A stretch of 43,795 nucleotides of DNA. Origin: Dehalococcoidia bacterium (GTDB lineage: Bacteria > Chloroflexota > Dehalococcoidia > Dehalococcoidales > JAUVZA01). Position 1 is the stretch's first letter. Every line of letters starts with the position of its first letter. A program made the translations under genes and the position numbers. The stretch covers positions 1 to 43,795 of the forward strand of contig JAUVZA010000003.1 in NCBI GenBank assembly GCA_030602805.1, written 5' to 3'. Under the pieces are notes generated by a model, which made no database searches, was not told the origin of the DNA, and saw nothing but the letters and a program-made list of their open reading frames with translations. Positions 1-43,795 of the stretch are shown here, piece by piece.

Positions 1-273
1 AAACATACTCAGGGCATCGCCGATTAGACCAGCGACTAAAGGCACCTTATAACCTACCCTATCAATTAACCGACCAAACAGGATATTGGCCGGGGTATTG
101 GTTATGGAATATAGACCGATAATAAGCCCGATAATGCCAACACTGGCACCAAGCCCAGAGGCATAAAGAGCCATAACCGGTATAAGCAAGGTAGTATCAA
201 GAAAGCCAAGGAAGGTTACAACAGAGGTAATGGGTAAGACCCTTTTAGTTTGCAGTTGCTTTAATTCGTTCAT
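1..273 (-). CDS. MFS transporter, N-terminal part (runs off window start)
   Basis: Manual translation from ATG at 273: MNELKQLQTKRVLPITSVVTFLGFLDTTLLIPVMALYA...FGRLIDRVGYK; hydrophobic helices and MFS motif A. Not in the ORF track. Confidence 0.85.
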   Translation of the reverse strand, partial: MNELKQLQTKRVLPITSVVTFLGFLDTTLLIPVMALYASGLGASVGIIGLIIGLYSITNTPANILFGRLIDRVGYKVPLVAGLIGDALSMF

Positions 274-315
274 TCTGTGTTGCTGGTATAATAACATATA
301 TAAGAGACTCATTGT

Positions 316-426
316 GAAGTTGTTTATTAAGGGATTAAAAGGGGCGAAGCCCCTTTAAGAAATTCCAGTCCCTCTCCCCTTATGAAGGGGAGAGGGACTA
401 AGGGTGAGGGGTTGGTAAATAATCCT
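316..426 (+). repeat. MITE/REP-like element, subfamily A, copy 1
   Basis: Hairpins AGGGGC-GAA-GCCCCT and AGTCCCTCTCCCCTT-ATG-AAGGGGAGAGGGACT; near-identical to the reverse complement of 13645-13756; flanks CTCATTGT (308-315) and CTCCTTGT (427-434) match 7/8. Confidence 0.85.
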
Positions 427-487
427 CTCCTTGTTCAACCTGCTCCGGCTTGATATAATGGAGCCAATCCATTTAGGTTTACTATAA

Positions 488-1624
488 GTGAGAAAATCTA
501 ATCTAAACACCTCACCCTATCACCGGATAGTGGTTAAGCTTGGCACCAGCCTGCTCACTGGCGGTAGTGACCATCTGAATGAGAATATAATGTCAAGCCT
601 AGTAGCTCAGGTGGCGCAGCTTCATCGGCAGGGTCTGGAACTGCTCGTAGTCTCTTCCGGAGCTATAACCGCCGGCAGGTATAAACTGGGACTGACCAAG
701 AAGCTCAGAGGTATTCCTTTCAGGCAGGTATTCTCTTCAGTGGGGCAAGGTCGCCTGATGCTGACTTATGAGCAACTGTTCAGCCGGCATAATATTACTG
801 TAGCTCAGGCTTTGCTGACCAAGGCTGACCTTTCCGACCGGGCTGGCTATCTGAATGCCCGCAATACCCTTTTGGCTTTGCTGGAGCTTCGGGTATTGTG
901 TATTGTCAATGAGAATGATGTGGTGGCGGTGGATGAGATTCAGGAGGCTAAATTTGGCGATAACGATAACCTGTCAGCTATGGTAGCTAATCTGGTTGAT
1001 GCTGACCTGTTGTTACTTCTTACTGATATTGCCGGACTATATACTGCTGACCCCCGCCGTGACCATGATGCCCGTCTTATTCCACATGTGGAGAGGATAG
1101 ATTCAAAGATTGAGCAGTTGGCGGCCGATACGGCTGGCAGCCTTGGTATCGGTGGTATGATGACCAAAATAGAGGCAGCCAAGCTGGCTACTGCCTCCGG
1201 GATAACCGTAGTTATTGCCGATGGTGGAGAGCCGGATGTTATTGTAAAGCTAGCCGCTGGTGAGGCTATAGGCACCTGTTTTTGGCCACTTACCGATAAG
1301 CTTGAGAGCCGCAAGCGCTGGATGGTTAGTGGTCTTTCTACCCGAGGTGGGCTGGTGGTAGATTCCGGGGCAGCCCGGGCGTTGAGAAAGCAGAACCGAA
1401 GCCTGCTGGCAACTGGGATTAAGAAAGTTGAGGGCGATTTTCAGCGGGGTGATGTGGTAACTGTCTATGACCACAAGGGGGCTATACTTGGCTGTGGCAT
1501 AACCAACTATAGCTCATCTGATATTGGCATTATTAAAGGCGCTCATTCCAAGAAAATTGCCACCCTCCTTGGCTATGACTACGGCTCCGAAGTAGTGCAC
1601 CGCAATAACCTGGTGGTATTATAG
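488..1624 (+). CDS. proB: glutamate 5-kinase
   Basis: VVKLGTS, VSSGAI, NENDVV, FGDNDNLSA, GGMMTK motifs; C-terminal PUA domain; proA downstream. Confidence 0.97.
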   Translation: MRKSNLNTSPYHRIVVKLGTSLLTGGSDHLNENIMSSLVAQVAQLHRQGLELLVVSSGAITAGRYKLGLTKKLRGIPFRQVFSSVGQGRLMLTYEQLFSRHNITVAQALLTKADLSDRAGYLNARNTLLALLELRVLCIVNENDVVAVDEIQEAKFGDNDNLSAMVANLVDADLLLLLTDIAGLYTADPRRDHDARLIPHVERIDSKIEQLAADTAGSLGIGGMMTKIEAAKLATASGITVVIADGGEPDVIVKLAAGEAIGTCFWPLTDKLESRKRWMVSGLSTRGGLVVDSGAARALRKQNRSLLATGIKKVEGDFQRGDVVTVYDHKGAILGCGITNYSSSDIGIIKGAHSKKIATLLGYDYGSEVVHRNNLVVL

Positions 1625-1635
1625 ATTTAAAGAAA

Positions 1636-2295
1636 ATGAATGACATTATCACAAATATGCGAACTAATTTGGAAAAAGCACATGTGCTAGGTATTCCAGA
1701 GTATATAAAGAATCTACAGGCTATTTCCGATAGTTTGGAAGGCTTTCGCCTTGAGGATAAAGCAGCACTCATGTTTGCCAGAGCGGGTTGTAGTGTGACT
1801 ATTAGAAAGCGAGCAGAACCTCCTGACTTAACTCTCAGATTCAACAGTGAACAATCCTATGCAGAAGTGAAGCACTTTAGAATGAAGGGTCAAGATAGAA
1901 TTGACGCTGCTAAAATGAGTGAGCCAGGTGATGAACTAGAACTCTATGGCGATACAGTTCCACTAGAAGGTAAGCCTGCTTGGGAGCAGGTTTATAATGT
2001 GGCTAAAAAGAAGATAACGCAATATACGGAACACGCCCCTAATATCTTGGTCATTGAGAGTAGCAGCACTAGTATTGAATATACAGAGATAGATACGGCA
2101 ATAGGTAAGATTAACGAAGACGTTCGTTCCGGCAAATGTCAGGGATTCGCCAAACTAAATGGCATTTTATTGACGTCGGATTGGAATAATATCTCTCAAC
2201 AATGGCGAAATGTATTCTTTTACTGCACAAGCAATCCTGCTGTTTCGCTTAGTCGGGAAGTTTCCAGTTTGCTTGATAAGATTTGTTTTGGCTAA
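1636..2295 (+). CDS. hypothetical protein, possible PD-(D/E)XK nuclease fold, inserted between proB and proA
   Basis: 219-aa ORF with PPDL...AEVK motif; AT-richer than the pro genes. Confidence 0.6.
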   Translation: MNDIITNMRTNLEKAHVLGIPEYIKNLQAISDSLEGFRLEDKAALMFARAGCSVTIRKRAEPPDLTLRFNSEQSYAEVKHFRMKGQDRIDAAKMSEPGDELELYGDTVPLEGKPAWEQVYNVAKKKITQYTEHAPNILVIESSSTSIEYTEIDTAIGKINEDVRSGKCQGFAKLNGILLTSDWNNISQQWRNVFFYCTSNPAVSLSREVSSLLDKICFG

Positions 2296-2320
2296 CTGAT
2301 GTCGGCCAGCTAATAAAATC

Positions 2321-2408
2321 AGGGTGTTAGAGGGGCGAAGCCCCTCTCAAAAAATACTTCCCCTTCCCCTGGGGAAGGGGATAAAGGGGATGGGGTTACC
2401 ATATAAAA
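2321..2408 (+). repeat. MITE/REP-like element, subfamily B
   Basis: GAGGGGC-GAA-GCCCCTC hairpin, CCCCTTCCCC/GGGGAAGGGG hairpin, ends GGTTACCATATAAAA; homologous to the reverse complement of 5731-5824. Confidence 0.8.
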
Positions 2409-2428
2409 TGCTAATAGGAGTTTGAGAT

Positions 2429-3703
2429 ATGGAATCAGCAGTTGAAGAACTCAAAGAAAAGGGTAGGGCAGCTAAGGCAGCGTCTCGGCGGATGGCTTAC
2501 CTGCCAACTGAAGTCAAGAATCAAGCTTTACATAATGTTGCCGATGACCTGCTAGCTAAAAAGGATGAAGTCCTGGCAGCCAATCAAATTGACTATAAGG
2601 AAGCTGAGGCATCAGGGATGAATGCGGCTATGCTTGACCGCTTGTTCCTATCATCCAGCCGCCTTGAGTCTATAGCTCAGGATGTGCTGGCGGTGGCAGC
2701 TCTTCCTGACCCGGTGGGAGAGGTATTTGATATGCGAACCCTGCCTAATGGCTTGCTGATAGGTAGGAAGCGGGTTCCATTGGGTGTAATCGGGGCTATC
2801 TATGAGAGCCGACCCAACGTTACTATAGATATCTCTGTCCTTTGCCTGAAGTCAGGTAATGCCATTATCCTCAGGGGTGGCAGGGAGGCAATTCGCTCCA
2901 ATAGCGCCTTAGCTGAGGTGGTTCAGGAAGCCTGTAAACGGGCTGGAGTGCCTGATGGGGCAGTAAACTTTATTGAGAATACTGACCGAGCCCTGGTTAA
3001 TCACCTGCTTAAGATGGGGGACATTATTGACCTGCTTATTCCTCGAGGTGGAGCCGGGCTGATAAAATTTGTCACCGAGAATGCGGCTATGCCCGTGGTT
3101 AGCGGCGGGGTGGGTGTTTGTCATACCTATGTTGATAAGAGTGCTGATGTGGCTAAGGCGGTGGCTATCGCTTTTAATGCCAAGGTGCAGCGACCCACAG
3201 TATGCAATGCTTTGGATACTTTGCTGGTTCATGCTGCTCTTGCTCAGCGCTACCTACCCATAATAGCTGCTGAGTGGGCAGAGGCTGGGGTAGAGATGCA
3301 CTGTGATGAGCGGGCTTTGTCCATCCTTAAATCAAGTCCTTCATTGAAGCTGGTGCCAGCTACGGACGAGGATTGGGGCAAAGAGTTTCTGTCACTGGTG
3401 GCAGCGGTCAAGGTGGTGGATTCTCTGGATGAGGCGCTGGAGCATATTGAGCGCTATGGCTCAGGGCATTCTGAGGCTATTGTCACTGAAGGGTATCAGC
3501 CAGCAATGCGCTTTCTTAATGAGGTGGATGCTGCCTGTGTCTATGTTAATGCCAGCACCCGGTTTACTGATGGCGGTCAGTTCGGACTGGGGGCTGAGGT
3601 AGGCATTAGCACTCAGAAAATGCATGCTCGCGGTCCGTTAGGGGTAAAGGAATTGACTACCTATAAGTGGATTATTTTCGGTAGTGGGCAGGTAAGACCT
3701 TGA
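2429..3703 (+). CDS. proA: gamma-glutamyl phosphate reductase
   Basis: IYESRPNVT, CNALDTLLVH, NASTRFTDGGQFGLGAEVGISTQKMHARGP motifs. Confidence 0.97.
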   Translation: MESAVEELKEKGRAAKAASRRMAYLPTEVKNQALHNVADDLLAKKDEVLAANQIDYKEAEASGMNAAMLDRLFLSSSRLESIAQDVLAVAALPDPVGEVFDMRTLPNGLLIGRKRVPLGVIGAIYESRPNVTIDISVLCLKSGNAIILRGGREAIRSNSALAEVVQEACKRAGVPDGAVNFIENTDRALVNHLLKMGDIIDLLIPRGGAGLIKFVTENAAMPVVSGGVGVCHTYVDKSADVAKAVAIAFNAKVQRPTVCNALDTLLVHAALAQRYLPIIAAEWAEAGVEMHCDERALSILKSSPSLKLVPATDEDWGKEFLSLVAAVKVVDSLDEALEHIERYGSGHSEAIVTEGYQPAMRFLNEVDAACVYVNASTRFTDGGQFGLGAEVGISTQKMHARGPLGVKELTTYKWIIFGSGQVRP

Positions 3704-3729
3704 GTGTCTAGGCTGAAGTCAATAGCTAT

Positions 3730-4881
3730 CTATTTGTAGAGAAAGTAAATTGCAGGAAAGTTGGCCAGGATTCCCACAATAGCTCCAATTTGAAACACTG
3801 AGCCAATACCAAAGTGGTCCATAGTGTAGCCAAACACCAGAGGACCGATTACCATTCCCAGACTCATAACACTCCTGGAAATGCCCATTACTGAGCCCAT
3901 CCCGCTATACTTATTGCCCAATTCTACATTGAGAGCCATCACCGCTGCTCTAGCAACGGCACCTAATATTGCCGTTGGCAGCAACATGGCAAGCAACATT
4001 CCACCAGCAGGCATATGGGGGATAAAAAAGACAAAGATAGGAGCAGTAATACTGCCAATTACTATTAGTCTCTTCTTGTTAAGCCGGTCAGCCAGAGGCC
4101 CAAGTAGCCCCTGGGCGAACGCACCGCTCAACATAAAAATAGAAAGCACTGCCCCTATGCCTGTCACACTCATCCCCATAGTAGAAACCGCCAGTAGGGG
4201 TAGAAAAGCAGAGATGCCCTGCCTGTAGAAAGCTCGGCTAGCTAGGGAAAGGCTTATTGCTTTGACCTTATTATCTCGTATTATTGTCTTTAATGGGGCG
4301 CTAGGAGCTTTTTTACTCCGTTCAGAAGACGATTCAACGGTAGGAACGAGGAGAATAAGCAGGATGAGAGCCAAGGCGGTGAACCCAGCCATAGCGTAGA
4401 AGCCGGCATTCATGTAAAAGGTATCGGCTAGAAACCCGCCCAGAAATGGTCCGGACCCCATCCCGAGGAACATTGACATAGAGAAAAGGTTCATGTAGGT
4501 ACCCTCTCGCCCCTTGGGGATGAGGTCGCCGATGTAGGCGTGAGCTATAGGTATAACCATAGCTGAGGCTACTCCGTGGAGAAGTCGGACGGAGGTCAGC
4601 ATATACATATTAGAGGCCCAGGCGTAAGAGAGGGATATGATGGTGTAAGCAAGCAGACCCAGGCCGATAAATATCTTCCGACCCCTGCGGTCGGAAAGCC
4701 TGCCCATGATAGGCATGAATATCGTCCGCGATAGAGCAAATCCTGAATACATGAGACCTAGCCACAGGCCAGAGGCACCCATGCTCTCTGCATAGAGGGG
4801 CATAAGGGGAGATATGATGCCCATGCCCAGCACGGCGGTAAAGACAACGGCAAATAAAGTTATAAATGCCTTTTTATTCAT
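3730..4881 (-). CDS. MFS transporter
   Basis: About 12 hydrophobic segments; motif A GRLSDRRGRK and GPLADRLNKK. Confidence 0.92.
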   Translation of the reverse strand: MNKKAFITLFAVVFTAVLGMGIISPLMPLYAESMGASGLWLGLMYSGFALSRTIFMPIMGRLSDRRGRKIFIGLGLLAYTIISLSYAWASNMYMLTSVRLLHGVASAMVIPIAHAYIGDLIPKGREGTYMNLFSMSMFLGMGSGPFLGGFLADTFYMNAGFYAMAGFTALALILLILLVPTVESSSERSKKAPSAPLKTIIRDNKVKAISLSLASRAFYRQGISAFLPLLAVSTMGMSVTGIGAVLSIFMLSGAFAQGLLGPLADRLNKKRLIVIGSITAPIFVFFIPHMPAGGMLLAMLLPTAILGAVARAAVMALNVELGNKYSGMGSVMGISRSVMSLGMVIGPLVFGYTMDHFGIGSVFQIGAIVGILANFPAIYFLYK

Positions 4882-4935
4882 AAAAGCCTTATAAGTTGAT
4901 TATCTTCAGTAGCGGGCAGGCGCATCCCGAGATAC

Positions 4936-5667
4936 TTATCTTGCCCTTGGCGCCTCCAGGGCAGCTTGTTGGATTTGAAACAGTTGCTTGATGCCCTTTT
5001 CGGCTAGAGAGAGTAGGGAATCAATAGTCTCCTTAGTGAAGGGTTTGGCCTCAGCCGTGCCCTGAACCTCAACAAATTCCCCTTTGCTGGTCATCACCAC
5101 ATTGAAGTCAACCTCAGCTTTGCAGTCTTCATCGTAGCATAGGTCTAATAGCCGATAGCTATGCACGATGCCGACGCTGGTGGCAGCTACCGCACTCTTT
5201 AGGGGTATAGATGATATTACACCCATATTGGCTAGGGTTTGCATTGCTTGATGTAGGGCTAGATAAGAGCCAGTAATGGCGGCAGTTCTGGTGCCACCAT
5301 CTGCCTGTAATACATCACAATCTACAATTAGAGTTCTCTCCCCTAGTGCATTAAGGTCGGTTACTGCCCGCAGCGAGCGCCCGATGAGGCGCTGGATTTC
5401 CTGGCTTCTACCAGCAACCCTGCCCAGCGACGAATCACGAGGAGTGCGGGTAACCGTGGAGCGGGGCAGCATGGCATATTCAGCGGTAATCCAGCCACTG
5501 CCTTCTCCTCTGAGGAAGCCTGGTACCCTCTCCTCCACACTAACCGAGCACAGCACCCGGGTTTTTCCTAGTTCTATTAGGGCTGAGCCTTCAGCGAAAC
5601 TCTGGACCCCAGGAGTTATTTGTATCGGTCGCAGCTCATCCCAGGCACGACCGTCGGCTCGTTTCAC
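4936..5667 (-). CDS. rph: ribonuclease PH
   Basis: [41 protein letters not shown]; start moved to GTG 5667 behind an AGGAGG RBS. Confidence 0.96.
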
Positions 5668-5730
5668 TAGGTCTCCTCCTAGAGATGTGTCTTTGAGTAT
5701 AGCATTGATAGGTGGTAATGGCAATTAAGC

Positions 5731-5824
5731 TTTTATTTGGTAACCCTCCCCTTTATCCCCTTCCCCTTGATAAGGGGAAGGGGAAGATTTTATAAAGAGG
5801 GGCTTCGCCCCTCTTAAACACCCT
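5731..5824 (-). repeat. MITE/REP-like element, subfamily B
   Basis: Reverse complement AGGGTGTTTAAGAGGGGCGAAGCCCCTCT...GGTTACCAAATAAAA aligns with 2321-2408. Confidence 0.8.
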
Positions 5825-5882
5825 TTCTTAGTTAGCGACTAGGTTGCATACTCTTAGTAAGGCACTACAGTGGAGGTTAAAG

Positions 5883-6395
5883 ATGGACAGTGTATGGAAT
5901 ACCATTGGCGTGATACTAGCTACCGGCGTGGTAATGGTCTTAGGTTATTGGGCACAGCATTATTGGACGGGTAAACGTGAAATAAGTAGTGCTAGAAGAA
6001 AGTACAGAGAGCGTGTTATCATCCCAATAAAAGAAACTTTAACAAAACTTGGGACTAATTTAGAGTGGAGCAAGTTTATGGATACTGTGCACAAGGCTAA
6101 GGAGGAAGACAGTTCGATAGACACGGAAGAAGTGCGAGAGTTAGAAGAGTCTATAAAGTCCACGAGACGAAGTAGCATGATTGAAACACTTACAGAAACA
6201 ATACCTTTAATCGCTACCATTACTAATGAGGATACAAGGGGATTTTTACGAGGGGTATTTCTTGAATCTGCTGTCATTTCTCCAGTTCTTTCTGAAGAAC
6301 TTAAAAGGAAACTTCATGTTACTGATGAAGATATCAGGGCGAAATTGAATTTGACTTATAAGAAACTGGAAGACTATGTTGCTCTAGCTGACTAG
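5883..6395 (+). CDS. hypothetical membrane-anchored protein
   Basis: GGAGG RBS before ATG 5883; N-terminal TM helix followed by a charged helical region; flanked by repeats. Confidence 0.7.
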   Translation: MDSVWNTIGVILATGVVMVLGYWAQHYWTGKREISSARRKYRERVIIPIKETLTKLGTNLEWSKFMDTVHKAKEEDSSIDTEEVRELEESIKSTRRSSMIETLTETIPLIATITNEDTRGFLRGVFLESAVISPVLSEELKRKLHVTDEDIRAKLNLTYKKLEDYVALAD

Positions 6396-6444
6396 GGGTA
6401 AAATAGCTATTATGAGCGGAAGCCCCTCTTAAACGCCCCCTCTT

Positions 6445-6600
6445 GCGGTTATTTAGTAAAGGGGTTAAAAGGGACGAAAGTCATCATAAGAAGATGTTCA
6501 TATTATAATTCTCTTCCCCCTCCCTTCATAAGGGAGGGGGATAAAGGGGGTGGGTTACTTAATAGAAACCTAAAGGGTGAGGGGTTGATAAAACTACCTC
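6445..6600 (+). repeat. MITE/REP-like element, longer degenerate subfamily A copy (preceded by a subfamily-B fragment at 6422-6444)
   Basis: Left end GCGGTTATTTAGTAAAGGGGTTAAAAGGG, internal CCCCCTCCCTT-CAT-AAGGGAGGGGG hairpin, right end AAAGGGTGAGGGGTTGATAAAACTACCTC. Confidence 0.7.
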
Positions 6601-6642
6601 TTTCTTAGTAGATAACATCTAAGTCGTGAGCTTTGACCCTCT

Positions 6643-7599
6643 GTGGTGGGGGCTGGTAGAATGGGGGCTGTGAATATCAGCCCGGAAATCATTAGCCTGA
6701 TAGAAGAACTCAGGAATGACAGAACTCACGGTGCCAGCCAGTTGGCAAGGCGGGCAGCGAAGGTATTAAAGATTGCGGCTGAGCATAGCCAGGTAGATAG
6801 CGCTGAGCAGTTTTTGCTGGAGCAGAGAGAAATAGGAGAGAGGTTAATGTCGGCTCATCCAGCTATGGCACCGGTATTTAATATCGTCAACGGTTTGCTT
6901 AACACTATAGCTGGTAAAGCTACGGAGATGGAATTAGATTCAATTAGGCGCTTTACCATGTCTAGGGCTGATGAAGTAACCAGAGGTTCATTAGAGGCTA
7001 TAGCTCAGATTGCGAAATATGGCTCTGAGCTGATTGCTGGCGGCGACAGAATAATGACTCATAGCTATAGTTCAACAGTGGTGGCAGTGCTAAAGGCAGC
7101 CTTTACTAAACATAGGGATATTGAGGTGATTATTACCAGGTCGGGTCCAGGCGGCACTGGTGAGAGGATTGCCCGAGAGCTTGAGCTTTATGGAATACCA
7201 AGTACCTTTATTGATGATGCGGCTATGGGGTTTTATGTGTCAACGGTAAATAAGGTTATGGTCGGTGCCGACAGAGTATGCGCTGATGGCAAAATTGTTA
7301 ATGGAATAGGCACTTATCAACTAGCCCTAGTTGCTGAGAGAGCCAGCATTCCTTTTTATGTATTATGTGAGACGCTTAAATTTGACCCTAGGCTAAGGAG
7401 TGATGCGGTTGATTTGGAGGAGAAAGAGCCATCGGAGGTTGTTGGAGCGGGGAGGTTGCCGCCGGGGGTTAAGGTTAAAAACCCTTACTTTGACATTACC
7501 CCGCTGGAGCTGATTACCGGAATAGTTACCGAGAATGGTTTGCTTATGTCAGAAGAAGTTACCGGTTATATGCAAAAGTATCTAATTAAAGATAACTAG
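6643..7599 (+). CDS. eIF-2B alpha/beta/delta family protein (ribose-1,5-bisphosphate / MTR-1-P isomerase-like)
   Basis: DRTHGAS, MTHSYSSTV, VGADRV, NGIGT, NPYFDITP motifs; true start may be 6661 or 6670. Confidence 0.88.
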   Translation: MVGAGRMGAVNISPEIISLIEELRNDRTHGASQLARRAAKVLKIAAEHSQVDSAEQFLLEQREIGERLMSAHPAMAPVFNIVNGLLNTIAGKATEMELDSIRRFTMSRADEVTRGSLEAIAQIAKYGSELIAGGDRIMTHSYSSTVVAVLKAAFTKHRDIEVIITRSGPGGTGERIARELELYGIPSTFIDDAAMGFYVSTVNKVMVGADRVCADGKIVNGIGTYQLALVAERASIPFYVLCETLKFDPRLRSDAVDLEEKEPSEVVGAGRLPPGVKVKNPYFDITPLELITGIVTENGLLMSEEVTGYMQKYLIKDN

Positions 7600-8004
7600 C
7601 TACTTATATACCCTGGCTAGGGTCTCCTTGAGCATAGGCACGGTCTGATAGTTATCTATATCTTTGGGTGCTATCCACTTCATCTCTTTGTGTTCCCAGT
7701 CGATTTTGATTTTACCTCGGTCTTTTATGTGAAAAAGATAAGGGTGAACCATCCATTTAACGCCGAGCTTTTCATCTTCAATCAGTAAAGGTTTCCCCCT
7801 TTTTACTAATTTAAGGTCTTCCCCACACAGGCTGGTTTCCTCTTCCATTTCTACTAGAGCTTGCTCGTCGGCAGTCGTCTCTACATAGCCACTAACCCCT
7901 GCCCATCTTCCTTGATAGCTACCAACCTGCTGGCTGCGGCGCAAAATAAGTATCTCCCCATCAGATTCAAGGAAGCAGGTAACAACCCGTTTTTCCTGTA
8001 GCAT
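7600..8004 (-). CDS. NUDIX hydrolase
   Basis: WAGVSGYVE...ALVEMEEET Nudix-box variant; DWEH motif. Confidence 0.85.
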   Translation of the reverse strand: MLQEKRVVTCFLESDGEILILRRSQQVGSYQGRWAGVSGYVETTADEQALVEMEEETSLCGEDLKLVKRGKPLLIEDEKLGVKWMVHPYLFHIKDRGKIKIDWEHKEMKWIAPKDIDNYQTVPMLKETLARVYK

Positions 8005-8019
8005 GATTTATCATTCAGC

Positions 8020-8499
8020 CTATTTTAAACTTATCAGGTATTCTTTTAACCAGCTTAGGGCTGCCTCGGCAGCGTCTAGCTTGTTTTGCTCTCGGTTTCC
8101 CTGGAAGTTGTGTTTCCGGCTGTAGGTTATAGCCTGATGTGATAATCCAATATAGAATAGCCCCACTGGTTTCCCCGGGGTAGCCCCGCTAGGTCCAGCA
8201 ATACCAGTATCAGCTAGACATATATCTGCGGCTAGTATTTTTCTGCCGCCCTGTGCCATCTCCTCAGCCACTTGGTAGCTAACGGCACCATATTTGTTGA
8301 TGCTATCCTCTTTCACCCCGACTACTTTAATCTTGACTTCATTGGTATAAGCAGTAACCGACCCTTTATAGTAGTCAGAGCTACCAGGGACATTGGTTAT
8401 CAGGTGGGATATTAGCCCTCCAGTGGCTGATTCAACTATCCCCAGGGTTAGCCCTTTTTGACGAAGTAGGTTACCTACCTCTTGCTCTAGGTTTGCCAT
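8020..8499 (-). CDS. pncC: CinA C-terminal domain protein (NMN deamidase, PncC-like)
   Basis: ESATGG, GSSDYY, GAVS, TGIAGPSG...KPVG motifs. Confidence 0.88.
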   Translation of the reverse strand: MANLEQEVGNLLRQKGLTLGIVESATGGLISHLITNVPGSSDYYKGSVTAYTNEVKIKVVGVKEDSINKYGAVSYQVAEEMAQGGRKILAADICLADTGIAGPSGATPGKPVGLFYIGLSHQAITYSRKHNFQGNREQNKLDAAEAALSWLKEYLISLK

Positions 8500-8758
8500 G
8501 GCTTATATAAACCTTCCCATTAGCCGGTATATCGTTTTTTCATCTATCTCGTTACTACCTTGACTAAGTCTGTGCATTATCTGCTCAACTGCCTGATGCT
8601 TGCGTAAATTATAGAGGTCATCCAGTTGTGTGTCATTTTCCAGGGTAAAATTATAGGATTATTTGCCAGCTTGTTGAATTATATAGGAACTATGGGATAA
8701 AATGAAACGAGGAAGTGTCCAACACGGCTCGGATGATAAATAAGAAGGGGGTTATATT

Positions 8759-8947
8759 ATGGGAATGTCAGCTTTGATTCTTGGTATTCTCGGTGGGCTG
8801 TGCGCTGTGATGGGTATTATTACTGCGACAGCGGTAATCCCAGAATTTGCTGAACTCTCCTGGGTGTTCTGGATGGTGCTAAGCGGAATTTTACTTTTAG
8901 CATCTATCGCTTTTACCGTTGGTCGCGGCGGTGGCGGCTATGAATAG
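8759..8947 (+). CDS. small two-TM membrane protein
   Basis: Two hydrophobic helices; AAGGGGG RBS-like sequence upstream. Confidence 0.65.
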   Translation: MGMSALILGILGGLCAVMGIITATAVIPEFAELSWVFWMVLSGILLLASIAFTVGRGGGGYE

Positions 8948-9790
8948 CTAAGCTTTTCTCCTTCTACGGCGACGCCAGTAGATAATCCCAAGTATAGTTC
9001 CCCAGATGGGTATGAAAATTAAAACCCAGAGGGCTATAGTGCCTAGCCATTGCCCGAAGATAACAATGCCTCGGACAGCGGATTTGAGTGCTTCAAGAGC
9101 GCTCCAACCGGCACGAACTAATGGCTTGGCAGTAACTTCAGGCTCGAGACGCACTGAAATTAAGGACATTGATGAGGTTCGTTCTAGATACTGCATCCGA
9201 CCTTTGATTTGCTCAATCTCACGCCGTACCTGATGTAGAAGTTCATAAATTCTAATGGCGTCTTCTACCTTAGCTTCCTCCAGGAGTGCCAGGTATTGGC
9301 TCTCTGTGGCTTCGGCATTCTTGAGCCTGGATTGGAGGTCAATATACTCCTCAGTTACATCTCGGCTATCAGTGCTCTCTGAGGTTACCCTTACTGCTAG
9401 GTTTCTAAGTTCGGCTAGTGCCTGTTCAAATTTGTCATCAGGCACCCGAATGGAAATCCATCCCCTCATATCTTGCTCTTCGCCTGAAATTCGGGACGAT
9501 ACTACATAGCCGTCAAACCTTACTGCTAGCTGGGCTATCTCATCCCGGGCATCGACTATATCTTCCACCACCAGTGACATATCTCCGTTGCGGACAATCA
9601 TCCGCTCTTCTTCTATTGATGGCAAAGCCTCAGTCCCAGCCTCCTTATAGACCTCAGGTGGCGCTACTGGTCCTTCTGGCATTACTACTGGCATTGTTTC
9701 CACTATTGTTTCCACTGATGGTGCCTTGGCACAGGCAACCGGCACCAGCAGCAAAGTAACTAGCATTAGTCCTATTATCAGCCTTTTCAT
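8948..9790 (-). CDS. DUF4349-type lipoprotein
   Basis: Lipobox VAC, ISIRVP, DVTEEYIDLQSRL coiled coil, C-terminal TM and basic tail; AGGAGG RBS. Confidence 0.85.
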   Translation of the reverse strand: MKRLIIGLMLVTLLLVPVACAKAPSVETIVETMPVVMPEGPVAPPEVYKEAGTEALPSIEEERMIVRNGDMSLVVEDIVDARDEIAQLAVRFDGYVVSSRISGEEQDMRGWISIRVPDDKFEQALAELRNLAVRVTSESTDSRDVTEEYIDLQSRLKNAEATESQYLALLEEAKVEDAIRIYELLHQVRREIEQIKGRMQYLERTSSMSLISVRLEPEVTAKPLVRAGWSALEALKSAVRGIVIFGQWLGTIALWVLIFIPIWGTILGIIYWRRRRRRKA

Positions 9791-9996
9791 AAAGTAACCT
9801 CCTGCTTATTATCTATACTATACTATAACGCAGATGGAATGAAAAGGTTAGTATGATTTATTGTTGTGGTCGCTAAATTTGGAGACTGATATGCAATAGG
9901 TGCAAAGTGTGGTGGCTAGATGGATGGTCAATACACAGATTTCAATAAGCCGAAGGCAATTAACCTGTCCGTGCGGGATATAATAATATAGCTATT

Positions 9997-11103
9997 CTAG
10001 GTGTCAAACCATTCGGAGAAACTTTCGTCTACAAGGTAATCGTCAATTCCTATCTGCACTATTAAACGGGTATGTTTATTTAATGGTGGTGCTTCAAGAG
10101 TCAACGCAACTGTAATCTGTTGACTAACTCCTAAATTGAATGTTTCACTTTGTACTCCATTCCAAAGTTTATCTTCTCCTGCATCAAATCCCGCCAATAC
10201 AGATACATTGTTAGCTGTAGCAGACCCCAAGTTATAAATTGTAACCTTTAACTCGCCAACGTTTCCTCTAGCTTCTATACTCCATTCATGAGTAAGAATT
10301 GGGGTCGAGACCATTGGATATACATAAGCTGAAGTGCCCTCATACACGTCTGGAAGTTGACCTATTCTCCACCCTGTGCCTGTTGTCTCCAAATAATAAT
10401 ACTTATCACCATTGTACTCCCAAAATGTTCCGTATATATTTTCACCACCCTTCACACCTACTGCTATATGGTCAGGAAACACTATTAGGACTACTCCATA
10501 ACCCATTTTATCAAGTAATGACGCCAATAGGATTGAGGTATCTTCGCAATCACCACCATTATCTACAAGCGTCTCAATCGGATATCTGGGATACTCGTCA
10601 TAGGGGGTAGTAACGGAGTCAATTGTATATGGAAGACTCTGTACGAAAGTAACTGCAAACTCTACAGTTTCATACTCGTTATATCCCTGCTGTGAAGATG
10701 CTTCTCGTATTTTCCCCACAAGGAGATCTATATATGTATCATCCAATGGGTGAGTTATATAAACTGAATAGTTTTTGGTAGGCGGGCGAGGTAGCTCTTT
10801 AAAGTATTCATATAATGACTCTGGTATTGGAAACTCCCAACTCCACTCCATACCATCGAATTCCCAAACATAGTTGCGTGTAATGAGCTCGTTTGATTGA
10901 GGGACTTCTTGAATAAATTCCGATAATCCGACTGTTGATTGTTGTGATGTCTGAGGTTCAACCGTTTCAGTAGAAGTGCTGGAGGGAGGATTTGACAAAT
11001 CTGTGTCTGTAGGTTTTTCTGATGGTGATAGAGTGGAATTGTCATCAGGCAGAGTAAAAAAGAGATAGGCTGCGATTATGACTATGATTATTATCCACTT
11101 CAT
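9997..11103 (-). CDS. secreted transglutaminase-like cysteine protease domain protein
   Basis: N-terminal signal anchor, S/T/P linker, GDCEDTSILLASLL, PDHIAVG, YYYLETT. Confidence 0.78.
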   Translation of the reverse strand: MKWIIIIVIIAAYLFFTLPDDNSTLSPSEKPTDTDLSNPPSSTSTETVEPQTSQQSTVGLSEFIQEVPQSNELITRNYVWEFDGMEWSWEFPIPESLYEYFKELPRPPTKNYSVYITHPLDDTYIDLLVGKIREASSQQGYNEYETVEFAVTFVQSLPYTIDSVTTPYDEYPRYPIETLVDNGGDCEDTSILLASLLDKMGYGVVLIVFPDHIAVGVKGGENIYGTFWEYNGDKYYYLETTGTGWRIGQLPDVYEGTSAYVYPMVSTPILTHEWSIEARGNVGELKVTIYNLGSATANNVSVLAGFDAGEDKLWNGVQSETFNLGVSQQITVALTLEAPPLNKHTRLIVQIGIDDYLVDESFSEWFDT

Positions 11104-11196
11104 ATGAGTAATAATAGTAGTGCCGAGTTAGAGATGTCAACTACGAGCGATAAACCTGAAAAATCCTAAACAGCACGAGGCGTCATTTTAACCAAT

Positions 11197-13629
11197 TCAA
11201 TTATCCACCCTAACCCATAACCTTTTTCCATCGGTGATGAGTTCTATAGTTCCCTGCTCATCAGTTCGGTATATTTTTTCTGAGCCTAGCTTTTCCTCAA
11301 GCCTCTCCATCACCTCAGGGGTGGGGTGACCGAATCTATTATCAACCTTATCAGCCCCCACTGAGATGACGGCTAGCTGCGGGTTGACCACTGCCAGGAA
11401 CTCAGGAGTAGTGGAGGTATCAGAGCCATGATGGGCAACCTTGAGCACGGTGCTGGTCAGAGTAGCTCGGCAAGCAATAAGCTCAAATTCTGCCTCCCAC
11501 ATTATATCGGCAGTAAGCAGGAAGCTTACTTCACCCATACTTATATGTAATACTATGCCATTATTGTCTATATCGGACTCAGTGTCAGTTAAATGAGGTA
11601 TTTGGGGGTTAAGCACCTTTATTACTACCCCTTTGCCTAAATTAATTTGCTGTCCTTCTTGGGCTATGATGCACTTAATGTTCTTTTCCTTAAGTAACCT
11701 GAGCCATTCATCATATATATCTGACTCAGAATCCAGATTAGGATGGAGCACCTGCTTGACCTTATATCTCTGTAGAACCTCTACCAGGCCGGTGACATGG
11801 TCAGCGCTGGGGTGGATCAGTACGACCAACTCAATAGTTCTATCCCAGAAGGGCATTTTATTGCCCAGACCCAGGCTTATCTCTTGTGGGCTGAGTCCGC
11901 CGTCAATCAGAACCTGCAGAGTTCCTTGCTGAACAAGTATGGCATCGCCCTGACCGACATCGAGAAAGCTCACGTGGAGATTATCATCAGGCATAGTGGC
12001 CGCAGCCACTGATACTAGAATAGCTACCACCGCTAGTGGCGGGATAACCCATTTCTTAGGCAGTTTGGAGACAGAATTAGTGATTTTATTTATACTTGCC
12101 TTTCCCGAGGTTAGGGATTTGGCGGTCAAGGTGCTTGCCTGCCGACGATGACTATTGAGCCAGAGGGCTAGGGCTAGCACCAGGTAATAAGTCCAGATTA
12201 GGCGGGTGTTTATGGTATCTACCTTGAGGAAGGATAAGGGAATAGCGGCAAAACCATTGACCACCAGTAGCATATATGACAGGAAAAGCCAGGCTAGCCA
12301 AGCTAGAGCTTGAGCAGCGGGCAGGGCGATGAGTCCCAAGCTACCAGCTAAAGCTCCGGTGATAATAATGCCGGGTAGAGCCAGCAAGACAAGGAATGTG
12401 GCTGGGAGACCAACAAACGAAATAATGCCGAAGTAATAGGCAACAAGCGGCCAGACAGCTAGGATTGCTCCCAAGGGTACACTGAAGCTGTCAGTAATGA
12501 GGTTAGCCACAGATGCTGCTGGTCGGTCTTCACCCAGGGTAGCCTTGACCGCTCTTCTTCCCAAAGCCTGGAGGGGTGGGAAAAGGAAGATTAGACCAGC
12601 CATAGCCGTAAAGCTCATCTGGAAGGCGGCAGCCCACAGGATGTGAGGGCTGATGCCTATCATTATGGCAGCGGCGAAGGCTAGGGCGATGATGGCGGTG
12701 CGCTGTCTGCCCAGAAGCTCGGCAGTGAGGAATAGGCTAGCCATAATTGCTGCTCGAATTATTGGCGGATGCATGCCGGTGAGCAGGGCATAAAGCCAGA
12801 TTATACCCAGTGCCAGCCAGATGTAGAGGTAATGCTTCTTGCCCAAGAGCCAGATACCAATGCTCAGTATCATGCCGAGCACGATAGTGAGGTGGAGACC
12901 TGAAATAGCTAATAGGTGAGCGGTGCCGCTGTGGGAGAAATCGGCTTTGACTGATGAGGGAATATTGCCCCGAATGCCTAAAATAATACCCTGGGCTAGT
13001 GATGCCTGTGGTTCAGGTAAAACTTCAGCTAGGGTTTGGGATAGGTGGTTTCTCAATGAGTAAACCCACTCTAGCGGCTTAAAGCCTTTGCCTGTCCCCA
13101 CAATTTCTATCTTAGGGTAGAGCATAGTAGAGTAGATTCCCTGATGGGCTAGATAACCTTTATAATCAAAGTCATTAAGTTGGGGTGGCGTCTCCAACTT
13201 CCCGGTTACACGTAGCACATCGCCATAGCTATAGGTAGGGTATCTGGGGACAAATAGCAGAACTGTTCCTGATACCTCACGGCGTTCTTCGTCCAGTCTT
13301 ATTTCTGTAGCTGATAGGCGGATATGAGTAGATTTATCTCTAACCTCTGGGTCGGTGTTGATTATCCCTTCGATTTCTACTGTTCCCTGGTCATTGTAGA
13401 ACTGGAGGCAATGCTCATTGATAGTGGGCAGGCTTGATTGAAAGCGGAAGGCGCCGCTGAAGAGGGCAATGAGACACAGGCTGGTTAAGATTATTAGTTT
13501 CCGGTGTTGGCGGAAGAAAAGTAGGGGCAGAGGAATGAGCCCGATGAGGATGAGGACTAAGGGTAGATTAAATTTTGACCCCAAAAAGATACCAACTACC
13601 CAAGCACAACTAAGATAGATAAGTGGCAC
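11197..13629 (-). CDS. comEC: DNA internalization competence protein ComEC/Rec2
   Basis: OB/DUF4131-like region, GTAHLLAISGLH competence motif, DVGQGD and KVAHHGS metallo-beta-lactamase domain. Confidence 0.96.
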   Translation of the reverse strand: MPLIYLSCAWVVGIFLGSKFNLPLVLILIGLIPLPLLFFRQHRKLIILTSLCLIALFSGAFRFQSSLPTINEHCLQFYNDQGTVEIEGIINTDPEVRDKSTHIRLSATEIRLDEERREVSGTVLLFVPRYPTYSYGDVLRVTGKLETPPQLNDFDYKGYLAHQGIYSTMLYPKIEIVGTGKGFKPLEWVYSLRNHLSQTLAEVLPEPQASLAQGIILGIRGNIPSSVKADFSHSGTAHLLAISGLHLTIVLGMILSIGIWLLGKKHYLYIWLALGIIWLYALLTGMHPPIIRAAIMASLFLTAELLGRQRTAIIALAFAAAIMIGISPHILWAAAFQMSFTAMAGLIFLFPPLQALGRRAVKATLGEDRPAASVANLITDSFSVPLGAILAVWPLVAYYFGIISFVGLPATFLVLLALPGIIITGALAGSLGLIALPAAQALAWLAWLFLSYMLLVVNGFAAIPLSFLKVDTINTRLIWTYYLVLALALWLNSHRRQASTLTAKSLTSGKASINKITNSVSKLPKKWVIPPLAVVAILVSVAAATMPDDNLHVSFLDVGQGDAILVQQGTLQVLIDGGLSPQEISLGLGNKMPFWDRTIELVVLIHPSADHVTGLVEVLQRYKVKQVLHPNLDSESDIYDEWLRLLKEKNIKCIIAQEGQQINLGKGVVIKVLNPQIPHLTDTESDIDNNGIVLHISMGEVSFLLTADIMWEAEFELIACRATLTSTVLKVAHHGSDTSTTPEFLAVVNPQLAVISVGADKVDNRFGHPTPEVMERLEEKLGSEKIYRTDEQGTIELITDGKRLWVRVDN

Positions 13630-13644
13630 TAGCCTCCATCCTTA

Positions 13645-13756
13645 GAGATTGCTTACCAACCCCTCACCCTTTATCCCTCTCCCCTTCATAAGGGGAGAGG
13701 GAGGAGAATTTCTTAAAGGGGCTTCGCCCCTTTTAATCCCTTTACTAAACAACCTC
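13645..13756 (-). repeat. MITE-like element, subfamily A, with 8-bp target-site duplication
   Basis: Imperfect TIRs GAGATTGCTTAC and (rc) GAGGTTGTTTAG; CATCCTTA at both 13637-13644 and 13757-13764. Confidence 0.88.
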
Positions 13757-13767
13757 CATCCTTATTA

Positions 13768-13855
13768 TGCTGAAAAAGCCCCAAGGACTTTTTCAGCAAG
13801 TTCACACTCCACCCCCCACCTTTAATCTCCGTTGAAAAACGCAGTTTTTCAACGG
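13768..13855. repeat. two short palindromes between comEA and comEC
   Basis: TGCTGAAAAAG...CTTTTTCAGCA (13768-13798) and perfect CCGTTGAAAAAC-GCA-GTTTTTCAACGG (13829-13855). Confidence 0.7.
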
Positions 13856-13861
13856 TCTTTA

Positions 13862-14371
13862 TTAGTCGGCTACAGTAATCAGGTGTTTAATCTTCTCGTA
13901 GGTAGCAGTTCCTATGCCTTTTACCTTGATTATCTCACTAATATTGCGGAATGGTCCGTTTTGCTGGCGATAATCTATGATGGCTTGAGCCCTGGTTTCT
14001 CCAATTCCAGGTAGAGCCTCAAGCAGCCAGGCTTCAGCCCGATTAAGGTTGATTTTTTGCGGCTGCTCCTCCTCTCCTGTCTGGAGGATGTAAAGTTTAA
14101 GCCAGCTGCGGTCGGCGCTACTCGTAGTTCCACCAGCAGCTTGAATAAGAGCGTCTATGGTGTCCCCGGCTTTTAACGAATAGAAGCCGGGATTACTGAC
14201 CGCACCACCAATGTAAATCCTGCCTTGTGGCTCTTGAGCTGAAGGTATAGAAATCTCTATTGGTTGACTTGGGCTATATCGTGCCCAGGCGACTATACTG
14301 CTAATAGCAATAATAGCTACCAGGAGAATAGTGATTAGTGTCCAATACTTGTTAAACTTGCTTGTTGTCAT
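13862..14371 (-). CDS. comEA: ComEA DNA-binding protein
   Basis: N-terminal TM, SLBB-like GAVSNPGFY, HhH motifs LPGIG and VKGIG. Confidence 0.95.
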   Translation of the reverse strand: MTTSKFNKYWTLITILLVAIIAISSIVAWARYSPSQPIEISIPSAQEPQGRIYIGGAVSNPGFYSLKAGDTIDALIQAAGGTTSSADRSWLKLYILQTGEEEQPQKINLNRAEAWLLEALPGIGETRAQAIIDYRQQNGPFRNISEIIKVKGIGTATYEKIKHLITVAD

Positions 14372-14680
14372 GGAAGACCTCCTAGCCTTGGCTCTACCTT
14401 GTATAACACTACTTTAAATGGTAATGGGCAATGAACTACTATATTTGCCATTTGGCTAACTGATGTTGGGTGAACAGAGAGAACAAATCCCCTTCTGTAT
14501 ACCTGTTAGCGTAGGAGCCTAATTGGAAGTAAACAATAGCTTCCCATTCAGCATACCGGTTTTAGTCAGGTAAGGTAAGGCAGAGGGGTAGATACAACGT
14601 GACCAGTATCTAGTGGGTGCCGCCTCTCTGTCTGCCTCCCTACGCTGTGCCTTGCACATATGTGCCTCCCTGTGCTCCGT

Positions 14681-14792
14681 GGTAGTACTGTTTGTGGTAG
14701 CAATAAAAAAGGGTAGTAAACTATAGTGTCTTTTACTACCTTTCAGGGTAGTCTTTAGAGGTAGTTATGGGAGGTAGTTATGTAGAGGTACT
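14681..14792. repeat. GGTAG(T/C) iteron-like array
   Basis: Copies at 14681, 14696, 14712, 14747, 14760, 14773, GGTACT at 14787, plus an inverted copy at 14735-14740; 13-14 bp period in the last four. Confidence 0.6.
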
Positions 14793-14823
14793 TCTCTTCT
14801 GCCCTTTCGTTCTCCATGAAGCA

Positions 14824-14844
14824 CTTGTGCCCTCAGGGTGTCGC
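14824..14844 (-). repeat. conserved site E (GCGACACCCTGAGGGCACAAG on - strand)
   Basis: 20/21 identical to 32079-32099. Confidence 0.8.
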
Positions 14845-15015
14845 TCCCACCATCAAAGTGGCTGTAGTTCGGAACCGCCTGTATCAAAAGTATCAACTTT
14901 TAAAATTCTCTAAATTCATGAAAATTGGCTGTCTGTATCAACCCTCATTGACATTACAACATTTGTCATTGACAATATTCCAGTTTTTATTGGCATTTTT
15001 TATTCTTTTTTGTGC

Positions 15016-15043
15016 TTGACTCGACTCTAAAAAGGCCTAGAAT
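15016..15043 (+). promoter_or_regulatory. sigma70-type promoter for the element's left operon
   Basis: TTGACT-16 bp-TAGAAT; TGACA-N10-TGTCA operator-like repeat at 14949-14968. Confidence 0.55.
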
Positions 15044-15111
15044 TACATTTATAAATTAGTTATACATCTAAAGCAAACCCTAACATAGCACAGAGGAGGA
15101 CGCAAGGGTAA

Positions 15112-15357
15112 ATGAGCAGCCGGTACAGTCTAATCCTTATGAGGCTAAAAGCCGGGCTAAAGCAGTATGAGCTAGCCCAATTGCTCGGGGTATCTCCCAC
15201 GGTTATTTGTGATCTTGAGAGAGGCCGACGATCAATAACCCCGGAGATAGAAAAGTGGATCAAAGAAGCCATCACCGAGGTCAATAGAAAGTCAAGCTCT
15301 GGGAAGTTAGTATCCGCCCAAAGTAATCCTAACCCTCCAGGAATGCGAAGATCGTGA
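15112..15357 (+). CDS. XRE-family HTH regulator
   Basis: LKQYELAQLLGVSPTVICDLERG; GAGGAGG RBS. Confidence 0.85.
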   Translation: MSSRYSLILMRLKAGLKQYELAQLLGVSPTVICDLERGRRSITPEIEKWIKEAITEVNRKSSSGKLVSAQSNPNPPGMRRS

Positions 15358-15551
15358 AAGATAACTCCGAGCCGAAAGTTGTGGTTAGCTGGCGGCCAGT
15401 TGTTGGCGAACCGTCGGCTGCCTGGCGCCGATTATGCCTCTTGCTTTTCAGGAAAAGAGGGAAACCAACGGGCACTCACGAGACTACTGGCAGAGAATTA
15501 ATAACACGTGAAAAGGGAGGGTTTGGTGAGGAGAGGCAAGCTGAAAAGTAA
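15354..15551 (+). CDS. small hypothetical protein
   Basis: GTGA overlap with the HTH gene suggests translational coupling. Confidence 0.5.
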   Translation: MKDNSEPKVVVSWRPVVGEPSAAWRRLCLLLFRKRGKPTGTHETTGRELITREKGGFGEERQAEK

Positions 15552-15558
15552 AATGAGG

Positions 15559-15585
15559 AGCCGCTGAGCTCGTAACTCAGCGGCT
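15559..15585. terminator. 10-bp-stem hairpin
   Basis: AGCCGCTGAG-7 nt-CTCAGCGGCT; no U-tract. Confidence 0.35.
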
Positions 15586-15721
15586 AAGAGCAGGTCGATG
15601 GTGATCAGTTACCCCATTACAACCTATGCTAATTATAGCCCTGTAGTCAAGCAAATTTCAACAGGTGTTGGAATTTTTTCTTTATCCACAGGTATTTTAC
15701 CCATAACGAGGTTTCTTTCCA

Positions 15722-15829
15722 ATGAACACTGAGAGAACCCTGATTGAAGTCGCGGCCCAGCTGACCAGGGAGCAAGGGGAAGCATTCGTTAAGAAGATCT
15801 AGGACAGGCTGGAGAAGAATAGTGGCTAG
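15722..15829 (+). pseudogene. small ORF with in-frame TAG, overlapping the initiator start
   Basis: MNTERTLIEVAAQLTREQGEAFVKKI*DRLEKNSG*; internal TAG at 15800-15802. Confidence 0.45.
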
Positions 15830-16673
15830 ACCTCACAAACAGACAGTAGATTACTTCCCCCACGATACTGATGCCAGCGACGGTAAGACGCTAACTATTA
15901 TCCAATCCAAGTATGGCAATGATGGCTACGCCTTCTGGTTTAAGTTGCTCCAGTTACTCGGCAAAACACCGGGACATTTTTATGACTTCAATAAACCCGC
16001 TGACTGGGAGTTTCTGTTAGCAAAAACCCACCATAATGATACAGAAAAGGCCAAGGATATTCTGGAGACGCTTGTTGTGCTTGGTGCTATTGATGCCGAG
16101 CTCTACGCTCATGGCGTTATCTGGTGCCAGAAGTTCGTGGATAGGGTGGCAGATGCCTATGACCGGACTGTAAATGGTGCCCCCAAAAGACCTGGGTTTT
16201 TGGTTAATGTAGGAGATAAGAGTATTTCTGTACCAGATAATAATGTTTCTGCCAACAGAAACTCTAAAAATGCTACAGAAATACCACAAACTAAACTAAA
16301 GGAAACTAAACTAAAGGAAACTAGTGGTCCTTCTCATACAGAAAAAATTAACCAGGTTAGTGACCTTTCCGAGGATATGGCTGAAATAACCACTTTGTAT
16401 GAGGCTGAAATAGGGAAGATAACATCCTTCGTTGCCCAAGAGCTTAATGATGCTATGCAGAATTATCCGCCGAAGATGATAAAGGAAGCTATTAAGGGGG
16501 CAGTTAGGCAGAATAAGCACCAGTGGAGCTATGTCAAGGGTATATTAAAGAATTGGGGTAAAGAAGGATACCCTGAGGGCTCACCAAGTAAGAACGCCGG
16601 GGTGAATAGAATAAACAAGGATGATCCGAATAAATACATCAAGGGCAAGTATGGGCATATGGTCCGGCGCTGA
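15822..16673 (+). CDS. phage/plasmid-type replication initiator (DUF4373/Lin1244-like N-terminus, DnaD-like C-terminus)
   Basis: VDYFPHD...KYGNDGYAFWFKLL; C-terminal WSYVKGILKNW DnaD-type motif; internal 15-bp tandem repeat. Confidence 0.85.
   Translation: MARPHKQTVDYFPHDTDASDGKTLTIIQSKYGNDGYAFWFKLLQLLGKTPGHFYDFNKPADWEFLLAKTHHNDTEKAKDILETLVVLGAIDAELYAHGVIWCQKFVDRVADAYDRTVNGAPKRPGFLVNVGDKSISVPDNNVSANRNSKNATEIPQTKLKETKLKETSGPSHTEKINQVSDLSEDMAEITTLYEAEIGKITSFVAQELNDAMQNYPPKMIKEAIKGAVRQNKHQWSYVKGILKNWGKEGYPEGSPSKNAGVNRINKDDPNKYIKGKYGHMVRR
16288..16323 (+). repeat. tandem repeat (AAACTAAACTAAAGG)x2.4 inside the initiator gene
   Basis: Direct read; encodes TKLKE-TKLKE-T. Confidence 0.8.
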
Positions 16674-16784
16674 TAGGGATGCCAAAATTGAAATAAGGAG
16701 GACGACCTTATGCCAGCGCAAAGAAAGGGGGGGGTTGGTGAGAAAAGGAGTGAGTTTGCTCGTTGAAGAGGGGAAGTAGGTAAG

Positions 16785-17483
16785 ATGAAAGCAGCCCTAT
16801 ACGCTAGAGTCTCAACAACAGACAAAGACCAAAACACAGAGGTCCAGCTATCGAAACTCCGGGACTACTGCCATGAGATGGATTGGATTGTTTACCGGGA
16901 GTATGTTGATGAAGCCTCGGCTGCTGACTTCTTGGGAAGAGTAGGCTGGAAACACCTGATGAAGGACGCCGCTCTACACAGGTTTGATGTGTTGCTCGTC
17001 TGGAAAATAGACCGTGCCTTCCGCTCCGTTATTCATGCCGCCAATACCCTAAGCATGTTAAGGGGTTACCGGGTGGGCTTTCGGAGTTACATGGAGCCAT
17101 CTATTGATACCACCACTCCCCATGGCGAATTTATCTTTAATATTATGGCGGCAGTGGCCGCACTGGGGAGGCAGACGATAAGTCAGCGAGTCCGGGCTGG
17201 GATGGACTATGCAAAGCGGCACGGAACCAAGTCGGGCAATAAGATTGGTCGGAAAAGATACGATGTGCCCTTTACAATCGTTTGTAAAGCCCTCCAGGCT
17301 TGCTGTGGCAATTATTCGGCAGCGGCAAGGCGGATATTTGAAGAGACCAGGATAAAAGTTAGCCCGGGGTTTGTGCAGACAAGGGTGCAGCGGGAGGATG
17401 AAACGCTGGAGGATATTTTGGGCCAGCCTTTGCAAAGCCTCGCCCCAAAATCGGGGCAAAAACAGCTAGCAAAGGAGGGCTGA
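16785..17483 (+). CDS. serine recombinase (resolvase/invertase family) with C-terminal HTH
   Basis: YARVST..Q...Q catalytic motif, VWKIDRAFRS, IDTTTPHG; GNYSAAARR HTH-like tail. Confidence 0.92.
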   Translation: MKAALYARVSTTDKDQNTEVQLSKLRDYCHEMDWIVYREYVDEASAADFLGRVGWKHLMKDAALHRFDVLLVWKIDRAFRSVIHAANTLSMLRGYRVGFRSYMEPSIDTTTPHGEFIFNIMAAVAALGRQTISQRVRAGMDYAKRHGTKSGNKIGRKRYDVPFTIVCKALQACCGNYSAAARRIFEETRIKVSPGFVQTRVQREDETLEDILGQPLQSLAPKSGQKQLAKEG

Positions 17484-17540
17484 GGAAAGACGTTTGCAAA
17501 CCAGGTCTTTTGTGAAGAGGGAACTCGGAGCAAGTACGGC

Positions 17541-17566
17541 TGGACATATAAGGGAGAATTAAGACC
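17541..17566 (+). other. putative recombination core site A
   Basis: ATAAGGGAGAATTA (17548-17561) recurs inverted at 32105-32118; ends 36 bp upstream of the tyrosine recombinase. Confidence 0.55.
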
Positions 17567-17597
17567 AAAGAGGAAAGAGCGAGGATAAGGTTTCAAA

Positions 17598-18230
17598 ATG
17601 ACACAAGTTAGCCCGATACGCGACCTTAAAGGATACCTTGAACCCGAGCAGGTGGAGAGGGTGCTTGCCACTGCCACCAGTCCCAGGGACGCGCTGCTTG
17701 TCCGCATCCCGTGGCGAACCGGCATCAGGGTGTCAGAACTCATCGGGATAAGGGTTCAGGACATAGACTTCGAGGGCAGAGCTGTCTTGATTAAAATCCA
17801 AAAGCAGAGAAAGAGAGATGGCAAAACGGTCGAAAGAAGAAGGCTCGTCCCTATTGACCGGGACACCTTGGGCATGGTGAGGGAGTACCTGAAGTGGCGA
17901 GCGCAGTTTCCCTACAAGGGTGACCTTTTATTCCCCATTTCACGCCAAAGGGTTGCCCAAGTTTATTGGAAATTGGGAAGAAGAGCAGGGATAAAGGAGA
18001 TAGGTGACCCAGCAGTCTCCAAGCATAGGAAATTGCATCCGCATGTGCTTCGCCACAGCTTCGCCATCCACTGTGTGAAACATGGTATGTCAATTGAGCG
18101 ATTACAGAAAATCTTGGGGCACTCAAGCCCCACGACCACTTCAGTCTACTTGCAATACTCCTTGAAGGACCTCCATGAGTCCTATGACGAAGTTTGGGAA
18201 GAAGATGAAAGAGAAGAGACCAAGGATTAA
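17598..18230 (+). CDS. tyrosine recombinase, catalytic domain only (210 aa)
   Basis: GIRVSE, HPHVLRHSFA, LGHS, TSVY catalytic residues; no room for an N-terminal core-binding domain. Confidence 0.93.
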   Translation: MTQVSPIRDLKGYLEPEQVERVLATATSPRDALLVRIPWRTGIRVSELIGIRVQDIDFEGRAVLIKIQKQRKRDGKTVERRRLVPIDRDTLGMVREYLKWRAQFPYKGDLLFPISRQRVAQVYWKLGRRAGIKEIGDPAVSKHRKLHPHVLRHSFAIHCVKHGMSIERLQKILGHSSPTTTSVYLQYSLKDLHESYDEVWEEDEREETKD

Positions 18231-18651
18231 AAAAGCAAGAAAAGAGTCTGGTAAGAAACGGAAGCCGACGAATCCCCCGCAAATAACCGGCTTCTGGGGG
18301 CGGGGAGCCAGTCTGTACAGGCCTGGCTTGTTTACAAAAAAGTATTTTGTAAAGCACGGTGAGACCTGCGCTGCCGACATCTACTATGCGCTAAGCCAGG
18401 AAATAGAGCGCTTAAACAAAGAACGAATTGAGATAGGCGAAAAGCCCTTTGAAAGACCGAACTACTCCAGTTTCTCAAGGTATTTTCATTGGTTCCTCAT
18501 ATTGAAACTCATAGAGCGCACTGACAAGCGAGAGCGTGCAATTTACAATTTCTTGCAGAAGCGAGTATTCTACAAGTTGACTGCCAAAGGCAAGGCTGAA
18601 GTGACTGCCTGGGAGGACCCGATTTCAGTAAGACATCCAGAGTTTCGCTAA
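18205..18651 (+). CDS. putative winged-HTH DNA-binding protein coupled to the recombinase
   Basis: Overlaps the recombinase 3' end; basic; RVFYKLTAKGK wing-like motif; start assumed at ATG 18205. Confidence 0.6.
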   Translation: MKEKRPRIKKARKESGKKRKPTNPPQITGFWGRGASLYRPGLFTKKYFVKHGETCAADIYYALSQEIERLNKERIEIGEKPFERPNYSSFSRYFHWFLILKLIERTDKRERAIYNFLQKRVFYKLTAKGKAEVTAWEDPISVRHPEFR

Positions 18652-18893
18652 ACAACCTGATAGCAACAATGGGATCTCTTTACAGAACAGTATTTTGAAA
18701 AGTATAGCGAGGCTTACACTGCTAACATCCCAGCCAGCTCACGCAAAGCGGTTATTTGGTACCCAACAATAAGATGAATTGTACAAGGTATTAACGTGTT
18801 TTTCTATGATGGAAATTTCAGTTGGAGGTGAAGAGCCAAAGAAACCTGTTGTCTCATTTATGTCTGCAAGGCACCTTTTAATCCCCGCCGGAA

Positions 18894-20063
18894 TCACACA
18901 TTGCCAATTTGTTTTTTCAGCCTATCCGCCATTAGACCTATATTTAGATCAGGCACCCCTAACCGACCAAAATACCGAGTAAAACGAGCGATCAGCGCTT
19001 CAGCATAAGGGCTATCTAAAGATGCAATGCGTTCTAATTTTCCCTGCTCTTTTAGCGAATTGAATTCGTCTAAAGTAATAGCCATTAGTTGTTGAAAGTC
19101 AACGACCATATCCGGCAGGTCTATTACGCCTGGGAGAAACTTAAATCTTTCTGGTTGCTTGCCTTCTCTGTTGTCATTTAGTAGGCTCTTGATTTTTCCT
19201 TTCGCTTTTTGATCCCCTGGATTTTGTGCCAATTCAACATATTCTGGTTGTTCACTTAGGAGCGAACAACGAGCAAATAACATCCACTCCGCTTTCCCCT
19301 TGTCGATGTCACATGACGGCGTCAGCAAGACGGTATATTCAATTTGGTCATCAATTGTCTTGGAAAATATATCACCTGTCGTAGGCTCTGCGCTTATCGA
19401 TGGAATTATGTAATACATCATTGGATGCACATTATCTTCGCCGCACCAAACTCCCGTTGTGTCGCCTAATTCTTCTGCTAATTGTTGTATTCCCGGACCA
19501 TCTAAAGATTTTGCTAGTCGCCTCGCCAGCAAATAGGCAAGTGAGGTGCGGTCAGGGGTGTCACCGAATTTCTCCCAATTGCGAGCTACAAAGTCCCACA
19601 TGTAGTCACGCTGTACTTCCTTCACGTGTCTTAAAAGTGCTCGATTCACTAGCGGTATTCTAGTTGAGAGAATTTCCTTTACTATCGATACAACTTTTGG
19701 TAATCCTTCCGTATTTTCAAGAACTTGTATTAACGGTGTTTCCAAATGTCTGACCTTTTGCGGTAGACCAGTGTAGAATATAACAGGTATAAAACATCTG
19801 GCTTTGATCGATTCAAGTACTTTTATGCCTTCCTCTTCTTCTCGTTCTTCTTCATGTGGTCCAAGTCTTACATCTAAAACGACAAAGTCAAAGTGACCGG
19901 ATTCCAATCTATCCAATGCCTTATCAAAGTCAACTTCTGTAGTGACTCTCAATTTCTCACCCGGCTCTGAAACAACTTGTTCATTCAGGTATTTGTCCGC
20001 CAGCTCACAGTTCTCAGCATTATCGTCAACAAATAACAGATACCAGTAATTTTCTTCCGCCAC
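18894..20063 (-). CDS. response-regulator receiver fused to an unknown C-terminal domain
   Basis: LLFVDDN, VVLDVRL, FYTG; C-terminal GDIF..VLLTPSCD and RYFGRLG. Confidence 0.8.
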   Translation of the reverse strand: MAEENYWYLLFVDDNAENCELADKYLNEQVVSEPGEKLRVTTEVDFDKALDRLESGHFDFVVLDVRLGPHEEEREEEEGIKVLESIKARCFIPVIFYTGLPQKVRHLETPLIQVLENTEGLPKVVSIVKEILSTRIPLVNRALLRHVKEVQRDYMWDFVARNWEKFGDTPDRTSLAYLLARRLAKSLDGPGIQQLAEELGDTTGVWCGEDNVHPMMYYIIPSISAEPTTGDIFSKTIDDQIEYTVLLTPSCDIDKGKAEWMLFARCSLLSEQPEYVELAQNPGDQKAKGKIKSLLNDNREGKQPERFKFLPGVIDLPDMVVDFQQLMAITLDEFNSLKEQGKLERIASLDSPYAEALIARFTRYFGRLGVPDLNIGLMADRLKKQIGNV

Positions 20064-20064
20064 T

Positions 20065-22236
20065 TCATATTCTCCTGCGAAGAATAATCCTAAATGTTGT
20101 TCCAGGTAATGGGCCTTCTTTTATCAATGCCATAGTTCCGTCATAATAATCGCTAACTATTTCTCCGGCAATTGTCAATCCCAACCCGATTCCATTGGGC
20201 TTGGTTGAGAAATATGGATCAAAAATCATATCTTGATATTCTTCTTCAATGCCAGGCCCACTGTCTGAAAAAATTATCTCCAGTTCATATTCTTCTTTCC
20301 TGTTTATCTTAACGGTGATGAATCTTGAATCCTTCGGAACCTGCTTAAGCCAGTAAAGACTGTTGTTCAATAAGTTAACAATAACTTCTTGTATTTCAGC
20401 CTGATCTACAGTCACCTCTGTATATGTCGATGGCAGATCGACTTCTGCTCCCACCTGTTCAATTTCTTTTTCTAATACGGAGAAAGCGTTATAAATTACA
20501 TTCTCTAATGATATCCTCTCAGGTCTCCCGCGCCGGCGACCCCCAAAGGGTTCTATTTTACGGAATAGCGTCGCCAGTACGTCTGACTGAGTTGATATTG
20601 CTTTGAAGTGACCCCTCAATTGCCTTACTATTTTCTTACCGTTCTCATATATTTGATTAATATCTTGCCTTGCTACATGTGTAACATTAATAATCTTAGA
20701 AAGAGGTAATCGACCCTCGTGAAGCACAGTATCAATCAACATACCAAGAGTTGCCAACCTCCGATATCTAGAGATAATCTCTTCTGCTTCCCCAACCCTT
20801 TTTTCTAAATCTTTTTCCTTTTTCTTTACCGCGTCTAAGAGTTCTGTATCTCTGGGATGCTTTGTCGTTACGTATTCCCTAATGCTTGCCAGATTAAAGT
20901 CTACGAAGAGACCCCTCTCTGCCATTTTCTTTTTCTTAGGTCTTTCCTGCCATCTTCTGTTTTCCAATAACGCGATCATTAACGTGACCAGATATTTGAA
21001 ATCCTCGAATGCTTCCCCTTCCATAAGGCCTTCTCTGTTGCTCTGGTCACGTAATAATGGATTATCTTTAGATGTAACAAATATAGAACCAATTATTTGG
21101 TTATTAGAGAGATTTCTTGTAGGACGTAGAAAACGCCTGTAATCAAGTCGTAGCCAGTCTTCACGTGGTTGCCCGTATGGCAATACTCTAAAACCATCCC
21201 GGTATATACTTATTCCTGATGCAAAATCTAGATAGCGACGTATCTCAGCAACGGTGAATTCATTTCCTGACACTGCGTTCAAAGATGCTATATCGCGGTT
21301 CCAGACACGAAGCTCTATTTCAAAAGGACCACATTTTGGCAACCTCCCATCACCCATGGAGAAATGCCCCTCTTTTTTCTCTTCTATCCCCTTTTCCCTG
21401 AATTGCAGTGATAGATTATAATTACCTTTCGCGTCTACCTCTCCCCTTAATATGTAATGGGGTCTCTTGACTATTTCTGGTGGTTTAATTGTTTCAGAAT
21501 ATTCTTGAAAAGCTTCAGGCAGTTTTAGAAATATTTGAAAATCTTCCTTTAACGTATAATCCAATTCACCGAATGATGGTGAGATTAGTCTTGACAATCC
21601 ATTCTGTAAACTTTCAAATTGTGGTTTACCCCAGGCCGTCTTTAGCCCTCGCATTCTTAATATAGTACCGTAATCTAATTCATTCTTATCCAACTTCTTT
21701 GATTTATCCCATAATCCCTCAATAACACCACCGGGATATATTTCCTTTGGTTTACTCTGTTCCCACATAACCTCTATCTGGTCAAGGAATTTTTCTTCAT
21801 CATCAAACTGATTCCAATCGAATGTGACCCTTGTTTCACTATCCGTGCCAGATCGTCTGGTTATTACTTCCAGTTTTTCAGCTAATCTTGATGAAGCAAA
21901 TCTGCCGATTCCTTTTTCACCAAGTACACGGCGACTGAACTTCTCACTAAACCTGCTCCTTTTCCTCATTAATGTTGCTGGTTCCATCCAGGTTGTTCTG
22001 ATAGTTTCTAAATCCATACCATGGCCGTTGTCTATTACCTCTATCATACCCTTACCGATTTCAAGAGGCTCATGAAAGTAGACCCAGACTCGTGTGGCAT
22101 CTGCGTCATACGCGTTTTTAACTAGCTCAATTACGGCGACTGTCTCACTACTGATAAGTTCATCGCCAAAAGTACGTAAGAGCCTCGCCCTCGGCCTTAA
22201 TTTACTTACCCCTGAACCCTTTTCTATATCTGCCAT
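20065..22236 (-). CDS. MORC/GHKL ATPase fused to a histidine kinase
   Basis: N-terminal ELVKNAYDADA, DNGHGM, GEKGIGRF; C-terminal H box LHEGRLP, N box NLLNNS, DSGPGI, FSTK, GIGLGL. Confidence 0.9.
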   Translation of the reverse strand: MADIEKGSGVSKLRPRARLLRTFGDELISSETVAVIELVKNAYDADATRVWVYFHEPLEIGKGMIEVIDNGHGMDLETIRTTWMEPATLMRKRSRFSEKFSRRVLGEKGIGRFASSRLAEKLEVITRRSGTDSETRVTFDWNQFDDEEKFLDQIEVMWEQSKPKEIYPGGVIEGLWDKSKKLDKNELDYGTILRMRGLKTAWGKPQFESLQNGLSRLISPSFGELDYTLKEDFQIFLKLPEAFQEYSETIKPPEIVKRPHYILRGEVDAKGNYNLSLQFREKGIEEKKEGHFSMGDGRLPKCGPFEIELRVWNRDIASLNAVSGNEFTVAEIRRYLDFASGISIYRDGFRVLPYGQPREDWLRLDYRRFLRPTRNLSNNQIIGSIFVTSKDNPLLRDQSNREGLMEGEAFEDFKYLVTLMIALLENRRWQERPKKKKMAERGLFVDFNLASIREYVTTKHPRDTELLDAVKKKEKDLEKRVGEAEEIISRYRRLATLGMLIDTVLHEGRLPLSKIINVTHVARQDINQIYENGKKIVRQLRGHFKAISTQSDVLATLFRKIEPFGGRRRGRPERISLENVIYNAFSVLEKEIEQVGAEVDLPSTYTEVTVDQAEIQEVIVNLLNNSLYWLKQVPKDSRFITVKINRKEEYELEIIFSDSGPGIEEEYQDMIFDPYFSTKPNGIGLGLTIAGEIVSDYYDGTMALIKEGPLPGTTFRIILRRRI

Positions 22237-22271
22237 TACGCTACCCCGACGATTGTTTTCCCTCGTTTTAT

Positions 22272-22922
22272 TTATCTTTCAGTATTGTATGAACAAATAT
22301 TACTTAAAGGACATTCATTACATTTTGGCTCTTCTTTTTTTGTACATACCTGATCGGCCAAATCTAGAAGTGCAGAATTATAAACCCCTGGTTCCTCAGG
22401 ATCAACGAGTTCAGCTGCCAGTTCTTTGAATTTAGAATTACGCCTTAAAGAATCTTTTATTTCCATGTTATATATGCGACCAATTACCCTTACCGTATTT
22501 GTGTCTCTCAAAGGTTCTGCCATATTCCATGCAAAGCATCTAACACTACACGCGATATAATCGCTAATACCTGGTAGAGACAACAGCTCACTCTTATCCT
22601 TAGGAATTTTAGATCCATACTTATTTACGAGCATCTCTGCCATATCCTTGATAAGGTTAACACGCCATTTAAGACCCAGTGTAAATAATCCCTTATGCAA
22701 TTCAGATTTGCTGGCTCTTGCTAGGGTCTTTATGTCAGGATATTTTCTAATAAAACTTTCGTATATTCTAGCTACCTGTACAGCCTGTGTACGGTGTAGC
22801 ATTATCTCTGCCAATAGAACTTTATAGGGTTCCTGAGTCCTCCTCCATGGGAAGTCGCGGTAATTTCCTCTCCCCCATTTCTTGACCTTCGTCCGATATT
22901 CCCCTATCTTTGTCGCATCCAT
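22272..22922 (-). CDS. HhH-GPD DNA glycosylase with 4Fe-4S loop (Mig/MutY-like, probable T:G mismatch glycosylase)
   Basis: FPWRRT..PYKVLLAEIMLHRT, LPGISDY, DTN, C-x7-C-x2-C-x5-C; adjacent to a C5-MTase. Confidence 0.85.
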   Translation of the reverse strand: MDATKIGEYRTKVKKWGRGNYRDFPWRRTQEPYKVLLAEIMLHRTQAVQVARIYESFIRKYPDIKTLARASKSELHKGLFTLGLKWRVNLIKDMAEMLVNKYGSKIPKDKSELLSLPGISDYIACSVRCFAWNMAEPLRDTNTVRVIGRIYNMEIKDSLRRNSKFKELAAELVDPEEPGVYNSALLDLADQVCTKKEEPKCNECPLSNICSYNTER

Positions 22923-22923
22923 G

Positions 22924-23880
22924 TTATCGATCCACTTTACTAATTGCTCTAACTATAGATTTCATTACTGGCGGACAAACCGCATTTCCCATTAGCTTCA
23001 CTTTTTCCCGTCGTGTACCTACCTCCAATCGGTACGTTGTAGGGAAACCCATAGCTACTTTTAATTCTTCCGGTTGAAGCATCCTCATCATATAACCCAT
23101 ATCAGTGGGTTTTACAAACGCAAATCTATCAATAGTGGTAACAGTTCTAAGAGGCCTATCAATGGGTTGCCATCCTCCACTCCCATCCGTACCATAGTAA
23201 ACAATCAAGAATGATTCTTCTGCTCCTAGAGAACTGATAGCCCTTTCTGCACGTTGAATTGTGGCTACAGCTCTTTTCGGAGAATACAGAGGCGTATAGC
23301 CATAATTACCATTTAGGTCGATAATTGAACAGGCCGGTTGTAACTCTTTTCTTTGTTTCTTCACGCAACCGATCTCCCCTATCCGTGAACAGAGTAAAAA
23401 AAGCCTTCTTCTTGATTGTGGCACACCAAAGTCTTGAGCATTTAATATCTCTTCCCGCACATAGTAGCCTAAATTCTGTAGCTCTTCTACCAGTTCCCAG
23501 TGTCTATCCCATGACCTCATTTGTATTACGTTTTCAATAACAACCCATCTGGGCATAAATTCCTTGGTGAATCTTATTACTTGAAATGCCGTCATTTTAC
23601 TATTTTCACATCTGGCACGTGCACCTCTTGCACAACTATGATTTGTGCATTCCGGCGAAGCAAGTATTAGATCAATATCTCCAATAACTTCATGAAGCCT
23701 CTTTGGAGATATCTTTCTGATATTCTCATTAATCATTTCCGTTCCAGGGAAATTTCTAGAATAGGATAAAGACGCGATATTCCAATTATCAATTGCGGCG
23801 ACTATTTTAGCGCCAGCCATTTTTGCCCCGATACTACTCCCGCCGGCACCATGAAATAAATCCAGAGCCCTAATCCTCAT
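22924..23880 (-). CDS. DNA cytosine-5 methyltransferase
   Basis: DLFHGAGG, SPEC (PxC variant), ENV, QSRRR, MGNAVCP. Confidence 0.93.
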   Translation of the reverse strand: MRIRALDLFHGAGGSSIGAKMAGAKIVAAIDNWNIASLSYSRNFPGTEMINENIRKISPKRLHEVIGDIDLILASPECTNHSCARGARARCENSKMTAFQVIRFTKEFMPRWVVIENVIQMRSWDRHWELVEELQNLGYYVREEILNAQDFGVPQSRRRLFLLCSRIGEIGCVKKQRKELQPACSIIDLNGNYGYTPLYSPKRAVATIQRAERAISSLGAEESFLIVYYGTDGSGGWQPIDRPLRTVTTIDRFAFVKPTDMGYMMRMLQPEELKVAMGFPTTYRLEVGTRREKVKLMGNAVCPPVMKSIVRAISKVDR

Positions 23881-24370
23881 AAGACGGTTCCTTATTGAAG
23901 ATCAATTCTGCCATTTCTAAATTCTTTTTGCTTAGCGGCAAATACCAAGCATTCATCCTTCTATCCCATGCCCTTATCCTGACAAAGTCACCCCAAGGAT
24001 ATCTATAAATGGCGAATAACCGGTAATTTGCATCTAGCTTGGCCACGACGAGGTATTCGAATAATTGTTTATCCCTATCCTTTTCGTCCGGATAGACTGT
24101 CCCGGTCTTTTTCGCTTTCATAACGGTTTTTATCGAATATCTCTCCCCATCCCTCGACAGTGCATCAACATTCTTTGCACCAACTGGTGCTTGAAGCAGA
24201 TTCGGCAGTCCAGGTTTTGAATTGAAGAACGATATCACGAGCTTTTCACCAACTTCTCCCACCTTAAACAAGATACCACGCCTATTCAATTCTGTTTCTA
24301 TGTTAGCTCTTAAGATCACCAATTCATCGTTATTTAACTTTCTTAGATCAGCAAATGGGCCTCTGTTCAT
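23870..24370 (-). CDS. putative PD-(D/E)XK endonuclease
   Basis: GEVGE...NVDA....RYSIK motif; overlaps the MTase start; start assumed at ATG 24370. Confidence 0.55.
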   Translation of the reverse strand: MNRGPFADLRKLNNDELVILRANIETELNRRGILFKVGEVGEKLVISFFNSKPGLPNLLQAPVGAKNVDALSRDGERYSIKTVMKAKKTGTVYPDEKDRDKQLFEYLVVAKLDANYRLFAIYRYPWGDFVRIRAWDRRMNAWYLPLSKKNLEMAELIFNKEPSYED

Positions 24371-24395
24371 TTCTCTATCACTGCTACTTCTAAAT

Positions 24396-24650
24396 TTAAT
24401 GGCCATGTGGATTAGCTTCTTGGCTGCTTCTGGCTGTATCCCCCGTAAGCTCGTAGTGCCATCCATGATCGTCATGCACTGAGCGAATCTTATAACCGCG
24501 TCGTTTTAGTTCCGCAACAATACGTTGCGCCGTTGGACGTGACACATCTAAAGCAATCGCAAGCTTTCGTGTATTCATAGGACTGCTAGCAATCAGCTCA
24601 CCTGCTTTGCTAATACGTTGTTCGATGCGATGAGTGCGTTCGTATGGCAT
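24396..24650 (-). CDS. HTH_11-type winged-helix regulator (controller-like)
   Basis: KLAIALDVSRPTAQRIVAELKRRGYKI; first gene of the operon. Confidence 0.8.
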   Translation of the reverse strand: MPYERTHRIEQRISKAGELIASSPMNTRKLAIALDVSRPTAQRIVAELKRRGYKIRSVHDDHGWHYELTGDTARSSQEANPHGH

Positions 24651-24678
24651 CCTTTTTTGCCCTCATACTTTTGACACA

Positions 24679-24725
24679 ATTATAACCAGAATCATTGATA
24701 TATGTCAATCAACTTGTGATATAAT
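24679..24725. promoter_or_regulatory. overlapping divergent sigma70 promoters
   Basis: Minus strand TTGACA (24708-24703)-18 bp-TATAAT (24684-24679); plus strand extended -10 TGaTATAAT (24717-24725). Confidence 0.65.
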
Positions 24726-24907
24726 TTACTCAATTAGCGATGGGGTTTTGGTCAGTTATAAGAAAGCGACCTACTTTATAGGGTGCCTTTCTTTTTTAAA
24801 CTTAAATCGCACAAAATGACGGAATGTTACCCTCCTTGTTCTCATTCTAATCCGGCTGATGTATAATATGACTGACTCGATAAAGTAGCGAAGGCTGGGA
24901 AGCACAC

Positions 24908-26821
24908 ATGGCAAAAGGAAAGCAGGGAGGCTTGGGTGACGAGCTGTTAGGCACAAGATTCGGTGAGTTGCGTGATGCCTCCGGTCCAACTAAAGGTGAA
25001 TTTGTCCCACCACCTGATGTATCCAGCACAGAGGAAATAGAAGAAGCTCTTCCTGAGCAAGAAGAGTTCTGGCGCCCCCCAGCTCGTTTTGGAACAGTAC
25101 CCGTAGAAGCAAACCCGTTGGGCTGGGATTCACGCCGTGGATATTATAAGCTATACCCACAAGTAATGCTGCCTACTCAGGTTGTGGAGCGTGTTAGCTT
25201 TGGACATCCTGCGCTAGAGCCTAACCGCCTCTTCTGGGGAGACAACCTTCATGTAATGCGCCAACTTCCCTCCCAAAGTATTGACCTCATCTATATAGAC
25301 CCTCCATTCTTCTCCGGTATGCAATATAATGTTATTTTCGGCGACCAGAATGAGTTACGTTCTTTTAGTGATATTTGGGAAGGGGGGATGCCAGGTTATC
25401 TAATCTGGCTGAATGCCAGACTATATGAAATGAAACGTCTGTTGAAGAAAACCGGTTCCATCTATATCCATCTAGATTGGCACGCCTCCCATTACGTTAA
25501 GCAAGAGATGGATAAAATATTCGGATATGGCAATTTTAGAAATGAGGTTGTGTGGACATACACTAGACCCGGAACAGCAGCACAGAAGCAGTTGCCCAGA
25601 ACACATGATGTTATTCTTTGGTATTCGAAAAGCAACGTATGGAAGTTTAACACCCAGCATATACGCATTCCGTATGCGGATTCGACCGTATCCAGGGGAC
25701 AATACTCTATTGCTACGAGTAAAGTCACTAAGGGCATCGAAAAGAGGGTACTGAATGAGAAGGGCAAAGTTCCGGAAGATTGGTGGCATATTCCGATGAT
25801 ACAAGGCAATGCAAGGGAGCGGCTTGGTTACCCTACTCAGAAACCAGAGGCTCTACTTGAAAGAATCATTCACGCATCATCAGAAGAAGGGCACGTCATT
25901 GCTGACTTTTTCTGTGGTGGAGGCACGACTCCTGCGGTAGCTCAAAGATTGGGCCGCCACTGGATAGCTTGTGACCAGTCCCGTGTTGCAGTCGCCATTA
26001 CTGCTGACAGGATATCCGGTATAGTTGAACAGATGCCTCTAGAGCAGGCCGGTAAGACATTTACCGTCCCAGACTTCACCGTTGAGCACTGGGGCATATA
26101 CGAAGCAAAGCGGCTCTCGGAGACCCCGCCAGACCAGTTTCGTCAATTCGTCCTTCGCGCCTATGGAGCAGTGCCTGATAACTCCGAGCTAGGCATCCAC
26201 GGGCATAAGGGTGCTATCCCAGTATGGGTTGGCGAGCCTTCTCAGAAATCGCAGGTTTCCGCGCAAGATGTAGTGAACTTTGCTAACGCCGTGCGTAAGA
26301 CGGTTCGCTACCAACAGGATAATCTCCGTGACGGCACTATGCTTGCTTGGGCCTTCCGCCCCGATGCAATGCAGGCAGCACAGCAACTCCGTGAACAGGA
26401 AGCCACCGACCTGAACTTTATCCGCCTTGATATGGTTCGTATTGACTCCCCCACGTTCCGTGAACATGTCAACGTTCTCTCCACTGACAAGGCGGACTAT
26501 AGCACCTTTCTGACATTCGTACTGCCACCGAGAGTTGAGGTTGGCTGGAAAAAGCTGACCGGGCTAACGTACCGCTTTGATGTAAGCGAAACTATTGTGC
26601 TGAATGCTGGTAGCAAAATAATCAATGTCCAGTGGGACTTCAACTACCAGGGTGTATTCACCAGTACCCAGGGCTTTTCTTTCATTCGCACTACTTCGAA
26701 AGAGCCTACCCTACAGGTTGATTATACTTTCCCAACGTCAGGACGCTATCACATCGCCTGTAAAGTGCAGGATGATGTTGGGGGTGAGGGGTTATGGACA
26801 GGGTATATAGAGGTCAAGTAG
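24908..26821 (+). CDS. Type III Mod-like amino-methyltransferase with C-terminal PKD-like domain
   Basis: IYIDPPF, YPTQKPEALLERII, DFFCGGGTT (beta-class order); C-terminal WDF...YTFPTSGRYHIACKV. Confidence 0.9.
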   Translation: MAKGKQGGLGDELLGTRFGELRDASGPTKGEFVPPPDVSSTEEIEEALPEQEEFWRPPARFGTVPVEANPLGWDSRRGYYKLYPQVMLPTQVVERVSFGHPALEPNRLFWGDNLHVMRQLPSQSIDLIYIDPPFFSGMQYNVIFGDQNELRSFSDIWEGGMPGYLIWLNARLYEMKRLLKKTGSIYIHLDWHASHYVKQEMDKIFGYGNFRNEVVWTYTRPGTAAQKQLPRTHDVILWYSKSNVWKFNTQHIRIPYADSTVSRGQYSIATSKVTKGIEKRVLNEKGKVPEDWWHIPMIQGNARERLGYPTQKPEALLERIIHASSEEGHVIADFFCGGGTTPAVAQRLGRHWIACDQSRVAVAITADRISGIVEQMPLEQAGKTFTVPDFTVEHWGIYEAKRLSETPPDQFRQFVLRAYGAVPDNSELGIHGHKGAIPVWVGEPSQKSQVSAQDVVNFANAVRKTVRYQQDNLRDGTMLAWAFRPDAMQAAQQLREQEATDLNFIRLDMVRIDSPTFREHVNVLSTDKADYSTFLTFVLPPRVEVGWKKLTGLTYRFDVSETIVLNAGSKIINVQWDFNYQGVFTSTQGFSFIRTTSKEPTLQVDYTFPTSGRYHIACKVQDDVGGEGLWTGYIEVK

Positions 26822-26824
26822 CCA

Positions 26825-28846
26825 ATGTTCAACGAATTTGCCAGATATGAAGAAGATTTCAAGGCGTGGTGCCAGGACGGTTACCCTACCGACTTTGCCA
26901 CCACATATCGCTACATTGATTTCCTCAGTGACCCAACTAATGACCAAGCACCGCGAGAGGGCACCTTATGGCTCCATCAGTGGGAGGCCTTCCTCAGAGT
27001 TGTTTATTCCTATGAGGTGTTGGGGAAGAAGACTATTGGAGAGCATGGTCTGCTGCTGAACATTGTGACCGGTGGTGGTAAAACAGCAGACATTGCTGCC
27101 ATTATAGCCTGGTTACGCATCTCTCATGGGGGGCAAAAATTTCTAATGCTTTGCCCCAATCTCATCGTGCGCGACCGCTTAGAAGAAGATTTTGAAAAAG
27201 GTAAGGTATTCAAAGACCGAGACCTGTTGCCAGATTGGTCAAATGCTCGACCCCAGGATTTTGATCTGACTACTCTTGGTGGCGGCAAAAGCAGTGGTTG
27301 GGCAAGTTTCTTGGGTGCCAGTATAGTTCTTGGCAATATCCATCAGTTCTACCAAAGCAATATAGCAGGTAGGAGTAATTTGTCAGCGCTTATGAATGGG
27401 CCAGATTTTGTCCTGTTCAACGATGAAGCCCACAATTCCCCAGCGGAAGAGTACACAACCACACTGCAGCGTATCGAAAAGAAGGTGTTGCTACGTATAG
27501 ACACTACGGCTACACCCGACCGTGCTGATGGTAGAGCCCCTGACAGCGACATGATCTACGAATATGACGTCAATGATGCCTTGGCAGATGGTCTTATCGC
27601 GACGCCGGTAGTTTATCAGCCAGACATCAAGACTGTAGAGCTCACCTATACCGATGCCCTGACTGGAGTCACTAAAAGAGTCGAAGAGATTGATTGGGAG
27701 GAGGTCGATCGCAAGGGTCTCAGTGCTACACAGTGGGTAACCGATGACAAACCAATGCGTCAGCAGATGGCAATCGCCCTTAAGCGTCTTCAAGAGCAGG
27801 AGATGAGGGCAAAGGGGCGTTACCAACCCATCCTGTTCGTCGTTGCCGTATGCAAGAAGGATGCGATAAAAGCGGAAAATACACTCTCCAAAATCTTTAA
27901 GGTCAAAACATTGCTAGTGACTGAGGACAGCCCCGAAGTGGATAGAAAGAGTGCACGTGAGTTGGGGCGTCAGCAGAAGACAAAAGACCCATTTAAGGCA
28001 GTAGTTAGCGTCCTTATGTTACGGGAAGGCTGGGACGTTCCAGAGGTGGGCGTTATCCTGCTCCTTCGTAAATTTAGCAGTAAGGTATACGGCCAACAAG
28101 TTGTTGGGCGTGGGCTGCGCCGAGTTCGTACCAAAGGCATATTACCTGAAGAGCCACAGATTTGTGCCGTCGTTGATCACCCCAAGCTGGAGCATTACTG
28201 GTTATGGGATATTTTTAATTGTAAGATCCGTCCAAATGTTACTACGGAGCAGATGTTTGACGAGGCTGAAGATTTACCACCACCGCCACCACGACAGGAT
28301 ATTTCTCGTCCCGAGTTTGTGATTGATGTTCCGAAAGAAATTGAAGGGCTTGTCGATGAAGGTGAATTTGAAGTGGGCGAGATTGAGCTAACCGAGCCCA
28401 TTGAGAATTGGGAAGAAGTACTTGCATCTCTTGAGTATAGTGGAGAGACAGTCGAGATAACCGACCAAAAAATTACAGGAGTTACCGGCAAGGAGTTAAT
28501 CCCCAAGGGGTGGAAGACAATTCACAGTGCCCCGGACTTGCCGCCGAAAGACAATGGTACACAAGTAGAAGATACTGATGATAACATGCGGGAAGCCATA
28601 AAGAACCGGGTACTGGAGCTTGCTGAGGAACTGTGTGTTAATTCCGGTTATGCTGCGGGTTTTCGTGGTGAAGTGTACAGTGCTCTGATGCAGCACGTCA
28701 GGGGAAAATTCCTTGACAACATGACTCTAGGTCTAGCTGACCGGCGTGGTCTCGATTATGCCTGGAAGATGTTGTACCAAGTGAAAGTTAAGGTTACTGC
28801 AGTACCGGGACTTGTCGGAGGGATAATAGAATATGCCAATAAGTAA
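26825..28846 (+). CDS. Type III Res-like SF2 helicase/ATPase
   Basis: VTGGGKT, DEAH, TATP, MLREGWDV, QVVGRGLR; no obvious C-terminal nuclease motif. Confidence 0.88.
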   Translation: MFNEFARYEEDFKAWCQDGYPTDFATTYRYIDFLSDPTNDQAPREGTLWLHQWEAFLRVVYSYEVLGKKTIGEHGLLLNIVTGGGKTADIAAIIAWLRISHGGQKFLMLCPNLIVRDRLEEDFEKGKVFKDRDLLPDWSNARPQDFDLTTLGGGKSSGWASFLGASIVLGNIHQFYQSNIAGRSNLSALMNGPDFVLFNDEAHNSPAEEYTTTLQRIEKKVLLRIDTTATPDRADGRAPDSDMIYEYDVNDALADGLIATPVVYQPDIKTVELTYTDALTGVTKRVEEIDWEEVDRKGLSATQWVTDDKPMRQQMAIALKRLQEQEMRAKGRYQPILFVVAVCKKDAIKAENTLSKIFKVKTLLVTEDSPEVDRKSARELGRQQKTKDPFKAVVSVLMLREGWDVPEVGVILLLRKFSSKVYGQQVVGRGLRRVRTKGILPEEPQICAVVDHPKLEHYWLWDIFNCKIRPNVTTEQMFDEAEDLPPPPPRQDISRPEFVIDVPKEIEGLVDEGEFEVGEIELTEPIENWEEVLASLEYSGETVEITDQKITGVTGKELIPKGWKTIHSAPDLPPKDNGTQVEDTDDNMREAIKNRVLELAEELCVNSGYAAGFRGEVYSALMQHVRGKFLDNMTLGLADRRGLDYAWKMLYQVKVKVTAVPGLVGGIIEYANK

Positions 28847-29183
28847 ACACGACATCTACTGGGAACCTAAAAAGAGCCCGTATAATTTTGAAAAATATGA
28901 TAGTAGACTTGAATCTTGGATGATGGAGAAACTCGATGATGACCCTACAGTGGTAAAATGGATGAAGAGACATGGGATTAGCATCCCCTGGATTGATGTG
29001 CAGAAACATCAACGCCGCTATGTGCCTGATTTCATTGTTGAATATATTGACGGTAACAAATCAATTCTCGAAGTAAAAGACCCTAGTAGAGTAGATTCTG
29101 ATGAAGTGAAGCGGAAGAGGAAAGCTGCTGAGATGTGGTGTAAAAAACGGGGAATGTCATATGTTGTTGCCACAGTGGAGTAA
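28833..29183 (+). CDS. TnsA-N-like PD-(D/E)XK endonuclease
   Basis: YDSRLE...RYVPDFIVEY...ILEVK; overlaps the helicase stop. Confidence 0.8.
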   Translation: MPISKHDIYWEPKKSPYNFEKYDSRLESWMMEKLDDDPTVVKWMKRHGISIPWIDVQKHQRRYVPDFIVEYIDGNKSILEVKDPSRVDSDEVKRKRKAAEMWCKKRGMSYVVATVE

Positions 29184-29300
29184 GAAACTTTAGATATACA
29201 GCTACTGCACATTCTAGCGATTTGTGCAGCAGTGAACCTGAGAACCCTTGCCTGGGGTGGGGCAGCGTTGGACTTCTCCTGTGAATACTGTTGGAAGCTG

Positions 29301-29915
29301 TTAGGGCTCCAATGCTTCGAAGAGAGTATGTCCCCTTAGGCTATTATAAAGTGCGCTGACTTCCTTGTTGATGGTTCTATTCTCCTTATCCAGTGCTTTC
29401 TTTTGTCCGTAGAGCCACAGATATTTGTCGAGGTCCTCCCAGGGTACGGAAGCAAGTCCTACCTGATCGCGGAATGCCTTGATAGCCTCAAAAAACTTCG
29501 TGTAGCTAGGAAAACTGAATCCGCGCTTTTGTAGCTGTGCCATAGCAGCCACAGCAAATGAGTCGAATATGGGGAAAGCAGTCTTATTATGAAAGTGAGC
29601 ATATTTACTGGCGAAGGAAATATAATAATGGTCATCCTTAGCTATGAGTTCAACTGCTTCTACTTCCCCTGCCATTAGTTGTGCATCAAGCCTGTGTAAC
29701 GCCAGTATATGCCTCGCCATTCGTAACGGCTCTCTGATACCGGCAAAATAAAGGCTGTTTACCAGAACCACCTTAGTAACCACACTGTACTCTTTCATGT
29801 TGTCTGGGTGGTCTTGGAGATAGGAGGCTATGACCTCATTTGCCAGCTTCCAGCCACCAAGCCTTTCATAGAGTTGTTTTGCCGCCTTGATGTTTCGTAG
29901 CCCGGGTGGTGTCAT
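29301..29915 (-). CDS. hypothetical protein, possible HhH/OGG-like glycosylase fold
   Basis: SFASKYAHFHN..FPIFDS and LDKYLW motifs; ATGA overlap with the upstream gene. Confidence 0.55.
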   Translation of the reverse strand: MTPPGLRNIKAAKQLYERLGGWKLANEVIASYLQDHPDNMKEYSVVTKVVLVNSLYFAGIREPLRMARHILALHRLDAQLMAGEVEAVELIAKDDHYYISFASKYAHFHNKTAFPIFDSFAVAAMAQLQKRGFSFPSYTKFFEAIKAFRDQVGLASVPWEDLDKYLWLYGQKKALDKENRTINKEVSALYNSLRGHTLFEALEP

Positions 29916-30967
29916 TGACTCTCTCTCCTTCCTTGTTGAAAGAGTTCCCTAACAGGTTTACCTCTGCTTACCTCCTTCCAGCCGTACCGTGTCCTGAGGT
30001 AGTCTATCCACTCCCAGTTGTTGGCCTCTACCCGCTGTGCGATGATATCAAGTAGGTCCTCGACTGAGATGCTCATAAACTTGTCTTTGGGCACCAGCTC
30101 TTTCCAGATTTCGAGCACACCTTTGTTGGGGAACATCTGGTCCAACTTAGGTGAAGTTACCCGCTCTCTGAATTCCTTATTAGCCTCGGGACAGATATAA
30201 AGCACACTCACCACATCAGCTCCCATCTCCTGACCATATTCCATTTCTTGGGCAAGCAATTGAAGGCGCATGAGTTGATAGAACGGATCAAAGAATAGGG
30301 CATCATAAAAATCTACGTCCCGTCGCTTGAAGACCCCGCCCTCCCTGTTGAAAGCCTGCTGATAGTTATGTTTCCTGACCTCAATGCCCTTATCTAATCT
30401 GCGATATTCTTCCGTATATTTCCATTCTCCAAGGACTATTTGTATTTTCCCATCCTTTCTTCTAAACCGGAAGATAAAGTCAGCACTGGTAAAATTTGCT
30501 CCCCGAGTTCGTTTTGATCCTTTGCGCCTGGTTTCGCCCAGATAGTCGCGAACACCAATCCACTCGAAAGCCAAATACTGAAATGAACCATTCGGAGGAG
30601 GTTTATCTTCATCGATTAGAAGCGGCTCTGCCAGACTCCGATAGAAATGTTGGAAGACATTAGCAAGTATCTTTGAGCTGGTTGTCATTGGGTATAGGAA
30701 ATTTATACAGCATGACTGAGAACAGCATAGGTGATTACTGGGTACGTGCCGTTCTTTGAGACCATCGTGCCAAGTGATATTTCGAGCCCTAAAGTACTCA
30801 ATTGCAGATGCCCTGATGGCTTCGTAAAGATTTTCGCTAGAACAGTCATCAGCAAGACAAAAGGAGTGGGGCCGCCCACGATAGTTACCTTCGCCTTGGG
30901 CTGCAGGGCTAAACAGCTTCGGCTTAAGCTTCTTGTATCTCTCCTTTTCTCTATCTCTAAAGGTCAT
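29912..30967 (-). CDS. PGN_0703-like putative restriction endonuclease
   Basis: HLCCSQSCCINF, RGANFTSAD, GEWKYTE, YQLMR motifs. Confidence 0.7.
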   Translation of the reverse strand: MTFRDREKERYKKLKPKLFSPAAQGEGNYRGRPHSFCLADDCSSENLYEAIRASAIEYFRARNITWHDGLKERHVPSNHLCCSQSCCINFLYPMTTSSKILANVFQHFYRSLAEPLLIDEDKPPPNGSFQYLAFEWIGVRDYLGETRRKGSKRTRGANFTSADFIFRFRRKDGKIQIVLGEWKYTEEYRRLDKGIEVRKHNYQQAFNREGGVFKRRDVDFYDALFFDPFYQLMRLQLLAQEMEYGQEMGADVVSVLYICPEANKEFRERVTSPKLDQMFPNKGVLEIWKELVPKDKFMSISVEDLLDIIAQRVEANNWEWIDYLRTRYGWKEVSRGKPVRELFQQGRRESQ

Positions 30968-30985
30968 AGGTAATCTCTTTCTCCC

Positions 30986-31016
30986 TGACCCTCAGGGTGT
31001 CGCAGATCAAATCCTC
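30986..31016 (-). repeat. conserved site C
   Basis: - strand GAGGATTTGATCTGCGACACCCTGAGGGTCA, 18 bp upstream of the 30967 start. Confidence 0.75.
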
Positions 31017-31140
31017 AATCAATAGCTAAAAGCCACCTTGGGGGGATTCGTACCCCCTACCTTTAGACTGCCAGTAATTAAGGCTAAAACCGAGGCAAAA
31101 CGGGAAGCAACCATGCTCCTTTCTTGTTACTTCCTACTGT

Positions 31141-31452
31141 CTACCTTAGCCTAGCACGGCGAATTATCTCCTCTATTGGCTCACGGACATTAGCCCACCA
31201 TTTGCGGTATACCCACAAGTGGTCGTAGCAAGCATAGCGCCTTTGGCATTGTGGGCATAAAGGGGAATCGCCATATCGCAGCGTCCCTGCTGCTTCAGCT
31301 CCTCTTAGAATTTCCCATCTCTTTCCTCTACGGCTCAAGATTACCCACCTTTCCTTTGCTTTTACCCTTAGGGCCTCTCGGCTTAACCTTCCACTAGGCT
31401 AAGCGTAAAGCTCCAGTATCTTTGACCAGAATGAATATCTAGGGGCTTTCAT
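31141..31452 (-). pseudogene. small basic Cys-containing ORF; possibly extended to ATG 31452 with an in-frame TAG
   Basis: Track ORF 31141-31338 (CPQC...C..H) is in frame with MKAPRYSFWSKILELYA*PSGR...; TAG at 31399-31401. Confidence 0.4.
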
Positions 31453-31454
31453 GT

Positions 31455-31490
31455 GGTGCCCTCAGGGTGTCCGCTTCATGTTTAATCCTC
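31455..31490 (-). repeat. conserved site D
   Basis: - strand GAGGATTAAACATGAAGCGGACACCCTGAGGGCACC. Confidence 0.7.
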
Positions 31491-31501
31491 ATAAGCAACC
31501 G

Positions 31502-31723
31502 TTAACAATTGCAGACAGTCTTGGTAATGTCACCCGACACTTTAGCTACTCTAATCAGGCGGTATCCAGCCTCCTGATCCTTGGGGCTAGAGCTGAACGT
31601 GGCCACACAGCCAAGGAAGCCGAGTAGCATTGTTACACCGATTAGTGCCGAGCATGCAACAGCACGTAGCTGTGAGACGGGCTGCCCGACAGGAATACCG
31701 ATTAGCTTTTCAGTATCCTCCAT
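31502..31723 (-). CDS. small membrane protein
   Basis: GGAGGAGG RBS; one hydrophobic helix. Confidence 0.55.
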   Translation of the reverse strand: MEDTEKLIGIPVGQPVSQLRAVACSALIGVTMLLGFLGCVATFSSSPKDQEAGYRLIRVAKVSGDITKTVCNC

Positions 31724-31759
31724 TTTGCCCTCCTCCCCCCTTTTTTTGGTGCTTAATCT

Positions 31760-32062
31760 CTAAAGATACCCGAGCTCATGTAGAGCTCGAGCCACTCCTT
31801 TAATATCCGGCATCACATAGAATGTTTGTTTGCTCGTCTGTGCTACCTTTCTCAAGATGCCGTATTCCTCATCAAGCATCCTCAAGTTAGGGAACCAACC
31901 AACCTCTTGCCTCTTGTACACCTAGGAACCAGCAAATCTATTGCCCCCATGACTCTTAGCTTCCTCATAGCAGCCTCTTACTACCTTGAGCCAGTCTACC
32001 TTAATGATACCCCTTGATCTGGGGTGTTCTCGCGCTAGTCTCATTACGCCTTCATAGCTCAT
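31760..32062 (-). pseudogene. ~100-aa hypothetical gene interrupted by TAG
   Basis: MSYEGVMRLAREHP...NRFAGS*VYKRQEVGWFPNLRML...YVMPDIKGVARALHELGYL*; TAG at 31922-31924; AGGTGG RBS. Confidence 0.65.
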
Positions 32063-32078
32063 AGTCGCCACCTACAGT

Positions 32079-32122
32079 CTTGTGCCCCCAGGGTGTCGCA
32101 TATCTAATTCTCCCTTATGTCC
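32079..32122 (-). repeat. conserved site B (full length, includes the core shared with site A)
   Basis: - strand GGACATAAGGGAGAATTAGATATGCGACACCCTGGGGGCACAAG. Confidence 0.8.
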
Positions 32123-32552
32123 TCTTCCAGTCTGGACAAGCGTCTTGCCCGTGCCTGTGAGGAGGAAACAGACAGCTTGCCCTGTCACTAAAGCCCAATC
32201 GCTTGCCTTGCTTTCTCTGTCCCTCAATGGGCAGACGCCTTGCCCTGCTAGAGAGGAGCGGGAGAACCGCCTAGTTTATACGCTTTAGATTTTTAATTTA
32301 TAGCTAAATTCCATTATAACACTTTTATTAAAAAAGTAACTACTTCTTATTCTTTTCTAAAGGGTCTTTTGTAAAGCATACTTATTGTAGCAGATATGAG
32401 TTTTTGAGTAAATCATAATTCTACTAGCACCTTAACAACTGAATATAACTCAAAGCCAAAGCTGGAACGCTTGCCTAGTCTAGGGGCAAATAAAATGCCC
32501 TAGCCAGTGTTAGCTAACTAGGGCAAATCTAACAAAGCGAGGTATCCCGACA

Positions 32553-33023
32553 ATGCTAGACTGGAGCAAGTATATCACCATAGCCGATAAACTACAACAC
32601 AAGGCAATATGGCAAGATAGACAAGACCTCAATCATACCATTATAGCAAGCCTTGCCGACGCTCAAATAAGGCTAGACAATGATGGTGGCGGGCAATTAT
32701 CCGACATAGCTATGCTACGGATAGGCTCTTATGAGTGCCAGAAGTATTGGCGACAGCAAAAGAGGTTACTAACTATCTTGAGCCTCAATACCGACATAGA
32801 CGACGGAGACGGTAACACTACCGAGCTAATAGACACCATAGCCGACGACAAGGCAATTGACCTTGACGCTTGGCTAGACAACAAAACCTTTTTACTCGGT
32901 TGCCCAATGAGGCTAATCCAGATAGCCAATAAGGCAAGGCTAGGCAAGCCACTAACTAACAAAGAGCGTCAATACTTGTGGTATTGGCGTAAAAAAGAGC
33001 AAAAAAGGCTAGAGTTATCCTAA
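32553..33023 (+). CDS. sigma-factor-like hypothetical protein
   Basis: DRQDL, SLNTDIDDGDG..ELIDTIAD (sigma region 3-like), C-terminal LTNKERQ; GAGG RBS. Confidence 0.55.
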   Translation: MLDWSKYITIADKLQHKAIWQDRQDLNHTIIASLADAQIRLDNDGGGQLSDIAMLRIGSYECQKYWRQQKRLLTILSLNTDIDDGDGNTTELIDTIADDKAIDLDAWLDNKTFLLGCPMRLIQIANKARLGKPLTNKERQYLWYWRKKEQKRLELS

Positions 33024-33152
33024 CAAAACACCCCTCTCAATGCCCAGTAAGTAGTGGAAGCACCGATTAAGCTAGCGGGTAGCAGTTAGTCGGTAGCTTA
33101 CTACTAGGCACTTGGTAGTCTTGCCCACTACCGAGCAAGCCTAAAAAGGGGG

Positions 33153-34325
33153 TTGTTTTTGGAACAACTGAATATCGTGGGCAAGCGTTCAGGCGAGGGC
33201 TTTGTCGCCCATAAAGCTATGCTGGTTGTTGCTCTATTAAGGGCAATAGCCGATAGGGTGATTATAATGGACATCACTCTAGGGCGTAGTGAACTACTCG
33301 GATACCTACGGGCTTTAGGGGGTAGCAATATAGTCAAGGTTATCCCCGACGCTAGTGCTAGCGGGTCGCAGACTAACGGACATAAGAGGCTAAAGGTTAT
33401 CTGTGGTAGCAATACCAGTTATCTAGGCGACCTTGATTGGATTGGCGAAAAAACGCCTCTTACCCTTTGCGATGTTAGGGTAAGCCCTAATAACTCCGTC
33501 AAGCCCAATATCGGAGCTAGTGAGTTGGCTGACGCACTAAACAGAGTGTTACCCTTTACCGCTAAAGACGACGCAAGACCTATACTCCAATGCGTCAATT
33601 TTATAGCGAAAGAGGGGAAGCTCACTCTAGTTAGTGCTGATGGTTTTAGGCTAGCAACGATTAGCCTTGACTTTGACGACGGAGAGGGGCAAGCCCTGAT
33701 AAACGCAGGTGAGCTTCGGGGCGTAGCCAATGCCCTACGGAGAGCAAAGAGGGCTAGGGTTAGTTTTGAGCCTAGCGGAGAAAGCCTTGACGGGATGAAG
33801 CTGGTTATAGACACCGAGCTAATCCGCTATAAGTGGGTTAGCGTTCAGGGTGATTATCCCGACTATGGCAAGCTAATCCCTACCGAGTTTAATTGCCTTG
33901 CCTCTTTTGATACTGTAGAGGCAATCAAGGCGGTCAATTCACTCAAGGCTATAGCCGACGCAAAAGCCTATCCGATAGACTTGACCATAGGCGACGGTAA
34001 AATGGTGATGGCTAATCCCGACGATAAGGGGCAAGCCGAGCTAGTAGCCGATACCGATGGCGAGGGCAAGATAAGGCTGGAAGGTCAATACCTTGCTCAA
34101 GCTCTCAAGGCTTGCGGTGGTATGGTCGAGTTTAAGCTCGCCAATTCCTATAGCCCGACACTCTTTAGTGTCAATGGTTATCAACTGGTAGTAATGCCAA
34201 TGCTAATTGACTACTCTAAAGAGCAAGAAAGAGCCGATAGCGAGGCAAAGGCTAAAGCCGAGCCAGTAGCCGAGCCAGTAGCCGAGAAAACGACAAAGCG
34301 TAGCCGTAAAGCGGTTACTACCTAA
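33153..34325 (+). CDS. DNA polymerase III beta-clamp-like protein
   Basis: DDARPILQCV, LVSADGFRLA, GDYPDYGKLIP, LVVMPM clamp motifs; divergent N-terminus; AEPV repeats at the C-terminus. Confidence 0.8.
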   Translation: MFLEQLNIVGKRSGEGFVAHKAMLVVALLRAIADRVIIMDITLGRSELLGYLRALGGSNIVKVIPDASASGSQTNGHKRLKVICGSNTSYLGDLDWIGEKTPLTLCDVRVSPNNSVKPNIGASELADALNRVLPFTAKDDARPILQCVNFIAKEGKLTLVSADGFRLATISLDFDDGEGQALINAGELRGVANALRRAKRARVSFEPSGESLDGMKLVIDTELIRYKWVSVQGDYPDYGKLIPTEFNCLASFDTVEAIKAVNSLKAIADAKAYPIDLTIGDGKMVMANPDDKGQAELVADTDGEGKIRLEGQYLAQALKACGGMVEFKLANSYSPTLFSVNGYQLVVMPMLIDYSKEQERADSEAKAKAEPVAEPVAEKTTKRSRKAVTT

Positions 34326-34361
34326 AAAGAACGCTTGACACACAAAAACAAACAGCCACGC

Positions 34362-34398
34362 AAGAGAGCGGGGGTCAGCCCCGCTTTTTTGCTTTTTT
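34362..34398 (+). terminator. Rho-independent terminator
   Basis: AGCGGGG-GTCAG-CCCCGCT followed by T-tracts. Confidence 0.65.
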
Positions 34399-34464
34399 GA
34401 GGGGTATTCTCCCCAGTAGCGTGGGAAGGATACCCCTCTTTTTGTGGCTGGAAAGGGGGGTAGT

Positions 34465-34653
34465 ATGTCCGATAAAGTGCTAGACGAGCTAGCCGAGTGG
34501 ATAGACCCTAGAGCGATAGCGGAAGCTATACTTAGAGAGCTAGAGAGCCAAGAGGTAGAGCAGACCGTCCCCAATGGGATGAAGGTATGGCTTGACTTTC
34601 TGGGGACGGAGCTTCCCGAAGGACTTCGCTCTAGCATAAAGGCTATCTTCTAA
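34465..34653 (+). CDS. small hypothetical protein
   Basis: AAGGGGGG RBS before ATG 34465; acidic and helical. Confidence 0.6.
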   Translation: MSDKVLDELAEWIDPRAIAEAILRELESQEVEQTVPNGMKVWLDFLGTELPEGLRSSIKAIF

Positions 34654-34689
34654 CAGCAAAAAACGAATAGCCTACTAGGCCAAGTGGGA

Positions 34690-34730
34690 AGGGGGTCGGG
34701 AAAACCTAGATTACCGACCCCCTCTTTTTG
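34690..34730 (+). terminator. Rho-independent terminator
   Basis: AGGGGGTCGG...CCGACCCCCT plus T-tract; stem similar to 36373-36410. Confidence 0.65.
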
Positions 34731-34754
34731 TCAAAATCAGCTAGGAAGGGAGAA

Positions 34755-34895
34755 ATGGAAATAGTCTATAAGGGTAAAAACACCAGAAAGTGCCACTGGC
34801 TCTGTATGGATTGTCTGAAAGGACACAACCACCGGTGCTCTCCGAAGTGTCCTGATTACCTCTCCATAGCCAAAGTTAAAAGACAGAGCAAATAG
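34755..34895 (+). CDS. 46-aa Cys/His-rich (zinc-finger-like) protein
   Basis: Manual translation MEIVYKGKNTRKCHWLCMDCLKGHNHRCSPKCPDYLSIAKVKRQSK; GGGAG RBS; below the track length cutoff. Confidence 0.6.
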   Translation: MEIVYKGKNTRKCHWLCMDCLKGHNHRCSPKCPDYLSIAKVKRQSK

Positions 34896-34948
34896 CCAGC
34901 TTGGGGAAAATTGAAAGGGCTAACTATGCCCAGAAAGGAGGTGAAACT

Positions 34949-35242
34949 ATGCCTATCAAGTGGAGCGCGGTCAAGGTGAGTGAGGCTATGGATGAAGTGG
35001 AGAACCAGGTTATCTTGGCAGACCAGTTTATCGCCGAAGCCAAAGTTAAAGCAGAGGCGGCCAAGAAGATACCAAACCTCCCGCAGTACATAGAGCAACG
35101 CTTCAACCGTCTCATTGACCAGCTCAACCGTATGGACTACATCAAGGGAGCTATCGAGTCGGTCCACAAGGATATTCCTGATGGGGCAATAGAGGACGAG
35201 CGCGAGAGCACCAAGCACGGTAGCACACAGTCGCTAATGTAA
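34949..35242 (+). CDS. hypothetical helical protein
   Basis: AAGGAGGT RBS before ATG 34949. Confidence 0.75.
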   Translation: MPIKWSAVKVSEAMDEVENQVILADQFIAEAKVKAEAAKKIPNLPQYIEQRFNRLIDQLNRMDYIKGAIESVHKDIPDGAIEDERESTKHGSTQSLM

Positions 35243-35311
35243 AGTGTCGCAAAGTGGCTCACTTTGAAAGGGTAGCTATGCCCAAAAATCAGGAGAAAGG
35301 AGGTGATAGAG

Positions 35312-35791
35312 ATGAAAACAATGAGCTTATTTGAAGAGGCAGACATTGAGGTGCGAGAGCCAGACCCGATGACCACCGTCCAGGTAGGTAGCAGGGTAGC
35401 CCAAATCCCGCTCCGCAAGAGACGGCGGGAGGCCTGTAACAAGCTAATGGAGATACTCCAAGAGCTTGAGGGAAAGGATATCCACATCGGCTCGTATAAC
35501 GCTGGCGGCCGCCACTACTGGGTTGGTAACCTGAAACTCCCTAGGCTCAAGCTAGACTGGTATCCCCCGGCTAAATACAGCAAGGCCTATATCCCCTCTG
35601 CTATTGTCCTCTGGGGGAGCAGGTCAGCTCAGGTCAGGATATTCACAAACTACCTGGTAGCTGTCCGAGAGCAAGAGTATATGGGCTACACCCACTGGCT
35701 TCTGGACTTCCGTAACGGCTTCTGGGAGCACCCGATAGATAGCTACTACTCCCATTATGCCTGTCTAACGATAACCAAGTTTAAGGACTAA
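35312..35791 (+). CDS. hypothetical protein
   Basis: AAGGAGGT RBS before ATG 35312. Confidence 0.75.
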   Translation: MKTMSLFEEADIEVREPDPMTTVQVGSRVAQIPLRKRRREACNKLMEILQELEGKDIHIGSYNAGGRHYWVGNLKLPRLKLDWYPPAKYSKAYIPSAIVLWGSRSAQVRIFTNYLVAVREQEYMGYTHWLLDFRNGFWEHPIDSYYSHYACLTITKFKD

Positions 35792-35845
35792 GCAAAATAA
35801 TGCCCGGTCCGAAAGGGGTAACTATGCCCAGAAAGGAGGTAATAA

Positions 35846-36349
35846 TTGAATACGCCAAAGACAGTTGAGAAAGGCATCTCCGAGATAGTAGGTGCCCTTA
35901 CGGATCCTATCCTTGTCTTTCCTGGGGGCTGGGGAGACACCCTCCCCGAGTGGCTAAAGTCTGTTATTACTCTGGAGAGGCTTGTGATGAATATGAGGAC
36001 ACTCAAAGGAGAATTGCCTACAGGAACGGATGCCGAGGCCTGTGCTTATCTCAACACAGCCTCATTTACTCAGCCGATGGGCCATGACTGGACTCAAATC
36101 TACCTCTATATCGCCACCAAGGTTTATGAGAAGTGGCGCACCAAGGAGTCAGGGGTCACAATGCCAGGGGATATCCGGGTGGAATCGCTTAATGATGAGC
36201 AGATGAGAGACCTCAATAGGCTCAAGGCATGGCTCTACAAAAAGCGAACTACAGTGAGGTTAGAGAGAGAGCAAACTGAGAGGCGGTAGAAAAAGGAAGA
36301 GGAGGCAACCAGGAGAAAAGAGGAGCAGCCAGTACTATTTGACTTCTAG
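35846..36349 (+). CDS. hypothetical protein, probably truncated by premature TAG at 36287-36289
   Basis: AAGGAGGT RBS; frame continues RR*KKEEEATRRKEEQPVLFDF* to 36349, just before a terminator. Confidence 0.7.
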
Positions 36350-36372
36350 TATATTACTAGGAGTATATGACT

Positions 36373-36410
36373 AAGGGGTCGGGGGTTCGAATCCTCCGAC
36401 CCCTTTTTTG
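36373..36410 (+). terminator. Rho-independent terminator with tRNA T-loop-like loop
   Basis: AAGGGGTCGGGGG-TTCGAAT-CCTCCGACCCCTT followed by T-tract. Confidence 0.7.
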
Positions 36411-36499
36411 TCTCCAGCTTCAGCTCCTAAGACTACCCTTCTGGAGTACTGGGCTCACTTTTTGCGGTGGTTTCTTCGTTGAATACTTCTATTCAGCAG

Positions 36500-37552
36500 T
36501 TATATCGGTATTTCCGCCATCACTGTAGTGCCTTTGCCTGGCTTAGATTCAATTCTAACACTGCCGTCTAATAGCCGCATACGCTCCTGCATCCCAATAA
36601 GTCCCAGTTTGCCGGCACGAGACAGGTCTTCTAAATTTCCTGGTAGGCGAAATCCCACGCCATTATCCGTAATGCTCACTCTAGTTCTACCATCACCAAA
36701 TTCTATGGTGGCCTCAGCCTTTGTGGCTCTGGAATGTCTCCCGATGTTTCTCATCGCCTCCTGAACGATGCGGAAAAGTATTAGCTCTGTCTCAGGAGTA
36801 AAGCGTCGCTCGGTGCCGAGCACTTCCAAATCTGCCTTTATTCCATGTTGTTCCTTTAGCTCGCTGACCAGCCAGCGCAGTGCTGCCAACAATCCCAAAT
36901 CATCCAACATAGGTGGCCTTAGGTCTTGACCGAAGCGCTGCACGTCCTGCAAAACCTCTTTAATCTGTTTGCCCAAGTCTTCTAAGAAGGCAGCATTGGC
37001 TGTCGGCAGGTTCGTATTACTTCGAACAAAATTGTCCACTTGGCGGTTAAGGGCATAAAGAGTCTGAGCAGTAACATCATGAAGCTCTCGGGCAATACGC
37101 TTGCGTTCTTCTTCCTGAGCCCTAGTAATCTCCTGGAGATAATAGCGCAGGTTGTCCTGTGCTGAATTCAGTTGTGCTAATGCTGCTTCGGTCCTCCCCT
37201 TTTCCTTCACCAGTGTCCAACTCCACAATGAGACTAGCACGCCTACCAGGACGACCCCCACCGTTTCCAGAATGGCATCTGCAGGAGCAGGTGAGATTAA
37301 GGTAGCCCGGGGAAGCATAACAAGCAGTGCAGCAAAGGAGGTGGCTAGGCCCCCAGTTAGCTTGAAGATATAGGCAGAATAGATTATGGGTACTAGAAAA
37401 AGAATGCGTTCCAAGGTATGTCGAGTTAGACCAAAGTGGAAACCAGGGTCGACTGTGCCTGCGTTACCTATCAAACAGGCATAGTGAAGCACGCTACAGA
37501 ATGTGAACAAGGCTAGGATCAGCCAGAAATGACGGTTGCGTATAATTCTCAT
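36500..37552 (-). CDS. membrane sensor histidine kinase (HisKA_3, NarX/UhpB type)
   Basis: N-terminal TMs; EEERKRIARELHD, QEAMRNI, DNGVGF, LGLIGMQER. Confidence 0.93.
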   Translation of the reverse strand: MRIIRNRHFWLILALFTFCSVLHYACLIGNAGTVDPGFHFGLTRHTLERILFLVPIIYSAYIFKLTGGLATSFAALLVMLPRATLISPAPADAILETVGVVLVGVLVSLWSWTLVKEKGRTEAALAQLNSAQDNLRYYLQEITRAQEEERKRIARELHDVTAQTLYALNRQVDNFVRSNTNLPTANAAFLEDLGKQIKEVLQDVQRFGQDLRPPMLDDLGLLAALRWLVSELKEQHGIKADLEVLGTERRFTPETELILFRIVQEAMRNIGRHSRATKAEATIEFGDGRTRVSITDNGVGFRLPGNLEDLSRAGKLGLIGMQERMRLLDGSVRIESKPGKGTTVMAEIPI

Positions 37553-37579
37553 AGGTGAAGCCTCAAAATGCTGAGTTTC

Positions 37580-38242
37580 TCAGAGGTCTTCCAGGGTAAA
37601 CCACCCCCTTTTCAGGCTATATACTACCGCCTCAGAGCGGGAGCCCACTCCCAGTTTGTTAAAGATGCTCCTCATATTGGCTTGAACAGTGCGCTCGCTG
37701 ATGAAGAGAGTCTTACCGACATTCTTATTGCTCATGCCTTTGGCTGCGCTCTTGAGCACTTCCATCTCACGTTCACTCAAGACTTCTACGGATGTGGCCG
37801 ATGCTGGCCCAGTAGCTGGAGAGCTAAAGTGGCTAATTAACTTGCGAAGGACTATAGGGTGAAGTATCTGCTCTCCGGCGTAGACCGCTCGGACAGCACT
37901 AATCAGCTCATCGCCGCTGACATCTTTCAATAGATAGCCAGCGGCGCCTGCTTCCAGCAGGCTGAAAATGTATTCGTCATAATCATAGCCAGTGAGGATG
38001 AGCACTATAGTTGAGGGCAATAGTTCCTTGATCTGCCTGGTAGCTTCGATGCCACTGAGTTTAGGCATAGCGACATCCATGATAATCACATCGGGTTTAA
38101 GTTGACTAGCCAATTGGACTGCTTCCTCGCCATCACCAGCCTCGCCGACAACCTCAAGGTCTTGTTCACGTTCTAGAAGCTGGCGGGTGCCTTGTCTTAC
38201 CACCACATGGTCTTCAGCGAGCAAAATCCTGATGGTATTCAT
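37580..38242 (-). CDS. NarL/LuxR-family response regulator
   Basis: LAEDH, MDVAMP, YLLK, LSEREMEVL..GMSNK..ISERTV; start moved to ATG 38242. Confidence 0.94.
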   Translation of the reverse strand: MNTIRILLAEDHVVVRQGTRQLLEREQDLEVVGEAGDGEEAVQLASQLKPDVIIMDVAMPKLSGIEATRQIKELLPSTIVLILTGYDYDEYIFSLLEAGAAGYLLKDVSGDELISAVRAVYAGEQILHPIVLRKLISHFSSPATGPASATSVEVLSEREMEVLKSAAKGMSNKNVGKTLFISERTVQANMRSIFNKLGVGSRSEAVVYSLKRGWFTLEDL

Positions 38243-38326
38243 AGCATACCTACTCCCTATCATTATAATCCGTCTTATCGATACCTTCAACTACAGTGAT
38301 TGCCCCATACTAGGAAAGCAAACATA

Positions 38327-38342
38327 TAGGCGGAAATGCCTA
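38327..38342. promoter_or_regulatory. inverted repeat, candidate regulator box
   Basis: TAGGC-N6-GCCTA in the divergent intergenic region. Confidence 0.35.
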
Positions 38343-38473
38343 GTTATAAAGGCTTAGCCAATGCGGGACTACCTGCGTTTTGGCAAAGACAAAAATAGGT
38401 GCTAAGGCGGATGGCATCAGATTCCTAATATTGTTAAATAGAGGTGGAGAACCAAGGAAGGAGGGGGGAGAAA

Positions 38474-38902
38474 ATGAAAACCAAAGTAATTGAACAGGTA
38501 GAAGAGCTTGTCAAAGACGTTACCACTGTCGAGCAAATTGCTGAGATTGAGAGGGTCATCGCTGAAGCAAAAGGAAAGATTCTACCGGGGCGAACCTTGG
38601 GCTTCTGGGAGGAGAAGACACCCTGCTGGGAGATGTTCCGTTGTCCGGAGGAGTTGAAAACTGAGTGCCCTGCGTTTAAATACCGGTCTCTACCCTGCTG
38701 GGAGATAGAGGGGACATACAGCAAGCTTTACAATTACGGGGCAAAAGGCGACAGCATTGATATCTGCCGAGGGTGCCGAGTTTACAAGAGGTATGGCCAC
38801 GGCGAGTCGATACAGATAAAGCTTCTCGGCAAGGGATTCAATGCTACTCCAGTGTTGGAGAAGAAGGTGAGATTGAGATTGAGAGGGTCAGCGCTGACGT
38901 AA
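38474..38902 (+). CDS. Cys-rich protein with two CW motifs
   Basis: PCWEMFRC...CPA...PCWEIEGT...CRGC; GGAG RBS before ATG 38474. Confidence 0.7.
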   Translation: MKTKVIEQVEELVKDVTTVEQIAEIERVIAEAKGKILPGRTLGFWEEKTPCWEMFRCPEELKTECPAFKYRSLPCWEIEGTYSKLYNYGAKGDSIDICRGCRVYKRYGHGESIQIKLLGKGFNATPVLEKKVRLRLRGSALT

Positions 38903-38917
38903 AAGGTAATACTAGAA

Positions 38918-39127
38918 ATGAAATATCTAAGAGACGACGATTGTAAAGAGTATTGCGACTACTACCCTGTTTGTGTGAAGTTTGGCAAATTATATCGAGA
39001 GGGCTGTGTATTGGATGGCGAAGAGCTCCCAGAGAAGTATCCTGAGAATACCCAAGAAAGAGAACAAAGATTATCCCTACTTCAGGGGAAGCTTGCCAAG
39101 GAAAATGAAATTCTATCTTCTAAATAA
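38918..39127 (+). CDS. small Cys-containing protein
   Basis: C-x3-C-x5-C-x10-C; in operon context. Confidence 0.5.
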   Translation: MKYLRDDDCKEYCDYYPVCVKFGKLYREGCVLDGEELPEKYPENTQEREQRLSLLQGKLAKENEILSSK

Positions 39128-39144
39128 GGAGGAGAAGCACTGAG

Positions 39145-40083
39145 TTGAAAGTTTCTGAATTTTACAAGAAAAGTAAGGCGCCGGTTTTCTCGATCGAGGT
39201 ATCCCCACCACTAAATGGAGAGTCGCTTGACCCAATATTCAACACAATAAACTCCTTTAAGGAGTTTAACCCGGCTTGGTGTAGTGTGACCTGCGGTGCT
39301 CTTGGTAGGCCACGTGGCGGAACGATACCAATCAGTGGAAGGATAAAAAGGGAGTACGGAATAGAAAGCGTGGTTCATTTTATCTGTATGGGTAGATCAA
39401 GGCAAGACATAGAAAATCTATTAACAGATATGAAATATGAAGGAGTTGAAAACGTGCTTGCATTAAGGGGCGATTCACCTAAAGGCAAGACAAGCTTTCG
39501 CTCTCACCCAAAGGGACATCGGTTTGCCTATCAGCTTGTGAGGCAAATTAAGCTCTTGAACCAAGGTAGATACTTGGCAGAAAAAGAAGGTGAATACCGT
39601 GAAGGATTGCCTACAGACTTTTGCATAAGTGTAGCCGGTTATCCAGAGGGGCATCCGGAATGCTCGGATAAGAAAGAGGACTTACAGCACTTAAAAATGA
39701 AAGTGGATGAGGGCGCAGATTACATTACCACCCAGCTTTTCTTCAACGCAGACCACTACTTAAGATTTGTGGAGAATATCAGGAAAATGGGGATACAAAT
39801 TCCCATAATCCCCGGAATAATGCCAGTAGGGAGTTGGCCCCAAATTAGATTTATTTTAAACCAACAGTTAGGAATAAATATCCCCCAACCTTTTATAGAA
39901 AAGCTTGAGAAGTACCACAGCGTGAGAGATAAGACCTCTGCACAAAAGTTTGGAATAGAATACATAGCCTCAATGTGCAAAAGCTTGATAAGTGGCGGAG
40001 CTCCAGGAATACATCTCTATACTATGAACTCACCAACCCGTGGCAGAGGAGTTATCCAAGAAACATTTAACTTAAAGAGGTAA
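39145..40083 (+). CDS. metF: methylenetetrahydrofolate reductase
   Basis: FSIEVSPP, SVT, LALRGD, VAGYPEGH, ITTQLFF, GIHLYTMN. Confidence 0.93.
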   Translation: MKVSEFYKKSKAPVFSIEVSPPLNGESLDPIFNTINSFKEFNPAWCSVTCGALGRPRGGTIPISGRIKREYGIESVVHFICMGRSRQDIENLLTDMKYEGVENVLALRGDSPKGKTSFRSHPKGHRFAYQLVRQIKLLNQGRYLAEKEGEYREGLPTDFCISVAGYPEGHPECSDKKEDLQHLKMKVDEGADYITTQLFFNADHYLRFVENIRKMGIQIPIIPGIMPVGSWPQIRFILNQQLGINIPQPFIEKLEKYHSVRDKTSAQKFGIEYIASMCKSLISGGAPGIHLYTMNSPTRGRGVIQETFNLKR

Positions 40084-40086
40084 GGG

Positions 40087-40599
40087 ATGGAAGTAACGAA
40101 GAGTGAAGCACGCCCACGAGAAGAGGTTGGAGTCGGGTATGCCGAGAGGGTCTTCAGACGAATTCAGGAGATAATTGACGATACCGGTGGACAAGCTGGT
40201 GCTCTCATTCGGGTTTTGCAACAAGCACAGGGGCTAATTGGCTATCTCCCTGTGCCGGTGCTAAAGACTATCTCTAGGGACCTAAAGGTCCCCATTAGCG
40301 AAGTATACGGGATAGTCAGCTTCTATCACTTCTTTACTATGGTGCCCAAGGGTAAGCATGTTATCCAGGTCTGCATGGGCACCAGTTGCTATGTTAAGAG
40401 AGGGCAGAGGATTCTTGATGCCTTAAAGAAAGACTTGGGACTTGAGCCTGAGGAGATTACCCCTGATGGCAAATTCTCCCTGGAAACCGTTCGCTGCCTC
40501 GGTTGCTATGGGCTATCACCAGTAATGGCTATCGGGAGTGATGTCCATAGTAAGGTGAAGGCAAGTAAGCTAAAGGATATTCTGGATTCGTATCAGTAG
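40087..40599 (+). CDS. nuoE: NuoE/HydC-like 2Fe-2S subunit
   Basis: LIRVLQQAQ..GYLP, EVYGIVSFY, CMGTSC, CLGCY. Confidence 0.88.
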   Translation: MEVTKSEARPREEVGVGYAERVFRRIQEIIDDTGGQAGALIRVLQQAQGLIGYLPVPVLKTISRDLKVPISEVYGIVSFYHFFTMVPKGKHVIQVCMGTSCYVKRGQRILDALKKDLGLEPEEITPDGKFSLETVRCLGCYGLSPVMAIGSDVHSKVKASKLKDILDSYQ

Positions 40600-40611
40600 A
40601 AGGCAATAGAA

Positions 40612-43600
40612 GTGACACGAATTTCCTCTCTAGAGGATTTGAAAAGATTAAAAGCGATTGTAGAGCCCCGTTTCAAGGTGCGTGAAGATAGGGATTTTAC
40701 TAAGATTAAGACTGCACCAGAAATTAATATCCGGGTTTGCCAAGGGAGCGGCTGCACTGCATCTGGGTCAGAGAAAATAACCAAGACCCTTGAGGAGTCT
40801 ATCAAAGCAAGCAGGCTTGAGAAAAGGGTCAAGATAATAATAACAGGGTGTCATGGTCTTTGCGAGATGGGGCCTATAGTTATAATCAATCCCGGGGATA
40901 CCCTTTATACCAGAGTGAAACCGGAGGATGTAGAAGAAATTGTAGAACGACATTTACTAAACGGGGAAATAGTGGAAAGGCTTGTTTATCATGACCCCGT
41001 AAGTGGAAAGCCAATATCAGCCTATAGTGAGATCAGCTTCTATCTAGAACAGGAAAGGAGAGTGCTACATAATAATGGCTTCATTGACCCTTGGAGTATT
41101 GATGAATACATTGCTCGAGATGGTTATCAAGCCCTGGCTAAAGTCTTGACCCAGATGAAGCCGGACAAAGTTATTGATGAGGTTAGGAAATCAGGGTTGC
41201 GGGGGCGGGGAGGAGCCGGCTTCCCCACAGCTACAAAGTGGGGGTTCGTTCGCAGTGCGCCCAGTGAGGAGAAATATGTAGTTTGTAATGGGGATGAAGG
41301 CGACCCTGGTGCTTATATGAACCGGGCAGTCCTGGAAGGCAATCCCCATTCGGTTATTGAGGGGATGGCTATCGGAGCCTATGCTATAGGGAATGTTCGC
41401 CAGGGCTATTCCTATGTCCGAGCTGAATACCCTCTTGCTATTGAAACCCTAAGCCACGCTATTGCCCAAGCCCGAGAATATGGGCTTCTGGGCAAGAATA
41501 TCTTGGGAACCGACTTTGAATTTTCTATTGACATCTTCCCCGGTGCCGGTGCTTTCGTCTGTGGCGAGGAGACAGGTCTTTTAATTTCAATTGAAGGAAA
41601 GAGGGGGAGTCCTCGCCAGAGACCTCCCTTCCCGGCAAATGTAGGGAGAGGGCTTTTTGGCAAGCCTACCACCATTAATAATGTGGAGACATGGTCAGAT
41701 ATCCCCCAGATTATTTTAAGGGGGGCTGATTGGTTCGCCGGCGTTGGCACCGAGAAAAGTAAGGGTACAAAGACCTTCAGCCTAGTAGGGAAAATAAACA
41801 ATACCGGGCTGGTGGAAGTTCCCCTGGGGACACCACTGGGCAAAATTGTCTTTGACATTGGTGAAGGGATACCAGAGGGGAAGAAATTTAAGGCAGTTCA
41901 GATAGGTGGACCTTCCGGGGGGGTTATTCCCATTGAGCATCTCAATACCCCCCTCGATTATGAAGCTGTTACCGCTCTAGGGGCAATTATGGGCTCTGGT
42001 GGGCTCGTGGTGATGGATGAGGATAGCTGTATGGTGGATGTGGCAAAATTCTTCCTTCAGTTTACCAGAGATGAGTCCTGTGGTAAATGCACCCCCTGTC
42101 GGGCCGGGATACCCAAGATGCTGGAGATTCTAAACAAGATTAGCCAGGGCGAAGGAACAATAGAAGACCTAGATGTCTTGTCGGAATTGGCTGAGATGGT
42201 TGCCTCGGCATCCCTATGCGGGTTAGGGCAAACAAGCCCAAATCCGGTCTTAACCACACTGCGACACTTCCGTGAGGAGTACGAGGCTCATATCATAGAT
42301 AAGAAGTGCCCGGCTGCCGTTTGCCAGGCTCTATTTAAAGCTCCCTGTCACCATACCTGTTCCGTGGAACTGGACATCCCCGGCTATATCAGTTTGATTA
42401 AGGAGGGCAGGTTTGTTGAGGCTTACTGCTTAATCAAACAGCGTAATCCTTTTCCCTCCATCTGTGGTCGAGTGTGCCACCACCCTTGCGAGTTTAAGTG
42501 TCGTCGAGCTCAAATCGATGAGCCAATAGCAATCAGAGACCTAAAGAGGTTCGTTGCTGACTACGCCTCTGAGCATGGGGTTGAATATGTTCCCGAGGTG
42601 AAGGGAAGAAAAGAGGAAAGGGTAGCTATCATTGGTGCTGGCCCAGCCGGGTTGTCAGCAGCCTGGGACCTCACACTGGAGGGATACCAAGTTACTGTGT
42701 TTGATGCCCTCCCTGTGGCTGGTGGGATGCTTGCCGTAGGCATTCCTGAGTATCGTCTCCCCAAGGACATTCTCAGAAAAGAAATCCACGATATCGAAAG
42801 GCTTGGGGTAGATATAAGGTTAAACACACCTATTAACGATGTTGATTCCTTGTTGAAAGATGGCTATCAAGCAGTGTTCATCGCTGTAGGTGCTCATAAA
42901 GGAGCTAAGACGGGGATTCCAGGTGAAGACCTGGCAGGAGTCTATGACTCCGTTGAGTTCCTGAAGGAAGCTAATTTAGGGAAAGAAATACAGGTAGGTA
43001 AGAGGGTAGCAGTTATCGGCGGCGGCAACTCAGCCATCGACTCAGCTAGGGTAGCTTTAAGAAAAGGGGCTGAGGAAGTACATATATTCTATAGGCGTGA
43101 AAGGAGGGATATGCCAGCTATAGCTGAAGAGGTGGAGGCTGCCGAAGAAGAGGGAATCCATCTTAACCTGCTGACAGCCCCTACCAAGATTCTGGGTGAC
43201 GATGGAAGGGTTACCGGGCTTGAGTGTATCCGCATGGAGCTGAAGGAGTTTGACCGAAGCGGTAGAAAAACCCCCTATCCGATTGAGGGTTCCGAATACA
43301 AGACAGATATTGACATGGTTATCGAAGCTATAGGTCAAAGACCTGATACCTCTTTTATAAAGGGTAACGGAATCAAAATGGAAAGAGGTGGGATAGTGAC
43401 TGTAGACCGCCGAACATTGGCCACTGGGAGGAAGGGGGTTTTTGCCGGAGGAGATGCGGTAACCGGCCCCCGGACGGCAATCGAAGCTATTGCTGCCGGG
43501 CAGAGGGCAGCCTCTTCTATAAAGAGATATCTTCAGGGGAAGGAGCTTTCGCCTTTAGTGGAGCGTGATGGCTATAGACCAATTGCTATCCCCTCGCTGC

Positions 43601-43767
43601 CGCCAAGTGAGGAGGAGACACGGGAGAAGGCTAGGATTAAGGCTGATGAAATCCCTATGAACGATAGAAAAACCTCCTTTACGGAAATAGTTTTGCCTTA
43701 CAGCCCGGAGCAAGCCAGAGAAGAGGCCTCTAGATGCCTGAGATGCGACCTTGAGGTTGAAGGGTAG
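40612..43767 (+). CDS. nuoF: NuoF/HydB-like flavoprotein fused to a GltD-like FAD/NAD(P)H oxidoreductase
   Basis: N-terminal thioredoxin-like 2Fe-2S region, GRGGAGFP, NGDEGDPG, CGEET, CGKCTPC, then CGRVCHHPCE, GAGPAG, GGGNSAID, CLRC. Confidence 0.92.
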   Translation: MTRISSLEDLKRLKAIVEPRFKVREDRDFTKIKTAPEINIRVCQGSGCTASGSEKITKTLEESIKASRLEKRVKIIITGCHGLCEMGPIVIINPGDTLYTRVKPEDVEEIVERHLLNGEIVERLVYHDPVSGKPISAYSEISFYLEQERRVLHNNGFIDPWSIDEYIARDGYQALAKVLTQMKPDKVIDEVRKSGLRGRGGAGFPTATKWGFVRSAPSEEKYVVCNGDEGDPGAYMNRAVLEGNPHSVIEGMAIGAYAIGNVRQGYSYVRAEYPLAIETLSHAIAQAREYGLLGKNILGTDFEFSIDIFPGAGAFVCGEETGLLISIEGKRGSPRQRPPFPANVGRGLFGKPTTINNVETWSDIPQIILRGADWFAGVGTEKSKGTKTFSLVGKINNTGLVEVPLGTPLGKIVFDIGEGIPEGKKFKAVQIGGPSGGVIPIEHLNTPLDYEAVTALGAIMGSGGLVVMDEDSCMVDVAKFFLQFTRDESCGKCTPCRAGIPKMLEILNKISQGEGTIEDLDVLSELAEMVASASLCGLGQTSPNPVLTTLRHFREEYEAHIIDKKCPAAVCQALFKAPCHHTCSVELDIPGYISLIKEGRFVEAYCLIKQRNPFPSICGRVCHHPCEFKCRRAQIDEPIAIRDLKRFVADYASEHGVEYVPEVKGRKEERVAIIGAGPAGLSAAWDLTLEGYQVTVFDALPVAGGMLAVGIPEYRLPKDILRKEIHDIERLGVDIRLNTPINDVDSLLKDGYQAVFIAVGAHKGAKTGIPGEDLAGVYDSVEFLKEANLGKEIQVGKRVAVIGGGNSAIDSARVALRKGAEEVHIFYRRERRDMPAIAEEVEAAEEEGIHLNLLTAPTKILGDDGRVTGLECIRMELKEFDRSGRKTPYPIEGSEYKTDIDMVIEAIGQRPDTSFIKGNGIKMERGGIVTVDRRTLATGRKGVFAGGDAVTGPRTAIEAIAAGQRAASSIKRYLQGKELSPLVERDGYRPIAIPSLPPSEEETREKARIKADEIPMNDRKTSFTEIVLPYSPEQAREEASRCLRCDLEVEG

Positions 43768-43770
43768 ATA

Positions 43771-43795
43771 ATGAGTGAGATAACCTTGACAATCA
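43771..43795 (+). CDS. start of next subunit (likely NuoG/HydA/FdhA-type 2Fe-2S N-terminus), truncated by window end
   Basis: MSEITLTI directly after the nuoF-like gene. Confidence 0.5.

Follow-up and report, generated by a model that had tools for sequence, protein, structure and literature searches.

Small accessory-gene modules that lie between short recombination sites and are shuffled among replicons are described for the dif (pdif) modules of Acinetobacter plasmids (PMC13141974; PMC6449649). According to these reports the pdif recombinase is possibly supplied by the host, and therefore no linked dedicated enzyme would be needed. Within the same bacterial class as the locus studied here, the Dehalococcoides ssrA direct-repeat arrays are described as fragments of att cores, originating from a tRNA or tmRNA gene, that part successive acquired segments (PMC2764846). 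An accretion model has been described for CIMEs and IMEs (PMC5704250). In integrative elements of Dehalococcoidia, we found arrays of small units separated by a short conserved motif, which we read, with a probability of roughly 0.45, as a candidate recombination junction in an array that resembles those of integrons or of att accretion. No description of the motif or of such arrays in Dehalococcoidia was found in the literature, within a search that covered subscription journals and supplements thinly.

The motif is a nearly invariant 19-bp word, GCGACACCCTGAGGGCACA, preceded by a semi-conserved left flank, GAGGATTAAACATGAAGC. The genome that contains the window (the whole stretch of 43,795 nucleotides that was analysed) carries nine exact cores, all on three mobile-element contigs, with none elsewhere and none in the reversed control. 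About 200 copies in 99 loci were collected from related Dehalococcoidia MAG and metagenome contigs, and the carriers are two kinds of integrative element in sediment Dehalococcoidia. In this genome and its motif-bearing relatives the motif is limited to a few island contigs per genome; the copies cluster on mobile-element contigs, and the genome-wide scatter that the sequence-only reading had named as telling against a cassette array was not seen. Most copies in the genome itself and in sister genomes are exact. Eleven single exact cores were found among 60 same-order relatives; only the copy of G019 (locus L016) has flanks, and the remaining ones look like chance matches. A scan of IMG/VR with a 20-nt degenerate pattern returned no matches. 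Searching seven loci against Rfam at a relaxed threshold returned nothing at the motif, only one tRNA and one SAM riboswitch.

Within the window, three copies head successive units on the minus strand. Site B (32079-32112, core 32085-32097), with the letters GAGAATTAGATATGCGACACCCTGGGGGCAC running from 32112 to 32082, marks the end of a conserved control region and heads unit 1. Site D (31455-31490, core 31459-31471) heads unit 2 and has one extra G 5' of the core; in two DNA runs, 9 and 6 contigs lack this G and show the canonical form. Site C (30986-31016, core 30989-31001) heads unit 3. The three sites are real and non-random. With up to two mismatches, CGACACCCTGRGGG has 5 matches in the window compared with 0.38 expected, a count that none of 100 shuffles reached, and GAGRATTWRAYMTG has 3 matches compared with 0.49 expected. 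As the sequence-only reading had proposed, the sites are co-oriented and intergenic. They lie 2-21 nt 5' of an ATG (32062, 31452 and 30967).

Unit 1 (31502-32062, minus strand) consists of a small gene (32062-31760) and a 73-aa gene (31723-31502). The small gene has an in-frame TAG at 31924-31922, and an intact homologue is present in L083. Unit 2 (31141-31452, minus strand) is a single 103-codon ORF that contains an in-frame TAG (31401-31399). Unit 3 (29301-30967, minus strand) combines a REase-ARP/PD-(D/E)XK nuclease gene (29912-30967) with a 204-aa gene (29301-29915). The block layout is the one first proposed; the 'HhH-like' label given to the 204-aa product was not confirmed, as this gene has no Pfam match. 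A 'degenerate copy' suggested to close the last block at 29247-29279 on the minus strand has few letters in common with the motif, and the homologous stretch of L060 has the same non-motif sequence. The last unit of the window has no closing motif, which counts against a junction.

Two occurrences in the window had been overlooked. A fourth full copy (14824-14844, core 14830-14842, minus strand) lies near the left end of the element and points outward, with no credible gene downstream. A near-copy of the core with one mismatch (16567-16579, plus strand) is located inside the 3' end of the replication-initiator gene, where the usual flanks are absent.

The divergent control region upstream of the array (32113-32552) contains GGCAAG repeats and small hairpins and is kept in at least 10 other loci. 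It probably carries the promoter driving the minus strand array, and a promoter-like site is present in it at 32412-32384 on the minus strand. Contigs from RNA libraries (two metatranscriptome runs) cover only 31479-31822 and 32255-32304; they are uninformative on transcript starts and ends, and the bare stretches carry no meaning. The control region and the motif are common to L036, L069, L063 and L080, and the homology to the site B region ceases just past the motif. At site C, the homology with L068 (90% over 1203 nt) stops at 31016 and that with L032 stops at 30975. The REase-ARP unit is found behind the motif in C24, L068 and L032, each time with different upstream neighbours. A contig joint from 31016 to 32201, seen in a single contig with a 28-letter side, was too weak for use.

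The arrangement in the window recurs in many related loci, where the motif heads successive unrelated gene blocks in co-oriented arrays as the sequence-only reading had claimed. Neighbouring copies have the same orientation in 99 of 101 adjacent pairs and the opposite orientation in 2. Their spacing has a median of 511 nt (IQR 324-798), and the 98 intervals between neighbours contain one ORF in 59 cases, none in 23, two in 10 and three in 6. This is the layout of a co-oriented array of mobile single-gene cassettes with one site each. The largest arrays (L086 and L056) have 9 counted copies each, and in L033 two motif copies enclose a promoter-only unit. A stretch with a Shine-Dalgarno (SD) sequence and a start codon follows the motif within 90 nt in 142 of the 183 testable copies (median 27 nt, IQR 21-34). 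The other 41 have no SD, start or ORF downstream, which favors a junction. No sigma-70-like site or terminator was called at the window array or at the L086 copies, and this points in the same direction.

Comparison of homologous elements revealed the gain and loss of whole units. Locus L100 matches L072 except for one additional 319-nt unit with a single ORF and one additional motif, L113 has two units more than L064, and L087 and L053 differ from L117 likewise by the presence or absence of a unit with its motif. Gene content and order around the motif vary among homologous elements. The ends of homology are concentrated at the motif: 19.6% of 1195 fall within 50 nt of a core compared with 4.7% for random places, and a breakpoint lies within 40 nt of 109 of the 117 covered motif sites compared with 132 of the 246 covered gene starts that have no motif.

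The flanks of the motif provided insights into where exchange takes place. In pairs that have only the upstream gene in common (n=47), identity of the left flank is 0.62 compared with a background of 0.40, a value that none of 5000 resamples reached, and identity of the right flank is 0.37, equal to background. In pairs that have only the downstream gene in common (n=16), identity of the right flank is 0.49 compared with 0.37 (resampling p 0.0004) and that of the left flank is 0.38. The upstream gene carries the left flank with it, and the downstream gene carries the right flank from about +17 onward; therefore, the exchange point is placed inside the invariant core. A unit encoding a LigD-phosphoesterase-like protein is present in 5 loci together with its downstream motif, and the homology ends right past CACAAG. 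Its 5' homology limit lies elsewhere than at the upstream motif, which counts against a junction. Homologous recombination or replication slippage between repeats of 19-35 bp can produce the same indels and the same flank linkage.

The terminal copies connect the motif to tRNA genes, which they adjoin at element junctions. The copy in L023 runs directly into the 3' half of a tRNA-Lys gene, for some copies the distance to the 3' end of a convergent tRNA-Ile or tRNA-Leu gene is 20-22 nt, and on contig C76 of the genome that contains the window a copy lies 95 nt from an intact tRNA-Lys gene. The first 12 nt of the motif match, without a mismatch, the reverse complement of the 3' strand of the anticodon stem, the variable loop and the start of the T-stem in the L023 tRNA-Lys(UUU). 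The complementarity of GCGACACCCTGA to tRNA-Lys is 12/12 in L023, 11/12 in L036 and L042, and 10/12 in the genome itself. The abutting terminal copies and the antisense match to tRNA-Lys suggest that the motif descended from an attachment (att) site. Within ~20 nt past the core, 13 copies have a T-rich stretch of the xTTTTAR/ATTTAG type, mostly CACAAGACTTTTAAnnAGG. The xTTTTAR right flank occurs in 8/95 last copies and 3/96 internal ones, only a mild excess at the ends. A check of the motif as a tRNA att core found the direct anticodon-loop fragment in these 13 copies and not in most internal ones; the invariant part is antisense.

The motif lacks the structural hallmarks of two known kinds of site. 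For attC-like hairpins, the mean fold z-score over 70 copies with 70 nt of upstream flank is -0.38 in the sense and -0.62 in the antisense direction, and six single folds gave values from -1.37 to +0.60, which bears out the earlier remark that attC hairpins are missing. A dyad of binding arms around a 6-8-bp spacer is absent as well; both absences count against a junction. By inspection the only symmetry in the logo is CCCT-G-AGGG. A palindromic Xer-type pattern has one match with a mismatch in the genome, compared with 2+2 in the reversed control.

The element encodes an Xer-like tyrosine recombinase of 210 aa that consists of the catalytic domain only (17598-18230, plus strand; PF00589). Its best match, an XerA-type model, scores 139.9 bits against a cut-off of 220 and covers profile positions 91-263 of 263. 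On models of integron integrases it scores far too low, with 62.6 bits where the cut-off is 265 and 47.3 bits where it is 435, and no IntI-like family was found among the 940 clustered ORFs of the 99 loci, 112 of which were run against Pfam. The recombinase gene is overlapped at its 3' end by a partner gene (18175-18651, plus strand), whose 158-aa product has no family match and is a recurrent neighbour of short recombinases. A fold prediction for the partner from a 6-sequence alignment was unusable (mean pLDDT 50), and sequence searches of the PDB with this protein and with a 156-aa protein of the element returned nothing significant. A small serine recombinase of the resolvase/invertase type (232 aa) is encoded at 16785-17483 on the plus strand.

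The sequence-only reading had the array served by the 210-aa recombinase, and this part is not supported. Of 6 motif-bearing genomes, only 3 have the 158-aa partner. Of 59 relatives that have no extended motif copy, one (G049) has it too, and a related element in that genome has the recombinase/158-aa pair and the control region and is free of the motif. A tyrosine recombinase is encoded in the fetched part of 10 of the 19 loci of at least 8 kb. A recombinase family common to all motif carriers was not found, which counts against a junction.

Combining these observations, we propose that the invariant word GCGACACCCTGAGGGCACA with its left flank GAGGATTAAACATGAAGC may be the point at which units are inserted, deleted and swapped. 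The motif would derive from the P-arm side of the att site of integrases that target the anticodon loop, and the site would comprise a 12-bp binding arm followed by a strand-exchange segment of ~7 bp. Acting on this one-armed asymmetric site, a recombinase of the element or of the host could recombine the copy carried by an excised unit with one already resident. The growth of arrays would then resemble that of integrons or tandem accretion at att sites, and the units of an array would be read through from one upstream promoter. The B-D-C region of the window (32112 to 29301, minus strand) would be such an array with three units. Of the integron-like capture array that had been suggested, the co-oriented arrays, the precise indels of unit plus motif, the exchange point in the core and the tRNA junctions are in favor; the link to the 210-aa recombinase and the degenerate fourth copy are not supported. 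The fuller version, in which a 19-bp linear site derived from the tRNA-Lys att site trades units of ~0.5 kb among at least two unrelated element families by a capture system that has neither IntI nor attC hairpins, perhaps with a host-encoded recombinase, is a tentative one, held slightly less firmly than the junction itself.

Co-orientation with genes, the spacing to SD and start, and the 12 copies linked to promoters are features that fit an expression signal and speak against a junction. One such signal would be a 5' leader acting in RNA, similar to the start-associated sequences (SAS) of Cluster K mycobacteriophages, in which an unstructured 19-nt word bound by a host or element factor tunes translation or mRNA fate and the shuffling is a by-product of homologous recombination. 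We consider this unlikely. The motif invariably has the orientation of the downstream gene, and the SD and start mentioned above follow it through a purine-rich leader. In addition, an SD-like GGA and an ATG occupy fixed positions of the left flank in 101 of 196 copies, and the CACCC of the motif pairs with the downstream SD in some folds. SAS are described as likewise asymmetric and unidirectional, located before genes of different families and at times overlapping the upstream stop codon (PMC3203893). However, SAS include the SD and are 3-7 bp away from the start, neither of which is true of the motif. A leader also sits poorly with the copies that have no downstream gene, with the terminal copies beside tRNA genes and with a left flank that goes with the upstream gene. 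No conserved fold and no Rfam family match were found, and the complementarity to the 16S rRNA of the genome (-24.0 kcal/mol) is no better than that of shuffled sequences (-22.8 +/- 2.5 kcal/mol). The left-flank ATG opens a short upstream ORF (M-K-RHPEGT), which was rejected as a selected feature: it has stops loosely near the main start, no synonymous change and no consistent coupling. An ops-like reading was also dropped; the NusG search gave the housekeeping copy only.

Quite unlikely, in our view, is an operator of the stoperator type, at which a repressor bound at promoters and between genes would stop initiation and elongation and silence the cargo of the integrated element. The sites are indeed asymmetric and oriented with transcription, and they occupy short intergenic stretches as well as positions at promoters. 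The many copies per element, some directly behind promoters, follow the pattern described for L5-type repressors (PMC9283540), and genes for XRE-type HTH proteins are located directly 5' of the first copy in C58, L041 and L086. However, a cognate repressor is not found in every carrying element. The XRE family and the 158-aa protein are each present in 3 of 6 motif-bearing genomes, one genome has neither by these queries, and the C24-type element has no XRE gene. Immunity operators diversify, whereas one and the same core is found in unrelated elements and hosts. Silencing would extend to defence genes, for example the REase unit, and the orphan terminal copies and the relation to tRNA would be unaccounted for.

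It is very improbable that each copy is itself a promoter, at which the host RNA polymerase, with a sigma-like or HTH factor of the element, would use TAAACAT in the left flank as a -10 element and start in the core. The -10-like sequence has a fixed distance from the core, and the -35/-10 pair in L025 and L093 puts the predicted start at the core. As a lead only, the 156-aa product of the first gene in the plus strand module has language-model look-alike clusters with Sigma70_r2 in 69% of their members (score 0.93, only 142 shared features). However, an exact TTGACA is found 25-50 nt upstream in only 12 of 196 copies; in these the motif follows a conserved sigma-70-like promoter after either 0 or 10 nt, a 10-nt variation in the offset to the core. 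Promoter calling gave nothing at sites B, D and C or at the L086 copies, the 156-aa family is present in only 3 loci, and no single-subunit RNA polymerase (PF00940) was found in the genome, a weak result in that the control genomes were silent too. The alternative offered by the sequence-only reading, an operator or promoter for the sigma-like or HTH protein, is weakened by the same promoter count and by the lack of any such protein common to all carriers. Finally, a selfish or neutral repeat, or an old att relic left by past integration events and now functionless, is barely credible: it would account for the tRNA-Lys-derived sequence and the junction positions, and tandem repeats of att fragments are described in Dehalococcoides (PMC2764846), yet relics would decay, whereas 19 nt are near-invariant in ~200 copies whose flanks have diverged to background and most copies are exact in the genome itself and in sister genomes.

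Dehalococcoidia are an abundant, hard-to-culture sediment class with streamlined genomes, in which accessory genes reside in att-linked tandem islands. Were the motif to be active in recombination, it would represent a third route to cassette arrays besides integrons and dif modules, with a double-strand word that can be searched directly. It would account for the movement of defence nucleases, lipoproteins and other small accessory genes between elements, and a compact site with its recombinase would be a potential tool. If it is an expression signal, it would be a widely shared and unusually invariant leader that still marks module boundaries and would be useful for annotating mobile cargo in metagenomes.

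Several features of the arrays are those of integrons. In both, small ORFs, mostly one at a time and often without a known function, alternate with a recurring site in arrays of uniform orientation, and in both an ORF is gained or lost precisely with one site, at which the exchange point lies. Neither a promoter nor a terminator was detected per unit, a promoter-bearing platform lies upstream, and units without an ORF occur. In contrast to integrons, there is no IntI (62.6 bits compared with 265), the site is a linear, near-invariant 19-bp word whereas attC is a structurally conserved hairpin of variable sequence, and the arrays lie inside integrative elements and end at tRNA-linked junctions. 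The Xer-like recombinase of the window is a likeness to the pdif modules. However, dif sites are 28 bp long with two inverted Xer-binding arms and a 6-bp centre, whereas the motif has no second arm, and the sites of those modules alternate in orientation, whereas adjacent copies of the motif are direct repeats in all but 2 pairs. Known att accretion adds islands of many kb that often encode an integrase of their own, and its repeats directly copy the 3' end of the tRNA or tmRNA gene; here the units are single genes of ~0.5 kb and the invariant part of the repeat is antisense to the tRNA segment, with a direct anticodon-loop fragment added in some copies. The SAS of Cluster K mycobacteriophages and the stoperators of Cluster A, as described, are also short asymmetric words that occur in one orientation and in many copies, confined to mobile elements and located in intergenic spaces before unrelated genes. 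Unlike them, the motif lies 11-36 nt 5' of the SD/start region and excludes it, keeps an identical sequence in unrelated elements, coincides with homology breakpoints and is also present at element ends where no gene follows.

A conserved site heads successive, unrelated and exchangeable gene blocks in the window, and what the sequence-only reading described there extends far beyond it. We tentatively regard this site as a recombination junction (probability about 0.45), either integron-like or a product of fine-grained att-site accretion. On re-reading, the three array copies on the minus strand, site B (32079..32112), site D (31455..31490) and site C (30986..31016), have the letters first reported for them. 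They share the 13-nt core GACACCCTGRGGG, preceded by GC and followed by CAC(A). A pattern search of the window revealed a fourth exact core at 14830-14842 (minus strand) and a near-copy with one mismatch and no flanks at 16567-16579 (plus strand). With up to two mismatches there are five matches against 0.38 expected, and none of 100 shuffles reached five. The whole genome (1.51 Mb, 104 contigs) holds nine exact cores, four on the window contig, four on contig C58 and one on contig C76. The reversed-motif control gave none, and the eight one-mismatch matches elsewhere in the genome all lack the flanks. The degenerate copy proposed for 29247-29279 is no motif, and a homologous stretch in locus L060 carries the identical non-motif sequence. 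The logo of the pooled copies is a.GA..AAA.ATGAAGC-GACACCCTGAGGG-CACAaga. A 19-mer served to pick the metagenome copies; additional copies in those loci and in whole genomes are also mostly exact. The claim that no attC-like hairpin is present stands, since no conserved fold was found on either strand, and no Rfam family matches the motif. In locus L086, the antisense motif is called terminator-like at 9851-9869 and 10420-10434 (minus strand), with a G-U-rich stem of 6-8 bp and a T-rich tail that corresponds to the motif left flank.

The motif is clustered on islands and not scattered, as judged from relatives, representative genomes, metagenomes and sister MAGs. Only one of 60 genomes from the same order has a flanked copy. 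A scan of species-representative genomes returned 23 stretches: 13 come from MAGs of Dehalococcoidia or Dehalococcoidales, a further two are multi-copy contigs that have the flanks and were binned elsewhere, and the other eight look like chance matches. The IMG/VR scan gave no motif match, and the metagenome scan at least 118 stretches. Five sister MAGs carry 2-14 copies each, spread over 1-6 contigs. The pooled set comprises at least 99 loci (516 kb), with 196 distinct copies among the matches listed.

In the window, annotated with Pfam, PHROGs and NCBIfam, chromosomal genes run up to comEA (13862-14371) and are followed by a mobile element of ~22 kb. Besides an HTH gene and a DnaD-like replication initiator, the element carries a small serine recombinase and a 210-aa tyrosine recombinase of Xer-like type that has only the catalytic domain and is overlapped by a 158-aa gene. 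Further parts are a defence island with a GHKL ATPase, a C5 methylase and type III restriction-modification, the minus-strand array B-D-C ending in a unit of a REase-ARP nuclease and a 204-aa gene, a divergent control region (32113-32552) that is conserved, and a plus-strand module of small genes that includes a sliding clamp and a 156-aa protein. The defence island is cargo at 18894-29183, between the recombinase module and the array; it encodes a receiver-like protein with a 723-aa GHKL ATPase, HhH-GPD and C5 methylase proteins, and an N6/N4 methylase with a ResIII helicase and a TnsA-like endonuclease. The control region has four GGCAAG repeats within small hairpins at 32140-32290 and is kept in L036, L055, L063, L067, L068, L069, L080 and other loci. 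For the 156-aa gene that opens the plus-strand module (32553-33023), no Pfam family scores above cut-off; the look-alikes given by a language model are clusters of viral or Chloroflexota proteins, and the one that is mostly Sigma70_r2 (score 0.93) is no more than a lead. A different repeated leader, GAAAGGG(C/G)TAACTATGCCCAGAAAGGAGGT, with a small hairpin and SD, heads three successive plus-strand genes of the same element (34913-34942, 35265-35294 and 35811-35840). Just outside the terminal motif copy lies a cluster of ACTACC(Y)C repeats (14700-14800), and 14745-14760 matches 36424-36439 in inverted orientation (16 nt, 88%); these are possibly ends or arm sites of the element. The genes after B (32062-31760) and D (31452-31141), both on the minus strand, have one in-frame TAG each (31922-31924 and 31399-31401). 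An intact homologue of the first, in L083, has alanine at this position, and TAG also serves as the true stop of the first gene; both are therefore probably decaying cassette genes and not cases of recoding. Among the chromosomal genes of the window, a ~100-nt intergenic repeat occurs at 315-422, 2329-2414, 5725-5823, 6504-6609 and 13667-13736; it is listed for L164 at 17546-17647 and 19850-19978, and the relative G049 has it too (73-89% identity). The element on contigs C58 and C76 is of a second kind: it has an excisionase, an XRE HTH protein and a Zn-ribbon protein, and a tRNA-Lys(UUU) adjoins it.

Two or more copies are present in 54 of the 99 pooled loci. Adjacent copies are co-oriented in 99 of 101 pairs at a median spacing of 511 nt, and exactly one ORF separates neighbours in 59 of 98 intervals. 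L086 and L056 have nine counted copies apiece, every one of which precedes a small gene, often one that encodes a lipoprotein or a membrane protein. Genes upstream of the motif are co-oriented with it in 146 of 176 cases and often stop within it, at a TGA in the core (26 copies) or a TAA in the left flank (14 copies). Of 183 testable copies, 142 are followed by an SD, a start codon and an ORF of at least 35 aa (median distance 27 nt), and 41 are not. Neither promoter-like nor terminator-like sites were called at the copies of the window array or of L086. A conserved module, TTGACAC-N5-TTGACAAAAGGTTAATAT, stands 0 or 10 nt ahead of the motif in 12 copies, and in L033 it is the sole content between two copies. 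Constant orientation, nearby start codons, the promoter-linked copies and the missing dyad speak for an expression signal, a leader or operator whose genes would be shuffled by homologous recombination.

Gene order around the motif varies among related elements. The recombinase and control modules of the window recur in L055 and L068, where the units are others. In the window, L068 and L032 alike a motif precedes the REase-ARP unit, each time with a different upstream neighbour, and the homology limits are at 31016 and 30975. The control region and site B are common to L036, L069, L063 and L080, with homology ending just past CACA(A/G)G. A LigD-phosphoesterase-like unit in five loci retains its 3' flank and downstream motif, right past which homology ends; its 5' limit is not at the upstream motif. 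Over all loci, 19.6% of 1195 homology ends fall within 50 nt of a core, compared with 4.7% at random, and a breakpoint lies within 40 nt of 109/117 covered motif sites versus 132/246 covered motif-free gene starts. Two empty/occupied pairs correspond exactly: L100 is L072 with a single 319-nt unit and a single motif added, and L113 is L064 with two units added. The left flank tracks the upstream gene (identity 0.62 versus 0.40 background; n=47 non-independent pairs), and the right flank from +17 tracks the downstream gene (0.49 versus 0.37; n=16 non-independent pairs), which puts the exchange point within the invariant core.

A relation to tRNA genes was also found. In 13 copies a T-rich stretch (xTTTTAR/ATTTAG kind), mostly CACAAGACTTTTAAnnAGG, lies within ~20 nt past the core, and in L023 it continues as a tRNA-Lys 3' half to the contig end. 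The C76 copy precedes an intact tRNA-Lys(UUU) by 95 nt, and a GACTTTTAATCA fragment lies in this interval. In L050, L072 and L100, 20-22 nt separate a copy from the 3' end of a convergent tRNA gene, tRNA-Ile or tRNA-Leu. By positions read off the ARAGORN drawing, the L023 tRNA-Lys segment made up of the anticodon-stem 3' strand, the variable loop and the first two bases of the T stem has GCGACACCCTGA as its exact reverse complement; the match is 11/12 for L036 and L042 and 10/12 for the window genome's own gene. Some integrase families integrate at the anticodon loop and use the stem halves as core sites. The motif may have arisen from an att site of this type, on its P-arm side, and may be read as split into 12 + 7 bp.

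The proposal that the 210-aa recombinase serves the array was not supported. Its 158-aa partner is present in the window's own genome, G061 and G064 and was not found in G062, G063 and G065. It also occurs in G049, a genome that lacks the motif, where the element combines the recombinase pair and the control region with no motif copy. Tyrosine recombinases occur in the fetched part of 10 of 19 loci of at least 8 kb, and the window recombinase is far below the cut-off of integron-integrase models. Such a missing dedicated enzyme suits an expression signal. An N-terminal core-binding domain is missing from the short Xer-like recombinase, and the gene after it always overlaps it and encodes a basic protein of 148-158 aa from no known family (window 17598-18651, L025 1896-3045, L073 1656-2544); the pair is possibly a split recombinase. 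Large serine recombinase genes begin directly after a motif copy in L073 (~6020-6069) and L024 (2477-2496), and the L073 copy also has a CTTTTAA-type flank. An XRE family is present in the window's own genome, G062 and G063.

The junction reading is favoured by the orphan and terminal copies, the relation to tRNA, the promoter-only unit, the lack of a regulator common to the carriers and the invariance of the core. We consider an expression signal, its leader and operator forms taken jointly, possible but somewhat less likely. Per-gene promoters, or relics, are unlikely. Junction and expression roles are compatible and not mutually exclusive.

A literature search, with supplements outside its reach, found no account of the motif. 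Known counterparts differ with the role assigned. As a junction, the motif would be integron-like or resemble, on a finer scale, the att-site accretion in Dehalococcoides ssrA islands (PMC2764846; accretion model, PMC5704250). As an expression signal, it would compare with the start-associated sequences of Cluster K mycobacteriophages (PMC3203893) or with stoperators, the asymmetric L5-type repressor sites of Cluster A (PMC9283540).
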